From an uncultured bacterium (GTDB lineage Bacteria > Myxococcota_A > Polyangia > Nannocystales > Nannocystaceae), in assembly GCA_963761755.1 (NCBI GenBank), contig CAVXIC010000031.1:154776-218775 (forward strand): 64,000 nucleotides of DNA. Direction: 5' to 3'. The translations under genes were made by a program, and so were the position numbers. Positions 1 through 64,000 of this stretch are shown here, one piece after another; position 1 is the first letter of the stretch; every line of letters starts with the position of its first letter. Under the pieces are notes generated by a model. That model worked only from the letters and a program-made list of their open reading frames with translations. It was not told the origin of the DNA and made no database searches.

Positions 1-296
1 CGATGGCGCACCGGATCCCCGAGGTGTTCCCCAACCCCAACCGCTTCGATCCCGAGCGGTGGAGTCCCGAGCGCGACGCCGACAAGAAGGACCCGATGTC
101 GTGGATCGCGTTCGGGGGCGGCCGCCATCGCTGTCTGGGCATCGTTTTCGCCCAGCTTCAGCTTCGCGCGGTGTGGAGCCACCTGCTGCGCCACTTCGAC
201 TTCGAGCTGGTGGAGTCCAAGTACGAGCCGGACTACTCCCGATTGTTGGTCGGCCCGCGCCTGCCCTGCCGCGTCCGGTACAAGCGGCGCAAGTAG
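1..296 (+). CDS. cytochrome P450, C-terminal fragment (5' end lies outside the window)
   Basis: The ORF runs in from the window edge and carries the haem-binding loop FGGGRHRCLG (FxxGxRxCxG) plus a P450 C-terminal helix. The stop is at 294-296. Confidence 0.85.
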   Translation, partial: MAHRIPEVFPNPNRFDPERWSPERDADKKDPMSWIAFGGGRHRCLGIVFAQLQLRAVWSHLLRHFDFELVESKYEPDYSRLLVGPRLPCRVRYKRRK

Positions 297-434
297 GCCG
301 CCGCGGCACCGCGGTCGCCGGCGGTCGTTCGACGCCCGGAGCCCGCCGAAGCCGCCGACACGAAGAAGCCCGGGCGCTTGCGCGACCGGGCTTCTTTGCG
401 TCGAGAAGAGGGCCTGGGCAGCCCTCAGCCAGGC

Positions 435-3400
435 TCAGCCGCCGGTGCTGCCGCCTTCTGCACCACCGCCACCGGAGGACGAGCCCCCTGTGCTGTCGGT
501 GTCGCCCGTCTCACCGGACTGGGCTTCTTCGAGCTCGCAGATGTTGTCGGGCTTGAAGTCACCGTTGCAGGCCGCGCCGTCGTCGGGCCACAGCTTGCCG
601 AACGCGTCCACGAACTCGGCGTTGCTGGGGTCGAAGGCGAACGGGCAGGAGTCGCACACGTCGCCGATGCCGTCGTAGTCCTGGTCGACCTGGGGCAGGA
701 AGCAGATGTTCTGCCACAGGGAGTCGACCGGGTTGCGGTCCTCGGAGAAGTCCACGTCGCTCAAGGGCGACAGGAGGTTCTCCAGCGCAGAGGTGCCTGC
801 GTCCTCCAACGCCGCCTCGCAGCCCGGAGGGGCCTCGAGGATGCCGGGGGTGGCCGCGAGCGTCGCGGGAAGCGACCGACACTCGGAGTTCTCCTCTTGC
901 TCTTCGCTGCAGTTCTCGCGGAGCCGCACTGGGATCTCCAAGATGAGCTTGCCGTCAGCACCACGTGCGTTGGGCAGCTCGGGGTGCGGAGCCGTGAGCG
1001 GCAGGCAGGTCGAGAGGTCGATGGGTTCGCCCACTTCTGCGGGCAGCGAGCACGTCCCGGCGAGCAGAAGGTCGCCGACCGACAGCGTGCGTCCGTCGTC
1101 TGCTTCCTGCACCGCCATGACCGCCGCTTCGTCGGCGGCGACCAGCTGCGTGGTGCAGCAGTTGCCCAAAGCCTCGACGGGGAAGAAGCCGAAGCGACGC
1201 GCGTTCTTGCGCTCTCCGCAGCCCTTGTCCGCCCCGATCTCGCAGAGCTCGCCGACGAAGTCTCCGTCGGGGTCGTCATCCTGCGATCCGCCTTCCATCG
1301 CCTGGCTCGGGTTGCCCGCGAACGGGCAGGTGTCGCACGCGTTGCCAACGCTGTCGCCGTCCGAGTCGATGTGGTTGCAGAAGCCCGCCGGCGAGCAGGG
1401 GACGCCTACGCCGCAGTCGGCTTCGGCCGTTGCGTTCGTGCAGTCGATCGGCGGTTGGTCGGGCAGCGGCTGACGCGGGCAGCCGTCCAGCGAGTTGATC
1501 AGGCCGTCTTGATCGAAGTCATCCTGGTTTCCAAAGCCGACGTTGCCGCCGGCCCAGGCGTTGATCATCTGACCTTCGCAGACGTCTCCGATCATGGAGC
1601 CGTCGTCGTCAGCCTGGCACAGGTCGTTGTCGTCGAACGCGATCGGTGAGGCGACTTCGTACGGGTTGTCGGGGCCGTAGTCCTCGCAGTTCGCCGTGAC
1701 CACGCAGTTGTCACAGACGTCGCCGATGCCGTCGTTGTCGGCGTCGCTCTGGTCCGGAATGTTGCGGACCATCATCTCCTCGGGCACGGCAGCGGCCGTC
1801 GCGTTGGCGTTGTACTGGGCGAGCGTCTGGCGACAGCTGTCGCACTCGTTGCCGATGCCGTCGTTGTCGGAGTCGGCGGTGTTGCCGGGGTCGCCGCCCG
1901 CAGCCGGGCAGAGGTCGATCGCGTCACCGACGCCGTCGTCGTCGATGTCCTCCTGATCGGGGTTGAAGTTCAGGTCGGCGTTGTCGCAAGACAGGGGAAT
2001 GCCGTCGTTGTCGGCGTCCTCTTTGCACTTCGGGTTGTCGATCGTGAAGTCGTAGTCGTATCGATCGGCGCCACTGGCGACCAGCGGCATCCCGCAAGCG
2101 TCCCAGAACACGTCTTTGTACAGGCCCTCGTCGGCCGCGGTTTGCTCGTAGCTCGCCGCCATCGGCGCGAGCATGCGGTAGGTCTGGTTGACCTCCAGGT
2201 ATTGACCGAACTCGACCGGGTCGATCTGGACGCTGACCTGACCCAAGATCTGGAACTCGATGTCGATGGTCAGGCAGGGCGCAGCGCAGACGTTGCTCTC
2301 CCTGGCGGCGTCGAGCTCGGGCTCGGTCTCGTAGCAGGTCGCACCGCCCGCGACGGGGGCGACCTCGCAGCATGCGCCCTCAGGCGGGTCTGCGCGGTCG
2401 CAACGGAGGTCTGGAGCGGCAAGCTCGCAGACCTTGTCGGCGCCTTCGCCGGTGCAGGTCACCCGGTACAGCTGCAGCTTCGCGAGGTTCTCGGGGCTGG
2501 CGTCGTACTTGTTGGAGAAGCGCAGCGAGAAGTCGTCGCAGGCGCCAATCCGCAGGTTGTCGGTGGGGAAACCCGACTCGGGCTGCACGTGGAACTGGGG
2601 GGTCTCGAAGGTGTACTGCGACTTGCCGGCGAGGGTGTTGTCGGCTTTGTCGATGACGTAGGCCGGGTTGTCCGTGCCCGGCTCGTTGAACGTGATCGTG
2701 TACTCCTGGCCGGAGCACATCGCCCGGTCGAAGTCTTCGAAGTTCTCCGGCGTGAAGGTGTCGGAGGCGCGCCATCCGTCGTGCCGGTTGAGCGGCGCGA
2801 TGAGCAGGTCGGTGTTGTTCTCGGCGCAGTTCTCGATGTCGGCACGCGGCACGCCACCCAGGTCGGCCGGACGCCAGTCGAAGCCCTTGATCGCGGGGTC
2901 GTAGATGATGCCGCCGACCCGAGACACGAACTTGACGGCGTACTGCCCGGCACGCTCGGCCACGAGCTCGTCGCCGTCGTAGCACCCGCGGGAGACGGCC
3001 TCGAAGCAGCCGTCCTCTTCGAGGCTGTCTCGATTGGACTCCAGCGAGCCGCTGTTGGGGCAGATGCAGCGCCGCGTGGGGTCGGGCAGGTTCTGGTCGC
3101 GCTCGTAGAGCGGTTTGGGATTCAGGTTGCCCTGGTAGTAGGGGTCGCACGCGAACCCATCGTTGCCGGCTTGGCTTTCACCATAGAGCGAGCCCTGGCA
3201 GGCTTCTTCGGCGCTGAGTCGGTTGTTCTCGTTCCAGTCGGCGAAGGCGAGCTCGGAGCCGCCGGCGCGCTGGTTGCAGTTGCCACCGTCCGCGTCGCAG
3301 TCGGTGAGCCCGGCGCCGTTGCGGCCGACCGGGCCGTAGACATCGGCCTTCTCGATCTCCGCGTTGGCCACCAAGCACGCGGCGGTGCCCGCGGTGCCGA

Positions 3401-4811
3401 AGCGGCGGTCCTGGCAGTAGGCCGTGTCGGGGCCCAAGGTGGTCTCGTCGTAGCGACACGTCACCATCCACTGCGGACGACAGGAGGCCTCGATGCAGGT
3501 GCCGTCGTCGTACGCGTCCGCCAAGCAGGCGTGGCCCGTGTCAGCGTGCCGACCGATGCACTCGGTTCCGTCGAGGTCGTGCACGTCACCGCACTGCGGC
3601 GTGCTGGAGCACTTCGCGTCGGTTTTCTCGAACTTCGATGGACGCTTGTCGGGGTGCGTCTCGCGCAGCTTGTCGAACAGCGGGAGCTTGAACTCCTGGA
3701 CCGAGGTGGCGCACTGGTCGTTGTCCCCGGGCTCCTCTCGCCAGCCGCTCCACTCACCGAGCTCCGGGCAGCTCTCGTCGGTCCACCACTCGTACACCCA
3801 GGTCTGCTCTTCGTCCGAGCGGTCGACGAATGTGACGAACTCCGAGCACTCGGCGAACTTGTCGATGTTGGCGCCCGCGTCGTCGGGACCGCCACAGGTG
3901 TACGCGGCCGCAAATCCGGGGATGCCGGGGTTGGGGTTGAGCGGTACGCCGCCGGAATCGACGCCGTAGCGGCGGATCTTCGTCGACAACAGATAGTCGC
4001 AGTAGGTGCAGCAGGTGTCGGGGCCCTCGTCGGGTGAGGAGCAGCTGTTGCCGCCGGCGGTCCAGATCCCGCGCGCGGCCTTGATGGTGCCGCCCTCGAA
4101 GAGCTTCATCGGCTTGCCCGTCGCCGGGTTGAGCGCGTTGCACGGGTTCGTCGCCGGATCCTTGTAATCGGCGAACGTGAAGTCGTCGCCGTTCTCCGAG
4201 AGGTTGTCGATGCACGACAGGTTCACCAGGCGGGTGATGGTGTCGGCCGCATCGCGCTCGCCCTTCTTGTAGTCCCCGTTGTAGCGGGTGATCGGACCTT
4301 GGACCTGAAGCACGTCGGTCTTCCAGTCGTAGACCTCGAACAGCTGCGGGTTGTCCGGTCGCTTGCGCACCAGCTCGATCGAGGTTGGATCGAGAAGGTT
4401 GTTGAAGATGAACTCGATGCCGGACGAGGTGACCAGCGGAGAGAGCTTGCAGTACTCCTCGGCGTTGGCCGAGCCCTGAGCCTCTTCCGTCTCCGTGCAC
4501 GGGATGATCTTCTCGATGAAGTACGTGCCCTCGGAGATCGGTGCTGGGCAGTTGTCGCCCACACAGGTCGGGTTGAGGATGTGGATCTTGTCGGACTGGT
4601 AGTTGACCCCCGAGATCGACTCGAGGATCAGGTTGTCCGGATCGCAGATGCCACAGTCCGTGTCCTGGATGCAGCCGCTGGAACCCAGCGTGAGCATCGA
4701 GAGGCCGGCGACGGCGCTCGCGCTGACGGCCAGGCGGCGCAGGCCGGAGAGTTCATTACAAAGGTGCGATAGACGTGGAAGTTTCATGAACCCTTTGCCC
4801 TTGGTGTGCAT
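435..4811 (-). CDS. giant secreted Ca-binding protein with many thrombospondin type-3-like repeats (DxDxDGxxDxxDxC), Cys-rich, Gly/Ser tail
   Basis: A 1458-aa ORF. The N-terminus looks like a signal or lipoprotein peptide (..LSMLTLGSSGC). It contains dozens of DADNDGIGD/DQDYDGIGDVCD motifs. An alternative start at 4787 (MKLPRL) is possible. Overlapping plus-strand ORFs look like antisense artefacts. Confidence 0.8.
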   Translation of the reverse strand: MHTKGKGFMKLPRLSHLCNELSGLRRLAVSASAVAGLSMLTLGSSGCIQDTDCGICDPDNLILESISGVNYQSDKIHILNPTCVGDNCPAPISEGTYFIEKIIPCTETEEAQGSANAEEYCKLSPLVTSSGIEFIFNNLLDPTSIELVRKRPDNPQLFEVYDWKTDVLQVQGPITRYNGDYKKGERDAADTITRLVNLSCIDNLSENGDDFTFADYKDPATNPCNALNPATGKPMKLFEGGTIKAARGIWTAGGNSCSSPDEGPDTCCTYCDYLLSTKIRRYGVDSGGVPLNPNPGIPGFAAAYTCGGPDDAGANIDKFAECSEFVTFVDRSDEEQTWVYEWWTDESCPELGEWSGWREEPGDNDQCATSVQEFKLPLFDKLRETHPDKRPSKFEKTDAKCSSTPQCGDVHDLDGTECIGRHADTGHACLADAYDDGTCIEASCRPQWMVTCRYDETTLGPDTAYCQDRRFGTAGTAACLVANAEIEKADVYGPVGRNGAGLTDCDADGGNCNQRAGGSELAFADWNENNRLSAEEACQGSLYGESQAGNDGFACDPYYQGNLNPKPLYERDQNLPDPTRRCICPNSGSLESNRDSLEEDGCFEAVSRGCYDGDELVAERAGQYAVKFVSRVGGIIYDPAIKGFDWRPADLGGVPRADIENCAENNTDLLIAPLNRHDGWRASDTFTPENFEDFDRAMCSGQEYTITFNEPGTDNPAYVIDKADNTLAGKSQYTFETPQFHVQPESGFPTDNLRIGACDDFSLRFSNKYDASPENLAKLQLYRVTCTGEGADKVCELAAPDLRCDRADPPEGACCEVAPVAGGATCYETEPELDAARESNVCAAPCLTIDIEFQILGQVSVQIDPVEFGQYLEVNQTYRMLAPMAASYEQTAADEGLYKDVFWDACGMPLVASGADRYDYDFTIDNPKCKEDADNDGIPLSCDNADLNFNPDQEDIDDDGVGDAIDLCPAAGGDPGNTADSDNDGIGNECDSCRQTLAQYNANATAAAVPEEMMVRNIPDQSDADNDGIGDVCDNCVVTANCEDYGPDNPYEVASPIAFDDNDLCQADDDGSMIGDVCEGQMINAWAGGNVGFGNQDDFDQDGLINSLDGCPRQPLPDQPPIDCTNATAEADCGVGVPCSPAGFCNHIDSDGDSVGNACDTCPFAGNPSQAMEGGSQDDDPDGDFVGELCEIGADKGCGERKNARRFGFFPVEALGNCCTTQLVAADEAAVMAVQEADDGRTLSVGDLLLAGTCSLPAEVGEPIDLSTCLPLTAPHPELPNARGADGKLILEIPVRLRENCSEEQEENSECRSLPATLAATPGILEAPPGCEAALEDAGTSALENLLSPLSDVDFSEDRNPVDSLWQNICFLPQVDQDYDGIGDVCDSCPFAFDPSNAEFVDAFGKLWPDDGAACNGDFKPDNICELEEAQSGETGDTDSTGGSSSGGGGAEGGSTGG

Positions 4812-5176
4812 GGCCCGTACCCGGGGGCGGAGGCGGGCCGAAGCCTACATAGAACGACGTGATTTCGGAAGCCTTTTGGCCGCAGCCTCGAGCATCCTTG
4901 GGATGCTTTCCCGGCGCCCGTGGCGGCGCGGGCAGGTGGCTCGGGCCGGGGTCCAAGGGACGTCGAGACCTGCGACCGTCCTGCGTCCCCGCTCGGTCGT
5001 GGGGAACCGCACGGCCTCCGCCGTCCTGCCGTCGCCCCCGCTCCAGGTGATCTCGTTCCCCACATGGCTTGTCCGAGGCCACGAATGACCCCGCGGACAG
5101 CCAACGCACCGCGCCCGCATTCCTGACACCCCTACCTTTATAGCGGCCAGGCCGCCAGCCACTTCCCTTTGAGGGG

Positions 5177-5938
5177 CTAGAACAAGCACTCGATGAGCAT
5201 GGCGGTGATGTTGTCTTCACCGCCCTCGGCGTTCGCCCGGTCGATCAGCTCGGCGACGCACGCCTCGGGGTCGTCGTGCGCGCGGATGACCTCGTGCATG
5301 TCCTCGTCGGTGAGCATGCCGCACAGGCCGTCGGAGCACAGCAGGAACCGATCTCGGTTCTTGATCTGGAACCGGGTGACGTCGACCTCGACCGTATCCC
5401 GCATGCCCAGCGCGCGGGTGATGACGTTCTTGTGGGGGAAGTCGCGGATCTCGTCCTCGGTGAGGTCGGGTCGCGCGTCCTTCCAGTCCTCGAGCAGCGA
5501 GTGGTCGCGGGTCAGCGCGACGATCTCCCCGTCCCGCATCCGGTAGCAGCGCGAGTCGCCGACGTGGCCGACGTAGCCGTCGTGGCCGTTGAGGTGGAAG
5601 ACCACCACGGTGGTGCCCATGCCGCGCTGGCTGCGGTTGCGCTGCGACGCGTAGTGAATGCGTTCGTTGGCCAGCCGAACGGAGGCGATCATCCGGTTCT
5701 CGGCGAACGAGCGCGTGGGGTCGTAGCGAAACGGCCACGTCGCGTTGGCGTTGCGGCTGTGTCGATAGAACTCACCGACGACCTCTGTGGACATCTTGCT
5801 CGCGACGTCGCCGGACGCATGGCCTCCCATGCCATCGGCAACCATGAAGAGGCGGTCCTCTTCGATGAGAGCGAAGTAGTCCTCATTGTGGGTCCGCTTG
5901 AGACCCACGTCGGTTCGCGCTGCGTAGCGAATCCGCAC
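5177..5938 (-). CDS. PP2C-family Ser/Thr protein phosphatase
   Basis: [22 protein letters not shown]...VADGMGGH...DNITAM carries the typical PP2C metal-binding motifs. Confidence 0.9.
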
Positions 5939-5979
5939 CGGACACGGATACTATCCTACATCGCCAGGGCGGACCAGCC

Positions 5980-6840
5980 TCATCGACGTTCCGCGACCAG
6001 GAGACGTTCGGCTCGCAACGGGCGGGCCAGCCACGCGTGGGTTCCGGCGTGCTGGGCCCACGCTCGTTGCCCGGTATCGCTGTCGACCGACAAGCCGCAG
6101 GCGTTCACCCGCTGGTGGGCATCGGCGGGCAGCATGGCCCCACGCAGGGGTTCTCCGAGCTTGGCAAAGCTGGCACGCACCAGCGCGTCGAGCCGCGGCG
6201 TCGACCGACCGAGCAGCTGCGGTACTGCGTAGGTCATCAGCATGCGGCTCCCCCGGGCGCTGCGGCGTGCGATCGCTCGGAGGGTGGAATCGATTGCGGG
6301 AATCGGCAGGTACGGGGTGACGCCCTCCCACAGCCACACCGTCGGCTGCTCGGCGTCGTGCCCCGCGTCGGCGAGCGCCTCGGTGAGCGAGCCGTCGTCG
6401 AAATCGAGGGGGACGTGCTGGACGCTGCGGGCCATCGGCTCCAGGGCGCTTGCGCGGGTGCGCTTGACTGCGCAGGTGTGCGGATGGTCGACCTCGAACA
6501 CGTCGAGGTCCGCGAGCTCGGGCAAGCGGTAGGCGCGGCCGTCGAAGCCGGCGCCCAGGATGACCATCGAGCTCGCCCCCTGCCGAATCGCACGCGCGAG
6601 CTCCCGGTCGATCGCCGCCGTGCGCAGGCTGACGTGGTCGACCAACCCGCCGCTGAGCAGCCGGGGCGCGACCAGGGCTCCCCGGGCCCAAGCCGGGAGC
6701 GCCCGCCAGCGCCTCAAGGTCCAGGCCACGGGCGCCGGGAGGAACGCTGCCGCGGTGGCGTCCGCTGGGATCGCCGGGATTCCGACCCCACGGGCCACGG
6801 CGACCGCGAGCGCGGTCAGGCTCACCTGCCCGGCCTTCAT
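5980..6840 (-). CDS. class I SAM-dependent methyltransferase (TIGR00027 / leucine-carboxyl-MT-like O-methyltransferase family)
   Basis: Motifs VILGAGFDGRAYRL...DVFEVDHP are present. The start was chosen at MKAGQ (6840), an internal Met of the longer ORF 5980..7263. It overlaps nth by 4 bp (ATGA). Confidence 0.7.
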   Translation of the reverse strand: MKAGQVSLTALAVAVARGVGIPAIPADATAAAFLPAPVAWTLRRWRALPAWARGALVAPRLLSGGLVDHVSLRTAAIDRELARAIRQGASSMVILGAGFDGRAYRLPELADLDVFEVDHPHTCAVKRTRASALEPMARSVQHVPLDFDDGSLTEALADAGHDAEQPTVWLWEGVTPYLPIPAIDSTLRAIARRSARGSRMLMTYAVPQLLGRSTPRLDALVRASFAKLGEPLRGAMLPADAHQRVNACGLSVDSDTGQRAWAQHAGTHAWLARPLRAERLLVAERR

Positions 6841-7487
6841 CGACGCCTCTCCTGCTGCATGCGCCTCTTGGTCGCCGCCCACCCGCAGATCGGGCACGCG
6901 CTGAGATCGTGATGGCGAGCGGGACAGTACTCGCGGCCGAAGAAGATGATCTGCAGGTGCCGACGATTCCAGGTGTCCTCGGCGAAGACCCGCTTGAGGT
7001 CGGCCTCGGTCTTCTCGACGGTGAGTCCTCCGGAGAGCTGCCAACGGGCTGCGCAGCGGTGAATGTGCGTGTCGACCGGAAAGGCGGGGACGCCAAAGGC
7101 CTGCGACATCACCACCGAGGCGGTCTTGTGCCCCACGCCCGCGAGCGCTTCGAGGGCCGCCATATCGGCCGGGACCCGCCCGTCGTGGCGTTCGACGAGC
7201 TGCGCGCTGAGCCGCTGAAGGTTCTTGGCTTTCGTCGGCGCCAGCCCGAGCTGTCGGATGCACTCGAGGATTGTCTCGACCGGCTGCGTCGCCATCCGCC
7301 GCGGCTCGTCCGCCAGCGCGAACAGGGCGGGGGTCACCTCATTCACCTTCTTGTCCGTCGTCTGCGCTGAGAGCATGACCGCGACCAACAGCGTGTAGGG
7401 GTCGCTGTGGTCCAAGGGAATCGGCGGCTCGGGGTACAGCTCGTCCAAGAGCATGCCGATCTTTTCCGCTCGTTCGGCGCGGCGCAT
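6837..7487 (-). CDS. nth: endonuclease III-like HhH-GPD DNA glycosylase
   Basis: Only the C-terminal 216 aa of ORF 6837..9137 looks real. It has LVAVMLSAQTTDKKVN, the helix-hairpin-helix LAGVGHKTASVVMSQAFGVPAFPVDTHIHR, and a C-terminal Cys cluster CPARHHDLSACPICGW. The Cys spacing is not the canonical C-x6-C-x2-C-x5-C. Confidence 0.75.
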   Translation of the reverse strand: MRRAERAEKIGMLLDELYPEPPIPLDHSDPYTLLVAVMLSAQTTDKKVNEVTPALFALADEPRRMATQPVETILECIRQLGLAPTKAKNLQRLSAQLVERHDGRVPADMAALEALAGVGHKTASVVMSQAFGVPAFPVDTHIHRCAARWQLSGGLTVEKTEADLKRVFAEDTWNRRHLQIIFFGREYCPARHHDLSACPICGWAATKRRMQQERRR

Positions 7488-7645
7488 GGCTGCGGAGCCT
7501 AGAGCACATCTGGGAGCCTGGCCACGCGGCCTCGCTGGTCCTTGGCCCCGATGACGTCGTCGCGAAACCTGTGGCGGACATGCGTGCAGTGCCGCGTCGG
7601 TGACACTTCGCCTCCGGCGGCTCCCCGCGCTACCCTGGACGCGAC

Positions 7646-7936
7646 GTGGACTGCGAACGCTGCGGCGCGAGCGTGCCGGAAGAAGGGAAATTCTGTGCGG
7701 ACTGCGGAGCGCCGCTGCCGGGGGCACCCCAGCGGCCGGCGACCCGACCTTGTCGGGCCTGCGATCAACAGGTCGAGGTCGGTGCGAGGTTCTGCGGAAA
7801 CTGCGGGGTCGAGGCGCCACACCCAAACCCGAAGCCAGTACCCGAAGCCAGACCCGAAGCCAGACCCGAACCCGGCGGTCACGGGCAACACGGTCCGCCG
7901 CCCCGCCCCGAGCGCGTCGACCGAGGCGGGCGATGA
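7646..7936 (+). CDS. N-terminal double zinc-ribbon segment (2x CxxC..CxxC) of an FHA-domain protein, probably joined to 7974..9146 by a frameshift
   Basis: MDCERCGASVPEEGKFCADCG...RPCRACDQ..FCGNCG, followed by a Pro-rich linker. The reading frame differs from the downstream FHA ORF. Confidence 0.5.
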   Translation: MDCERCGASVPEEGKFCADCGAPLPGAPQRPATRPCRACDQQVEVGARFCGNCGVEAPHPNPKPVPEARPEARPEPGGHGQHGPPPRPERVDRGGR

Positions 7937-7973
7937 CCCCGATCCCGAACAACCGACTCAGCCGCGGAAGGTG

Positions 7974-9146
7974 ATGGCGCTCATCGAGGACGAGCTCGAC
8001 GAGGACCCCAGCGGTGCTCCGTCCAGTTCGCCGCACGCGGTCGCCGAGGACGCATCCGAACCGCTCTCGCTCGAGCCCGAGGTCGATGCGGCGGTGGCTC
8101 ACGCGCTGGGCTCTGCCTCCGGACCCAAGCTCGTCGACGAGATCTCGGAGATCGAGTTCCTCCGCAAGCAGGGCTTCCTCGCCAAGGCCCAGGAGGGATG
8201 GCAAACGCTGTGGGCGCGCCATCGGGGACACGAGGCTCTCGCCGCCCTGGGGCAGGTGCTGGGAATGGACGTTGCGGGCACGGGAGGCGCCACGGTCGTC
8301 ACGCGTACGCCGAAGCCGGACCTCGCAGGTCCGATCGAGACGCCGACCAGCCCCACCTTCGTCGAGGGCTCCGCGCCGCCGCCGGGAGGGTTCGCGGCGA
8401 GCTCGGCGGTCCCGCTCGAGGTCGAGCCACGCGTGACGCCGGCGCTGGGCATCGAGTCGACGCGGCGCAACCACGCTCCGTCGTCCGAGAGCCTGCCGAC
8501 CAATCCCCGCATGGCGTTTCCCCCCGCCCAAGAGGGCACGGTCGTCGCTGCGCCGGGCGGGGTGAAGCTCGTGATGCTCGGTGCGCGTGGGCAGGCGGTC
8601 TGGGACCGGGTGCTTCCTCCGGGCGTCTCGATCGAGATTGGTCGCGACCCCGCGCAGCCGTGGGGCGACGATCCCAACCTGCGTCCGCAGCACGCTCGCC
8701 TGCACGCCCTTGCGGGCGGCGGGCTCCGGGTCGAGCCGCTCGGTGAGGGCAGCGTGTTTCGCAAGCTCGACGAGCGACTCGCGGTGCGCGATGGCGACGA
8801 GTTTCGCGTTGGGGAGTCCGTGCTGCGGTACTCGAGCGCCGAGTCCGGGTGGGGCACGCTGACGTGGAGCCCGCTGTCGCCCGGCGGGTCCCATGCGCTG
8901 ACCCACGCGCTGGTCCTCGGTGACGAGGGGGCGCTGGTCGGCCGAGAGAACGCGGAGATCGAGCTGCCGGAGGACACCTTCGTGTCCGGTGCGCACTGCC
9001 AGTTCTCGTGCCGCGAAGAGGGCGTGTTCGTCGAAGATCTCGGGAGTGCCAACGGCACCTACGCGCGGGTGCGCGATGACGAGGCCGTCCCCCGCGGCTC
9101 GGTGATCTTGCTGGGCCAGACCCAGTTCGCGGTGCATCCGGGCTGA
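7974..9146 (+). CDS. tandem FHA-domain protein (C-terminal part; acidic linker then two FHA domains)
   Basis: Two FHA-like modules (..VKLVMLGARGQAVWDRVL..IGRD.., and ..ALVGRENAEIELPEDTFVSGAHCQF..GSANGTYARV..). The internal Met at 7974 is in frame 0, and the upstream part of this frame (7542..7973) looks non-coding. Confidence 0.7.
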   Translation: MALIEDELDEDPSGAPSSSPHAVAEDASEPLSLEPEVDAAVAHALGSASGPKLVDEISEIEFLRKQGFLAKAQEGWQTLWARHRGHEALAALGQVLGMDVAGTGGATVVTRTPKPDLAGPIETPTSPTFVEGSAPPPGGFAASSAVPLEVEPRVTPALGIESTRRNHAPSSESLPTNPRMAFPPAQEGTVVAAPGGVKLVMLGARGQAVWDRVLPPGVSIEIGRDPAQPWGDDPNLRPQHARLHALAGGGLRVEPLGEGSVFRKLDERLAVRDGDEFRVGESVLRYSSAESGWGTLTWSPLSPGGSHALTHALVLGDEGALVGRENAEIELPEDTFVSGAHCQFSCREEGVFVEDLGSANGTYARVRDDEAVPRGSVILLGQTQFAVHPG

Positions 9147-9155
9147 GGTCGCGGC

Positions 9156-10589
9156 TCACCAAGGCGGCGCGGCCAACAGCAAGAGCAGCGCCACGCCGGC
9201 ACCGACGGCCAGGCTCGCCTTGTCGGTCACCGCGAACACGACCGGGTCGTGGTCGAGCTCGCCGCGCTTGGCCAGGAACCACAGCCGGCTAATCCAGTAC
9301 AGGAGCAGCGGGCAGGTCAGCCACAGCAGCGACGTGTGGGTGTAGAAGCCCGGCAGGCCGTTGTTGATGTACAGCGCGAACACCAGCACCGCGAGGTAGC
9401 CCGATGTCGGGCCCACGCTGATGATGAGCTCCAGGTCTTCGATCCGGTAGCCGCGACCCTTCGCCTCCGTCTTGCCCTCGGCCGCCGCCTGGGCGAGCTC
9501 GACGTATCGCTTGGCGAATGCGAGCGAGGTGAAGAAGAAGATCGAGAAGGCCAGCAGCCACTCGGACACGCGAAGCTCGGTCGCCACGCCACCGGCGAAG
9601 ATGCGCAGCGTGTAGAGGCTGGCCAAGATCATCACGTCGATGAGCATCTTGCTCTTGAGGCTGCTGGAGTAGGCGGCGTTGACCGCCAGGTAGAGCAGCA
9701 ACACGCCGAGGTAGTTCGGCGGCAAGAAGACCAAGGACAAGGTGATCGCGATGGCGATCAGCGTGGCGACGATCGGGGGCCCGTACAGCAGGGGCAATGC
9801 GCCCGAGGCGAAGGGGCGGAACCTCTTCTTGGCGTGCAGCCGATCCGCCTCGACGTCGAGCATGTCGTTGAAGAGGTAGACCGACGAGGCGGTCAGCGAG
9901 AAGGAGGCAAACGCGACGATGGCCGCGAAGACCTTGCCGGGATCGTCGTAGCCGTGTCCCAGCATGAGCGGGACCCACAGCAGGACGTTCTTGACCCACT
10001 GGTGGGGCCGCATCGCCTTGACGACGGCCTTGAGGACGCTGGGCTTCTTGCCGAAGACCTCCGTAACCTTGGGCAACCGCTGGGCCAGCGAGGAGCTCGG
10101 CGCGACCATGAAGACCTCGTCGGCCTTCTCCCAGATTGGAAGGTCGGCCGCGTCGTCGCCGATGTAGCCCCACGCGGGCCGCCCGTGGCCCTCGCAGTAC
10201 GTCTGGATCGCCGCGAGCTTGTTGGCGCCCTTGAGGTTGTGCGTGGCGTCGCTGGCCAAGACGTCGTCGAAGAGTCCGAGGTGCGCCGCCACGGGTTCGG
10301 CCCAGGCGCGGGCGCTCGCGGTCGCGAGGATGATCGTGTCTCCTTGAGCCTTGCGCGCCCGAACGAACGCGAGGACGTCGGCACGATAGGGCAGCGACTC
10401 GGGATCGACGGTGACGCGCTTGGCGAGCTGATCCTTGAGCGTGGCCCTGCTGCGCAGCATCCAACCGATCGCCAGCAGGGCGACCCACGGCTGAGCCTTC
10501 ACCGCCTTGAAGAAGGCCTCCCACAAGACGTCTGTCGAGACCAAGGTCCCGTCCATGTCCACGAACAAGGCACGCGCCGACGAGGTCAT
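9156..10589 (-). CDS. fusion protein: N-terminal HAD-superfamily phosphatase plus C-terminal UbiA-family polyprenyl-phosphate (phospho)ribosyl/prenyl transferase
   Basis: HAD motif [10 protein letters not shown] is followed by a multi-TM UbiA domain with [12 protein letters not shown] (NDxxDxxxD) and about 8 TM helices. An alternative start at 10610 is possible. Confidence 0.75.
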
Positions 10590-10654
10590 CGCAGCGGCAG
10601 ACGGTAGCACGCACTCACCTCGACAACCGCTTTTGCGACGCGCATCGTCGGGCC

Positions 10655-11338
10655 ATGCATGGCACGGCAGTGGTGGGTATCGAGGTCGAATCGCACGAAC
10701 AGCACGGAGGACCCGAGGGCTTCTTGCACGTCGAGCGGTACCGTCTGCGCAATCGTCGCGCGGACGGGACGCGGTCTGCGGTCTATACCTGCGACTTCCT
10801 GGGTCGCGCCAAGGGCCCCGACGCGGTGGTGGTGGCGCTGTATCACCGGCACCCCGAGGGGGAGGTCTCGGTGCTGCTGCGCCAGGGGTTGCGCCCGGCG
10901 CTGTGGCTGGGACGACCCCAAGAGGTGCTGCCGGTCGACGAGGAGCCGCAGCTGAGCTTCACCGAGGTCGTCGCTGGCATCATCGAGCGCGAGGACACCG
11001 GGCGAGGTGGGGTGCGCCGTCGGGCCGCGATCGAGGCGTTCGAAGAGGCGGGGATCCGGATCGACGCAGCATCCGTGCAGTTTCTGGGCGCCGGCACGTT
11101 TCCCAGCCCCGGGTCCATGCCCGAGAAGTTCTGGCTGACGGCGGCGCACGTTCAGGATCCCGACGCTGCCCAGGTCCCGCCCACCGACGGGTCACCGATG
11201 GAGGAGGGAGCACGCTGCGCGTGGCGCCCGCTGGCGGACGCGATCGCGGCCTGCGTGCGCGGGGAGATCGCGGACTGCAAGACCGAGCTGGTCCTGCGGC
11301 GGCTGCAGGACTACTTGGATGGCAGCGGGATGGCGTAA
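10655..11338 (+). CDS. Nudix hydrolase (ADP-ribose/NDP-sugar pyrophosphatase-like)
   Basis: Nudix box [27 protein letters not shown] (Gx5Ex7REUxEExGU). Confidence 0.8.
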
Positions 11339-12978
11339 CCGCCGACGCCCAGCTCGATGCGGTACACCCCGCCCGCTTGGCCGGTGACGAAGCCCGCCTG
11401 GTCATAGGCGTCGCCGAAGCCGTACCCGAACTGCATGTTCGCGCAGCCGTTGCCCAGATCTCCGGGCGATGCGACCTCGACGGTGGACCCGTCTGCGTCG
11501 CCGATGGCATCCAAGGGGACACGATCGATGCGGCACGGGACGTTTCCGGCGGTGCCGCCTTGGTCGACGACGTACATGTTGCCGCACTCGTCCATCGCGA
11601 CGCCGTCCGAGCGCCCTGCGAGGTCCACGACCCCGACGGGCGTGCCGACCACGCCTGCGACGATGGGTGCGCGCCACAGCTGGCTGGCGTTGTAGTTGGT
11701 CCAGAACAGTTGCCCGCGCTCCTCGTCGTGGAAGACGCCGTTGGCGTTGTTGGCGTTGGTGGTGACGACGGGCTCGATGGTGGGCCCGGACGGATCGATG
11801 CGCTGGACCGATGCGCCGAAGTAGTCCGTCACCCAGACCATGCCGTCGTGGTCGACGTACAGGCCATTGGAGAGCTGGAACTCGCCCTCGAGCAGCAGCG
11901 TCGCCTCGCTGGGGGTGAACGCGTAGATTCCCGAGCCGTTGAGGCCGCTCGCCGCGTACAGGGTGCCGTCGGCCGCGAAGCGAAGGCCGAGCATGTCCTG
12001 GTCGTAGGGGATGCCCGCGAGCCAGGTCGAGGCGTTGCCGTCACCGTCCATCTCCACGAGTTCGTCGCCGTCGGCGATGACGAACGTCCCCTGGCCGGTC
12101 ATGGCGAGGTCTTCGGCGTTGCCCGGCAGGAGCGTCGCAATCTGGGTGATGTCGTACGGCGGCGCGGGCAGGTTGTCGCAGTCCACCGGGGGGAGTCCGG
12201 TGTCCGAGTCGGACGTGGTCGTCTCTGCGGTGGTGCCCGCCGTCGACTCGCCCGACGTCGTTTCGTCGCTCGTCTCTCCCGTCGTCGAGGGATCGGAGCT
12301 CGTGCTCGTCCCGGTCGTGTCCGATCCGTCTGGGTCCCCTTCGGTCTGAGCATCCGTGGTCGACGTGGAGTCCGTGCTCGTGCCCGAGCTGTCGGCGTTG
12401 GTGTCCGATCCGCTGTCGGTGTCCGGGTTGGCAGGGCCGGCGCCGCCGTCGTCGAGCAGCCCATAGAACATGGAGATGCGGGTGTCGGTGCCCGTGATGA
12501 GGTCGTTGTCGGGCTCGAGCCGGGTCGTGGGCAGCGCGAGCCACTTCCCGATCGCAGCCTCGAAGTCTTCGCGATGGATCACCCCGACCGCGGTCCCTGA
12601 CGTATCGGCGGGGAGGGTGGCGCGGTAGGTGACCGAGATGTTTGCGCCCACGTCGATGTCGGGCGTCACGCGGTAGGCCTGTCCGTACGGCGCAGGGGGC
12701 CCGCCCTTCGCGGGATCCTTGGCCTCGCTGATGCACACCTGCGTCGGCTCGCTCACCGAGCCGGGCCGGAAGCTCAGCGTGAGTGTGCCATCGCTCGAGG
12801 AGACCACGCCGCCGGATGGCTCCACCGTCTCGCACGTGCCCGACGCTGCGCCATCCTTACAGGAGACGATGCCCGCGGCGCTCAGGAGAATGAGGAACGG
12901 GAGACGGTGAGGCCCGGGGGTCACCGACAGAGGGTATCCAACCGCGCCGGCCTTCGCGAGACGCTCGTGCGTCCACAC
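11311..12978 (-). CDS. lipoprotein: paralogous N-terminal domain, Ser/Thr/Asp-rich linker, C-terminal beta-propeller (SMP-30/NHL-like)
   Basis: Lipobox IVSC. The N-terminal domain is homologous to that of 13061..14005. The C-terminus has repeated ..DG.LY.. blades. Confidence 0.65.
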
Positions 12979-13060
12979 CGGCTTTGCGCCATCGCACGAA
13001 CCCGACCCGAGGCTCCGCGGCGGTTCACATGGGGTGCGACCATGCTAGTTTCCAGTCATC

Positions 13061-14005
13061 GTGATGAGCTCTCGATTGGGTCTGTCGCTGCTGCTCGCGG
13101 TGCCGCTTCTCTCGCTCGGTTGCGCGCCACAGAGCGACGAGCGCGTCGCGCGGGCCAAAATTGGCCCCGGAGGGGGGCAGGTCAGCTCGCACGACGGCGT
13201 GCTCACCGTCTTGATCTTGCCCGGGGCGCTCGATCGCGAGCACGAGTTCGTCATCACCCCCAGTGATACGCCGCCTCACATCTTTGGGCCGGCCTACCGG
13301 GTCAAGCCCGACGTCGACCTCGCCGTGGACGCGGAGATCACCTATGCGCGGGCGTTGCCCAACGATCCCGACGGCACGGCGGTCGCGGCCATTGGGCGCG
13401 AAGACTTCGCTTCGGGCGCTGGCTCTTGGATCGCGCTGCCGACGATCGAGGTCGACGTCGAGGCGCAGCTCATCTCCGGCCTCGACGGTGAGGTCTCCTT
13501 GTTCTACGGCCTCCTCGAGGGCGACGACATCTCGGGGACCACGGGCTCGACGACCTCCACGCCGACCGGCGACACCGGCGACACGGACGACACCGACGAC
13601 ACCGGCGCTCCGCAGACCACCACCGACGAGGACACGGACACCGAGACCACCTCGCCCGGCGATCCACTCTCGCACGCCTCGGACATCCAGCCGATATGGG
13701 ACGACAACTGCATGGGCCAGGGGTGCCACTCCGCAGGCCAGTCCGCCCCGCAGCTCGAAGGCGATGCGTATGACGCCATCGTCGGCGTGATGCCGCTGGC
13801 CGCCGCGGTCCCCTACATCACCGCCGGTGACCCGCAGGCGAGCTACCTGATGCACAAGCTCGATGCGACGCACGCGCTCGAGGCCAATCTAGGCGGGTGC
13901 GGGTGCGGTGGCGCGGGCGCACCGATGCCGTCGGGCGCACCGCTGCTCGACGAATCGGTGCGCAACCGGGTGCGGCGTTGGATCGAAGAAGGCGCGCAGC
14001 CGTGA
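13061..14005 (+). CDS. lipoprotein paralog: shared N-terminal domain plus C-terminal Cys-motif domain (CMGQGCH, cytochrome-c-like/PSCyt-like)
   Basis: Lipobox LSLGC. The N-terminal roughly 130 aa align with the divergent neighbour. The C-terminus has IQPIWDDNCMGQGCH...GCGCGG. Confidence 0.65.
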   Translation: MMSSRLGLSLLLAVPLLSLGCAPQSDERVARAKIGPGGGQVSSHDGVLTVLILPGALDREHEFVITPSDTPPHIFGPAYRVKPDVDLAVDAEITYARALPNDPDGTAVAAIGREDFASGAGSWIALPTIEVDVEAQLISGLDGEVSLFYGLLEGDDISGTTGSTTSTPTGDTGDTDDTDDTGAPQTTTDEDTDTETTSPGDPLSHASDIQPIWDDNCMGQGCHSAGQSAPQLEGDAYDAIVGVMPLAAAVPYITAGDPQASYLMHKLDATHALEANLGGCGCGGAGAPMPSGAPLLDESVRNRVRRWIEEGAQP

Positions 14006-14475
14006 CCTTCACCGCCGACGTCTGCGACGCGCACCCCGGCGCAGCCGTCCTCGAGGTCTCGTTGCGCAGCTTTGGAGCCGTCCCCGCCTTCGATGGCAGC
14101 GCGGTCACGCTCGCCGTGTTCGAAGACAACACCTTGGTGGGCGACACGCTGCGCGAGCCCGGGAAGGGCCGCGTGCTGGTGGTCGATGGTGGCGGTTCGA
14201 TGCGGCGTGCGCTCGTCGGCGACAACCTGGCGCAGCGGGCCGTCGACAACGGCTGGGCGGGCCTGGTCGTCCACGGGTGCATCCGCGACGCCCAGCAGAT
14301 CGCCGCGATCGAGATCGGCATCAAGGCGCTCGGCACCCACCCGCGCAAGACCGACAAACGCGGTGAGGGCCGTCGCGACCTCCCCATCCGGTTCGGTGGC
14401 GTCACCATCCATCCCGGCGACCACGTCTACGCCGACCTCGACGGCATCGTCATCCTGCCCGCATCGCAGGCATGA
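14002..14475 (+). CDS. RraA-family protein (RNase E regulator / 4-hydroxy-4-methyl-2-oxoglutarate aldolase family)
   Basis: A GTG start overlaps the upstream stop (GTGA). The sequence closely resembles E. coli RraA: VLVVDGGGSMRRALVGDNLA...GDHVYADLDGIVI. Confidence 0.85.
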   Translation: MTFTADVCDAHPGAAVLEVSLRSFGAVPAFDGSAVTLAVFEDNTLVGDTLREPGKGRVLVVDGGGSMRRALVGDNLAQRAVDNGWAGLVVHGCIRDAQQIAAIEIGIKALGTHPRKTDKRGEGRRDLPIRFGGVTIHPGDHVYADLDGIVILPASQA

Positions 14476-14478
14476 GAC

Positions 14479-14645
14479 GAACGGCGGCTGGGCCGGCCGA
14501 AGTGAGGGGCCCTTGCGAAGGGCCCCTTCTAGCTGGAGTGGCCCTTGCGAAGGGCCCAGTCGAGCCCGAGAGGGCGACCGTTGTGGGGTGAAACGAAGGG
14601 CGGCTGGGCCGGCCGAAGTGAGGGGCCCTTGCGAAGGGCCCCTTA
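14479..14645. repeat. intergenic REP-like element: two ~50-bp direct repeats plus a partial copy, each holding a GC-rich hairpin GGGGCCCTT-GCG-AAGGGCCCC
   Basis: The copies lie at about 14479-14529 and 14593-14645, with a partial copy at 14539-14559. They sit between two convergent gene ends, so they are likely bidirectional terminators. Confidence 0.6.
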
Positions 14646-14648
14646 TAA

Positions 14649-16106
14649 CTACGGACTCGAGAGGAGGATCGAGACCGTGTCGTCGTTGCCGTTGCAGACG
14701 AGGATGTCGAGCACGCCGTCGCCGTTGATGTCCGCCGTGGCGAGCCCGGTGGGGCCGCTGCCGACGTCGAAGAGGACCGCGGCTTCGAAGGTGGCGTCTC
14801 CGTTGCCGACGTAGACGGCCACCTCGTCGTCGCCCTCGGAGACCACGATCAGGTCTTGGGTGCCTTCGCCGGTGACATCGGCCAGCAGCGCCTCGGACAC
14901 GTTGGTGTGGGGCCCGAAGGCGTTGCTGTTGAAGCCGGCGTTTCCGTTCAACCCCAGGCCGAGGTAGACGCGCGCGGTGTCGCCATCGGTGGCCACGACG
15001 TCGAGGTCGCCGTCTGCGTTGATGTCGCCGGGGTTGAAGCGGGCCAGGAATGTGCCGGGTGCACCCCCGAGGCTCTGCGCGGACATGGTGCCATCACCCA
15101 CTCCGTTGGTGGCGGCATAGAAGTCGCCCCCGCCGTAGAACGCGTCGGTCGTTCCGCCAATCGCGATCGAGCCCAGCGCGATGCCGGACATCTCGGCCAC
15201 CATGCCCGCGGGTGTCCACGGCCCCAACACGGTGAACGCTCCCGAGCCGTCGTTGAGCGTCGTGTTGTAGTTGACGTCGCCGAAGTTCGCGACGGCGATG
15301 TCGAGACCGTTGGCACCGTCGAGGTTGCCCAGCGCGAGATCCACGGGCTGGTCGCCCACGCCCAGCACCGTCTCGATGAAGCCGCCGGCCCCGTCGGAGA
15401 GGAGCACGCTGACCGTGTCGTCATCGGTGTTGGCGACGACGGCGTCCCAGTTCGCGTCGCCGGAGAGCTCCGCCGCGAGGACGCGGACCGGCCCGGCGCC
15501 GACACCGGTGGTGATGGCCACCCCGAGCCCGCCGACGCCGTCACCCAAGTGCACGCTGACCTCGTCCGCGCCGTCTCCGGAGACGATGACGTCGAAGTCG
15601 CCGTCGCCGTCGAAGTCGCCGCCGTCGATGTCGGTCGGCGCCGTGCTCGTGCCGACGGTCCCGCCGGAGACGAAGCAGACCTCGCCCGCGTCGATGACGT
15701 CGTCGTCGCAGCCCCCGGGGGTGTCGGTGGTCTCCGAGCTGCTCGAGGAGCTGTCGGAGCTGGAGGAGCTGTCGGAGCTGGAGCTGCTGGAGCTGCTGGT
15801 GGTGGCGTCGGACGACGACGAGGACGACGAGGAGGACGACGAGTCGGAGGAGGTCGTGGGCCCGTCGGTGGTGCTCGAGGAGCTGTCCACGCTGGTGGCC
15901 GTGCTGCTCGAGTCGGCGGTCTCGGTCGTGGGCCCACCGTTGGACGTCGGGGATGAGGTGGGACCGGTGGAGGTCTGCTCGCCGGTGGTGAATCCACCTT
16001 CGCTCAGACCTTCGCCGCCCCCGTCATCGCCGCACGCGAGCGCGGGAAGGACGAGGATGAGGGCTGAGATCAAGGAAAACGGGGGATAGGTCTTGAGGGG
16101 AGACAT
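14649..16106 (-). CDS. FG-GAP/VCBS-repeat (integrin-alpha-like beta-propeller) lipoprotein with a long Ser/Thr linker
   Basis: The start was chosen at MSPLKTYPPF..LPALAC (lipobox). The ORF has repeated ..DGDGDFDV.., ..DANWDAVV.. and ..DINGDGVLD.. motifs. Confidence 0.75.
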   Translation of the reverse strand: MSPLKTYPPFSLISALILVLPALACGDDGGGEGLSEGGFTTGEQTSTGPTSSPTSNGGPTTETADSSSTATSVDSSSSTTDGPTTSSDSSSSSSSSSSSDATTSSSSSSSSDSSSSSDSSSSSSETTDTPGGCDDDVIDAGEVCFVSGGTVGTSTAPTDIDGGDFDGDGDFDVIVSGDGADEVSVHLGDGVGGLGVAITTGVGAGPVRVLAAELSGDANWDAVVANTDDDTVSVLLSDGAGGFIETVLGVGDQPVDLALGNLDGANGLDIAVANFGDVNYNTTLNDGSGAFTVLGPWTPAGMVAEMSGIALGSIAIGGTTDAFYGGGDFYAATNGVGDGTMSAQSLGGAPGTFLARFNPGDINADGDLDVVATDGDTARVYLGLGLNGNAGFNSNAFGPHTNVSEALLADVTGEGTQDLIVVSEGDDEVAVYVGNGDATFEAAVLFDVGSGPTGLATADINGDGVLDILVCNGNDDTVSILLSSP

Positions 16107-16331
16107 GGCTGCTTCGTCCCTTTGCCGGCGCGCATCCTTGCGCCGACGTCGTGCGCCGGTCCTCGTGGCGCGTGCGGAGAGTAAAGCCGGAGGCTGAGCA
16201 AAGACACCCCGCCACCACTTCATCGAATGGCTCGCACGAGATCGGGCAGACGCCCTGCGCTCCAACGGTGTTGCGCAGAATGCGCTCGGCGGGCCGGGCC
16301 TCTGACGACGACGTGCGCGAGCGACCGCGAC

Positions 16332-17786
16332 TCAGGGGGACGGCAGCGCCGAGAGATCCGCCGCGTAGACGAAGCGCTCTCCGACGTGCTCGGAGAGGCT
16401 CCACAACCAGCCCGCGGACCCATCGACCATCAGGTCCTCGGGGGCATCGCTCCACGGCGAGCTCGCGCTGCCGCCGGTGCGGGTGCGATAGAGTTCGCCG
16501 GCCCCGGCTGGGGGCGCGCTGGAGGAGAGGAACCCGAGCTCGCCGACCAGGGCGCCGCCCTGAATCTGGCGCTGCCCCATGAGCCAGGCGTGACTGGGCC
16601 ACGTCCGCGAGGCCAGCGTTGCGGTGCCGTCGTCGCGCAGGGGCCATCGGAACAGGCGCCCCGCCAGCGGCCCTTCGCAAGCGCCGTCGCTGCAGTACTC
16701 GCCCGAGACCAGGGCGACGTCGTCCGCGGTGCGATCGACGGACACGAAGGAGAACCGCGGCGCGCACTCCGAGTCGTGCTCGACCCGGCCGATCTGCGGG
16801 ATGACGTACTTGTACAGGCCCCCGCGGCACGCCTGCGCGCTGCAGCCGATGACATCCTCGTCGGTGGCGACCTGCATCACGCGGCTGAGGTCGAACACGC
16901 GGAAGCCGTGCTGGGTGTCGGCAACCCACAGCCGCTCGCCCACCCACGCGATGCCTCCGGCGTGAATCGTGACGGGGACGAAGTCGGGCTCGTCGGGGGT
17001 CCCCACCGGATCGACGAGCAGCATCAGCCGGTACGCAGGCACCTGCGGGGACGTGACGTCGACGAGCGAGATGCGGGCCCCCTTCTGTGCGTCGCCGTTG
17101 GGATGCAGGGCGAGGTTGTAGTACCAGCTCACCATCAGGAGCCGTCGGCCCAGCACCGTCCCCTCGGGCGTGGCGTCGGCCGAGCCGCTGATGCCCTGCG
17201 GGATCCACCACGGCTTGTCGTTCTCGACCGCGTCCCACCCGAACGCGTAGGCGAGCCCCTCGGGACCTCCGGGGACGCTACCGACCACGTCGACCGGGTG
17301 ATTGAGGTCGGCCAGCAGCGCGTCGAAGCCGACCACCGGCAGCCGCTGGGCGAGCGCATCGATGACCGCGTCTCGCTGGGGGTCGAGCGCCTCGTCGTCC
17401 ATCGGGAAGCCGCATCGATCGAGTTCGACCAGCCCTTGCCCCCGCGGTGCAGCCTGCTGGTCGGGGCACAGCGGGGCTTGATCGGCGCAGGCGTCGTGCA
17501 TCGCCTCGCCGCTCGAGCCCTCGGAGGAGTCTGTGGACGCCTGGCCCGTGCTCGGATCCGTCCCTTGGGTCGTGTCGACGTCGCCCGTACCGCTGGCGCG
17601 TCCGGTCGCGGTCGCTGCGTCGGCGTCGGCGGAGCTGCTGGGTGCTGCGCCCGTACTCGATCCTGACGCCGCCGGGGATGGCTCCTGCGCGCAGGCCTGC
17701 GCACAGGCGAGCGTCGCCCCGGCCATCGCGACCCACCATCTTCGCCGCACCGACGTCTTGTACCACGGGCCGAAGCCGAGGTTCAT
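16332..17786 (-). CDS. secreted hypothetical protein (signal peptide, Ser/Thr-rich linker, beta-rich domain)
   Basis: N-terminus ..RRRWWVAMAGATLACAQACAQ. No known motif. It is tightly linked to the upstream PSD1/DUF1501 genes. Confidence 0.55.
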   Translation of the reverse strand: MNLGFGPWYKTSVRRRWWVAMAGATLACAQACAQEPSPAASGSSTGAAPSSSADADAATATGRASGTGDVDTTQGTDPSTGQASTDSSEGSSGEAMHDACADQAPLCPDQQAAPRGQGLVELDRCGFPMDDEALDPQRDAVIDALAQRLPVVGFDALLADLNHPVDVVGSVPGGPEGLAYAFGWDAVENDKPWWIPQGISGSADATPEGTVLGRRLLMVSWYYNLALHPNGDAQKGARISLVDVTSPQVPAYRLMLLVDPVGTPDEPDFVPVTIHAGGIAWVGERLWVADTQHGFRVFDLSRVMQVATDEDVIGCSAQACRGGLYKYVIPQIGRVEHDSECAPRFSFVSVDRTADDVALVSGEYCSDGACEGPLAGRLFRWPLRDDGTATLASRTWPSHAWLMGQRQIQGGALVGELGFLSSSAPPAGAGELYRTRTGGSASSPWSDAPEDLMVDGSAGWLWSLSEHVGERFVYAADLSALPSP

Positions 17787-17817
17787 GGGTCGCCGGGCGG
17801 GGTGGCGTTCGGACGAC

Positions 17818-20136
17818 TCAGCGCAGCGAGACGCCGGAGGCCGAGCAGCTGTAGCCCTCGTTGACGCCGTCGGCGGGGTTGCTGAGGATCAGGGGCGCGA
17901 GCGCTGCGCACAGCTCGGCCGTCGAGGTGCCGGCGACCACCAGCGTGGGGTCGTCGGCGGGATCGATGTCTCGGCTCGGGACGCCCGCCAGCATGAACTG
18001 CGGCGTGTTGGTGAGCATGCCTGCGAGGCGTCGCGCGGCCTGCTCCGCCGTGCCCGCACCCACGTCCGCGACGGTGTCGCCGAGGGAGACGCCCATCAGG
18101 CTCTCGAGCGCGGCGACCTCGGCGTCGGTGCGAATCGTCGGGTCGGTGACCATCCGATCCTTGACCGCCGCGGCCACGTCCCACATCTGGGCCTCCGGCG
18201 CGTCCGCTGCGACGTCGATCAGCTGGGTGATCCAGTCGTCCGCCGCGCAAGACGCGTCGAGCGGACCCGTGCAGTCGCCGTGCATGCCGGGGTCGACACC
18301 TTGGCCGAACTCGTTCTCGAGCCGGAGCATCACCAGCAGGTCGGTCCCCGAGAACCCCGAGTCGCTGTCGCTGAGGAATGCGCCCAGGTCTCGCAGGACG
18401 GAGGCATCGTCGGGCGCGGCGGAACACTGCACGTCGGGCATGTTGGCGCCGCAGCCCACGGCGGGGTTGAAGTAGCCGGGGATCTCGTCATCGGGCGGCC
18501 CAAAGACGTCGGCCCGGTTCCACCACATCGCCCGCGAGATCGAGTCGAGCAGCACGCGGGCTCCGTAGCGGTGCACCGTGTCGCCGACCCCGTTGGCGCG
18601 CTTGGACGGGTCGCCGGACTCGCGGGAGAAGGGCTCGAAGACCGGGGCGAGGTGATACGGCGTGGACGCGCCGCAGGTGTCCGGAGGGGACTGGTTGAAG
18701 TACGGGTGCGTCGCCACGTCGGCGATGAGGTGGCGCAGCGAGAACTCGTTTGCGACGAAGTCGTTGGTCAGGCCCTCGAGGATGTCCCGCTGATGCTCGT
18801 TGCGCGGGAACCCGTTGGCGACCTGCAGCGGGAACCCCAGCGCGTTCGTCCACATGCGGTTGGACATGTGCATGGCCATCAGGTATGCGCCCGCGGCCGC
18901 CGACTCGACGCTCTGGTCGTCCTCGATGACCAACCCGTCGCTGCGAAGGGCGTCGAAGCCGGCCCGCATGTCGGCGTCCAGGGCGATCAGCGTGTCGTTG
19001 GGTGCGTGGTCTCCGAGCAAGAATCCGTCCCATCCCAGCAGCGACGCGTCGGGGGTGGGGTCGATGCCTCCGCAGGAGTAGCCGAAGCCGAACGGGGTGA
19101 TGTTGCCGCCGGACAGACCACCCGAGGGCAGGGTCTCGGACTGACCTTCGGCGAACCCGTCGTAGCGGAAGATGCCGTAGGAGCGCTGCAGGGAAGCCTC
19201 GGCGGCGTCGGGGCCGTAGGCGCCCAGCTCGAGGTATCCCGGCACGGGGTAGTGGCGGTCGAAGGCTGGGTCGGGGTTGTCGGTGACCGCGTACTCGGCC
19301 CGGTGGCATTCGAGGCAGTCGGTGGTGCGGCCGAGCATGGTGGTCTCGAACAGCCGGCCGAAGTGGGCGACGCGCATCTCCTCGAGCTCTTCGTCGTCCA
19401 CGTTGCCGGCGATGAAGGGCGCGGACAAGCGTGCGAAGGTGTCGGCCCGCAGCAGCGGCGACATGTCGTCGAGTCGCAGCGCGCTGTAGGTGACGTCGGG
19501 CATCCAGAACAAGGGCCCGGGGTACTGCGCGGTGACCGGGTTGTCGCGAATGAACGCGGCCAGGTCGGGGCTGTCCCCCTCGGTGCCCTGCAGGTCGTAG
19601 CAGACCTCGTTGCGTCGGTCGCCGGCCACGTTCACGCGCAGCTCCTCGTAGAGGTAGTCCTTGTAGCGTTCGAGGTAGTCGTCGCCGCGCAGCAGTCCCA
19701 TCGCGACCGCGCGACGGCCATCGATCCCACGTCCGTCGAGCTGCTCGATCATGCTGACGATCAGGCGAACCTCGCGAATGGACTCGGGCTTGCGTCCGTG
19801 GGCCAGCGGAATGAGCCGCTTGACGAACGCCTCGTCGCCGGCGTCACACAGCTCGAGGTCGACGCCGGGGCCGGGCGGTTCACCGTCATCGCTGCCCGGA
19901 TTGGACCCGGAGTCGTCGTCGGTCGGGTCGCTGCTGCTGCCGTCGCCGGGCGTCGGGTCCGAGCCTGGTCCGGAGCCGGGGCCCGACTCGGTGCCGCCGG
20001 TAAAGCCGGAGTCCGAGTCCGTCATGCTCGACGATGCAGCGGCGGCGTCGTCGCCACACCCAGTGGTGGCGGTGCCGGTACCGAGGATCAGCAGCGCGGT
20101 GAAGATGGCCGGAAGTCGAAGTTCGTGCGTGTTCAT
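17818..20136 (-). CDS. PSD1-like lipoprotein (DUF1549/DUF1553 family with CxxCH motif)
   Basis: Lipobox TTGC. A DUF1549-like stretch reads FVKRLIPLAHGRKPESIREV...LLRGDDYLERYKDYLYEELRVN, followed by TDCLECHRAEYAV (the C-x-x-CH-x-x-K/Y motif of DUF1553 proteins). It is the adjacent partner of DUF1501. Confidence 0.7.
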   Translation of the reverse strand: MNTHELRLPAIFTALLILGTGTATTGCGDDAAAASSSMTDSDSGFTGGTESGPGSGPGSDPTPGDGSSSDPTDDDSGSNPGSDDGEPPGPGVDLELCDAGDEAFVKRLIPLAHGRKPESIREVRLIVSMIEQLDGRGIDGRRAVAMGLLRGDDYLERYKDYLYEELRVNVAGDRRNEVCYDLQGTEGDSPDLAAFIRDNPVTAQYPGPLFWMPDVTYSALRLDDMSPLLRADTFARLSAPFIAGNVDDEELEEMRVAHFGRLFETTMLGRTTDCLECHRAEYAVTDNPDPAFDRHYPVPGYLELGAYGPDAAEASLQRSYGIFRYDGFAEGQSETLPSGGLSGGNITPFGFGYSCGGIDPTPDASLLGWDGFLLGDHAPNDTLIALDADMRAGFDALRSDGLVIEDDQSVESAAAGAYLMAMHMSNRMWTNALGFPLQVANGFPRNEHQRDILEGLTNDFVANEFSLRHLIADVATHPYFNQSPPDTCGASTPYHLAPVFEPFSRESGDPSKRANGVGDTVHRYGARVLLDSISRAMWWNRADVFGPPDDEIPGYFNPAVGCGANMPDVQCSAAPDDASVLRDLGAFLSDSDSGFSGTDLLVMLRLENEFGQGVDPGMHGDCTGPLDASCAADDWITQLIDVAADAPEAQMWDVAAAVKDRMVTDPTIRTDAEVAALESLMGVSLGDTVADVGAGTAEQAARRLAGMLTNTPQFMLAGVPSRDIDPADDPTLVVAGTSTAELCAALAPLILSNPADGVNEGYSCSASGVSLR

Positions 20137-20163
20137 GGTCGGTACCTCGCGTGCCAGATGGGC

Positions 20164-21747
20164 TCAGACCTCGACGCCGAGGAAGGTGTCGCGGATGGCG
20201 ACCGCCGCCTCGGCTTCGTCGAGGAAGCCGCCATCGGAGACGTTGTAGGACTGGGAGGAGAACGGGTAGATGCCCATCGCCTGGAGGATCATCATGCGGC
20301 TCTGGGCGGCGCTGACCGAGGTGGTCGCGTAGCCGTTGGTCTCGCTGATCTCTCCGTAGACCGAAGCCTGCGTCATCGGACCGCCGATGAACACCTGGGC
20401 GTAGCCCCACGGGTTGTGGTCGGTCCCGGTGCTGTTGCCCTGCTGAACCGGCTGGCGCCCGAACTCGGTGTTGATGACGACCATGTGTTCGTCGAGGTTG
20501 ATGCGGTTGTCGTCGCCAGGTCGCGGGTTGGCCGGATCGACGATGTTGTCCAGGAGCGCCGAGAACGTGTGCGTCAGGTTGGTGGCGTTGTACCGGATGC
20601 TCTGGCTGTGCACGTCGTGGCCCCCGGTGGGGCGCGGCTGCAGGCCCGCGTCGATCCACAGCACGTAGCGGGCCGCGTTCTGCTGCCGCGTGAGCAGGTT
20701 GGTCGCCAAGCGGGCCTGCATGGCCGGCATGTCCTCGACCTGGCCGGTGTTGGTCTGGCACAGCTGCGCCGGCGGGGTGATCGGGTTGAACAGCCCAGGG
20801 CTGAGGATGTCGGTCAACACCGGCGCGTTCTCGCGGGCGAACACGGAGAAGTCGTAGTTGCTCCGCTCCGCCGAGCGTGCTGCGGTGCTGTGCCCGTAGC
20901 TCTTGAGGCGGGCGGCGTACTCGGCTCGGTAGAAGGCGATCGCGTCATCGAAGGCGGCCGGGTTGTCGATCGCCGACCGGGACAGGAGGTTGGTGAGCTC
21001 CGAGTTGGCCTCGACCGAGACGACCAGCGGCTTTGCCGAGCCGGGGTGGGCGCCGACCGACGACGCCGCGACCGCGTTGAACGGCTTGTAGCCGGCGGGG
21101 TAGAGCACGTAGGAGTAGGGCGCCGGGCGGATGCCGCCGCCGGCTTCCTCGTTCTCGGAGAAGTAGCGCTGGATGGCGGTGCCCAGGCCGGCCATCCGTG
21201 GGTTGCCCAGCCCCAGGCCCGTGAACGACTTGGGGTTGGCGCCCTCGTGGGCGACCTGGTCGTGCGCGGTGACGACGACCCGCATGCGCGCCATGACGTC
21301 GGGCCGGCTCCAAAACGGCCAGGTCCACGGCCCCAGGTGGATCTCGTTGCCGCCGAAGTCGGTGACCTCCAGCGAGCGGGTCATCGACGCGAAACCGGTC
21401 TGACACGACTCCCAGCGCCCCTGCAGGGTGTCGATGGCCTGGCGTCCTTCGGAGGCGGGCGCGTCCTCGTCGAACACCCACATGAAGCGGTAGTCGTCCT
21501 GTCCGAACTCGGGGACCGTATAGAAGGTGTCGAAGCAGCTGAGCCCACCGTTGACGTGAAGCTCCAGCACGCCGCGCGGCTGCAGCTCGGTGGGCAAGAA
21601 CGCCGCGGCCTTGGCCTTGTCGTCCATCGGCCATGCGCCCCAGCCAGCCGCCTGCGCGCCGCGGGGGTACTTGAGGATGGAGAACACGCCTGCGCCACCG
21701 ACAGCGGTGGCCGAGGCAGCGGATTGGATGAAGGTTCTGCGCTTCAT
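20164..21747 (-). CDS. DUF1501-family protein (sulfatase/alkaline-phosphatase-like), Tat signal
   Basis: Twin-arginine signal MKRRTFIQSAASATAVGG. The family is typically paired with DUF1549/DUF1553 proteins. Confidence 0.8.
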   Translation of the reverse strand: MKRRTFIQSAASATAVGGAGVFSILKYPRGAQAAGWGAWPMDDKAKAAAFLPTELQPRGVLELHVNGGLSCFDTFYTVPEFGQDDYRFMWVFDEDAPASEGRQAIDTLQGRWESCQTGFASMTRSLEVTDFGGNEIHLGPWTWPFWSRPDVMARMRVVVTAHDQVAHEGANPKSFTGLGLGNPRMAGLGTAIQRYFSENEEAGGGIRPAPYSYVLYPAGYKPFNAVAASSVGAHPGSAKPLVVSVEANSELTNLLSRSAIDNPAAFDDAIAFYRAEYAARLKSYGHSTAARSAERSNYDFSVFARENAPVLTDILSPGLFNPITPPAQLCQTNTGQVEDMPAMQARLATNLLTRQQNAARYVLWIDAGLQPRPTGGHDVHSQSIRYNATNLTHTFSALLDNIVDPANPRPGDDNRINLDEHMVVINTEFGRQPVQQGNSTGTDHNPWGYAQVFIGGPMTQASVYGEISETNGYATTSVSAAQSRMMILQAMGIYPFSSQSYNVSDGGFLDEAEAAVAIRDTFLGVEV

Positions 21748-21781
21748 GGAAAGGACGTCCGGGGCGGGCGGCTTTGCAAGA

Positions 21782-22924
21782 CTAGTAGAGTTCGATGTAC
21801 GCCCACTGGGCGTAGCTGGACAGGACGCGAACCACCCCGTCGGTGAACGGTACCTCTTCGAGATGCTCGCGGGAGACGATGAGGGTGGCCGGGCCCGCGG
21901 TGAGGGCCTCGAGCGCGTCGGCCGGTACGGTATAGGCGCCGTCGTCCTCGGCGTGCACGGTGAACATGCGCCCGAACATGTCGAACACTCGAATCACCAG
22001 GCGGGTGTCCGCGCCGGCCTCGCCGGTCCACGTGATCTCGAGGTCCTCGTCGATGGGGACCTGCAGGCCAAAGGACGTGACGTCGGGCGCCGTGACCTCG
22101 AGCGCGTCCGGGGTGTGCACTTGGCCGACGAGCGCGTTGGTCTCGAAGAGCTCGCCCCCGTACAGCACGATGTCGTACGCGGTCATCGGCGACCAGGTCG
22201 CGGCGTCGGGGGCGCAGCCCTCGGGCTGGTTGGGCGAGGTCGTCGCCGCGTAGATCGGGTAGTTGGGCACCATCTGGTCGCTGCCCGGAGGGAACTCCAC
22301 CTCTGGCGTGCCTCCGTAGTAGAGCAGACACGCGGAGGCTTCGGCCTCGTCGGTGCGAAGCTTCATGCCGTTGCCCGCCAGCAGCCACTGGGTGGGCCCG
22401 CCCCACTCGAACGTGGGCGGCACGGCGTTGCTCTGGAGCGTGTCGGTCTCGGCGGGAGGCGCCGGCCACTGCTTGGCCAGGCCGAAGACACCGAAGAAGT
22501 CTTCGACCCCCTCGAGGTCGTCGTCGACGTCCCGCCACGCGCCCGCCATGCCCAGCAGCGGCTCGGGGTTGGCGGCGTCGGCGGCGTAGAGCGTGAAGCT
22601 CAGCGTGCCGCGCAGGTCGCCTTCGCCCAACGTGTCGTATCCCGAGCTCTGGGTGTCACTTGCGCCGGTCGGGTCCCCCGTGGAGGGGCCGGTGCTCGCA
22701 GCGGAGCCGGTCGAGCTGGGCATCGTCTCGGTCCCGTCGTTCGTGCCGCTGCCGCCGGTGAATCCCGAGTCGGGGCCGTCCGTTTCCGAACCCGAGGCCC
22801 CGCTCGCATCGCCGTCACAACCGACAAGCAGGAGCGGCAAGGCCAGCGCGAGGACGGAAACGACGCCAGTGCACCGGTACGAGGATCCGGTGCATCGGTA
22901 GGAGGATATTGAAAGCCGCTGCAT
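21782..22924 (-). CDS. hypothetical lipoprotein (first gene of a four-gene secreted cluster)
   Basis: The start was chosen at MQRLSISSYRCTGSSYRCTGVVSVLALALPLLLVGC (lipobox). A Ser/Thr/Gly linker follows, then a domain with no known motif. Confidence 0.55.
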   Translation of the reverse strand: MQRLSISSYRCTGSSYRCTGVVSVLALALPLLLVGCDGDASGASGSETDGPDSGFTGGSGTNDGTETMPSSTGSAASTGPSTGDPTGASDTQSSGYDTLGEGDLRGTLSFTLYAADAANPEPLLGMAGAWRDVDDDLEGVEDFFGVFGLAKQWPAPPAETDTLQSNAVPPTFEWGGPTQWLLAGNGMKLRTDEAEASACLLYYGGTPEVEFPPGSDQMVPNYPIYAATTSPNQPEGCAPDAATWSPMTAYDIVLYGGELFETNALVGQVHTPDALEVTAPDVTSFGLQVPIDEDLEITWTGEAGADTRLVIRVFDMFGRMFTVHAEDDGAYTVPADALEALTAGPATLIVSREHLEEVPFTDGVVRVLSSYAQWAYIELY

Positions 22925-23058
22925 GGCAGTGAAGGCGGCGGGGGTACGAGGTCGTCCCCGACGTCCCACCACACCGCCAGTGTGGGCGTGCAAAACGTGT
23001 ATTTCAACCCGCACACCCGGCATGGGAGGCAGGGGTGGAGCTGCTCGAAATCGAGCGC

Positions 23059-23811
23059 CTACCGAGCGAAGCGCTGGAAACGCCATCGGCCTGATCGCTC
23101 GGTTTGTTCCGAGGGGCCGCCAGCGGCGCGCAGATCCGCAGGGACGCCGGCCTGGTCGAACAACACGTCCCCGCGGAGCGCTGGGGCCAGCTGGGGCTCG
23201 AGATACTCCGAGAGCCACAGCTCGTCGATGGCCAGCGGGTCAGCGTAGAGCGCGCGCGCAGTGCTCGGCCCGGCCTCGATCGCGATGGTGGTGGCGCCGA
23301 TCGACCGCGCCCACGCGATCGCGGCGTGAGGCCCCGGCGATTTCAGGCCAATCACGCGCGTCTCCGATCCGAGGCGCGATCGCACCGCGCATGACGCGTT
23401 GTCCGAGGTCAGCACCACTGGCCGCGCCCACCCGTGCAGGGCGGGATGCTCCGGGTCGAGGTCTCGGCCCGAGGTGAGGATCGCGACCACCGGCGCCGCG
23501 GTCCGGCCCATGATTTCCGCTCGCCAGCGCTGCATCGCCTCGTCCCACTGGGTGGGCAGCGAATATGCGAGCTCGGGTTCGTCCCGCAGGATCTTGCCGG
23601 TCGTCACGATGACGTCCGCGCGGGCGCGGGCGAGGTTGAGCAAGAAGAAGTCGGTCTCGCTCTTGGGGCTGTCCTCGGTGATGCGGATGACCCGTCGCGC
23701 GGCGGGCTGCTGATCACACCCCCGCTCCCCATCGCACCCCCCGTCGCACCCCCCGTCGCACCAGGTGGCGACGACGTGCAGCACGCCCGCCGCGGCCGGG
23801 AGCGACCGCAC
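23059..23811 (-). CDS. RibD C-terminal domain / DHFR-like reductase family protein
   Basis: The C-terminus ..IDELWLSEYLEPQLAPALRGDVLFDQAG..GRWRFQRFAR is typical of RibD_C. A GTG start at 23811 was chosen to avoid overlapping the lipase. The N-terminus carries a (CDGG)n tandem repeat. Start is uncertain. Confidence 0.5.
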   Translation of the reverse strand: MRSLPAAAGVLHVVATWCDGGCDGGCDGERGCDQQPAARRVIRITEDSPKSETDFFLLNLARARADVIVTTGKILRDEPELAYSLPTQWDEAMQRWRAEIMGRTAAPVVAILTSGRDLDPEHPALHGWARPVVLTSDNASCAVRSRLGSETRVIGLKSPGPHAAIAWARSIGATTIAIEAGPSTARALYADPLAIDELWLSEYLEPQLAPALRGDVLFDQAGVPADLRAAGGPSEQTERSGRWRFQRFAR

Positions 23812-23845
23812 GCCCCACAGCGCCCTCAGGCGCGTCTGGATGCGT

Positions 23846-24988
23846 TCACAGTCCACGTGCACGCAGGTAGCCGACCAGGTTTCGGTACAAGACGCGGTGA
23901 TCGAAGGCGTTGGATCCCCCAGGCGCGTCGCCGAAGAGGTGGCCGATCTGATCGACGTGATCGGCCGGGATGCAGCCGAGAAAGGTGCCCCACTTGGCGT
24001 CCTCGACCCGGACCAAGCCATCGTTGGGAATCGAGCTGAGCAGGCCTCCGTCCACGATCGCCTCCGATGCTGCGAACAGCGGATCGATCGGGTCGCGCAC
24101 CCCGTCCCAGTTGGCGATGAAGGGCGGCGCGTCGTCGCTTGCGCAGAGCTCGGTGGCGAGCGTGTCGTCGGAGCGGCCGGCGATCGAGGCGTACTCGACC
24201 CCCGGGGCGTCGGGGTAGGTCTCGTTGAACACGGCGATGCCGTCGCTGGAGAACTGCGCCATCGATGCGACCAGCGAGGTGTTGCCGTCGATCGTGCCCC
24301 ACAGCGGACCGCCGAACAGCTGCACGAGGACGTCGACGACCGCGCCCCCGGGGATCAGCAGGGCGTAGTCGGCGATCGGCGACCCTTGGTGCGGCGTCGC
24401 CACGGTGGTGACCGACGCGACGAGGTCGGGCCGCTCGTGCGCGACCACGCGCGCATCGAGGCCGCCTTGGCTGTGCCCGATGATGTTGACCTTCTGCGCG
24501 CCGGTCTCGTCGAGGATGGCTTCCACCGCGTCCAGCAGCTGCAGGCCGCGGGTCGTCGAGTCGTTGAAGGGATCGACGGCGGGCGTGAAGACCAGCGTCT
24601 CGCCGATCTCGGACAGATCGTCGCGGACGCCCCAGAAGTAGTCGGAGAAGCCGGCGCCGGCGAAGTCCTCGAATCCGAAGAAGCCGTGCGCGAGCACGAT
24701 GGGGTACGGTCCGGTGACCGACGCTCCGGTGCTCGAGGTCGAGGGATCCGCGGAGGACGAGCCATCCGCGGGGGTCCCCGTGCTGCCGGTCGCTGCGGGC
24801 GACGTGGTGCCCGCGCTCCCCTCGGCTGCATCGGCGGTCCCCATCGAGTCTCCCGGACCGACGCTCGGGCTGGAGGACGACCCCGCGACGCTGCTGCTGC
24901 CGCCGTCGGTGTCACCGGCGACCGTCTCGAAACCGCCGCATCCGGCGCTCAGGACGAGGAGCCAGGCCCACCGAATCTGTCCACCCAT
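23846..24988 (-). CDS. secreted lipase/esterase lipoprotein (alpha/beta hydrolase, GHSQGG nucleophile elbow)
   Basis: Start at MGGQIRWAWLLVLSAGCGG (lipobox). Contains NIIGHSQGGLDARV. A Ser/Thr linker is present. Confidence 0.8.
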   Translation of the reverse strand: MGGQIRWAWLLVLSAGCGGFETVAGDTDGGSSSVAGSSSSPSVGPGDSMGTADAAEGSAGTTSPAATGSTGTPADGSSSADPSTSSTGASVTGPYPIVLAHGFFGFEDFAGAGFSDYFWGVRDDLSEIGETLVFTPAVDPFNDSTTRGLQLLDAVEAILDETGAQKVNIIGHSQGGLDARVVAHERPDLVASVTTVATPHQGSPIADYALLIPGGAVVDVLVQLFGGPLWGTIDGNTSLVASMAQFSSDGIAVFNETYPDAPGVEYASIAGRSDDTLATELCASDDAPPFIANWDGVRDPIDPLFAASEAIVDGGLLSSIPNDGLVRVEDAKWGTFLGCIPADHVDQIGHLFGDAPGGSNAFDHRVLYRNLVGYLRARGL

Positions 24989-25046
24989 GCGCTGCAGGAT
25001 CGGACGGCCGGCGCCCGTCGTCAACGCCGCGACGTCTGGACGGGGT

Positions 25047-26780
25047 ATGCTCCCGGCCGTGGATCGACAGCCACCGCGCGCCACCTCCAACGCGATCGAC
25101 CTCTACATTCGCACCTACTACTCCCTGCTGCGCAGCTCGGGGGAGGTGCGAGTTCGCGCGCTGGAGGAGTCCCACATCTTCAGCGAGTCGAGCCTGCATC
25201 CGGGGGCCAAGGACGACAAGCCGGACATCGCCGCCTTCGCCTACGCGTCGGGCCGTCTGCCGGGGTGCATGCACGCGGTCAAGCGCATGATCCTCGGGCA
25301 GTCCAGCGAGCAGTTCGGAGCCCACGGCATCGACGTGCACGACTGGGAGGTCGTCACCGCGCGGGGTCGGCGGCGCCCCAACCGGTGGAGCGGGGGCGAC
25401 ACGCTGGCCGTCTACATCACCTCCGCGACGGACATCGACGACCTCGTTCCCATCGTCACCGCGTACCAGCTGGAGTGGAACAACATGCATCGCGCCCTGA
25501 ACTTGGGGCCGCTGGGCAAGAAGCTGATCGCGAAGAAGCTGCCCGATGACGGGGTGCTCGACGAGCTGCTCGCCGATGCCTTGGGCCTCGAGCTGCACGA
25601 GGTCAGCAAGCTCCGTCCCGCGCTGGGCCCCAACCCGCTGGACATGCTCGCCGCGATCGCCCGCCGGGAGCAGGACCTGTCGATCCGCCTGCTGGCAGGC
25701 ACCCTGCTCGAGTATCGTCGCGCCACCCAGCGATGGTGGCTGGGCATCGAGTCGGCCTACCACAAGGCGGACACGCCGCCCCGACCGGTGTACTTCGTCT
25801 CGTCCAACACCCACGTGCTCGTCAACCTCATGGGGGGCTACGCCAGGACCCACCGCGACAAGATCTTCGAGTTCGCCCGTGAGGCGAACCCCGAGGACCT
25901 CGCCGACGACGTCACACGGGCGGTCGCGCAGGGCGACGAGGACGAGCTCAACAACCTCAGCTACTACCTGCTGCGACAGTACTTGCACGCCACCCCGCAG
26001 ACCCAAGATGCCCGCACCCTCGACGTGCAGGCGTGGGACCGGACCTGCGGGCTCTCTACGCTGACCTCGCCGGGGCAGCTCGACGTCAACGCGCAGCTGG
26101 TCGAGCTCTCCAAGCTGCGCCCCGAGTGCCTCGACCCTCGCGTTCGCGTTCCGGGCCTGGAGGCCCTGACGAACTCGGACGCGGTGATCATCAACATCGA
26201 CTATCCGCTGGGGATGGCGGCGTATCACCACCTCACCCAGCTGGCCCAAGGGGTCTCGGAGATCCGCGGCATCTACGTCATGGGCAAGGCGGCCACCCTC
26301 AACGGACGGGTGGGCGACGTCATGCTCTCGACGGTCGCCTACGACGAGCACTCCGAGAACACCTACCTGTTCCGCAACTGCTTCGTCGCCGAGGACATCG
26401 CGCCCTACGTGCACGGCACGGTGCTCGACAACCAAAAAGCGCTCACGGTTCGGGGCGCATTCCTGCAGAACCACGAATACATGAGCGTGTTCTACCGCGA
26501 GGGCTACACGGTGCTCGAGATGGAGGCCGGACCCTACCTCTCGGCCATCTACGAGATGGTCTACCCCAAGCGGCATCCCAAGAACGAGGTCGTGCACCTG
26601 AGCAACCTGCTGCCGTTCGACTTCGGGCTCATCCACTACGGCTCCGACACGCCCTACTCCAAGCGACAGAGCCTGCTGAGCAAGAGCCTGTCGTACTTCG
26701 GCATGGACAGCACCTACGGCGCCGCGGTGGCGATCGTGCGGCGCATCCTCCAGCAGGAGATCGAACGCATGAACGGCTGA
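25047..26780 (+). CDS. AMP-nucleosidase-like / PNP-UDP phosphorylase-superfamily protein with a long uncharacterised N-terminal region
   Basis: The C-terminal roughly 250 aa carry ..VIINIDYPLGMAAYHH..GIYVMGKAATL...TVLEMEAGPYL..IHYGSDTP.., the phosphorylase fold signature. The N-terminal roughly 300 aa have no recognised motif. Start chosen at MLPAVD (25047). Confidence 0.55.
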   Translation: MLPAVDRQPPRATSNAIDLYIRTYYSLLRSSGEVRVRALEESHIFSESSLHPGAKDDKPDIAAFAYASGRLPGCMHAVKRMILGQSSEQFGAHGIDVHDWEVVTARGRRRPNRWSGGDTLAVYITSATDIDDLVPIVTAYQLEWNNMHRALNLGPLGKKLIAKKLPDDGVLDELLADALGLELHEVSKLRPALGPNPLDMLAAIARREQDLSIRLLAGTLLEYRRATQRWWLGIESAYHKADTPPRPVYFVSSNTHVLVNLMGGYARTHRDKIFEFAREANPEDLADDVTRAVAQGDEDELNNLSYYLLRQYLHATPQTQDARTLDVQAWDRTCGLSTLTSPGQLDVNAQLVELSKLRPECLDPRVRVPGLEALTNSDAVIINIDYPLGMAAYHHLTQLAQGVSEIRGIYVMGKAATLNGRVGDVMLSTVAYDEHSENTYLFRNCFVAEDIAPYVHGTVLDNQKALTVRGAFLQNHEYMSVFYREGYTVLEMEAGPYLSAIYEMVYPKRHPKNEVVHLSNLLPFDFGLIHYGSDTPYSKRQSLLSKSLSYFGMDSTYGAAVAIVRRILQQEIERMNG

Positions 26781-26787
26781 GCGTCGC

Positions 26788-27657
26788 TCAGCGGGCGAGC
26801 AGGTGGTCGAGCAGCGGGCGGTGCACGTCCGCCTCCGCTTCCCCCATCTCGATCGTCTGGTCGAGCAGCTCGGGCTGCGTGTAGTCCCAGCGCTCGATCG
26901 GCACCGGCCGGGTGGGGGCGACGTACACCCGGTTGCCGTGGGCGCCCAATGCGTCGACCGGATAGGGGCGGGTGAGCAGGACCAAGTTGCCGCGCACCGC
27001 GGGGTGATCCTCGGCCACCCCGGCGGGCACGTTGTCGACCAGGGAACCATCGAGCAGCCGGGTGCCGCGGAAGCGACCCACCGGCGTGAACGGAGGTGTG
27101 GATGAGCTGGCGATCACCAGGTCGGCGAGCTCGTCGGGACTCGTGCACTCGCGCGCGTCGATGCGCATCGGACGAAAGCCCAGGCGGCGGCTCAGCTGCG
27201 GGTGCACGCGCGCCGGATCGAGGCGCTTTTCGAGGTTGTAGGCCCCAAAGCCGAGCAGCGCGCCGGCGGCTGCGGGCATCACCTTGGGGAACGCCGCGGT
27301 CAGCACCCACAGCGGAAACGGGGCGGCTTGGATCCGCTCCAGCCCACCGTCACTGTAGGCGCACAGCAGCGTGTCGCGGTAGATCGGCCCGTGCGGCGTG
27401 GGGGGTTGGCCCCGCAGGACCCGACTCCACTCGAAGTTCTTGGTGACGCCGGTGCGACGGGCCCGCCAGAAGTCTCGGGTGATGCGTTCACGCCCCGAGA
27501 GCCACAGCGTCGCGACGCAGGCGCCCGCGCTCACCGCCGCGACGGAGGCCAGCCGGGGTCGCAGGCGATCCTCCCAGGCATGCAGCAGTCCCAGCTGGTA
27601 GAAGGCTCGGTTGCCGCCGCCCGCGAAGGTGGCCGCGATGTTGCGCCGCGAGGCCAT
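26788..27657 (-). CDS. patatin-like phospholipase
   Basis: AGGGNRAFYQLGLL (GxGxxG), a VSAGA nucleophile motif, and LDGSLVDNVP (the DGG/A catalytic Asp). Confidence 0.75.
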   Translation of the reverse strand: MASRRNIAATFAGGGNRAFYQLGLLHAWEDRLRPRLASVAAVSAGACVATLWLSGRERITRDFWRARRTGVTKNFEWSRVLRGQPPTPHGPIYRDTLLCAYSDGGLERIQAAPFPLWVLTAAFPKVMPAAAGALLGFGAYNLEKRLDPARVHPQLSRRLGFRPMRIDARECTSPDELADLVIASSSTPPFTPVGRFRGTRLLDGSLVDNVPAGVAEDHPAVRGNLVLLTRPYPVDALGAHGNRVYVAPTRPVPIERWDYTQPELLDQTIEMGEAEADVHRPLLDHLLAR

Positions 27658-27702
27658 CGGCCGCACTTTGACGGCCCGAGGTCCTGGGCGCAAGCACGGG
27701 TT

Positions 27703-28083
27703 TCACGGCTCGTTCGGCGTCCGCGCGGCGAGCAGATCGATGCACAGCTCCAGGGCGTCGGTGGTGGTGAAGATTCCGACCGGTCTGCCGTCGCGCTCGA
27801 TCAGCGCGCTCCCGATCTTGTCGGCGTGCATCTTCGTGACGACCTCCTGCGCGGTCGTGGTCGCGTGGACGACGTAGGGGATGTCGGCCATGGCCTCGGA
27901 GACCTGGAGGGTCGCCGGGTCGGTGCCCAGGGAGGCGAGCCAGTCCACGTCGCGCTCGCTGATCACGCCGACGAGGCGGCCGCCGTCGAGCACCGGGAGA
28001 TGTCGGATCTGGTGGCCACGCATCTTGGTGGACGCGGTCTGCAGGCTCTGGTCCACGCCGACGGACACGGTCAAAGGACTCAT
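27703..28083 (-). CDS. CBS-pair domain protein
   Basis: Two CBS modules (..IRHLPVLDGGRLVGVISERDV.., ..GSALIERDGRPVGIFTTTDA..). An alternative start at 28161 is possible. Confidence 0.7.
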   Translation of the reverse strand: MSPLTVSVGVDQSLQTASTKMRGHQIRHLPVLDGGRLVGVISERDVDWLASLGTDPATLQVSEAMADIPYVVHATTTAQEVVTKMHADKIGSALIERDGRPVGIFTTTDALELCIDLLAARTPNEP

Positions 28084-28210
28084 GTACGAAGAAATCTCGA
28101 TGTCGCTGGACGCCGAGGATGCTCCTCTCCCGACCCAGGACGCGGACTCGTTGCGCTTCATCTCGCCAGCATGACGGACCTCCCTCGGAGGCGACCGGCA
28201 ATCGTTGCGC

Positions 28211-29683
28211 TCAGCCCTGAGGATGGGGCGCCATGATGTCGCGACGCTGGGCGGCCATCGGGTGTGCGTCGTCGAGGGTGACCCGGCCGCCGACGGTCTC
28301 GATCCCCAGGCGCTCGAACGTGTCTTCGACCCGCGGGAACCCCTCGGCCCCCAGCAAGCCGGCGGCAACCTCGGTGAACAAGGGCTTGCCGTACCAGGCG
28401 TCGAGTTCTTCGAGGAGGGTCTGGGCGGGCCACTTGTGCGTTGCGTCACCGCAGCACGCACGCAGGTGTCGCATGGCGTCGTCGAGGCTCCGCTCGCCGT
28501 CGGAGTCTTCTCGGACGGCCACGTCGAGCGCGAAGGCAACGGCCGCGCCGCCCCAGTAGACGCGCTGGTAGCCGAAGTTCTCGTGCATGCCCGCGCTCAC
28601 CTGCGCGAGGGTTCCAGGCCGCTGGGTGCGACGGCCGCGACCGAAGGCTTCGTAGAGTTCTTGCCAGCCCTCGCGCTCGTCGCGGTGCCCGGTCCGGGTG
28701 CGCTGCAGCTCGGTGTAGTAGCTCACCCATCCTTCCGCCATCCACGGCTCGTCGATGAACGGCATGCCGTGGTGCAGCAGCTCGTGGATGGTGGTCCATC
28801 CCCCCGGAAGCTCCGTGTCCTCGGCTTCGTCGTCCATGAGGATGTAGACGCCCGAGCCTCCGCCGCGACCGGCCATGCCGAAGTAGATCGGCCCGCCGCC
28901 GCCACCGTCGACCGGCAGGACCAACACCTGCAGATGCGCGCGGGGGTAGGTCCCATAGAGTTCGGCGGTGTTGAGCACCGCGTCGGTCGCCCACGCCCGC
29001 AGGCCGGCAGGGGTCGCGTGCATCGGGACATCGAGCGTCGCGACCTCGACCTGGGTGCCGCCGGCCTCGAAGCGCTGCAGACCCAGGGCTCCGAAGGCGT
29101 TGTAGCCGATCCACTGGAAGATCGTGGTGTCGAGCTCGTAGCGACACGTTCGCGCGCTGCGATCCTCCCCGGGCATGGGCGTCCACGGGACGGACGCGCC
29201 CACGCCCGGCGGCAGGTTGAGGGTCATGGTGACGCCGACGTCTTCGGGCAGCCCGCGCGGGTACCACAGCCACATGCTCTGTCGGAGCATCATGCTCTCG
29301 CCCTCGACCCGGGCGTGTCGCGAGAAGCCCTCGGCCCGGGACATCGCCGTTAGATCGACGGTGTAGTCGATGCAGTCGCCCGCCGAAACGCCCTGAAGGC
29401 TGAACGTTCGACCGGTGCGTGCGATCCGACGGCCGCCATGGCGAACGTGCTCGATGTAGTCCGCGGCGCGGGCGTTGGACGAGACGAGCCGGTCGCTGAC
29501 CGGCCCCTCCACGCACAGCCGGACCTCGATCCGGGTGACGTCGGGGTCGAGCGTCGCGGTGTAGTGCCAGGCCTGCTTGGCAGCGCTCTGCTCCGCACGT
29601 GGCGTGTTGGGCCCGTCTACGGGCGCTTTGCAGCCAATCGCCAGCAGGGGCAGGGCGCGCAGGAGCGGGCGAAGACGAGGCAC
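28211..29683 (-). CDS. Zn-metalloprotease lipoprotein (HExxH...E gluzincin-like)
   Basis: Lipobox LLAIGC. Contains TIHELLHHGMPF with a downstream Glu (EGWVSYY). Confidence 0.65.
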   Translation of the reverse strand: MPRLRPLLRALPLLAIGCKAPVDGPNTPRAEQSAAKQAWHYTATLDPDVTRIEVRLCVEGPVSDRLVSSNARAADYIEHVRHGGRRIARTGRTFSLQGVSAGDCIDYTVDLTAMSRAEGFSRHARVEGESMMLRQSMWLWYPRGLPEDVGVTMTLNLPPGVGASVPWTPMPGEDRSARTCRYELDTTIFQWIGYNAFGALGLQRFEAGGTQVEVATLDVPMHATPAGLRAWATDAVLNTAELYGTYPRAHLQVLVLPVDGGGGGPIYFGMAGRGGGSGVYILMDDEAEDTELPGGWTTIHELLHHGMPFIDEPWMAEGWVSYYTELQRTRTGHRDEREGWQELYEAFGRGRRTQRPGTLAQVSAGMHENFGYQRVYWGGAAVAFALDVAVREDSDGERSLDDAMRHLRACCGDATHKWPAQTLLEELDAWYGKPLFTEVAAGLLGAEGFPRVEDTFERLGIETVGGRVTLDDAHPMAAQRRDIMAPHPQG

Positions 29684-29981
29684 GAACGCGAGTTTGGCAC
29701 TGCGGGCCCTGCCGTGGCCACCGCGCCGGAACCCCCGAGGTCACCCGGCCCTACATCGGTCACCCCGGCCGTCTGGCCTTTGGGAATAGGCCCGGGCCCG
29801 GCGGGTTGCACTCATCGTCCGACCCGTCCCTTCGCGCGGCGTGCCTCGACGCCTGCGGCTGTCTTGTGGCAGCCTCGCGAGCGGATGCTGACGGTGGAGA
29901 TGGGCTCGATCGGTGCGCGGTGGCGCGATCGACTCCTGCCGTCCTGCCACCGGTGCGTCCAATCCCCGAACCCGTAGTCCG

Positions 29982-30779
29982 ATGACCGAGTTTCTCTCCA
30001 CCACGTTCAGCTTTCCGACGGTGATCTTCACCGTCCTGCTCGTCGTCTGTTGCGCGTACTGGCTGATGGTCATCGTCGGTGCCCTGGGCATCGACGCGCT
30101 CGACTTCGACTTCGACGGTCTCGACGGCGCCGCCGATGGAGCCGCGGAAGGGATCGTCGAAGGCGCCGCGGAGGGAGCCGCCGAGGGAGCCACCGAGGGT
30201 CTCGTCGAGGGGGCCACCGAGGGGGCCACCGAGGGCGTGTTCGATGGTGCCGCCACCGGCGTGAGCGAGGGCGCGGCCGAAGGCGCGAGCTTCGTGGGGA
30301 CTCTCTTCCTCACCTTCAAGCTCCGTCACGTCCCGATGACGCTCGTGCTCTCGGTGTGGCTGCTGTTCAGCTGGACCCTCAGCAGTCTGGCGCACGCATC
30401 CTTGATGCCGCAGCTCACGGCCCTTCCGGGCTGGCTGAGCGGGACGCTGGTCGTCTTGGGCTCGCTCGTCGTCTCGCTGCCGCTGACGTCGGTGCTCGTG
30501 CGCCCGCTGGGACGCGTGCTGAAGGTCGAGAAGCCCACCTCCAAGGGCGCGATCATCGGCCAGATCGTCAAGATCGACACCACCCGCGTCGACGCCGGCT
30601 TCGGCTCGGGCAAGGTGGAGGACGGTGGCGCGGGGCTCATCATTCGCGTGCGCTGCGACACCGACAATCGGCTCAGCCGCGGCAGCAAGGCGCTGGTGGT
30701 CTCCTACGACCCCAAGCGCGACGCCTACGAGGTCACGCCCGTCGACGACATGCTGCCTTCGGAGGCGAGCCGCACGTGA
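29982..30779 (+). CDS. YqiJ/NfeD-like membrane protein (TM helices, acidic EGAAEG tandem repeats, C-terminal OB-fold)
   Basis: N-terminal TM helix, then DALDFDFDGLDG plus (A/T)EGAAEG repeats, more TM helices, and a C-terminal OB-fold reading GQIVKIDTTRVDAGFGSGKVEDGGAGLIIRVRCD. Confidence 0.7.
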   Translation: MTEFLSTTFSFPTVIFTVLLVVCCAYWLMVIVGALGIDALDFDFDGLDGAADGAAEGIVEGAAEGAAEGATEGLVEGATEGATEGVFDGAATGVSEGAAEGASFVGTLFLTFKLRHVPMTLVLSVWLLFSWTLSSLAHASLMPQLTALPGWLSGTLVVLGSLVVSLPLTSVLVRPLGRVLKVEKPTSKGAIIGQIVKIDTTRVDAGFGSGKVEDGGAGLIIRVRCDTDNRLSRGSKALVVSYDPKRDAYEVTPVDDMLPSEASRT

Positions 30780-30912
30780 GCCCGTCGTCGCTCGTCTTTC
30801 CCCGTCTCCGTCATCGTCCCCATCCGTCCATCGTCGAGTCGTCTTCGTCCGCTGCCGTGCGCCGGACGGCGCGTTCAACCCACCCACACGTCCTCGGCCG
30901 CGCGCGGCCAGC

Positions 30913-30920
30913 AAAGGAGG
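30913..30920 (+). promoter_or_regulatory. Shine-Dalgarno AAAGGAGG 8 nt upstream of the flotillin ATG
   Basis: A perfect SD complement with appropriate spacing. Confidence 0.5.
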
Positions 30921-30928
30921 CCCCCATC

Positions 30929-33073
30929 ATGCCTAGTACCCAACTCCTGATCACCATCGGCGCCCTCATCGGCGGCATCCTGTTCTTCGGTCTGGGCATG
31001 ATCGCCCTGTACGCCAAGCTCTATCGCAAGGTCGATCAGGGCAAGGCGCTCATCGTCAACAAGACCTCCGACGTCCTGGTGTTCTTCACCGGTGGCCTCG
31101 TCATCCCGGTCATTCACCGCCACGAGACGATGGACATCTCGGTCAAGACGATCGAGATCGCCCGCATGAGCAAAGAGGGGCTCATCTGCAAGGACAACAT
31201 CCGCGCGGACATCAAGGTCACCTTCTTCGTGCGCGTCAACAAGACGCCCGAAGACGTGCTCAAGGTCGCGCAGTCCATCGGCACCGGTCGCGCGTCCGAC
31301 CAAGAGACGCTCGAGCAGCTCTTCATCGCCAAGTTCGCCGAAGCGCTCAAGACCGTCGGCAAGCAGCTCGACTTCGAGGAGCTGTACACCAAGCGGCACG
31401 TGTTCAAAGAGCAGATCATGGAGGTCATCGGCGACGACCTCAACGGCTACGTCCTCGACGACGCCGCGATCGACTACCTCGAGCAGACGCCCGTCGAGTC
31501 GCTCGACCACGACAACATCCTCGACGCCCGCGGTATCCGCAAGATCACCGAGATCACCGCGCAGCAGGCCGTTCATACCAACGAGCTGCGTCGTGACGCC
31601 GAGAAGAACACGCGCAAGAAGGACGTCGAGACCCGCGAGGCCATCTTGGAACTCGACCGGCAGCAGGCCGACGCCGAAGCCAAGCAAGCACGCGAGATCG
31701 CCACCGTGAAGGCCCGCGAAGAGGCCGAGACCGCCAAGGTCCAGTCCGAGGAGACCAAAAAATCCGAGCTGGCGCGGATCAAGCTCGAAGAAGAGGTCGC
31801 GATCAGCGAGGAGAACAAGCAGCGTCAGGTGCAGGTCGCCGGCAAGAACCGCGAGCGGGTGGTCGCCGTCGAACAAGAGCGGGTCCTCAAGGACCAGCAG
31901 CTCGAGAGCATCAGCCGCGAGCGAGAGACCGAACTCAAGCGCATCGACAAGGAAAAGGCGCTGGAGATCGAGAAGAAGGAGATCGAGGAGGTCATCCGCG
32001 CGCGCATCGTCGTGTACAAGACGCGCGTCGAGGAAGAAGAACGCATCAAGGACGTCCAGGTCATCGCGCTGGCCGACCGCGAGAAGAAGGCGACGATCAT
32101 CGCCGCCGAAGCCAAGGCCGAGGAGTCGTTGGTCGCCGAGATCAAGAAGGCGCAGGCCAATGAAGAGGCGGCCAAGTTCGAGGCCAAGCGTACGCTGACC
32201 CTCGCCGAGGCCTCCCTCGAGGCGAGCGACAAGGAGGCGCGGGCCAAGATTCGCCTCGCCGAAGGCATCCAGGCCGAGCAGGCCGCGACCGGCCTCGCCG
32301 AGGTCAAGGTCAAGGAAGCCGACGCCGTCGCGGTCGAGAAGCAAGGCGAGGCCAAGGCGCGCGTCACCAAGGGGCAGATGGTCGCCGAGGCCGAGGGGCG
32401 CGAAGCCCAGGGCATCGCGCTGGTGCGGGTCAAGGAAGCCGAAGCCGAGGCTGTGCGCAAGCAGGGCGAAGCGGAAGCGTCCGCGCGTCAGGCCATGATG
32501 CTGGCCGAAGCGCACGGCAAGGAAGCCGACGCGGTCGCCACCGAGAAGATGGGCGCGGCGCTGGCCGTCGAGCTGCGCGAGCGGGCCTTCGCCGAAGCGC
32601 AGGGGCTCGAGAAGAAGGCCGAAGCCATGGCCAAGCTCGACGAGCGCACCCGGGCGCACGAGGAGTTCCGCATCAAGCTGGACAAGGATGTCGAGGTCCG
32701 GATCAAGCAGATCGAGGCGCGCCAGAACATCGCCAAGGAGCAGGCCAAGGTCATGGCCGAAGCGATGGGCACGGCCAAGATCAACATCGTTGGCGGCGAC
32801 GGCGAGTTCTTCGACCGCTTCATCAACGCGGTCTCGATGGGCCAGGCGCTCGACGGCGTGATCAACAACTCCGACACCGCCCGCACGATGTTGGGCGAGT
32901 ACATCGACGGCGACCGGAGCCTGCCCGAGGACATCCGCGAGATCCTGTCGCGACCCAGCGTCGACGCGGGTGCCTTGAAGGACCTCACCGTCTCCGGGGC
33001 GCTCATGAAGCTGATGAGCAGTCTGGACGACGAGGGCAAGGCCAAGGTCCGCGGGCTGCTCGACAAGATCTAG
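30929..33073 (+). CDS. flotillin-family SPFH protein (YqiK/FloT-like), 714 aa with a very long EA-rich coiled coil
   Basis: N-terminal TM helix. The SPFH core reads GKALIVNKTSDVLVFFTGGLVIPVIH..; a Glu/Ala/Lys-rich heptad region of about 400 aa follows. Confidence 0.9.
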   Translation: MPSTQLLITIGALIGGILFFGLGMIALYAKLYRKVDQGKALIVNKTSDVLVFFTGGLVIPVIHRHETMDISVKTIEIARMSKEGLICKDNIRADIKVTFFVRVNKTPEDVLKVAQSIGTGRASDQETLEQLFIAKFAEALKTVGKQLDFEELYTKRHVFKEQIMEVIGDDLNGYVLDDAAIDYLEQTPVESLDHDNILDARGIRKITEITAQQAVHTNELRRDAEKNTRKKDVETREAILELDRQQADAEAKQAREIATVKAREEAETAKVQSEETKKSELARIKLEEEVAISEENKQRQVQVAGKNRERVVAVEQERVLKDQQLESISRERETELKRIDKEKALEIEKKEIEEVIRARIVVYKTRVEEEERIKDVQVIALADREKKATIIAAEAKAEESLVAEIKKAQANEEAAKFEAKRTLTLAEASLEASDKEARAKIRLAEGIQAEQAATGLAEVKVKEADAVAVEKQGEAKARVTKGQMVAEAEGREAQGIALVRVKEAEAEAVRKQGEAEASARQAMMLAEAHGKEADAVATEKMGAALAVELRERAFAEAQGLEKKAEAMAKLDERTRAHEEFRIKLDKDVEVRIKQIEARQNIAKEQAKVMAEAMGTAKINIVGGDGEFFDRFINAVSMGQALDGVINNSDTARTMLGEYIDGDRSLPEDIREILSRPSVDAGALKDLTVSGALMKLMSSLDDEGKAKVRGLLDKI

Positions 33074-33215
33074 TCTGGGCAGGGGCCTTTCGCACTGTTT
33101 GGCGCAGGCCCCTCGCTGTGGCGGCAAGACCGCCTCCGCTTCACCCCAAACGGGCGCCCCGTAGGGCGCCACCTCCGGGCGGTCGCGATTGTGGGCGACG
33201 GCAGAGTTTTCGATC

Positions 33216-36200
33216 ATGGCTGAAGAGAAACAAGCATCCGCTGAACCGACCGCCGCCGAGGGGACCGAAGAGGTCGGAGGCAGCTACGACGTCATCCGTG
33301 AACGGCTGGTGGCGCAGGCCAAGGAGTTGGCCCAGCGAGCGGGCAAGCTCAACGAAGCGCGGGTCGCCGAGTTTGGTGGGACCGAGCTCGCCGTGATCGG
33401 CAACGAGCGGGTGCGGACCGAGAACAACTGCTTGCCGCGCGACATCCTGCAGGTCGGTGGGCGGCTGCTGTTCGGCTACAACGTCTTCTTGGGTCTGCGT
33501 TCTGAGACCAACGCCTCGGACGTGTTCAGCCTGCACAACTTTGCGCAGGACGGCGAGACCTTCGATGTCTCCGCGGTGTCGTTCGAGGCCGGGGGCCCCG
33601 GCTTCCTGGCCAACGACGCGTTCCAGGCCCAGTTCAACGAGCTGTACTCGTTCTACAAGGAGGCTCGGCTGATCGCGCTGACCCGCAGCGAGACCAAGGC
33701 GTTGGCGGTGTTCCAGATCGGCGCGTCGGTGTCGGACGTGCGGGTGTTCCGGTGGACGATGGATGCCCAGGGGCAGCCGACGTATCAGGACAACCGGGGC
33801 GAGCGTGACTACGACTTTCCGCCCCAGCACGACTTCGAGTGGACGCGGTGCACCCGCGACCATCAGGTCGCCGGCGCCTACCCGCACATCTCGATCGAGG
33901 ACGAAGTCTTCGTGGAGACCACCGGCGGCGACCTCACGATCAAGGTCGAGAACAACACCGCATCCGGAGAGGGTATCTACGCCGAGCCGGTCGACGAGGC
34001 GGACCAGACGCTCGACGACGCCGAGTTCGAGTACGCGCGCGTGGGTCCGCTGATTCTGCTGCGGATCCTCCCGTACCGCGAAGAGGTGCGGCGTCACCTC
34101 GTGTTCTCGACCCGATCACACTCGGTCGTGCGCATCGACGCGATGGGCCAAGCCTGCGTGAGCCTGCCCGAGGACCACGGGGTGATGTTCCCCGGCGGCT
34201 ACTTCCTGCAGGACGGCCAGTACAAGGTCTTCGACGGGGACTTCGCCAACTACGAGTTCCAGCGCGCCACCCGTTCGCCCAACGGGGAGGACGTCCTGTA
34301 CGTGTTCCACAACCGCAGCACGGGCACGTACACGCTCTTCCCCTACAACATGATCCGCCGCGAGGTGCAAAACCCGATCCGGTGCTCGGGGTACTCCCTG
34401 TTCGACGATGGGCGCATGGTCGTGTTCCGCTTTACCGGCGACGAGCCCACGCGCGTGCACCCGATGCAGGTGTGGCAGACCCCGTTCGTCAGCGACGAGT
34501 TTGCGGCGGCGGCCCCCTCGTCGGACTCGATGCTGGGCAAGATCGGCAACGCCGATCTGGTCCGCGGGATCTCGGACTGTCTGTCGATCAAGCGCTACGT
34601 CGACGAGCAGGCCCCTTCGCGAAAGGTCTACGAGGACCTCATCTCCAACCTCACGCGCGCCATCGATGCGTACTACTGGCTCGCAGAGGCGGACACCTTC
34701 GACCTCAAGAGCGTGTTGCTCGAGATCCGTGGCACCGCGGAGCTGATCGTCGACGAGTTCGAGAAGGTCGTCGCGATCCGCAAGCAGGCGCGCGAGACGC
34801 TGGAGGAGGCCGCGGCCAAGCAGGAGGCCTTGATCCGCGACATGCGACCCGAGAGCTGGACCCGGGTGGACCAGTTCATGGACGCGCTGACCCAGCTTCG
34901 GACCCAGCGCGGGCATCTCATCACGATGAAGGAGATGCGCTACATGGACCTGGCCCGGGTCGACGAACTCGAGGCGCAGGTCGTGGAGCACTTCGACCGC
35001 CTGTCCCAGGACACCGTCGGATTCCTGCTCGAGGAGGACTCGCTCGCGCCGCTCTCGAACGAGCTCGAGCGCCTGCTCGAACGCTGCCAGAAGGTCGAGA
35101 AGACCAACGAGTTCGTTCCGCTTCGCGAGGAGCTGGACCGCGTCTCGGACGGCCTCAACGTGCTCTCCGACGTCGCGGCCAACCTCCAGGTCGACGACCC
35201 GACCGCACGCACGCGAATCCTCGAGCAGATCAGCGAGGTCTTTGCCCACCAAAACCGAGTCCGCGCCACGCTCGCCGGACGCCGCAAGGAGCTGCTCTCC
35301 GTCGAGGGCAAGGCCGAGTTCGGGGCGCAGTTCAAGCTCTTTGGCCAGTCGGTACAGAGCGCGATCGGCCTCGCGGACACGCCAGAGAAGTGCGACGAGC
35401 AGCTCTCGCGCCTGATGGTGCAGCTCGAGGAGCTCGAGGGGAAGTTCTCCGAGTTCGACGAGTTCATCGGGGAGCTCGCGCAGAAGCGCGAAGAGGTCTA
35501 CGAGGCCCTCGGACAGAAGAAACAGCAGCTGCTCGACGAGCGCCAGCGCCGGGTTCAGAACCTGTGGGGCGCCGCCGAGCGCATCCTTCAGGGCGTCTCG
35601 CGGCGCGCGTCGGCGTTCAAGGAGGTGGACCAGCTCAACGCCTACTTCGCCTCCGACGCGATGATCCTCAAGGTGCGCGACCTCTCCCAGCGCATCCTCG
35701 ATCTGGGCGACACGGTCAAGGCGGACGAGGTGCAAAGCCGCCTCAAGTCGGCCAAGCAAGACGCGCTGCGGGGCCTTCGGGATCGCTCCGAGCTGTTCGA
35801 CGGCGACGACAACCTGCTCAAGCTCGGGCACCACCGCTTCACGGTGAACACCCAGCCGCTCGAGCTGACGGTGCTGCCCAAGGACGATGGCATGGCGATC
35901 TCGATCTCGGGCACCGACTTCATGGAGCCGGTGACCGACGAGGCCTTCTTGGCCACGAAGGACTACTGGTCGCAGACGCTGATCTCGGAGACGAAGGCGG
36001 TCTATCGAGGGGAGTATCTGGCCGCGTCGATCCTCTTCGACGCCGAGGCGGACCGCGAGGGGCTCTCGATGGCGGCCCTGCACGCGGCCCAGCGCGAAGA
36101 GGGCGGCCTGCTCGCGCTCGTTCGCACCGTCTCTGGCAGCCGCTACCAGGAGGGCTACGAGCGCGGCGTCCACGATGCCGACGCGGCGGCGATCCTGGAG

Positions 36201-38567
36201 AAGGTGGTCACGCTGCACGACAGCGCGGGGCTGCTTCGTTTCGCGCCCACGGCCCGGGCGATCGGGTGCTTGTTCTGGGCGTACTCCGAGCATCCGCGCA
36301 AGGATGCGTGGCACCGGCGCTCTCGAAGCCTGGGCCGGCTGCGGGAGGCGTTCGGAGGGTCGACGGCGCAGGTGCAGCTTGGGGAGGAGCTGGCGGTGGC
36401 GGTCGAGGCGTTCATCGAGACCACCGGCCTGCCCGAGCCCGCCTCGCATGCGCCCACGACGGGTCGGTACCTGGTCGAGGAGCTGATCGCCGAGCGCCCG
36501 ATGTTCACCACCAGCGCCGAAGCCAACAAGCTGGTCGATGGGTTGATGGAGTACCTCGAGCTGCACGGCACCGGCCGCCGCGCGCTGGAAGACGACCTTC
36601 AGTCGCTGCAAGGGGATGTCGCCGCGCAATACCGTTTGGCGCGCTCGTGGATTCAGGCGTTCCTCGAGCAGGCCAAGGACGAAGCGCTGCGCGATCTGGC
36701 ACACGTCTTGGGGGAGGCCGCGGCGGTCTTGCTCACCCAGCGGTCGCTGCAGCGTACCGCCAACGCATCGCTCACCCGCTCTGCGGCCACGGGTCTGCTC
36801 GGTCAGCACGACCGCATCGAGGGCGGGTCGATCGGGCTGCGCATCGATGAGTTCCTGGAGCGCCTCGGTGCGTTCAAACACGAGCGGGTGCCGGGCTATC
36901 AGAAGTACCGCGAGATTCGGACGTCGGTGATCGAAGCCGAACGTCGGCGGCTTCGGGTGGAAGAGTTCAAGCCGCGCGTGCTCAGCTCGTTCGTCCGCAA
37001 CAAGCTGATCAACGACGTCTATCTGCCGCTGATCGGGGACAACCTCGCCAAGCAGCTGGGCGCGGCAGGGGACAGCAAGCGCACCGACCTGATGGGGCTG
37101 CTGCTGCTCGTCTCCCCGCCGGGATACGGCAAGACGACGTTGATGGAGTACGTCGCCAGCCGGCTGGGTTTGGCGTTCGTCAAGGTCAACGGACCGGCGC
37201 TGGGGCACTCGGTGGTCTCGATCGACCCGAGCGAGGCGCCCAACGCGACGGCGCGCCAAGAGGTCGAGAAGATCAACCTGGCGCTGGAGATGGGCAACAA
37301 CGTGATGCTCTACCTCGACGACATCCAGCACACCCACCCCGAGCTGCTGCAGAAGTTCATCTCGCTGTGCGATGCGCAGCGCCGCATCGAGGGCGTCTGG
37401 AAGGGGCGCACGCGCACGTACGACCTGCGGGGCAAGAAGTTCTGCGTGGTGATGGCCGGCAACCCGTACACCGAGGCCGGCGAGAAGTTCCAGATCCCCG
37501 ACATGCTCGCCAACCGGGCGGACACGTACAACCTCGGCGACATCCTGTCGGGCAAGGGGGACGCGTTTGCGCTCAGCTACATCGAGAACGCGATCACGTC
37601 CAATGCAGTGCTGGCTCCGTTGGCCACCCGCGAACAGGGGGACATCTACAAGCTGGTGCGGATGGCCCGGGGCGAGGAGATCAACACCTCGGACCTCTCC
37701 CACGGGTACTCGGCGGTGGAGATCGGTGAGATCACCGGCGTCCTGCAGCACATGTTCAAGGCGCAGGAGGTGCTGCTCAAGGTCAACATGCAGTACATCG
37801 AGTCGGCGTCGATGGACGACCAGTACCGCACCGAGCCGCGCTTCCAGCTGCAGGGCTCCTACCGCAACATGGCCAAGCTGGCCGAGAAGATCGTCCCGGC
37901 GATGAACGACGACGAGGTCCGGCGTCTGATCGACGACCACTACGTCGGGGAGGCGCAGACGCTGACCTCAGGTGCCGAGCACAACCTGCTCAAGCTGGCC
38001 GAGCTTCGCGGGACGCTGACGCAGGAGCAGGCGGCGCGATGGGCCCAGATCAAGAAGGACTTTGGGCGGGTCAAGCTCATGGGCGGCAGCGACGACGATC
38101 CGATCGCCCGCGTGACGGGCCAGCTCACCGGGTTGACCGACAAGCTCGGCGGGATTCAGACCGCGATGGAGAGCAACTCGGCGGTCACCGACAAGCTCGC
38201 GGGCATCGAGCGGGCGGTGATGGGTGCGGCCAAGCTGATGCAAGAGGGTGCGGGCGCTGCAAACGGCGCGGCGGCGCGAGATGCCGCGTTCATCGCGGCG
38301 ATGCAGAGCCTGTCCTCGGCGGTGGGGTTGATGCAGAGCCCCAAGCTGCAGGTCAACATCGAGAACCAGCCGCCGCCGGGAGTCGAGGAGCTGCTGGCGC
38401 AGCAGGTGGCGATCATCGAGCGGACGCTGGTGCCGCTGGTCCGCAGCACCAACGAGCACATGGGCAATCCCACCAAGGTCGACGCGAAGGTCGCAGAGCT
38501 GCTGAGCATCGTGCGTTCGATGGACGCCAAGCTGCGCGGGGGGCAGGGCGCGGCGGGTCCGCCCTAG
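33216..38567 (+). CDS. giant (1783 aa) coiled-coil protein with a C-terminal MoxR/AAA_5-like AAA+ ATPase module; function unknown
   Basis: Walker A LLLLVSPPGYGKTTLMEYVA, Walker B VMLYLDDIQH, sensor-1 CVVMAGNPYTE. The N-terminal roughly 450 aa form a beta-rich region with no motif, and the centre is a long heptad coiled coil. ATG at 33216 is preferred over the ORF-finder's TTG at 33189. Confidence 0.8.
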   Translation: MAEEKQASAEPTAAEGTEEVGGSYDVIRERLVAQAKELAQRAGKLNEARVAEFGGTELAVIGNERVRTENNCLPRDILQVGGRLLFGYNVFLGLRSETNASDVFSLHNFAQDGETFDVSAVSFEAGGPGFLANDAFQAQFNELYSFYKEARLIALTRSETKALAVFQIGASVSDVRVFRWTMDAQGQPTYQDNRGERDYDFPPQHDFEWTRCTRDHQVAGAYPHISIEDEVFVETTGGDLTIKVENNTASGEGIYAEPVDEADQTLDDAEFEYARVGPLILLRILPYREEVRRHLVFSTRSHSVVRIDAMGQACVSLPEDHGVMFPGGYFLQDGQYKVFDGDFANYEFQRATRSPNGEDVLYVFHNRSTGTYTLFPYNMIRREVQNPIRCSGYSLFDDGRMVVFRFTGDEPTRVHPMQVWQTPFVSDEFAAAAPSSDSMLGKIGNADLVRGISDCLSIKRYVDEQAPSRKVYEDLISNLTRAIDAYYWLAEADTFDLKSVLLEIRGTAELIVDEFEKVVAIRKQARETLEEAAAKQEALIRDMRPESWTRVDQFMDALTQLRTQRGHLITMKEMRYMDLARVDELEAQVVEHFDRLSQDTVGFLLEEDSLAPLSNELERLLERCQKVEKTNEFVPLREELDRVSDGLNVLSDVAANLQVDDPTARTRILEQISEVFAHQNRVRATLAGRRKELLSVEGKAEFGAQFKLFGQSVQSAIGLADTPEKCDEQLSRLMVQLEELEGKFSEFDEFIGELAQKREEVYEALGQKKQQLLDERQRRVQNLWGAAERILQGVSRRASAFKEVDQLNAYFASDAMILKVRDLSQRILDLGDTVKADEVQSRLKSAKQDALRGLRDRSELFDGDDNLLKLGHHRFTVNTQPLELTVLPKDDGMAISISGTDFMEPVTDEAFLATKDYWSQTLISETKAVYRGEYLAASILFDAEADREGLSMAALHAAQREEGGLLALVRTVSGSRYQEGYERGVHDADAAAILEKVVTLHDSAGLLRFAPTARAIGCLFWAYSEHPRKDAWHRRSRSLGRLREAFGGSTAQVQLGEELAVAVEAFIETTGLPEPASHAPTTGRYLVEELIAERPMFTTSAEANKLVDGLMEYLELHGTGRRALEDDLQSLQGDVAAQYRLARSWIQAFLEQAKDEALRDLAHVLGEAAAVLLTQRSLQRTANASLTRSAATGLLGQHDRIEGGSIGLRIDEFLERLGAFKHERVPGYQKYREIRTSVIEAERRRLRVEEFKPRVLSSFVRNKLINDVYLPLIGDNLAKQLGAAGDSKRTDLMGLLLLVSPPGYGKTTLMEYVASRLGLAFVKVNGPALGHSVVSIDPSEAPNATARQEVEKINLALEMGNNVMLYLDDIQHTHPELLQKFISLCDAQRRIEGVWKGRTRTYDLRGKKFCVVMAGNPYTEAGEKFQIPDMLANRADTYNLGDILSGKGDAFALSYIENAITSNAVLAPLATREQGDIYKLVRMARGEEINTSDLSHGYSAVEIGEITGVLQHMFKAQEVLLKVNMQYIESASMDDQYRTEPRFQLQGSYRNMAKLAEKIVPAMNDDEVRRLIDDHYVGEAQTLTSGAEHNLLKLAELRGTLTQEQAARWAQIKKDFGRVKLMGGSDDDPIARVTGQLTGLTDKLGGIQTAMESNSAVTDKLAGIERAVMGAAKLMQEGAGAANGAAARDAAFIAAMQSLSSAVGLMQSPKLQVNIENQPPPGVEELLAQQVAIIERTLVPLVRSTNEHMGNPTKVDAKVAELLSIVRSMDAKLRGGQGAAGPP

Positions 38568-38584
38568 CCCAGCAGCCCGGACGA

Positions 38585-39487
38585 CTAGGGCTCGCCGCAG
38601 TACCCGACGCCGACTGCACCGGGCAGCGGGAGGCACTCGAGCCCGTTGCTGCACGACACGATGTCAGGGATGCAGTAGGCGGTGCAGCACGAACCGTCGC
38701 ACCCTGGGAACGGGTCGTTCAGGCAGATCAACCCCGGGACGCATTCGTTGATCAGAGTACAGCTCCCGCCTTCGACGGTCTCCCCAGCGGGCTGACAGTC
38801 GAAACCCGACGTACCGACGACGCAGGTGAGTCCCTGAATGCACCCGTTGAAGCCGTTCTCGAGGGTGGGATTGCAGTCGCGGCACAGACCAAAGTCTCCG
38901 CTCTGTCGGGTTGCATGCGTCACGCAAACCCGGTCTCCATCGCAGGGCGCCGAGTCGTCCTCGCACAGCGCGACGCACGTGGGGGAGTCACCGTAGGGGT
39001 CGCAGATGGCTCCGGGCGGGCAGGCGTCGTCGCCCCTCAGGACGGTCGGGTCGTCGGCACACGAGCGCTGGCACGCATCTCCGAGGGCGAGGGGTTGCGC
39101 CTTCGGCTCCGGCATGCAGCCAATGCCTTCGGGGTCGCCGACGGGTCCCCACGGGACGCACCGCTCGCTGCTGCGGCACGCGTCGGGGTCGAAGAACTCG
39201 CAGTCTTCGGTGGGCGTACCGCAGGCGAGCGGCACGTCCAGTGGCGGCGGGCCAGTGGTGGTCATGGGGCCCGCCGACGTCTCCGGTGCGAGCGTCGTTC
39301 CCGCCGACGTGCTCGGGCCCCCGACCTCCTCTCCGCGGGTCGAGCTTGCGGCGGTGGTCCCCGCATCGCTCGAGTCCGACGCCTTCGCGCCGTCCGCGTA
39401 GGCGGGGTTGAGCCGCGTGCACCCTCCGGCGAGCATGGCCGCGACCGCCGTCGCGGCTCCGATCCGAGCGATCACGGGTTCGAGCAT
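38585..39487 (-). CDS. Cys-rich secreted lipoprotein (myxobacterial-type Cys-repeat domain)
   Basis: Lipobox MLAGGC and a Ser/Thr linker, then many CxxxC/CxDxxC repeats. Confidence 0.7.
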   Translation of the reverse strand: MLEPVIARIGAATAVAAMLAGGCTRLNPAYADGAKASDSSDAGTTAASSTRGEEVGGPSTSAGTTLAPETSAGPMTTTGPPPLDVPLACGTPTEDCEFFDPDACRSSERCVPWGPVGDPEGIGCMPEPKAQPLALGDACQRSCADDPTVLRGDDACPPGAICDPYGDSPTCVALCEDDSAPCDGDRVCVTHATRQSGDFGLCRDCNPTLENGFNGCIQGLTCVVGTSGFDCQPAGETVEGGSCTLINECVPGLICLNDPFPGCDGSCCTAYCIPDIVSCSNGLECLPLPGAVGVGYCGEP

Positions 39488-39542
39488 CGCACACGGGCCC
39501 GGGGCGGGTCACCACGCGAAGGTCAGCTGCTACCGTCCGGCG

Positions 39543-40413
39543 ATGCGACGAGGACTCATTGGGCCGCTCGCGGGCCTCTTCATCGTCTCCTGCGTGCCCA
39601 AGGGCGAGTATGACGAGCTCAAGCGCGACCTGGGCGAAGCTCGGCGCGCGCTGGTCGACGGTGACGTCGAAGCGGCGGGCCGTGAGGGGGCGCTGTCCCA
39701 GCAGCGGGCGTTGCTGGCGCGGACCGAAGAGCAGCTGAGCGCCGCGCAGCGCGAGGCGGCGGCGCTGCGGCGCGAGCTGGAGATGACGGCCGTGCAGCGC
39801 GACGCTCGAGCGGCCGAGCTGGCCGAAGCCATGAAGGACCAGATGGCGCTGCAGGACTCGATCGAGTCGATGACGCGCGCGCTGGCGATGGCCAACGAAC
39901 GCGAACTCGCGGCGGAGCAGCGGGTCTATGAATTTCAGGGAGCTGTTGACACGCTTCAAGTCGCTGATCGACGCGGGCAAGCTTCGGATCAAGATCGTCG
40001 GGGGTCGGATGGTGCTGGAGTTGCCGACCGACATCCTCTTCCCGAGCGGCTCGGCGACCCTGTCCGAAGAGGGGCAGGCCGCGCTCGAGGAGGTTGGGGC
40101 CGGCCTCGCCCAGATGAGCGACCGTGAGTTCCAGGTGGAGGGGCACACCGACGACGTCCCGATCGACACCCGGCGCTTCCCGGACAACTGGGCGCTGGCG
40201 GCGGGCCGTGCCCTGGGGGTGCGCGCGACGCTGGAGGCTGCGGGCATGAAGCCTTCGCAGCTGAGCGCCGCGAGCTTCGCACAGACGCGCCCGGTGCAAG
40301 ACAACGACACCGCGGCGGGGAAAGCGGCGAACCGTCGCATCGAGATCGTGCTGCTGCCAGACCTCTCGTCCCTGCCGGGGTCCGAGGAGCTCGAGGCCCT
40401 GGGCGGGGGCTGA
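39543..40413 (+). CDS. OmpA-family lipoprotein (signal peptide/lipobox + coiled coil + OmpA C-terminal domain) with an apparent +1 frameshift near 39925; possibly a pseudogene or a sequencing error
   Basis: Frame 0 gives MRRGLIGPLAGLFIVSC plus a coiled coil up to about ..ELAAEQRV. Frame +1 from 39928 gives NFRELLTRFKSLIDAGKLRIKIVGGRMVLELPTDILFPSGSATL...NRRIEIVLLP, an OmpA-like domain. An OmpA domain with no signal peptide is implausible as a separate gene. Confidence 0.55.
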
Positions 40414-40510
40414 GGCATCATCCACCTTGGCGCGCGTGCGCGACTCTCGTACTCTTGTCCGGTCGACTTAGGGGCTGGGCAAACCCAGGAATCGAAGAGG
40501 GCACATCAAC

Positions 40511-41368
40511 ATGAAGAAACTCGTTTATCTCCTTCCCATGATCGCGCTGGCGCTGCCCGCGTGTGGCGACGACGCGACCGGCGTAGACACCGACGACGAG
40601 ACCGGCGGTACCACCACCGACACGACGGGCCCGTCAACTCAGGGCAGCACCACGGACGAAACCGACCCGACCGTCGCCGACACGGGGACCGAGAGTGGGG
40701 ATCCCCCCGGCTGCACCCCCGACGACGAGTGCACCCCCGAGACCGTCGCCGAAGCCTGCGGCGAGTTCTTCGCCTGTGTTGGATGCTTCTGCGTGGCCGA
40801 CGGCGACCCACCCCTGTGCCCGGATGGGTGGGGCGAGGGGGAGTACGCGGACTGCGTTGAAGGCGGCAACGGGGTTTGCATGTCCGCGGGCTTGCAACCG
40901 GGGTGCCTCGTCGACAACGTGCAGACGCCAACCGCCGGCGTCTGTTTCTATCAGGGCTGCGAGGCAGCGTGCGACTGTCCGGCTGGGCCATCTCCAGAGT
41001 TCGACGACCAGGTTGCCTGCGACGACATCACGGGCGATGGCACGAACGACTGCTTCCTCGAGTGCGGAGACTGTCCGGAGGGCATGTTCTGCGACGGTGG
41101 CGTGTGCTTGCACGGCGAGGCGCCTCCGTTCCCCGACTACGCGGACTGCTTGAACGAGGACCTCCCGATTTGCGACACGGACGGCATCTGCCTCTCCAAC
41201 GATGAAGACTTTGGCGTATGCGGAAGTATCGACTGCGAGGACGACAGCGACTGCGGGGAGGCGCCTGAGACAGGCGACGCAATGCCTGGGTGCACCGAGT
41301 TCCCCGACGGCTCCACATCATTCTGCAGCCTCACCTGCGACGGGGGGAGACGTGCCCGGACGGCATGA
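40511..41368 (+). CDS. Cys-rich lipoprotein, 5' segment (likely continuous with 41381..42274 across two closely spaced frameshifts)
   Basis: Lipobox LPACGDD and Cys-rich repeats. It ends ..FCSLTCDGG and then hits a stop directly after a G6 run. Confidence 0.6.
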   Translation: MKKLVYLLPMIALALPACGDDATGVDTDDETGGTTTDTTGPSTQGSTTDETDPTVADTGTESGDPPGCTPDDECTPETVAEACGEFFACVGCFCVADGDPPLCPDGWGEGEYADCVEGGNGVCMSAGLQPGCLVDNVQTPTAGVCFYQGCEAACDCPAGPSPEFDDQVACDDITGDGTNDCFLECGDCPEGMFCDGGVCLHGEAPPFPDYADCLNEDLPICDTDGICLSNDEDFGVCGSIDCEDDSDCGEAPETGDAMPGCTEFPDGSTSFCSLTCDGGRRARTA

Positions 41369-41380
41369 TCTGCATCTCTC

Positions 41381-42274
41381 TTGCCCTGGGAGGGGAGGGG
41401 ATTCGGGAGCCACTGTGTGTGGCCCCCCGCTCCCGATTCCGGCTTCCAAGACTGCGCGGCGCAAGGCGATGGCATCTGCCTCGACGGCGAGACCTGCATC
41501 GAAACGACCGCGAAGGGGTCTGGAACCACGCAGGTCTGCGCGGCTGCAGACTGTACGGACCCGGTCGCCGACTGTCCCGTGGTGCCTGAGACCGGGGATG
41601 CTCCGGCCGCCTGCCAGGATATCGACGGCGCCGGGGGGGACGAGTGCGTGCTCGACTGCAGTGGGGGCGAGACCTGCCCCGACGGCGCCGTCTGCACGGA
41701 CGACGGTTTCTGCTCCTACGAGATTCCTGCGTTCTTCGAGGGCTTCCAGTCGGGGGATATCCCCGCCGGTTGGACCACCCACGATGTGGATGGCTTGGTC
41801 GTTTCCGAAGATCTCCCGATCACCGTCGACGAGGCCTGGGTCGCAACCGACTTCTTCTCCCCGACCGGAGAGTTCTGGGCCACGGCGACGTCTTGGTACG
41901 ACCCAGTCGGCACCTCCGACGATTGGCTCATCTCTCCGGCGATCACGCTGGGAGACACGGCGACGCTGTCATGGCTGGCGTTCACACCAAGCGCGATGTA
42001 CCCGGACGGCTACCAGGTCTACGTCGTGCCCACCACCGTGACCGAGTTCACGGACTTCATCGGCGACGGTGACCCCATCGCCTTCCTTGCCCTGGACGAG
42101 GGCGTGATCCCATCGGCCGCTCCGGTGTTCGAGATCGCAGCTGAGGAGGCGGATCCTCAGAGCCGAAGCGTGGATATCGGCGCACTCGCCGGCCAGGAGG
42201 TCCACCTCGCCTTCCGGAACAACACCGAAGACGGTGTCGTGATCCTGATCGACGACATCGCAATCTACGAGTAG
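41381..42274 (+). CDS. Cys-rich repeat plus C-terminal choice-of-anchor-J / cleaved-adhesin-like domain, 3' segment of the same adhesin-like gene
   Basis: Same frame as 40511..41368. There is no signal peptide of its own. Contains ..CSGGETCPDGAVCTDDGFC.. and then FFEGFQSGDIPAGWTTHDVDG..W.. (the choice-of-anchor J signature). Confidence 0.6.
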   Translation: MPWEGRGFGSHCVWPPAPDSGFQDCAAQGDGICLDGETCIETTAKGSGTTQVCAAADCTDPVADCPVVPETGDAPAACQDIDGAGGDECVLDCSGGETCPDGAVCTDDGFCSYEIPAFFEGFQSGDIPAGWTTHDVDGLVVSEDLPITVDEAWVATDFFSPTGEFWATATSWYDPVGTSDDWLISPAITLGDTATLSWLAFTPSAMYPDGYQVYVVPTTVTEFTDFIGDGDPIAFLALDEGVIPSAAPVFEIAAEEADPQSRSVDIGALAGQEVHLAFRNNTEDGVVILIDDIAIYE

Positions 42275-42299
42275 TTCGCGGCCCTCGTTCGCGAGAACG

Positions 42300-42340
42300 A
42301 AAGGAGGTCGAGCGTCCGTGCTCGGCCTCTTTTCGTTGTT
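42300..42340 (+). terminator. rho-independent terminator-like hairpin (GGTCGAGC-GTCCGT-GCTCGGCC) followed by TCTTTTCG
   Basis: Lies about 30 nt after the TAG at 42272-42274. Confidence 0.5.
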
Positions 42341-42719
42341 GCTATCCTCCCGCTGTCCTTGACGTCCGCTTCCTCGCTGCTACACCTGTGCCTCCGCGGC
42401 GCGTGCAGTCAGGGGCTGCATGCACCAAGGGCTCGCGGGCATTCGCTCCGAGCAAACCCAGCGCGACTCCCGATTCTCTTCAGGAGCCCACGCGCACCCA
42501 CCTGAAATGCGGGAATGGGGGTCGGTTCGCTGCCGCCTGTTTCAGCTCCGTCGCCGGGACTGCGGTCCCCCAGAGGCGATGCCCGCCCGGGAACGACGAG
42601 GTCCATATGCAACGCAACACTACGCTCGACAACGAAGACGCCAGCCCCGATGCGGGCGCTGGCGCCTGAATCTTCTCGGAGGGGGGCGCACGAAGGCGGT
42701 CCCCTCTGAGTCTTGGACG

Positions 42720-43604
42720 CTACTCGCCGCAGGCGCAGGCGGGGGCGTCGACCAGCTCGCGGTTGGTCTGCGTGCCGACGTAGGTCCACGAGTTGGTGGA
42801 GTTGCCGTCCTGGCCGGTGACGACCTCGGCCATGGTGAAGGCGCTGAGATCGGCCTCGAAGACGAAGTCGTTGATCGGCTGATCGACCACGTCGTCCTGG
42901 ACCACGGGTGTGCCGTTGGGCAGGCCGCCGGCGCTGCACAGGGGGCCCTGGCACAGCACCTGTCCCTCGGTCGTGTAGTCGGTGATCAGCGGCGGCGCCC
43001 AGGCGACGGTCGTGCCCGCGAGCAGGCCTTGGGTCACACCGCACGCTTCGGGACCGGCGGTGCCTTCGATGTCGGTCGTCACGGTCACCGTGCCGCCCAC
43101 GACGAAGTGCAGGCTCATCGCATACGAGACCATCGTGCCGAGCCCGCCCGGAGCACCGTCGACGTCTTCGAACTGCAGGACGAACGTGCCCGGGCCGATG
43201 TTAGTGTCGGCGTCGTAGGGCTCTTGCAGCGTGTTGACTTGATCGCCGGCGCCGAACGGGGTGTTGCTGATCTCGAACTCGCTGCCGGCGAGGTCGTAGG
43301 TGATCTGCCAGACCTGGCACGTACCGGTCTCCGTATCGCCGGTGACCTCGGTGGCCTCGCCGGTGGTGCTGCTCGTGCTGCCGTCGGCGGCATCGGTGGT
43401 GTCCGGGTCGTCGGTCGTCACGCTGGAGGCGTCGGAACTCGAGGGCTGCGCGGTCGCGTTCGGGCCCGTCGAGGTCGACGCCTCACCCCTCGTGCTGCCC
43501 GCGTCGGTTTCGGTGTCGCCGCCGTCCTCGGCCTGCGAGGCAGGACACCCAACGAGCAAGGTGGAGGACACGACGGCGAGCCAAGATGTGGTGCGCAAGA
43601 CCAT
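42720..43604 (-). CDS. hypothetical lipoprotein
   Basis: Start chosen at MVLRTTSWLAVVSSTLLVGC (lipobox). Acidic Ser/Thr linker. No known motif. Confidence 0.6.
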   Translation of the reverse strand: MVLRTTSWLAVVSSTLLVGCPASQAEDGGDTETDAGSTRGEASTSTGPNATAQPSSSDASSVTTDDPDTTDAADGSTSSTTGEATEVTGDTETGTCQVWQITYDLAGSEFEISNTPFGAGDQVNTLQEPYDADTNIGPGTFVLQFEDVDGAPGGLGTMVSYAMSLHFVVGGTVTVTTDIEGTAGPEACGVTQGLLAGTTVAWAPPLITDYTTEGQVLCQGPLCSAGGLPNGTPVVQDDVVDQPINDFVFEADLSAFTMAEVVTGQDGNSTNSWTYVGTQTNRELVDAPACACGE

Positions 43605-43623
43605 GTGCGCGACGATAGCCTGG

Positions 43624-44739
43624 CTAGAACCGCAGCGCGGCCGAGACGCCCGTGTAGTCGAGCGAGAGCTGCGGCTGGACCGAGAGCTCCAGCTTGGCGG
43701 TCTTCTCGACCCCGTATACGTTCTCCAGCTGCTTGCGGGTGCGCTTGTAGACCACGCCGTACGCGAGCAGGCCCCCACCGGCGGCGACGACCGTGGAGGT
43801 GAGTTGGTGCATGCCGTACAGCAACGCATTGCGGTCCGCGTAGCAGCCGAAGAAGTCCTTGGGATCGGTGTTGCCGCCTTCGATGCAGTTGGCGGCGATG
43901 CCGTTGACAGGGTTCAGCGAGCGGATCCGGATCACCATCACGACGATGCGACCCACCGCGCCCGCGCCGAGCAGACCCGCGCCGGTGCCGATGAAGACGC
44001 CGGGCTTGCGCTGGATCTCACCGGTCTTGACCGAGCGGGCCGCGTCGTACTTGGCGCGCACCGTGCCGGCTCCGGGCGCGATGCCCCAGTTGACCGCGTT
44101 GGGCAGGGCCTGCAGGAACCACAGGCCAGCGTTCGCGCCGCGGCCCGAGACGAAGCAGTCGGCGGCCTCGTCGGTGATTCTCGAGAGGTCATCTTGCGAA
44201 ACGCTCATCGCGTCGACCGAGTCCGCCGTGCACAGGCGCTTGATCCGCGAGATCCGCCACGCCATCACGCCGATGCCGACGCCCGCCAGCGCGCCGGAGG
44301 TCGCCATCAGCCCGATGCCCTTTTGCTCGGGGATGTTGATGTCCTCGATGGTCAGCGGTGGTGCGGTCACCGGGTCGGTCGCGACCAAGGGCGCCGCCGG
44401 TTGGGTGCCCTCGATCGAGGCCGTCGCGGATTCGCTCGACCCGTCGGCCACCGGCGCGTCCGGGACCGCGTCCTCGGACGGCGCCTCCCCATCGTCCTCC
44501 TCTTCGACCGCTCCATCGTCCTGCCAGCTGGGGTCGGGCGTGGGCTCGGCAAGCAGGCTCGCGACGTGGGAGGGGACGGCCGTGGTTGCGGACAGGACGG
44601 CGGCGGTCAGAAGGACGGTAGGCAGCACGCGATGAGCGTAGGGCCCCGCGGTTCCAAAAGGCAACGCCGGACTCGGGGCTACACGCCACCGAAGTGTCGA
44701 TAGCCACACCGTCGTCCGACCGGATGAATACACGCCCAT
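43624..44739 (-). CDS. hypothetical secreted protein, possibly an outer-membrane protein (C-terminal ..LRF)
   Basis: Hydrophobic N-terminal signal-like segment, acidic linker, a Gly/Ala-rich beta-prone C-terminal half, and a C-terminal Phe. Confidence 0.45.
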   Translation of the reverse strand: MGVYSSGRTTVWLSTLRWRVAPSPALPFGTAGPYAHRVLPTVLLTAAVLSATTAVPSHVASLLAEPTPDPSWQDDGAVEEEDDGEAPSEDAVPDAPVADGSSESATASIEGTQPAAPLVATDPVTAPPLTIEDINIPEQKGIGLMATSGALAGVGIGVMAWRISRIKRLCTADSVDAMSVSQDDLSRITDEAADCFVSGRGANAGLWFLQALPNAVNWGIAPGAGTVRAKYDAARSVKTGEIQRKPGVFIGTGAGLLGAGAVGRIVVMVIRIRSLNPVNGIAANCIEGGNTDPKDFFGCYADRNALLYGMHQLTSTVVAAGGGLLAYGVVYKRTRKQLENVYGVEKTAKLELSVQPQLSLDYTGVSAALRF

Positions 44740-44817
44740 GGAGCCCGTCTACGGCCCGTTCAGGCGCCCGGCAATGCAGCGTATGCGGGGCCGGTTTCGC
44801 ACCATGTCGTCAGACCC

Positions 44818-47800
44818 TCAGGTGGGGCGATAGCGGTTGGTGACGCCGAGTCCGGCGGGCACCAGCTGGTCGGTGAACCGCTCGTACTCTCCACCGGTCA
44901 GCACCCGCAGCAAGCCCGCCGCGTCGGTCGGCTCGTACGCTCCGACCACGTCCCGCGCATGGCGGACCAGGGCTTCGCCGCGCGTCTGATCCTGACCGCT
45001 CATGTACAGCGCGCGGCCCAGCAGCAAGGAGACCTCGGCGATGTTGAGGTTGTCCTCGTCCTCGTGCGTGCGCAGCTCCAAGGCGCGCTCGAGGAGCGGG
45101 ACCGCGTCCTGGGGCGCGCCCGTGTCGATGAGCGTTCGCCCCAGACCGGTCAGCGCGTAGGCGACCAAGGGATGCTCCTCGCCCATCGAGGACTCCCAGA
45201 CCCCCAGCGCGAGCGCGTAGTGCTCTCGCGCCGACTCGGACGAGCCCGTCGCCCACAGGGAGTTGGCGAGGTCCAGGTGCGCGAAGCCGAGGTCGGCATG
45301 ACCCGGAGGCAGGGTCTTGGTCCAGACCTCGAGGCCGCGGCGCAGGTGGGGCAGCGCCTCGGCGTTGCGGCGCTGGTCGGCGAGCACGACGCCCAGGTTG
45401 ACGTGCGCGTAGCCCACGTCGCGATGGGTCGGGCCGAGCGCGCGCTCGAGGATGGCGACCGCGCGTGCGTGCAGGCGGCCCGCCTGGTCGAAGCCTTCTT
45501 GAGCGCGCCGCAGCGTGCCCAGCTGGTCCAGACATCTCGCCAGGTCGACCGGGTAGGCGAGCGAGGCGAACGTCTCGTTGGAGATCACCGGCGTGTCCGA
45601 GGGATCGGGAAGGTCGGCCAGGCTCATGGTGCTGTGGGGGTCCAGCAGCATCCGGGCGCGGACCAGGGTGCCTTCGGCAGCATCCAGGCGCATCCCGCCC
45701 TGCATGCTCGAGGCGAGCTGAAGCAGGGTCTCGGCGACGTCGGGATGCGAGGCGCCGAGCACTTGCTCTCGAATGGTGAGGCTGGCCTTGTGGTGCTGGG
45801 CGGCCATGCTGTAGCGCCCCATGCCCTCGAGCGCGGCGCCGATCCACGCATGCGTGTCGGCCAGCCGAAGGTCTCCGTTGGGCAGACGCTCGGTCTGCAC
45901 CTCCAGCGCCTTGGCGAACTGGCGCTGCGCCATGCCGTACGACCCCTCGGCCTGCGCGATCGAGCCCAGGCCGATGAGGAGCTGGGCCCGCGAGAGCGAG
46001 TCGTCACCGGCCCGCGCGATCGCAGCTTGAGCCCCGAGTGCGACCCGTCGCGCCTCGTCGTACAGGCCCTGCCGCAGCGCGACGATGTTGATCATCAGGG
46101 TCCACGCCGCGGCTTCGACGTCTGCCCGACCGGTCTGCGCCGCCAGCAGGATCGACTCGCGCAGGCGTCCGTCCGCCTCGCTGGCGTCGCCCTGCTGCAG
46201 GAGCGCGCGGGCGCTGAGCAGCAGCGCCTCGCTGCGAACCCGAGGGGCGTCGATCGCCTCCGCGCGGGTCAGGGCGCGGTCGAGGGTCTGCGCCGCCTCG
46301 GGCCGCTCCAGCGCGACCAGGGCGCGCCCGCGCGAGAGCAGCGTGTGCAGGTCGTCGAGCTTATCCCTGCGCTTCTCGTCCGCCGTCAGTCGATCGTCCG
46401 AGGCGTCGCTGCGCCGCAGACTCGTGCACGTGGCGGGCTGGGGAAGCTCTTGCGCGGCCTGGGCCGCCTGGGCCGCAGCCTCCCGGGCTGCGCCATCCTC
46501 TTCGAGGTGGGAGAGCAGCTGGTCGAGGTCGGTGCGTCGATCCTCCAGGCAGAGCAGGCCGGGATCCTCGTACTTGGGGGTACTGCGGGCCCGCGCGCGC
46601 GCGTCGGCGGTACAGCGAACGTCGTAGACCGTGGTCCATGCCTCCGCGTAGCCGTCGAGTGCGCGGGACATCGACTGCCACGATGGGCTCGCGTACGCCT
46701 CGCCAGAGGCTTCGAACTTCGCGGCGAGGGACGCCTTGCGCTCGGCGGACCAGACCTCGTCGATCGCCTGGCTCGAGGTCTTGCACGCCTCGAGGCGGCC
46801 CGAGCGGGTGCTCATGTAGACCGCGGTGATGATGCCGGCGATCCCCACGGCGATGCCCGCGACGAGCCAGGGATGGCGGGCCTGCGGCGGGTCGCGCTGG
46901 AGCTCGGCCAGCAACGCGTCCATCGACGGGAAGCGGTCTTCGGGCGCGGTGGCCAAGCCGCGCAAGACCACGCCGCGCAACCACGTGGGCACCTTGGTGT
47001 CGCGCGGTGCGTTGCGGACCTTCCCGTCGAGCACGTTGATCGCCAGCGATGCCATGCTCGACCCCTCGAACGGCCGCTCGCGATATAGCGCTTCGTACAG
47101 CGCGACGCAGAAGCTGAACTGGTCGGCATGCGGGCCGATCGGTTCCCCGCGGTGCTGCTCGGGCGCCATGTAGGCCGGCGTCCCGAGCATCGCGCCGGTG
47201 CGGGTGAGGTTGAGGTCGCGGGTCTCTGCGACCGCCGAGCTCGACCCCGAGCTGGATGCCGAGCTGGACGCCGAGCGCATCTCTTGGAGGCGGCTGTGGA
47301 CCGGTCCAGTGCGCATGGCCGCTTGCCGGGCGAGCCCGAAATCCATCACCAGCACCCGGCCGTCGCTGCCGATCAGGACGTTGTCGGGCTTGAAGTCTCG
47401 GTGCACCAGGCCTGCCGCGTGGGCCGAGGCGAGCCCACGGCCGGCGCGTACGAACGCGTCGACGAGTTCGGGCCACGCGCGCTCGGCGTTGATCCAGTCG
47501 CGCAGCGTGGAGCCTTCGATGAACTCCATCGCCACGAACACGCGCTCGCCATACGTCCCTACGTCGTGCACCGTGATGACGTTGGGATGGCTGAGCTTGG
47601 CCATCGCCTGCGCTTCGCGGAGCAGCCGAGCTCGGCCTCCGGAGTCCACGGGTCCGACGTCGCCGGCGTGCATGACCTTGAGCGCCACCCGCCGGTCGAG
47701 CTGCGGATCGAAGGCCGCGTAGACCACTCCCATGCCGCCGGCGCCAATGCGTTGGAGCACGGTGTACCGGCCCAAGCTGTCCCCGCGCTGCAGGGGCTCG

Positions 47801-47916
47801 CCGTCTTCGGGTGCCCCGGAGGACGCAAAGCCGCCGCCGGTCGTGTCGCCGGGCAGGGTGGCCACCAGCCCTTCAGCCTCCGATGCGCTCGGAGGCGATG
47901 CGTCGTGCTCTGACAT
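44818..47916 (-). CDS. Ser/Thr protein kinase with a TM segment and a large C-terminal TPR domain
   Basis: Kinase subdomains GAGGMGVVYAA..ALKV..HRDFKPDNVLI..DFGLAR. TPR-like repeats (LGRAL..G..D.A). Start chosen at MSEHDAS (47916). Confidence 0.85.
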   Translation of the reverse strand: MSEHDASPPSASEAEGLVATLPGDTTGGGFASSGAPEDGEPLQRGDSLGRYTVLQRIGAGGMGVVYAAFDPQLDRRVALKVMHAGDVGPVDSGGRARLLREAQAMAKLSHPNVITVHDVGTYGERVFVAMEFIEGSTLRDWINAERAWPELVDAFVRAGRGLASAHAAGLVHRDFKPDNVLIGSDGRVLVMDFGLARQAAMRTGPVHSRLQEMRSASSSASSSGSSSAVAETRDLNLTRTGAMLGTPAYMAPEQHRGEPIGPHADQFSFCVALYEALYRERPFEGSSMASLAINVLDGKVRNAPRDTKVPTWLRGVVLRGLATAPEDRFPSMDALLAELQRDPPQARHPWLVAGIAVGIAGIITAVYMSTRSGRLEACKTSSQAIDEVWSAERKASLAAKFEASGEAYASPSWQSMSRALDGYAEAWTTVYDVRCTADARARARSTPKYEDPGLLCLEDRRTDLDQLLSHLEEDGAAREAAAQAAQAAQELPQPATCTSLRRSDASDDRLTADEKRRDKLDDLHTLLSRGRALVALERPEAAQTLDRALTRAEAIDAPRVRSEALLLSARALLQQGDASEADGRLRESILLAAQTGRADVEAAAWTLMINIVALRQGLYDEARRVALGAQAAIARAGDDSLSRAQLLIGLGSIAQAEGSYGMAQRQFAKALEVQTERLPNGDLRLADTHAWIGAALEGMGRYSMAAQHHKASLTIREQVLGASHPDVAETLLQLASSMQGGMRLDAAEGTLVRARMLLDPHSTMSLADLPDPSDTPVISNETFASLAYPVDLARCLDQLGTLRRAQEGFDQAGRLHARAVAILERALGPTHRDVGYAHVNLGVVLADQRRNAEALPHLRRGLEVWTKTLPPGHADLGFAHLDLANSLWATGSSESAREHYALALGVWESSMGEEHPLVAYALTGLGRTLIDTGAPQDAVPLLERALELRTHEDEDNLNIAEVSLLLGRALYMSGQDQTRGEALVRHARDVVGAYEPTDAAGLLRVLTGGEYERFTDQLVPAGLGVTNRYRPT

Positions 47917-48062
47917 CCGCCCCCCCAGAATGCCGCACCTGGGCCGCCTTGGACAACGTTTGCGGCCGCCGCTGGGGCCTGGATCCGAGCCGCCGGGGGC
48001 CCGCGTCACGCCGCTGGGCGAAAGGGCGCAGACACCGGACGCTGGCGCAGGCAAGATCGACG

Positions 48063-49121
48063 ATGCCCGTGGTGAGCCAACGGTCCCTCCTGCGCAGCAC
48101 GCTGCTGGCGTTGCTCGCTCCGCGCCGATTGCTGCCAATCCTGGTGGTCGCGGTGCCGCTGGTCCTGGCGCAAGATCACTACTCCACCGAGCCGATGGCC
48201 GCGCCGCTGGGCGTGGTGATGTGCGTGGCGTTCTTCTTGTTTGCGCCCCTGTCCTGGCGGGCGCTGTTCCAGGGGGAGACCTCGCGCCGCAAGACGTTCA
48301 CCGAGCCCTTTGGGCGCCTCGTCGTGTTTGGGGTGGCCGGTGCGGGGACCGTCGCGATCGTCGGGTCGGTGATCCCGGATCTCTTGGGGCTGCAGCCCAC
48401 GCTTCTGACGTCCGAGAGCAGCCTGCTCGTGTCGATCGCGCTGTTCTTGGTGGGGGGCTACGGCCTGGGCCGCGACATCGACCTGGAGCGAAGTCTCAAC
48501 GCCGAGCGCAAGCGCGCCGACGACATGACCCAAGCGGCTCAGGCGGCCCAGCTGCTCGCGCTGCGCGACCATCTCGATCCGCACTTCCTCTTCAATACGC
48601 TCAACGCGATCGCCGAGTGGTGCCGCGATGATGGCGAGGTCGCCGAGCGCGCGACGCTGCAGCTCTCGGCGATGCTGCGCACGATCATGGAGGGCACCCA
48701 GGTGTCCTCGTGGGGCCTCGACCGAGAGCTGGAGCTGATCGACACCCTGTTCGCGCTCTATCGAATCCGGGATCCGCAGCGCTTCGTGCTCCAGCGTGAA
48801 ATGGACGACCCCCTGCCGCGCGTCGACGTGCCGCCGATGCTCCTGCTTCCCGTGGTCGAGAACGCGATCAAACACGGTCCGGCCGCGTCGCACCACGGTC
48901 CGGTGCAGCTGCGGGTGCACGCCTCCTCCAGCGGTTGGTCGGTCGAGGTCCGCAACCGCGGGCCGTTTCGAGGACCGCGCGAGGGGGGAGAGGGCCTCGG
49001 ACTGGTCGAGAAGCGACTCGAGCATGCCTACGGCGGCCGCGCACGCTTCTGCATCACCTCGCACGACGACACCACCGTGGCTCGCATCGAGCTGCCCAAC
49101 GACCTCGAGCCTCAACCATGA
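48063..49121 (+). CDS. LytS/YehU-type sensor histidine kinase (His_kinase PF06580-like)
   Basis: N-terminal TM helices. The H-box region reads LRDHLDPHFLFNTLNAIAEW. An HATPase_c domain follows (..NAIKHG..). Confidence 0.8.
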   Translation: MPVVSQRSLLRSTLLALLAPRRLLPILVVAVPLVLAQDHYSTEPMAAPLGVVMCVAFFLFAPLSWRALFQGETSRRKTFTEPFGRLVVFGVAGAGTVAIVGSVIPDLLGLQPTLLTSESSLLVSIALFLVGGYGLGRDIDLERSLNAERKRADDMTQAAQAAQLLALRDHLDPHFLFNTLNAIAEWCRDDGEVAERATLQLSAMLRTIMEGTQVSSWGLDRELELIDTLFALYRIRDPQRFVLQREMDDPLPRVDVPPMLLLPVVENAIKHGPAASHHGPVQLRVHASSSGWSVEVRNRGPFRGPREGGEGLGLVEKRLEHAYGGRARFCITSHDDTTVARIELPNDLEPQP

Positions 49122-49855
49122 CGCCCACGCTCCGCATCGCTCTGGCCGACGACGAATCCACCGCCCGCCGCCGCTTGACCCGGCTGCTGACCGCGGTCCC
49201 CGGCGTCGAGATCGTCGGGGCCCACGACAGCGCGCAGGGGGTGCTCGATCAACTCATGGACGAGGCGGTCGACGTCTTGGTGCTCGACGTGCAGATGCCC
49301 GGGCTCTCGGGCATCGAAGCGCACGCGATGCTGGGCTCCGACGCTCCGTACGTGATCTTCGCGACCGCCCATCCGCAGCACGCCATCGAGGCGTTCGAGC
49401 TGGGTGCGGTCGACTACGTGCTCAAGCCGATCGAGGCGTCGCGGCTGGGCAAGGCCATCGAGCGGGCCCGCGCCCACGTGCAGCGGGGCGCGCCGGTGTC
49501 CTCGGAGCCCGACCCCTACGATCGGGTGCCGGTCGTCACGCGGGAGGGGATCGTGCTGCTGGATCCCCCAGCGATCTCCCACGCGGTCTTCGACGGCGCG
49601 CTGGTCACCGTCCACACTACCGGGGGCGACGCACACCTCACCGACGCGACCCTGGCCGATCTGCATGGTCGGCTTCCCGGCGGGCGGTTCGACCGCGTGC
49701 ATCGCCGCGTCCTGCTCAACATGCACGAGGTCAGCATGCTGCGGCCCACGCCCAGCGGCGGGTTCGTCGCGCTGACCCGGGCGGGGGCCGAGGTCCCGAT
49801 CTCCCGCCAGTCTGCCCGGCGCATGCGCAAGGCCTTGGGGCTGTCGCGCGCCTGA
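49118..49855 (+). CDS. LytTR-family response regulator
   Basis: REC domain (IALADDE...VLDVQMPGLSG) plus a LytTR DNA-binding domain. The ATG overlaps the kinase stop (ATGA). Confidence 0.85.
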   Translation: MTPTLRIALADDESTARRRLTRLLTAVPGVEIVGAHDSAQGVLDQLMDEAVDVLVLDVQMPGLSGIEAHAMLGSDAPYVIFATAHPQHAIEAFELGAVDYVLKPIEASRLGKAIERARAHVQRGAPVSSEPDPYDRVPVVTREGIVLLDPPAISHAVFDGALVTVHTTGGDAHLTDATLADLHGRLPGGRFDRVHRRVLLNMHEVSMLRPTPSGGFVALTRAGAEVPISRQSARRMRKALGLSRA

Positions 49856-49892
49856 CCGTCGAAGGCGCCGGCGGGTGCGGGTCTCGCGCCGG

Positions 49893-50483
49893 CTAGAAGC
49901 CGGAGCCGGGCTCGCGCAAGAACGCGACCTCTTCGGCGGTGCTGCTGCGGCCGAGGATCGCGTTTCGATGCGGATAGCGGCCGAAGCGGTCGATGATCGC
50001 CTTGTGGCGGTGCGCGTAGTCCACGTTGTTGGAGAGTCCGGGCGCGTCGGGGGCCCTCGCGGCCAGCGCCTCGAACTCCCGGACCGACTGTTCCTGACGC
50101 TGACGGTCCTCGGCGTGCATCAAGGGCATGAGCACGAAGACCTGCTCGTGGGCGGCGAGTTCGGTGAGCGAGCCGTCCTCGAGCATCGAGTCGGTGGTCT
50201 CCAGGGCGGTTCGGTCCGAGGCGAACGCGCCGGGATCGTCGCGAAAGAGGTTGCGAGAGAACTGGTCCAGCACGAGGATCCGGGCCAAACCTCCGCGCGG
50301 GGTGCTCAGCCAGTCCCCGTGCCCTCCGTTCATCAAGGAGGCGTGCAGTCCACAGAAGCGCTCCCGGATCTCCGCGTCGAAGGCCTCCGACTTGGCAAAC
50401 CAGCGCTTGCGGACCTCCGCGGTTGGCGGCGCTCCGTCGATGCTGCCGAACCAGAACCGGAGAACTTCGCGCATCGTACCCAT
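49893..50483 (-). CDS. DUF924-family protein
   Basis: Motifs ..VLRFWFG..RWF..D..I...F...H...W...P...LA.IL.LDQFSRN.. are typical of DUF924. Confidence 0.8.
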   Translation of the reverse strand: MGTMREVLRFWFGSIDGAPPTAEVRKRWFAKSEAFDAEIRERFCGLHASLMNGGHGDWLSTPRGGLARILVLDQFSRNLFRDDPGAFASDRTALETTDSMLEDGSLTELAAHEQVFVLMPLMHAEDRQRQEQSVREFEALAARAPDAPGLSNNVDYAHRHKAIIDRFGRYPHRNAILGRSSTAEEVAFLREPGSGF

Positions 50484-50621
50484 GCGGGCGACTGTATCCG
50501 CACGCGCACCCCGAGCTGCCGAGCGGCGCGCGCGCGCTGACCCGCGCTAGCTCACGAGCGACGAGCGCGGACACATGGGGGAAGCGGGCCAGATGTTGTA
50601 GTTAGCGCGCGGACCCGTTCC

Positions 50622-52478
<1,857 letters not shown>

Positions 52479-52571
52479 CCGCCCCTGGCGCGGATCGATC
52501 GCGCTTTGGCGCGCATTGATTCCTCAAGGCGCTTGCGGTGGGCCCCGGGGTCCCGGACCCTTTGGGGGCCC

Positions 52572-55361
52572 ATGAAGAGCACCCGTCGAGGATTCCTGCG
52601 AGGCACGGTGGTGGGCGCGACGGCGCTCTCCGCCGGCTGCGCCGAGCGCCTGCACACCGAGGCGGGCACGGGCGCCCCTGGGGCGACGCCCTCGGATCGC
52701 GTGCGGGTGCAGACGGTGGTCAACGGGACGGCGCGGACGCTGGACGTCGGTCCGGACGACTCCGCGCTCGCCACCGTGCGCGAGCAGCTGGATCTGACGG
52801 GGTCCAAACACGGCTGCGGGCACGGTGCTTGCGGTGCCTGCACGATGCAGCTCGATGGCACCCCGGTCGCGACGTGCATCCTTCCCGCGACCGCGCTGCA
52901 TGGCCGCACGGTGACGAGCGTCGAAGGCATCGCCAAGGGCTCGCGCTTGGCCGCCGTGCAGCGGGCATTCATGGCCGAAGACGGGCTGCAGTGTGGCTAC
53001 TGCACACCGGGCTTCATCGTCGAGGCCGAGGCCTTCGTGCGGACGTGGCGATCGCAGCACGGAGACGACGAGCCCGACCGCGACACCGTGGCCGAAGCGC
53101 TGTCGGGTCACCTGTGTCGATGCGGCGCCTACGAAGGCATCTACCGGGCGGTGCAAGGCGCATGCGCGGGCCGGTTCGATGCCGGGCCCACCCTCGCGCC
53201 TCGGCAGGACGCGCGCGAGAAGGTCACCGGGTCCGCGCGCTACACCGTCGACGTCAAGCGCCCTGGCATGCTGCACGCCCGAGCGCTGCACAGCCCGCAC
53301 GCCAACGCCACCATCACCGCGCTGGACTGGACCGAGGCGCTCGCGATGCCCGGAGTGCGGGGCGTCGTCGATCTCATGCAGGGCCGCACCTCGCTTCGCT
53401 TCGCGGGTCAGGAGATCCTGGCCATCGCGGCGGTCGACGAGGCGACGGCGGCCCGCGCGGTCGAAGCGGTCGAGGTCGCCTACGACGTCCGGCCTCCGGC
53501 GCTGTCGATCCCGGCGGCCCGGGCCGCCGATGCCCCTGCCGTGTACCCGAGCCGGCGAGGGCGCAAAGCGGCGCCCAACGCCAGCGAAGGGCCGCTGCTG
53601 CCCGAGCCTTGGGAGGGGAACGTTCGGGGCCCGTTGGGGTTTATGAGCAAGCACAAGCGCGGGGCGACGCGCCGGATCGAGGACGCGCGGGAGCGGGGCG
53701 CCGCGATCGAAGGCGTGTGGACGACCGCAGCGCAGTGCCACACCACGCTCGAGCCCCACGTCGCGATCGCCCAGTGGCCTTCGGAGGACACCTTGCTCAT
53801 GCATGTATCCACGCAGGCGGTGCGGACCTGCGCGGAGGACCTCGCCGAGCGGTTCGGGCTGCGACACGACGCGGTCACCGTGGTCGCGCAGTACGTGGGC
53901 GCGGGGTTCGGTGGCAAGGGCAAGCTCGAGGGCGAGGCGATCATCGCAGCCGAGCTGGCGCGGGTCTGTGGGGCTCCGGTCCGGTACGCGCTGGAGCGCC
54001 GCGAGGAGATCATGCTGGGCGGCTACCGCCCCGCGACGCAGCTGGAGCTCTGTGCGGCCGTCGATGAGGACGGTGAGCTGGCCGTCGCGGCCAAGTCCTA
54101 CTCGGACTCGGGCGTCGCGGTCGGGCACACGGTCACACCGCTGTGGCGGATCCAATACCCGCACGTGCCCAAGCGACTCGAGGACTTCGACGTCGTCACC
54201 CATGCGCCGCCGGGCAAGCCGTTTCGAGGACCCGGAGGACCGCAGGCGTACTGGGCGATGGAGCAGGCCATCGACGCCTTGGCCCACGCGCGCGACGAGG
54301 ACCCGCTGGAGCTGCGACGCCGCTGGGATCCCAACCCCGCCCGAGCGCCGCTGTACGCGTGGGCGCAAGGCATCGATGCCTGGCGCAACCGCGCCGTACC
54401 CGGGGCCGACAAGGGCCGATTTCGTCGCGGCATCGGCCTGGCGTTTGGGACGTGGTTCGTGTTCTGCACCCCCAAGTGCCGGGTCCAGCTCGAGACCGGG
54501 CCCGATGGAATCGTCGTCTCGACCGCCTCTCAGGATATGGGCAACGGCACGCGAACCGTGCTCGCGGTGACGATCGCCGAGCAGCTCGGGGTCGCGCCCT
54601 CGGACGTCACGGTGAAGATCGGACGCTCCAACTACGTGATGGGCCCGACCTCGGCGGGCAGCCGCACGGTGTCGTCGCTGGTGCCCGCGTGCGTGGTCGC
54701 CTGCGACGCGCTCAAGAAGGAGCTGTTCGAGGATGCTCGCGAGCGGTTGGCGCTGCGCGGCGCGGTGCCGACCTCCAGCGGCATCGAACACGAAGGCGGC
54801 GTGGTGCCGTGGTCCAAGCTCGCCGCCTCCTCGCCGCCTGTCTCCGTCATCGGTCAGCGCCCCCGGGACGAGGGCGGCTTCTTCGCGCCCCCGGTCGCCG
54901 GTGTCGCGTTCGAGAAATACGTCTCGGCCGCCATTTCCATGGTCGAGATCGAAGTCGACACCCGGCTGGGCAAGACGCGGGCGACCCAGGCATGGGGTGG
55001 CTTCGGGGTCGGCAAGCTCGTCTCACCGCCGCTTGCCCGCAGCCAGGCGACCGGCGGCATCTTGCAGGCGATCAGCTACACGCTCTACGAGGAGCGAAGG
55101 CTCGATCCCAACCGAGGGTTCCTGCTCACCGGTGGCCTGGAGGACTACCGCGTGTTGGGCATCGGCGACATGCCGGAGCTGAACGTGCACTTCCACGACA
55201 AGGGGTACGAGAAGATCCCCCAGCGCTCGGCTGGACTCGGGGAGATCGTCACGGTGGCCCCACCGGCCGCGATTGGGAACGCGATGTTCCACGCGACCCG
55301 GTGGCGCCCCAAGGACCTCCCGCTGCATCCGCAGCGGGTGCTGAAAGGGTTGAGAGGATGA
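52572..55361 (+). CDS. xanthine-dehydrogenase-family molybdo-hydroxylase: fused [2Fe-2S] small subunit and molybdopterin-binding large subunit, Tat-exported
   Basis: Tat signal MKSTRRGFLRG. The 2Fe-2S clusters read CGHGACGACT and CGYCTPG..CRCGAY. A MoCo large-subunit domain follows. Confidence 0.85.
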   Translation: MKSTRRGFLRGTVVGATALSAGCAERLHTEAGTGAPGATPSDRVRVQTVVNGTARTLDVGPDDSALATVREQLDLTGSKHGCGHGACGACTMQLDGTPVATCILPATALHGRTVTSVEGIAKGSRLAAVQRAFMAEDGLQCGYCTPGFIVEAEAFVRTWRSQHGDDEPDRDTVAEALSGHLCRCGAYEGIYRAVQGACAGRFDAGPTLAPRQDAREKVTGSARYTVDVKRPGMLHARALHSPHANATITALDWTEALAMPGVRGVVDLMQGRTSLRFAGQEILAIAAVDEATAARAVEAVEVAYDVRPPALSIPAARAADAPAVYPSRRGRKAAPNASEGPLLPEPWEGNVRGPLGFMSKHKRGATRRIEDARERGAAIEGVWTTAAQCHTTLEPHVAIAQWPSEDTLLMHVSTQAVRTCAEDLAERFGLRHDAVTVVAQYVGAGFGGKGKLEGEAIIAAELARVCGAPVRYALERREEIMLGGYRPATQLELCAAVDEDGELAVAAKSYSDSGVAVGHTVTPLWRIQYPHVPKRLEDFDVVTHAPPGKPFRGPGGPQAYWAMEQAIDALAHARDEDPLELRRRWDPNPARAPLYAWAQGIDAWRNRAVPGADKGRFRRGIGLAFGTWFVFCTPKCRVQLETGPDGIVVSTASQDMGNGTRTVLAVTIAEQLGVAPSDVTVKIGRSNYVMGPTSAGSRTVSSLVPACVVACDALKKELFEDARERLALRGAVPTSSGIEHEGGVVPWSKLAASSPPVSVIGQRPRDEGGFFAPPVAGVAFEKYVSAAISMVEIEVDTRLGKTRATQAWGGFGVGKLVSPPLARSQATGGILQAISYTLYEERRLDPNRGFLLTGGLEDYRVLGIGDMPELNVHFHDKGYEKIPQRSAGLGEIVTVAPPAAIGNAMFHATRWRPKDLPLHPQRVLKGLRG

Positions 55362-56383
55362 TCGTCTTTCCCACCACCATCGAAGAGGCGCTCTCGTCCC
55401 GCGGCACGTTCCGCGCCGGCGGGACCGAGCTGCAGGAGCGCCGGCGCCTGCCCAACCTTCCGGTCGGCGGCGGCGGCGGCGATCTCGTGGACCTGCGAGA
55501 CACGCAGGGCCTGGAGGGGCTGGGGTACGCGGCCGACGGCACGCTGCGGATCGGGGCCAAGGTTCGCATGGCGACCGTCGGTGCCCACGCCGAGATCCAG
55601 AGCCTCTACCCGGGGTTTGCCGAAGCGGTGGATGGCCTGGCGACCCCGCAGATTCGGGCCGTCGGCACGATGGCCGGCAACCTGCTGCAGCGGACCCGCT
55701 GCTGGTACTTCCGCGCGCCGCAGACCGGAGATCGCTGCTTCAAGCGGGGCGGCGAGACGTGCTCGGCGCGGGCGGGCGACCACGTGCACCACGCGTGCTT
55801 CGATCTCGGGCCGTGCGCCTCGGTGCATCCCTCGACCATCGCGATGGCGATGCTGGCATATGACGGCTTGGTCGACGTCTCGCCCGGCGGACTTCGGTCG
55901 ATGGCGGCCCTGCTCGGGGACGGGTCGGATGCGCGCCGCGACAACCAGCTGGAGCCCGGCGCCCTCGTCACCGCGCTGGTGCTGCCGCCGCCGCGGGTGG
56001 GGGAGAGCTCGGCGTACTTCCGCACGATCACGCGTGCGCGCGCCGAGTGGCCGCTGGTCGAGGTGCTCGTCCGGCTCGTCCTCGAGGACGGCGCGGTGGC
56101 CGAAGCCGCCGTCGCGCTGGGCGGGGTCGCGCCGGTGCCGCTGCGGTCGGCGCCGGCGGAGGCCGCCTTGCTGGGCAAGCGCCCCGATGCCGCCGTGCTC
56201 GCCGCGGCGGCCAAGGCTGCGACTGGGGGGTCCGCGCCGCTCCCGATGACCGGATACAAGGTGGATCTCGTCGAGGGCACGGTGCTCGAGACCCTCGAGC
56301 GTGCCCTGGCCGGCGACCCCGTCGCCCTGCCATCCTCCGTCAACAAGCTGCCGCGCCCCGCCGCAGGGCAGGAGTCGCCATGA
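55358..56383 (+). CDS. molybdo-hydroxylase FAD-binding subunit (CoxM/XdhB-like)
   Basis: ATGA overlap with the upstream gene. FAD_binding_5-like N-terminus and CO-dehydrogenase flavoprotein C-terminus. Confidence 0.85.
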   Translation: MIVFPTTIEEALSSRGTFRAGGTELQERRRLPNLPVGGGGGDLVDLRDTQGLEGLGYAADGTLRIGAKVRMATVGAHAEIQSLYPGFAEAVDGLATPQIRAVGTMAGNLLQRTRCWYFRAPQTGDRCFKRGGETCSARAGDHVHHACFDLGPCASVHPSTIAMAMLAYDGLVDVSPGGLRSMAALLGDGSDARRDNQLEPGALVTALVLPPPRVGESSAYFRTITRARAEWPLVEVLVRLVLEDGAVAEAAVALGGVAPVPLRSAPAEAALLGKRPDAAVLAAAAKAATGGSAPLPMTGYKVDLVEGTVLETLERALAGDPVALPSSVNKLPRPAAGQESP

Positions 56384-56613
56384 ACCCCATCCAGTTCGAT
56401 CTCTGCAAGCACCTGCGCTGGAAGTCGCATGCTCGGGACTCCGGCTCCCCCGCCGCGATTCTGGAGTCGCTGCGGCGGCAGCAGGTGCCGTTTTCTTGCC
56501 TGTACACATGCCAGGCGTGGGGTCCCGATGATGACATCGTCTCGCCGGGGTCCTGCAGCAGCGCCCGAGATTGCTTCGAGCAGAGCCGTCTGGTCGACCC
56601 TGCGATCGCGTGA
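56380..56613 (+). CDS. small (77 aa) Cys-containing hypothetical protein, translationally coupled to the FAD subunit
   Basis: ATGA overlap. Five Cys residues (..DLCKHL..FSCLYTCQAWG..GSCSSARDCF). No known family is recognised. Confidence 0.4.
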   Translation: MNPIQFDLCKHLRWKSHARDSGSPAAILESLRRQQVPFSCLYTCQAWGPDDDIVSPGSCSSARDCFEQSRLVDPAIA

Positions 56614-56645
56614 CGTTTTCCCGCCGACCCTGCTACCTTCGCGCG

Positions 56646-57017
56646 ATGACGCGCCCGTCCAAGGCCGACACACCTCACGAAGTGGAGGCGATCATGTGTT
56701 CGCTGCCTCAGCGGTTTCGCCCCGGTCGCCTCAAGGGGTGGAGCGGCACCTTTCATTGGGACATTCGAGGCGCGGACGACCCCGCGTGGACCGTGCGGCT
56801 GTCGGATGAAGACTGCGATGTGGTCAAGGGCTTCGAGGGCGAGCCGGACTGCATCGTGCGGGTGGGGGCCAAGACCTTCGTCGCGATCGAGACCGGGGAG
56901 CGCAACCCGGTGTTCGCGTTCGCCAAGGGCAAGATCAAGATCAGCAATGTCGGCAACATGCGCAAGTACGACCAGGCGTTCTTCAAGTTTCACGACGTGC
57001 CCGCTGAGCCGGGCTGA
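56646..57017 (+). CDS. SCP2 sterol-binding-domain protein
   Basis: ..GTFHWDIRGADD..W.V.L.D..C.V..G......I......F..I..G...P..AF..GKIKI.GN.. Confidence 0.7.
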   Translation: MTRPSKADTPHEVEAIMCSLPQRFRPGRLKGWSGTFHWDIRGADDPAWTVRLSDEDCDVVKGFEGEPDCIVRVGAKTFVAIETGERNPVFAFAKGKIKISNVGNMRKYDQAFFKFHDVPAEPG

Positions 57018-57079
57018 GGTTTCCGCGAGCTGCCGCCGATCCGGTTGGGCCCCGGGTCTCGTATCGCCGGCGAGACTCG

Positions 57080-57727
57080 ATGCTCCACATGTCCTCATTC
57101 GGCGGGTTTGACCGCACAGCGAGCCGTCCGGTACGTTGGAGCGTGTCTGGCGGCGGTGGTTCGGGTCCTCCCGACTTTCCTTCCCTCGACGACCGGGCCT
57201 TGGTCGCCGAAGCCGCGCGCGGAGAGGTGAAGGCGTTCGCCGCCCTCTACGATCGGTTCGCCGGCATCATGCTCGCGACCGCCAAGCGCATGCTCGCCGA
57301 CCGCGGTGGCGCCGAGGACCTCGTTCACGACGTGTTCATGGAGGTCTGGCGCAACTGCGACAACTACGACCCCAAGCGCGCGACCGTCCGCACCTGGATC
57401 CTCGTGCGCCTGCGGTCGCGCGCCGTCGACCGTCTTCGCTCCGCGGTCGTGCGGCGCGAGATCACCACCGACGACGTCGCGCCCAACGAGGCGGCGCCGG
57501 TCTGCGAGGACCCGTCTTTGGCCCCCGACCGCGCGGCGGTCCGGGCCGCCTTGGCCCAGCTGCCGTCCGAGCAGCGCATGGTCCTCGAGCTGAGCTACTT
57601 TCAAGGGCTGTCCTCGTCGGAGATCGCCGAGCGCATGGGGTCTCCTCTGGGGACGGTCAAGTCTCGAACCGCGGCTGGGCTCGCGAAGATTCGCGGTGTC
57701 ATGCAGGTGGAAGGAGTCGGCCAGTGA
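57080..57727 (+). CDS. ECF (sigma-70 group IV) RNA polymerase sigma factor
   Basis: Region 2 reads ..DLVHDVFMEVWRN..YDP... Region 4 reads LPSEQRMVLELSYFQGLSSSEIAERMG.PLGTVKSR. Confidence 0.85.
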   Translation: MLHMSSFGGFDRTASRPVRWSVSGGGGSGPPDFPSLDDRALVAEAARGEVKAFAALYDRFAGIMLATAKRMLADRGGAEDLVHDVFMEVWRNCDNYDPKRATVRTWILVRLRSRAVDRLRSAVVRREITTDDVAPNEAAPVCEDPSLAPDRAAVRAALAQLPSEQRMVLELSYFQGLSSSEIAERMGSPLGTVKSRTAAGLAKIRGVMQVEGVGQ

Positions 57728-58290
57728 GCGACAAAGACGCATTTGATCCGTCGGTGCTCGACGCGCTGGTGCTCGGCCTCGAACCGGAGCAACCCGGCGC
57801 CTCCTTGCGCGATCGCCTCTTCGGTGCCATCGCCACCAGCGGGCGCTTCCTGCCGTTCCTCGACCGCATGATGCGGATCTTCGACTTGCCCGAGGCGCAG
57901 GCGAAGTCCGAACTGGACACGATCGAGACGCCCAGCGCGTGGGACGACATGGCGCCCGGTGTTCGCTTCCGCGACTTCGAGGCCGGAGACGCGACCGGCG
58001 ACGCCCACGGCGGCCTGGTCCGGGTGGCACCTGGCCATGCCTTCCCTCGGCACAAGCACGTCGGCGAGGAGACCATGCTGATCCTTCAGGGGCGGCTGGT
58101 GGACGAGTCCGGCGCCGGGTACCGGGCTGGAGATACCCTCGTCAGCGCCGACGGAAGCTCGCACGAGCTACGGGTGATCGGGGACGAGGACGTCGTGTAC
58201 GCCGCGCTCGTGGTCGCCATCCAGGTCGACGCCGACCATGCGCGACGACGACGACTGGGACGACGACGAGGAACTCGAAGACTTCGACTA
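57724..58290 (+). CDS. ChrR-like anti-sigma factor (N-terminal anti-sigma region plus C-terminal cupin); 3' end uncertain, no in-frame stop before the convergent cytochrome gene
   Basis: GTGA overlap with the sigma gene. Cupin motif ..VRVAPGHAFPRHKHVGEETMLILQGRL..GDTLVSADGSSHEL. The frame stays open into antisense cytochrome sequence. A +1 shift gives an acidic tail MRDDDDWDDDEELEDFD ending at a TAG near 58289-58291. Confidence 0.55.
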
Positions 58291-58299
58291 GGCGGGCTC

Positions 58300-58371
58300 G
58301 AGTGGGCCTGCTGGCCTGCTGGCCTGCTGGCCTGCTGGCCTGCTGGCCTGCTGGCCTGCGGGCCCACTGGC
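58300..58371. repeat. 8-bp microsatellite (GCCTGCTG)x~6-7 flanked by inverted repeat AGTGGGCC/GGCCCACT, in the gap between convergent genes
   Basis: ggcctgctggcctgctgg... read directly from the sequence. Position is approximate, within about 10 nt. Confidence 0.6.
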
Positions 58372-59496
58372 CTACTGGAAGGTCCCGCTGCCGAAGTCGG
58401 CGCCGACCGGGACGCACCAGACGCTCACGCCGCCCAGCTCGTCGAGGGTCCGGCCTTCGGGGAGCTTCATCGTGAGCACTTCGCTGTTGTAGGGCAGGTC
58501 GCGGACGAGGTTCTCGCTGATCGAGAAGCCGTCTTCGTACATGCCTTCGAAGCCCGCGTAGATCTGTACGTCGATGCCCTGGCCATCGAAGTTGAAGTCG
58601 CGGATTTCGATGGTGCAGTTGTCGACGATCTCGGCCACGCCGCCGACGTCGTGAAAGAGCTCGACGAGCGTCGCGCTCTGACCGACCTTGGGATGGGTCG
58701 CGGCGCAGTCCGAGGGATCGTCGGGCATGTCGGGGTCTTCGGGGCCTTCGGGGTCTTCGGGGTCGGGCATGTCCGGTTCCTCGGGGTCCAGCTCGCTGGG
58801 ATCGAAGTTGCGCGACAGGTAGGCGACCACGTCGCGCAGCTCGGCGTCGCTGAGGCGATCCTCGGACCAAAACGGCATCACGCCGCCGGAGAGGCCGTCG
58901 TAGACCACGCTGCCGGGTCGTCCGCTGGTGCGAACCCGTCGGGCGACGTAGCTGGGCTCGAGCTCGCCGCTCCCCACCGCGATCGCCCGAAGGGTCCCCT
59001 CACCGTCTGGGCCGTGGCACGCGATGCAGCTGGCGTTGAACATCGTTCGGCCGGCCTCGGCGTCTCCACCGGCGAGGTTGGCGGGCGGCTGCACCACGCG
59101 GAAGCTGATGTCCTCTTCGGCGCCGCTCCCCGCGTCGACGAAGGCACGGAGTGCCAGCATGCGCTCGTCGTCGGCGTCCCACGGGTCGGCGTTCATCCAC
59201 TCGACCAAGCACGAGTTGGCGGCGTCTTCGAACGCGCCCAGCTGCCCGTTCTTGAAGGAGTCTCGCTTCGTGGCGCCTCCGAGCGGATGTCCAACCCGGC
59301 GCGGCGCCTCGGCGTCGTCCATCGCGTGGCAGGTGGCGCACGCGAAGGTGTTGCCGCCCTCGACGGGCCCGTCGTAGAGCGCCTGACCCATGGCGATGCG
59401 CTCGGGGTCGGCCTGGGTGCCGCCTCCGTCGTCGCAGGCTCCGGCCAACAGGGCAGCGGCCGCGGCCGCGCGAGACATCCAACTTCTGCAATCCAT
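58372..59496 (-). CDS. di-haem cytochrome c lipoprotein with a C-terminal DM13-like domain
   Basis: Two CxxCH sites (CATCHAMDD, CIACHGPDG). A Pro/Asp/Glu linker. The C-terminus ends ..GVSVWCVPVGADFGSGTF (DM13-like). Lipobox LLAGAC. An alternative start at 59478 is possible. Confidence 0.75.
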   Translation of the reverse strand: MDCRSWMSRAAAAAALLAGACDDGGGTQADPERIAMGQALYDGPVEGGNTFACATCHAMDDAEAPRRVGHPLGGATKRDSFKNGQLGAFEDAANSCLVEWMNADPWDADDERMLALRAFVDAGSGAEEDISFRVVQPPANLAGGDAEAGRTMFNASCIACHGPDGEGTLRAIAVGSGELEPSYVARRVRTSGRPGSVVYDGLSGGVMPFWSEDRLSDAELRDVVAYLSRNFDPSELDPEEPDMPDPEDPEGPEDPDMPDDPSDCAATHPKVGQSATLVELFHDVGGVAEIVDNCTIEIRDFNFDGQGIDVQIYAGFEGMYEDGFSISENLVRDLPYNSEVLTMKLPEGRTLDELGGVSVWCVPVGADFGSGTFQ

Positions 59497-59602
59497 ACGT
59501 TTCTCCGGCGCCGTCGAAGGGCTCGGCGGTGGATACGCGCTGTCGGCCACTCGGTTACACCCCACGCGACCGGCGAGCGGGGTACTCTCGGCGCGCATCG
59601 CG

Positions 59603-60463
59603 ATGACTCAGGTCGACCAGTTCGAGAGCGCCTTCCGGGCGGCCTCCAAGCCCGTGTTTCGACCCACTCCGGTGGAGCTGGAGCGGGTCTTGGTGGTCAC
59701 CGATCTTTCTCCGGTGGACGCCCAGGCGTACGGACAGCGCATCGAGGCGTTCTTGCGACACGCCGCCGGAGCCACCACCGCCCGCTACGAGACGATCGCC
59801 GGGGTCGAGGCGCGTACCACGGGGCAGCTGCTGCAGCTGGTCGAGGACGCCGCCCCGAGCTTGGTCTGTGCGTACCGCAACCTCTTCAGCGACGGGTGGC
59901 GGTGGCCGCACAGCCTCGGAGAGGCCCTGGACCTGCTCACCCAGACCTCCGAAGCGCCGGTGCTGGTGCTGCCACATCCGCAGGCCGAGCGCGAGGCCGA
60001 GCACGCGCTGCAGAACACCACCCACGTGATGGCCGTCGCCGACCACCTCGCCGGCGATGACCGACTCGTGAACTGGGCGGTCGCCATGACCCAGGACGGC
60101 GGGCGCCTCACCCTCAGCCACGTCGAGGACGAAGGCGTGTTCGAGCGGTACATGAGCGTCATCAGCAAGATCCCCTCGATCGACACCGAGCACGCCCGCG
60201 AGCGAATCGAGCAGCAGCTGCTGCGCGAGCCCGCGGACTACATCGCCTCGGTTCGAAGCGCGCTCGCGCAGGCCAAGACGCCCATCACGCTCGAGCAGGA
60301 GGTCCGCCTGGGCCGTCACCTCGCCGACTACCGAGAGCTCATCGCGGCGCGCGAGGTCGACATGCTGGTGCTCAACACCCGCGACGAAGAGCAGCTCGCC
60401 ATGCACGGGCTCGCCTATCCGATCGCCGTCGAGCTGCGGCACATCCCCCTGCTGATGCTGTGA
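59603..60463 (+). CDS. tandem universal stress protein (UspA) domain protein
   Basis: Two Usp modules (VLVVTDLS...VLVLPHP, and HVMAVADH...VDMLVLNTR..). Confidence 0.8.
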   Translation: MTQVDQFESAFRAASKPVFRPTPVELERVLVVTDLSPVDAQAYGQRIEAFLRHAAGATTARYETIAGVEARTTGQLLQLVEDAAPSLVCAYRNLFSDGWRWPHSLGEALDLLTQTSEAPVLVLPHPQAEREAEHALQNTTHVMAVADHLAGDDRLVNWAVAMTQDGGRLTLSHVEDEGVFERYMSVISKIPSIDTEHARERIEQQLLREPADYIASVRSALAQAKTPITLEQEVRLGRHLADYRELIAAREVDMLVLNTRDEEQLAMHGLAYPIAVELRHIPLLML

Positions 60464-61869
60464 ACGTCATGGACTCCACGCTCCTGCTCGCGCTGTCCGA
60501 AGGGCACCACGCGGTGTCGTCCTCGGTGACGATCCTGTTCTCGGCGCTGCTCGTGGCGCTCATCGTCTGCCTCGCGCTCGAGGAGAAGATTCACGCCAAG
60601 AAGTCGCTGATCGTCGGCGTGTTCGCCGTCATCGCGCTGTTCTTGGCGATGGTCTTCGAGATCGTCCCCGGGTCGGTCCCGGTCTCCGTCGGTGGCGAGA
60701 CGCTGACCCTGCCGATCTACATTCCCAGCATCGACTGGTCGGTCATCGCGATCATCCTCGGGTCGAGTCTGTTCGTCGACGTGACGTCCAAGTCGGGCCT
60801 GTTCACGTGGATCGCGATCAAGCTGACCAAGGCCTCCGGTGGGGACCCGCGCAAGCTGCTGTGGTTCTACGGCCTGATGACGGTGGTGTTCTCGGCCGTG
60901 CTCAACAACGTGACCGCCATGATCATCGTCGGCTCGCTGACGGGGGTCTCGCTGCGCAAGCTCGGCCGGGCCGAGATGATGCTGGGCTTCCTGCTGGTCG
61001 AGGGCCTGCTCACCAACATCGGTGGGCTGCTCACGCTCATCAGCTCGGTCCCGAACATCATCGTCGGCACGGCGGCGGGGATCAGCTTCGTGTCGTTCTT
61101 CGTGGCCGCGGCGCCCTACGTCGTCGTCGCCACGGCCGTGACGATCTGGATGGGGGCCAAGCTCTTCGCAATCCCCAGCCTCGGCTCGGAGCAGGAGCGG
61201 GAGGAGGCGCGAGAGCAGGTCGCCGGCTTCGACGAGAACGACGGCATCCAGAGCAAGGGTTTCTTCACCTTCGCCGCGGCGATGCTCGTGGCGTTCATCC
61301 TCGTGATCGCGACCACCTCGATCCTTCCCTACATTTCAGAGCTGGGGATGGGGTACGTGGCGATGACCTTCGCGGTCATCATGCTGCTTCGCTACAAGTC
61401 GCAGGTGGACCGCTACTACAAGGCGGTCGACTGGGATCTGCTGGGGTTCTTTGCCGCGCTCTTCGTGGTGATCGGCGTGATGGAGCACGCGCAGGTCTTG
61501 GCGCTGATCGGCGGGGGGCTCGAGGTGATCATCGGTTGGGGAGACGTGCTGGGCACCGGGGCGATCTTGGTCGCCTCGGCGATGGCCAGCTCGGTGACCG
61601 ACAACATTCCGCTCGCCGCGATGCTGGCCAAGATCCTGGGGGCGCTGGGCACCCCCTCCGACTCGTCGCTGTGGTGGTCGGTGGTCTTCGGCGCCAACCT
61701 CGGCGGCAACCTGACCCCCATCGGATCCGCCTCCACGCTGGTCGCGGTCACGATCATGCACAAGAACGACCTGAAGGTGTCCTTCGGAGGTTTCGTCGCC
61801 AAGGCCGTCCCCTACGCGACGGTGCAGCTGGTCCTCGCGGTGGCCTACGTGCTGCTGTTCCTGGGCTGA
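60460..61869 (+). CDS. ArsB/NhaD-superfamily anion/cation permease
   Basis: About 12 TM helices, with an internal repeat that looks like the CitMHS/ArsB-NhaD family. The GTG start overlaps the usp stop (GTGA); the ATG 9 nt downstream is an alternative. Confidence 0.85.
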   Translation: MNVMDSTLLLALSEGHHAVSSSVTILFSALLVALIVCLALEEKIHAKKSLIVGVFAVIALFLAMVFEIVPGSVPVSVGGETLTLPIYIPSIDWSVIAIILGSSLFVDVTSKSGLFTWIAIKLTKASGGDPRKLLWFYGLMTVVFSAVLNNVTAMIIVGSLTGVSLRKLGRAEMMLGFLLVEGLLTNIGGLLTLISSVPNIIVGTAAGISFVSFFVAAAPYVVVATAVTIWMGAKLFAIPSLGSEQEREEAREQVAGFDENDGIQSKGFFTFAAAMLVAFILVIATTSILPYISELGMGYVAMTFAVIMLLRYKSQVDRYYKAVDWDLLGFFAALFVVIGVMEHAQVLALIGGGLEVIIGWGDVLGTGAILVASAMASSVTDNIPLAAMLAKILGALGTPSDSSLWWSVVFGANLGGNLTPIGSASTLVAVTIMHKNDLKVSFGGFVAKAVPYATVQLVLAVAYVLLFLG

Positions 61870-62338
61870 TCGCGACACCCACGTCGCTTTGCGCCGGGAA
61901 TCCGCGACATGCCTGTCCTGCCCCGGGCAGGGGCGCCCCGTGCAACCGCGCGACGTGGCGTCCTCGAGCAACTTGGCATCGTCGCTGCATTGAAGTCGTA
62001 TCGAACGCGAGAGTGCGTTCGCGGCGAGGCCAATCCCCACTCCGGGGGCGGTTTCGGGACGCTCGGTCGGCCCCGTGGGGGCGCGTGGGTCGACGAGGGG
62101 CTTCGCCGGTGCGGGGGCCCGGGCAAGAATCGCGGTGCGATTCCTGCCCGGGCTTTCGGGCCTGAAATCGCGCGGACCATCAGGGCGCTCCGCCCGCAGG
62201 TTTCGGTGCGCCCGGCGCATCGCGGCTCGGGGCCCGTATGTGGCCCACGCCACGCGAGCAGTCCCAAGAGGGTGGTCGCCGGGGCTCGAATGCGGCAACA
62301 TAGAGGGCGTGGTGGGTTCGCTTCAAACGCTGTGGCTG

Positions 62339-63244
62339 ATGTTGGCGTATGCGCCGGTCGCCCCCGCGCCCCCGCCCGCGACGCCACAAGATTCGGCTCC
62401 CGTGGTCGCACCGGCACCCGCACCGGAGAGTGAGGACAAGGAGACCGTCGCACCGGCGGCTGCTCCGGCTCCGGCGGCTGCCCCGGCACCCGCACCTGCA
62501 CAGGACGCCGCGCCTGCCGTCGTCGCCGACCCTGCGGACGTGCCCGAAGACTCCCCGTCGCTGGATCTTGCGACGCCCGAACCACCTGAGCCGTCGCCAG
62601 CCGAGGCCACGCCGCACACGGTCACGCTCATCCACCGGCGCGCCGTCTCCTCGACCCGCTACGAGCCCGAGCCCACCCCCGACTCGTTCGAGGACTACTT
62701 CGTCTCCGGGTACGGCGGCATCACCACCCGGGGCTCCGCCGTCGCGGGGAAGATGGGCGTGCTGCGAGGCTTTCACGGCGGCGTGCTGCTCGGCGAACGC
62801 CTCTCGATCGGCGTCGGGTACCACCGCCTCAAGCGGCGCTTCGGTGCGCCCATCCTCGACGCAGCCGATCGGCCGATGGGGCTCGAGATGGCCTACGGCG
62901 GCATCGAAATCGGCGCGACGGTCCTTCGGCGCGGACGCTTCGAGCTCGGCGTGCAGACGCTCTTCGGCGGCGGCGCGGCCTGCATCACCTACGACGTCAA
63001 TGGACGCAGCAGGGTCGCGGAGTGCGTGGAGTCGGTCCGCATGATGGTGCTCGAGCCCAGCGCGATCTCCCACATCGTGGTGACGGACTGGATGCGTCTG
63101 GGCGTCGAAGCCGGCTACCGCGGGGTCGCGCGATCGCAGTGGAGGCCGCCGTCGGACTTCGACCTCGGGGGCGGGTACTTCGGACTCAACCTCGACTTCG
63201 GATGGTTCGCCCGTCCGGACCAGGTCAAGCGCGGTCGCCGCTAG
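62339..63244 (+). CDS. hypothetical protein with a Pro/Ala-rich N-terminus and a beta-rich C-terminal half (possibly an OM beta-barrel; ends ..FGWFARPDQ)
   Basis: Start chosen at MLAYAPVAPAPP. Low confidence. The overlapping minus-strand ORF 62180..63922 is judged spurious. Confidence 0.4.
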   Translation: MLAYAPVAPAPPPATPQDSAPVVAPAPAPESEDKETVAPAAAPAPAAAPAPAPAQDAAPAVVADPADVPEDSPSLDLATPEPPEPSPAEATPHTVTLIHRRAVSSTRYEPEPTPDSFEDYFVSGYGGITTRGSAVAGKMGVLRGFHGGVLLGERLSIGVGYHRLKRRFGAPILDAADRPMGLEMAYGGIEIGATVLRRGRFELGVQTLFGGGAACITYDVNGRSRVAECVESVRMMVLEPSAISHIVVTDWMRLGVEAGYRGVARSQWRPPSDFDLGGGYFGLNLDFGWFARPDQVKRGRR

Positions 63245-63349
63245 CTTCCCCGGTTCCTGCTGGCTTCCGCTAGCGCCCGCTAGCGCCCGGCAGTTCCCGC
63301 GGATTCGACCGCCCACGGCCGCCGCTTCGGGCTGGTAGGCTCGGCCGCG

Positions 63350-64000
63350 ATGGACACGCTGCCGATCACCCAGCGCCACTCGAAAGCGCTCTCCTCGAGC
63401 GGAACTCGCCCCAGCGGAGCACCCCAGTGGGTCGATGCCATCGACAACCCGTACCTGCAGGGCCTCTTCGCGCCGGTCACGACCGAGGTCGAAGCGAGGG
63501 ACCTGCCGGTACGAGGCGAGCTGCCCCGCGATCTGTGGGGGGGCTACTTTCGCAACGGTCCCAACAGCGTGTTCGCCCCGACCAATCGCTACCACTGGTT
63601 CGACGGCGACGGCATGGTGCACGGCATCTGGTTCGAGGATGGCAAAGCTCGCTACGCCAACCGCTTCGTGCGAACCGAAGGCATGGCTCTGGAAGCCGAG
63701 GCGTCCGGGGCGATCTGGCCGGGCGTGTTGGGGCCCTTCGACTTCTCGAAGCCGCTGGGACCGATCAAGGACACCGCCAACACCGACATCCTCGAGGTCG
63801 ACGGCCGGCTGCTCGCGCTGTGGTACGAGAGCGGCAAGCCGTACGCGCTGGACCTCGAGACGCTGCAGACGCAGGGCGTGGAGGACTTCGGAGGGCGGCT
63901 GGGCTTCCCGCTCTCGGCCCACTCCAAGACCGACCCCAGCACTGGGGACTTCATCTTCTTCAGCTACGGAGACCGTCCCCCGTACATGCGCTACGGCGTC
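63350..64000 (+). CDS. carotenoid cleavage oxygenase (RPE65 family), N-terminal part; continues past the window end
   Basis: Family motifs ..GNYFRNGPN...HWFDGDGMVHG... Confidence 0.85.
   Translation, partial: MDTLPITQRHSKALSSSGTRPSGAPQWVDAIDNPYLQGLFAPVTTEVEARDLPVRGELPRDLWGGYFRNGPNSVFAPTNRYHWFDGDGMVHGIWFEDGKARYANRFVRTEGMALEAEASGAIWPGVLGPFDFSKPLGPIKDTANTDILEVDGRLLALWYESGKPYALDLETLQTQGVEDFGGRLGFPLSAHSKTDPSTGDFIFFSYGDRPPYMRYGV

Follow-up and report, generated by a model that had tools for sequence, protein, structure and literature searches.

A co-inherited cassette of a YqiJ-like protein, a long flotillin and a giant MoxR-like ATPase: a putative membrane-scaffold machine

Introduction

What does a giant soluble ATPase do beside a flotillin gene? 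SPFH scaffolds are repeatedly coupled to AAA+ machines, as in HflK/C–FtsH, prohibitin–m-AAA, SLP2–YME1L–PARL and erlin–p97. An earlier note on the locus considered here had cast the ATPase as a possible dedicated AAA+ partner of the flotillin, by analogy with HflKC–FtsH. The locus lies in a window of 64 kb (the whole stretch of DNA that was analyzed), and its cassette of a YqiJ-like protein, a long flotillin and a soluble ATPase offers a testable lead, with a proposed mechanism, to the role of bacterial flotillins.

The locus and its three genes

The following features, in window coordinates, make up the locus:

29982–38567, plus strand: the trio YqiJ-like protein, flotillin and ATPase
29982–30779, plus strand: P1, a YqiJ/NfeD2-like membrane protein of 265 aa (translation, hydropathy, family profile)
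30914–30920, plus strand: Shine–Dalgarno sequence AAGGAGG, 8 nt ahead of the flotillin ATG (read from the sequence)
30929–33073, plus strand: P2, a YqiK/SPFH2-type flotillin of 714 aa (Band_7, BLASTP to YqiK, hydropathy)
31028–31453, plus strand: SPFH domain, residues 34–175 of P2 (Band_7 PF01145, E 6.7e-12)
33074–33215, plus strand: intercistronic gap of 142 nt (sequence)
33082–33113 and 33120–33134, plus strand: two GC-rich hairpins after the flotillin stop
33140–33156, plus strand: TTCACCCCAAACGGGCG, directly after the two hairpins
33216–38567, plus strand: P3, a giant soluble ATPase of 1,783 aa (translation; Pfam DUF3686, DUF7902 and AAA/AAA_5)

The three genes are consecutive on the plus strand, as had been claimed, with coordinates that agree with the translations, and opposite-strand genes flank the trio on both sides. 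GC3 values of 0.88–0.91 for P1 and P3 (in a genome of 69% GC), together with Pfam matches for P2 and P3, identify all three as real genes rather than chance reading frames.

P1 carries about three transmembrane segments by hydropathy, with hydrophobic stretches at residues 4–42, 119–137 and 145–176, and an EGAAEG-type acidic Gly/Ala repeat that forms a linker; its last ~75 residues are beta-rich by sequence and form a putative OB-like domain. No Pfam match (NfeD, YqiJ_N or YqiJ_OB) was obtained for P1 even at E <= 10, only one of 30 family members matched YqiJ_N (7.3e-5), and a PDB sequence search returned no match. A profile built from the 30 members nonetheless matched Escherichia coli YqiJ in hhalign (probability 92.2%, E 5.9e-7, 131 columns), a remote homology that spans TM2–TM3 and the C-terminal beta domain and bears out the earlier description of an NfeD/YqiJ-like membrane protein. 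P1 lies 149 nt upstream of P2, and the pair is kept in 70–75 of 81 loci (taken from the best-scoring 80 of at least 584 relatives).

P2 had been described as an unusually long flotillin with a strong Shine–Dalgarno site, and both traits hold, the flotillin assignment resting on Band_7 and on a BLASTP match to E. coli YqiK (1e-38, 28% identity over 440 aa). The Band_7 match requires a separate scan of the N-terminus; at full length P2 matches no Pfam family, probably because the charged helical region sets off the HMMER composition filter. This region, which follows the SPFH domain, comprises a 477-aa helical stretch devoid of proline, roughly half of it made up of E, K, R, D and Q. The sole hydrophobic segment, residues 1–32, is an N-terminal membrane anchor by hydropathy.

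Between P2 and P3, a consensus scan that was not tuned to myxobacteria found neither a sigma-70-like promoter nor an intrinsic terminator in the 142-nt gap, the combination that the earlier note had set against its own proposal. The GC-rich hairpins there may represent a partial terminator or an mRNA-stabilizing structure; the fold z-score of the gap is −0.67. The hairpin module occurs once within the 64-kb window and as a tandem duplicate in a relative with 91% identity (locus L002). Across the loci drawn from the best-scoring of at least 584 relatives, the spacing between the flotillin and ATPase genes is operon-like: its median is 68 nt, and 69 of 80 loci stay at or below 150 nt.

Architecture of the giant ATPase

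P3 belongs to a large family (> 6,300 homologues; 762 DUF3686 clusters at 50% identity in a representative library). Hydropathy reveals no hydrophobic segment, in line with the claimed lack of a signal peptide. Its domains and motifs, all on the plus strand, are as follows:

33324–34676: DUF3686 domain, residues 37–487; an N-terminal helix, then a divergent body that resembles a beta-propeller, then a helical cap
34563–35825: helical, coiled-coil-like stalk, residues ~450–870 (~420 aa; periodicity, composition)
35037–35291: DUF7902 (PF25472), residues 608–692, within the stalk (E 5.9e-26)
35853–36965: conserved all-alpha globular domain of ~370 aa, residues ~880–1250 (AF2 blocks, pLDDT about 85–95)
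37068–37550: AAA+ alpha/beta core, residues ~1285–1445
37113–37139: Walker A, SPPGYGKTT
37302–37322: Walker B, VMLYLDD
37452–37475: sensor 1, MAGNPYTE
R1434, within the AAA+ core: candidate arginine finger, invariant

Two elements of the initial description require revision. The N-terminal ~450 aa, which had been called free of motifs, fall in DUF3686 (PF12458; E 6.8e-203, profile positions 1–448 of 448), and the supposed coiled coil of > 500 aa is a helical, coiled-coil-like stretch of ~420 aa, marked by a 3.5-residue hydrophobic periodicity, few Pro/Gly and high charge, followed by a globular all-alpha domain at residues ~880–1250. The latter bears an invariant RY-EGY-RG-HD-DA motif (G980, Y981, G984, H986 and D989 are invariant), and a search of solved structures gave it no match ranking above the AAA+ matches. 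Residues 520–887 weakly match the coiled coil of PADLOC LmuB.

The module at the C-terminus is a complete MoxR/AAA_5-type AAA+ module, as had been read from the sequence. SPPGYGKTT, LYLDD and AGNP are invariant in the family, with N1416, D1368 and D1369 among the invariant residues (16 diverse members); the AAA_5 match, which spans profile positions 2–125 of 139, reaches 29.2 bits (cut-off 22); and the nearest solved folds are those of the MoxR chaperones NorQ and CbbQ. Walker B reads DD where hhhhDE is canonical, and since this DD is invariant among the 16 diverse members, ATP hydrolysis by P3 may be slow or switch-like. The translation contains no aromatic-hydrophobic-Gly pore loop between strand 2 and helix 2, which makes threading by P3 unlikely, remodeling too being hypothetical. 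Profile searches, which might have placed P3 in a well-characterized unrelated family, matched only DUF3686, DUF7902 and the generic AAA+ module; Pfam detected neither a peptidase domain nor a DNA-binding or nuclease domain.

As the earlier note had anticipated of gene callers, NCBI names P3 a "DNA repair ATPase." Could P3 then be a repair enzyme whose adjacency to a flotillin is incidental? Beyond the NCBI name, the idea draws on the Pfam description of DUF3686 ("ATPase involved in DNA repair") and on weak RuvB_N and RuvB matches. These matches, however, are confined to the P-loop region and reach 21 bits where the cut-off is 282; the Pfam-detectable domains include none for DNA binding or cleavage; the closest folds are MoxR chaperones; a literature search found no mention of DUF3686 or PF12458; and 80 of 81 loci tie the gene to membrane proteins, none to repair genes. 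No basis for the label is apparent, and we give the repair reading hardly any credence.

Co-inheritance across genomes

A genome scan yielded at least 584 relatives of P3, and the 80 genome loci examined are the best-scoring of these, with just five samples from among the weaker relatives. The 81 loci cover six phylum-level labels, including Myxococcota, Actinomycetota, Gammaproteobacteria, Acidobacteriota and Planctomycetota. Within this set, built on the best 80 of at least 584, 80 of 81 ATPase loci have a full-length flotillin (44–93% identity to P2) upstream in the same orientation, immediately adjacent in 79, and 70–75 of the 81 have a YqiJ-like gene; beyond the trio, no gene is universally conserved around the 81 loci. 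The same trio recurs in five further loci, namely in three relatives whose N-domain identity is 34% and on two plasmids, one a Pseudomonas megaplasmid and the other from Deinococcus. In pairwise comparisons, ATPase identities correlate with those of the flotillin (r = 0.89) and of the YqiJ-like protein (r = 0.88). The YqiJ-like protein, the YqiK-type flotillin and the DUF3686/MoxR-like ATPase are inherited together in every phylum sampled. Synteny of ATPase orthologues with flotillin genes, on which the earlier proposal had been staked, thus extends well beyond the window, and this genomic association supports a putative ATPase–flotillin partnership. The linkage part of that proposal stands; the HflKC–FtsH analogy is loose, P3 having neither a transmembrane segment nor a peptidase.

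Envelope-stress genes join the cassette in a minority of loci: 14 of the 81 carry DUF2170/YjfI, 11 carry PspA and 8 carry PLD (best 80 of at least 584). Gammaproteobacterial cassettes sit within YjfI (CesT-like)–PspA envelope-stress operons, to which a PLD gene is often added, and this extended form YjfI-PspA-...-PLD is reproduced in loci such as L021. The plasmid pQBR103 adds a rhomboid, DUF350, DUF1190 and a glutathionylspermidine-synthase-like gene, locus L083 adds TelA, and rhomboid genes fall within the same gene run as the cassette in pQBR103 and in locus L084.

A comparative genomic study (Ravi et al., 2024; PMC11237479) has already reported a PSP-linked flotillin/YqiJ/AAA+ neighborhood and mentions "abbreviated operons" without PspA. 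Its single paragraph on this operon gives neither counts nor experiments and presents the ATPase as a PspA partner. The composition described, a flotillin, a YqiJ/YuaF-type protein and an AAA+ ATPase that includes a propeller and a coiled coil, is that of the window, whereas the full form also has the CesT/Tir (YjfI)–PspA pair and a PLD. As tblastn with the L021 proteins found no PspA, DUF2170 or PLD in the 64-kb window, the window represents the abbreviated form. In contrast to the PspA-partner framing, the ATPase tracks flotillin (80/81) far above PspA (11/81). The neighborhood had been published before; a literature search found no experimental work on the cassette.

The accessory genes also bear on a possible role in conflict, in which the cassette would sense infection or membrane perturbation and trigger a membrane- or PLD-based abortive response. 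The spread across phyla is patchy and accessory-like and includes megaplasmids (13 plasmid-collection records, pQBR103 among them); the PLD of extended cassettes matches the PLD domains of MkoC and DrmC (E 2e-12 to 5e-11); and the ATPase is very large, with a coiled-coil region and the weak LmuB match. Yet P1, P2 and the window neighbors have no match in PADLOC-DB 2.0, and P3 has only that LmuB coiled-coil match (4.8e-6) and P-loop-level ones. The ATPase gene is present in 0 of 50,697 phage records, typical defense-island genes do not recur around the 81 loci, and the linked PspA, YjfI, TelA and polyamine genes belong to envelope-stress systems. An anti-phage function appears improbable.

A proposed mechanism

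Our preferred reading, to which we assign a probability of about 0.6, is that the locus is a three-gene operon encoding one membrane-associated machine, in which P3 would act as an ATP-driven remodeler of the flotillin/YqiJ membrane scaffold in envelope stress. The N-terminally anchored flotillin, aided by its YqiJ/NfeD-type partner, would form on the inner membrane a large oligomeric scaffold or cage that faces the cytoplasm. On this scaffold the soluble ATPase would dock through the propeller-like head and helical stalk, oligomerize through the AAA+ module, and spend ATP on assembly, disassembly or recycling of the scaffold, in a role akin to that of Vps4 on ESCRT-III or of MoxR chaperones on large complexes. 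Where PspA is present, the ATPase may act likewise on a PspA scaffold. The purpose would be membrane maintenance or repair under stress, and the GC hairpins past the flotillin stop may reduce read-through, leaving the scaffold protein in excess over its motor. Several observations run against scaffold remodeling: MoxR ATPases normally pair with a VWA partner, of which the cassette has none; Walker B is an invariant DD; the window is without PspA; and flotillins such as E. coli YqiK and Shewanella SO1377 function with no ATPase of this kind.

Conceivably, the target is not the scaffold itself: the flotillin/YqiJ cage would corral membrane or membrane-proximal client proteins, which the ATPase would extract, unfold or mature. 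This is the reading nearest to the HflKC–FtsH analogy of the earlier note. The recurrent SPFH–AAA+ pairing of known systems speaks for it, as do the rhomboid genes in the pQBR103 and L084 gene runs, reminiscent of SLP2–PARL–YME1L, and the action of the MoxR relatives NorQ and CbbQ on client enzymes, and synteny fits it just as well as it fits remodeling of the scaffold. P3, however, possesses no peptidase domain, transmembrane anchor or canonical pore loop, and no conserved candidate client gene accompanies the cassette in the 81 loci; client processing seems to us possible but rather unlikely.

Comparison with known systems

E. coli YqiJ–YqiK and Bacillus subtilis YuaF(NfeD2)–FloT share the gene order of the cassette, an NfeD-type membrane protein followed by a flotillin; P2 is homologous to YqiK (1e-38), and the profile of the P1 family recovers YqiJ (92%). 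At 714 aa against 553 aa, the flotillin of the window is longer than in these operons, and, unlike the window, neither they nor Shewanella SO1376/SO1377 include an ATPase.

HflK/HflC–FtsH, prohibitin–m-AAA and SLP2–YME1L–PARL couple an SPFH scaffold, genetically or physically, to an AAA+ machine and serve the window as a working analogy only. FtsH is a transmembrane-anchored, classical-clade AAA protease with an M41 peptidase, whereas P3 is soluble, MoxR-like and lacks a peptidase domain. In addition, the HflK/C cage faces the periplasm, whereas YqiK-type flotillins face the cytoplasm.

With the MoxR chaperones (NorQ/NorD, CbbQ/CbbO, RavA/ViaA) the likeness lies in the motor: P3 covers the AAA_5 profile almost fully, its model too has the beta-hairpin ahead of sensor 1, and its nearest solved folds are MoxR proteins. 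P3 differs in being about six times longer, since it carries an additional alpha domain besides DUF3686 and DUF7902, and in having DD in place of the canonical Walker B DE; the VWA partner of MoxR chaperones is neither among the window neighbors nor conserved in the 81 loci. PspA-type remodeling systems meet the cassette directly: 11 of the 81 loci have PspA within the operon itself. Vps4 is a classical-clade AAA with a MIT domain, and the window flotillin is not an ESCRT-III protein; by analogy, though, ESCRT-III/Vps4 likewise unites a membrane-bound polymeric scaffold with a dedicated AAA+ ATPase.

Three genes and their borders

At roughly 69% GC, the window is a place where long spurious open reading frames (ORFs) are common. 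The plus-strand trio that an earlier, sequence-only note had reported is nevertheless made up of real genes, because GC3 of the first and third lies at 0.88-0.91, the second and third have Pfam matches, and all three have conserved homologues; translations and coordinates bear out their placement:

29982-30779, plus strand: P1, YqiJ/NfeD-like protein, 265 aa
30929-33073, plus strand: P2, flotillin, 714 aa
33216-38567, plus strand: P3, DUF3686 AAA+ ATPase, 1,783 aa

Minus-strand ORFs with coding-type composition flank the trio, one ending at about 29740 and the other starting at 38585, 17 nt past the P3 stop, and thus mark it off as a self-contained unit. The Shine-Dalgarno site noted earlier upstream of the flotillin is present as AAGGAGG at 30914-20. 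Hydropathy assigns about three transmembrane segments to P1, one N-terminal anchor to P2, and none to P3.

Further 5′, window 24699-27693 and 28211-29683 hold a DUF6909 protein (E 4e-207) and two minus-strand genes, a patatin-like phospholipase and an unknown 490-aa gene. The latter two look like lineage synteny rather than cassette members, since they are common to close relatives only (locus L038; the unknown gene also in L002). On the 3′ side (38585-42274), synteny with the close relatives L088 and L090 extends over an unknown minus-strand gene of 300 aa, an OmpA gene and one with a Cleaved_Adhesin domain; these relatives stem from metagenomes of marine origin (Tara Oceans sample ERR599290).

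The membrane partners

Low-complexity FliH noise aside, neither P1 nor full-length P2 matches any Pfam or NCBIfam family. Homology nonetheless identifies P2 as a flotillin: its N-terminal 240 aa, scanned alone, match Band_7 at E 6.7e-12, and BLASTP against Escherichia coli YqiK gives 1e-38. It carries a charged, proline-free helical region of 477 aa, and a phmmer search of the PDB with P2 found nothing. Band_7 is absent from Pfam scans of the full-length protein and is entered as '-' in the precomputed gene tables of five relatives' loci (L001, L083, L084, L088, L090); as the domain emerges only from the isolated N-terminal 240 aa, automated annotation likely misses such flotillins. An 83%-identical relative (L089, 952-1584) has a separate Band_7 call of 210 aa, placed after the YqiJ-like gene and before a 720-aa flotillin; it could be either an additional, small SPFH gene or an error of gene calling.

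P1 is more remote. In hhalign, a profile built from 30 orthologues aligns with E. coli YqiJ (92% probability, E 5.9e-7) across TM2-TM3 and the C-terminal beta domain; a single orthologue matches YqiJ_N directly, and hmmsearch of the PDB with the profile found nothing. Remote homology and context together make YqiJ/NfeD2-like the best name for P1.

Architecture of the ATPase

P3 is a soluble member of the AAA+ class whose nucleotide-binding motifs are intact. Profile searches, which the earlier note had proposed, return a full-length DUF3686 match (E 6.8e-203), then DUF7902, then an AAA/AAA_5 module; the N-terminus was thus wrongly described as lacking any recognisable motif. AlphaFold2 confidently models residues 1-505 (pLDDT 88, pTM 0.86) as a helix leading into a beta-rich body that carries a helical cap. 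The helical, coiled-coil-like stretch that follows (residues ~450-870) had also been anticipated, at more than 500 aa; its length is about 420 aa. Residues ~880-1250 form a confidently predicted all-alpha globular domain with an invariant RY-EGY-RG-HD-DA motif, for which a search found no structural match.

In the C-terminal module, the three motifs read from the sequence at the outset (SPPGYGKTT, LYLDD and AGNP) are all present and, like R1434, invariant, and Foldseek places the module among Skd3/ClpB, RuvB and NorQ. Motifs and fold placement together support the MoxR-like label. P3 differs from the MoxR type in lacking a VWA partner and in its Walker B (window 37302-37322, residues 1363-1369), which is hhhhDD, not hhhhDE; among 16 diverse family members neither aspartate varies, nor does the IQH after them. 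As the earlier note had anticipated, "DNA repair ATPase" is a widespread name for such proteins. Neither this name nor the Pfam description of DUF3686 found any support, both are at odds with the membrane context, and a role of the ATPase in DNA repair is scarcely credible.

A conserved cassette

A pattern scan in which each species was represented by one genome yielded at least 584 hits. The best-scoring 80 of these loci carry the labels Myxococcota, Actinomycetota, Gammaproteobacteria, Acidobacteriota and Planctomycetota, plus one metagenome-assembled genome (MAG) labelled Clostridia; together with an Enhygromyxa locus (81 in all), their neighbourhoods were compared by tblastn and unbiased ORF clustering. 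In 80 of the 81, the ATPase gene is preceded on its own strand by a full-length flotillin gene, which is its direct neighbour in 79. In the single locus lacking it, the sequence available upstream is just 69 bases long. In one locus alone (L016, 3614-9977) are the two genes 6.4 kb apart, the stretch between them encoding, on the same strand, three surface-type proteins (OmpA/TSP3, DUF11, Laminin_G_3). The YqiJ-like gene is found in 70-75 of the 81 loci, and neither method detected any further gene conserved across them. The same trio recurs in three relatives with 34% N-domain identity, on plasmid pQBR103 (Pseudomonas fluorescens SBW25) and on a Deinococcus plasmid. Pairwise identities of the ATPase correlate with those of the flotillin (r = 0.89) and of the YqiJ-like protein (r = 0.88), a pattern that shows co-inheritance as a cassette, not physical contact. 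The three-gene cassette is therefore conserved, and the central proposal of the earlier note, that the giant ATPase could be a dedicated partner of the flotillin, comes through its refutation tests with the support of this genomic association.

Flotillin and ATPase genes are separated by a median of 68 nt, with 69 of 80 loci at 150 nt or less. In the window the gap spans 142 nt (33074-33215), where the earlier note had allowed for a promoter of the ATPase's own or a flotillin terminator; a scan not tuned to myxobacteria finds neither a sigma-70-like promoter nor an intrinsic terminator there. Its overall folding is unexceptional (z = -0.67). Beyond the flotillin stop come two GC hairpins (33082-33113 and 33120-33134) and then TTCACCCCAAACGGGCG. 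This module (33082-33156) occurs once in the 64 kb, and a genome-wide REP-like repeat was accordingly rejected. It forms two tandem copies in a 91%-identical relative (L002, 6693-6910) and is not kept beyond that closest relative; in more distant ones (L088-L090), the GC hairpins found at this position are unrelated. Conceivably, the hairpins set scaffold-to-motor stoichiometry through partial termination or mRNA stabilisation.

Envelope-stress neighbours

Linkage of the cassette to PspA-type stress genes is recurrent. In 8-14 gammaproteobacterial loci, DUF2170/YjfI and PspA are added 5′ and a PLD gene 3′, the latter exemplified by L021 (15930-16652) and seven other gammaproteobacterial loci. 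On pQBR103 (NC_009444.1, 84437-97641), the cassette closes one same-strand run ordered YjfI, PspA, rhomboid, DUF2491, DUF350, DUF1190, glutathionylspermidine-synthase-like, YqiJ-like, SPFH, ATPase, uniting two classes of PSP-associated operon that are described apart from each other by Ravi et al. (2024; PMC11237479). Two relatives with 34% N-domain identity carry, respectively, a TelA (toxic anion resistance) gene just 3′ of the ATPase (L083, 13001-14221) and a rhomboid gene just 5′ of the YqiJ-like gene (L084, 4192-4857). The YjfI/PspA/PLD set, the pQBR103 genes and TelA are envelope-stress modules; none of these additions occurs in the 64-kb window.

Against PADLOC, the PLD protein matches the PLD domains of the defence proteins MkoC, DrmC and DpdK (E 2e-12 to 1e-8), and may for this reason be nuclease-type rather than lipase-type. 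The DrmC and MkoC matches, with the patchy and plasmid-borne distribution of the cassette, lend something to an anti-phage or conflict role, but the core proteins have no PADLOC matches beyond weak coiled-coil or P-loop hits and the gene is absent from all phage records searched, leaving such a role quite improbable.

Relation to published work

The association is already known computationally, since Ravi et al. (2024; PMC11237479) devote a paragraph to the same neighbourhood: a band-7/flotillin, a "novel AAA+ ATPase" that combines coiled-coil with beta-propeller regions, a three-TM protein of the YqiJ/YuaF type and, for some Proteobacteria, a PLD, as well as "abbreviated operons" that lack PspA. 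The window operon, from a marine Nannocystaceae-like MAG, belongs to this type, and novelty is limited accordingly. The earlier view that the system is uncharacterised thus stands for experiment, no such study of the operon type having been found in the literature, but not for its description. Literature searches likewise found no mention of DUF3686 or PF12458, nothing joining flotillin with "DNA repair ATPase", and nothing relevant on flotillin with MoxR or on flotillin, Myxococcus xanthus and ATPase; a P. aeruginosa SPFH survey contains no DUF3686 partner. The Shewanella SO1377 flotillin knock-out, a H2O2-sensitive mutator, was rejected as data on the cassette: SO1376/SO1377 is a plain yqiJK operon of two genes, equipped with its own terminator and lacking the ATPase.

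Proposed function

The function of bacterial flotillins is still disputed; the deletion studies consulted describe mild or pleiotropic phenotypes. Here a long-flotillin subfamily has a dedicated energy-consuming partner, recurring at least 584 times in a species-level collection, and culturable carriers (Myxococcus, Corallococcus, Streptomyces, Pseudomonas) and the well-studied pQBR103 open the question to experiment. As a concrete route to flotillin function, the locus is of moderate to high interest. The ATPase might act on clients that the scaffold holds, which we consider unlikely. In the reading we favour, flotillin and the YqiJ-like protein would form a scaffold facing the cytoplasm, on which the ATPase would dock via its propeller and stalk and oligomerise; ATP would then be spent on assembly, disassembly or recycling of that scaffold. 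A bolder version, given a probability of about 0.4, has scaffold and ATPase physically joined as an ATP-driven machine that remodels or repairs membranes, the ATPase controlling assembly and turnover of flotillin cages and, where present, of PspA. Such a machine, if real, would offer the first enzymatic handle on the role of bacterial flotillins, and in its logic would be a bacterial counterpart of ESCRT-III/Vps4 or of SPFH-AAA supercomplexes.
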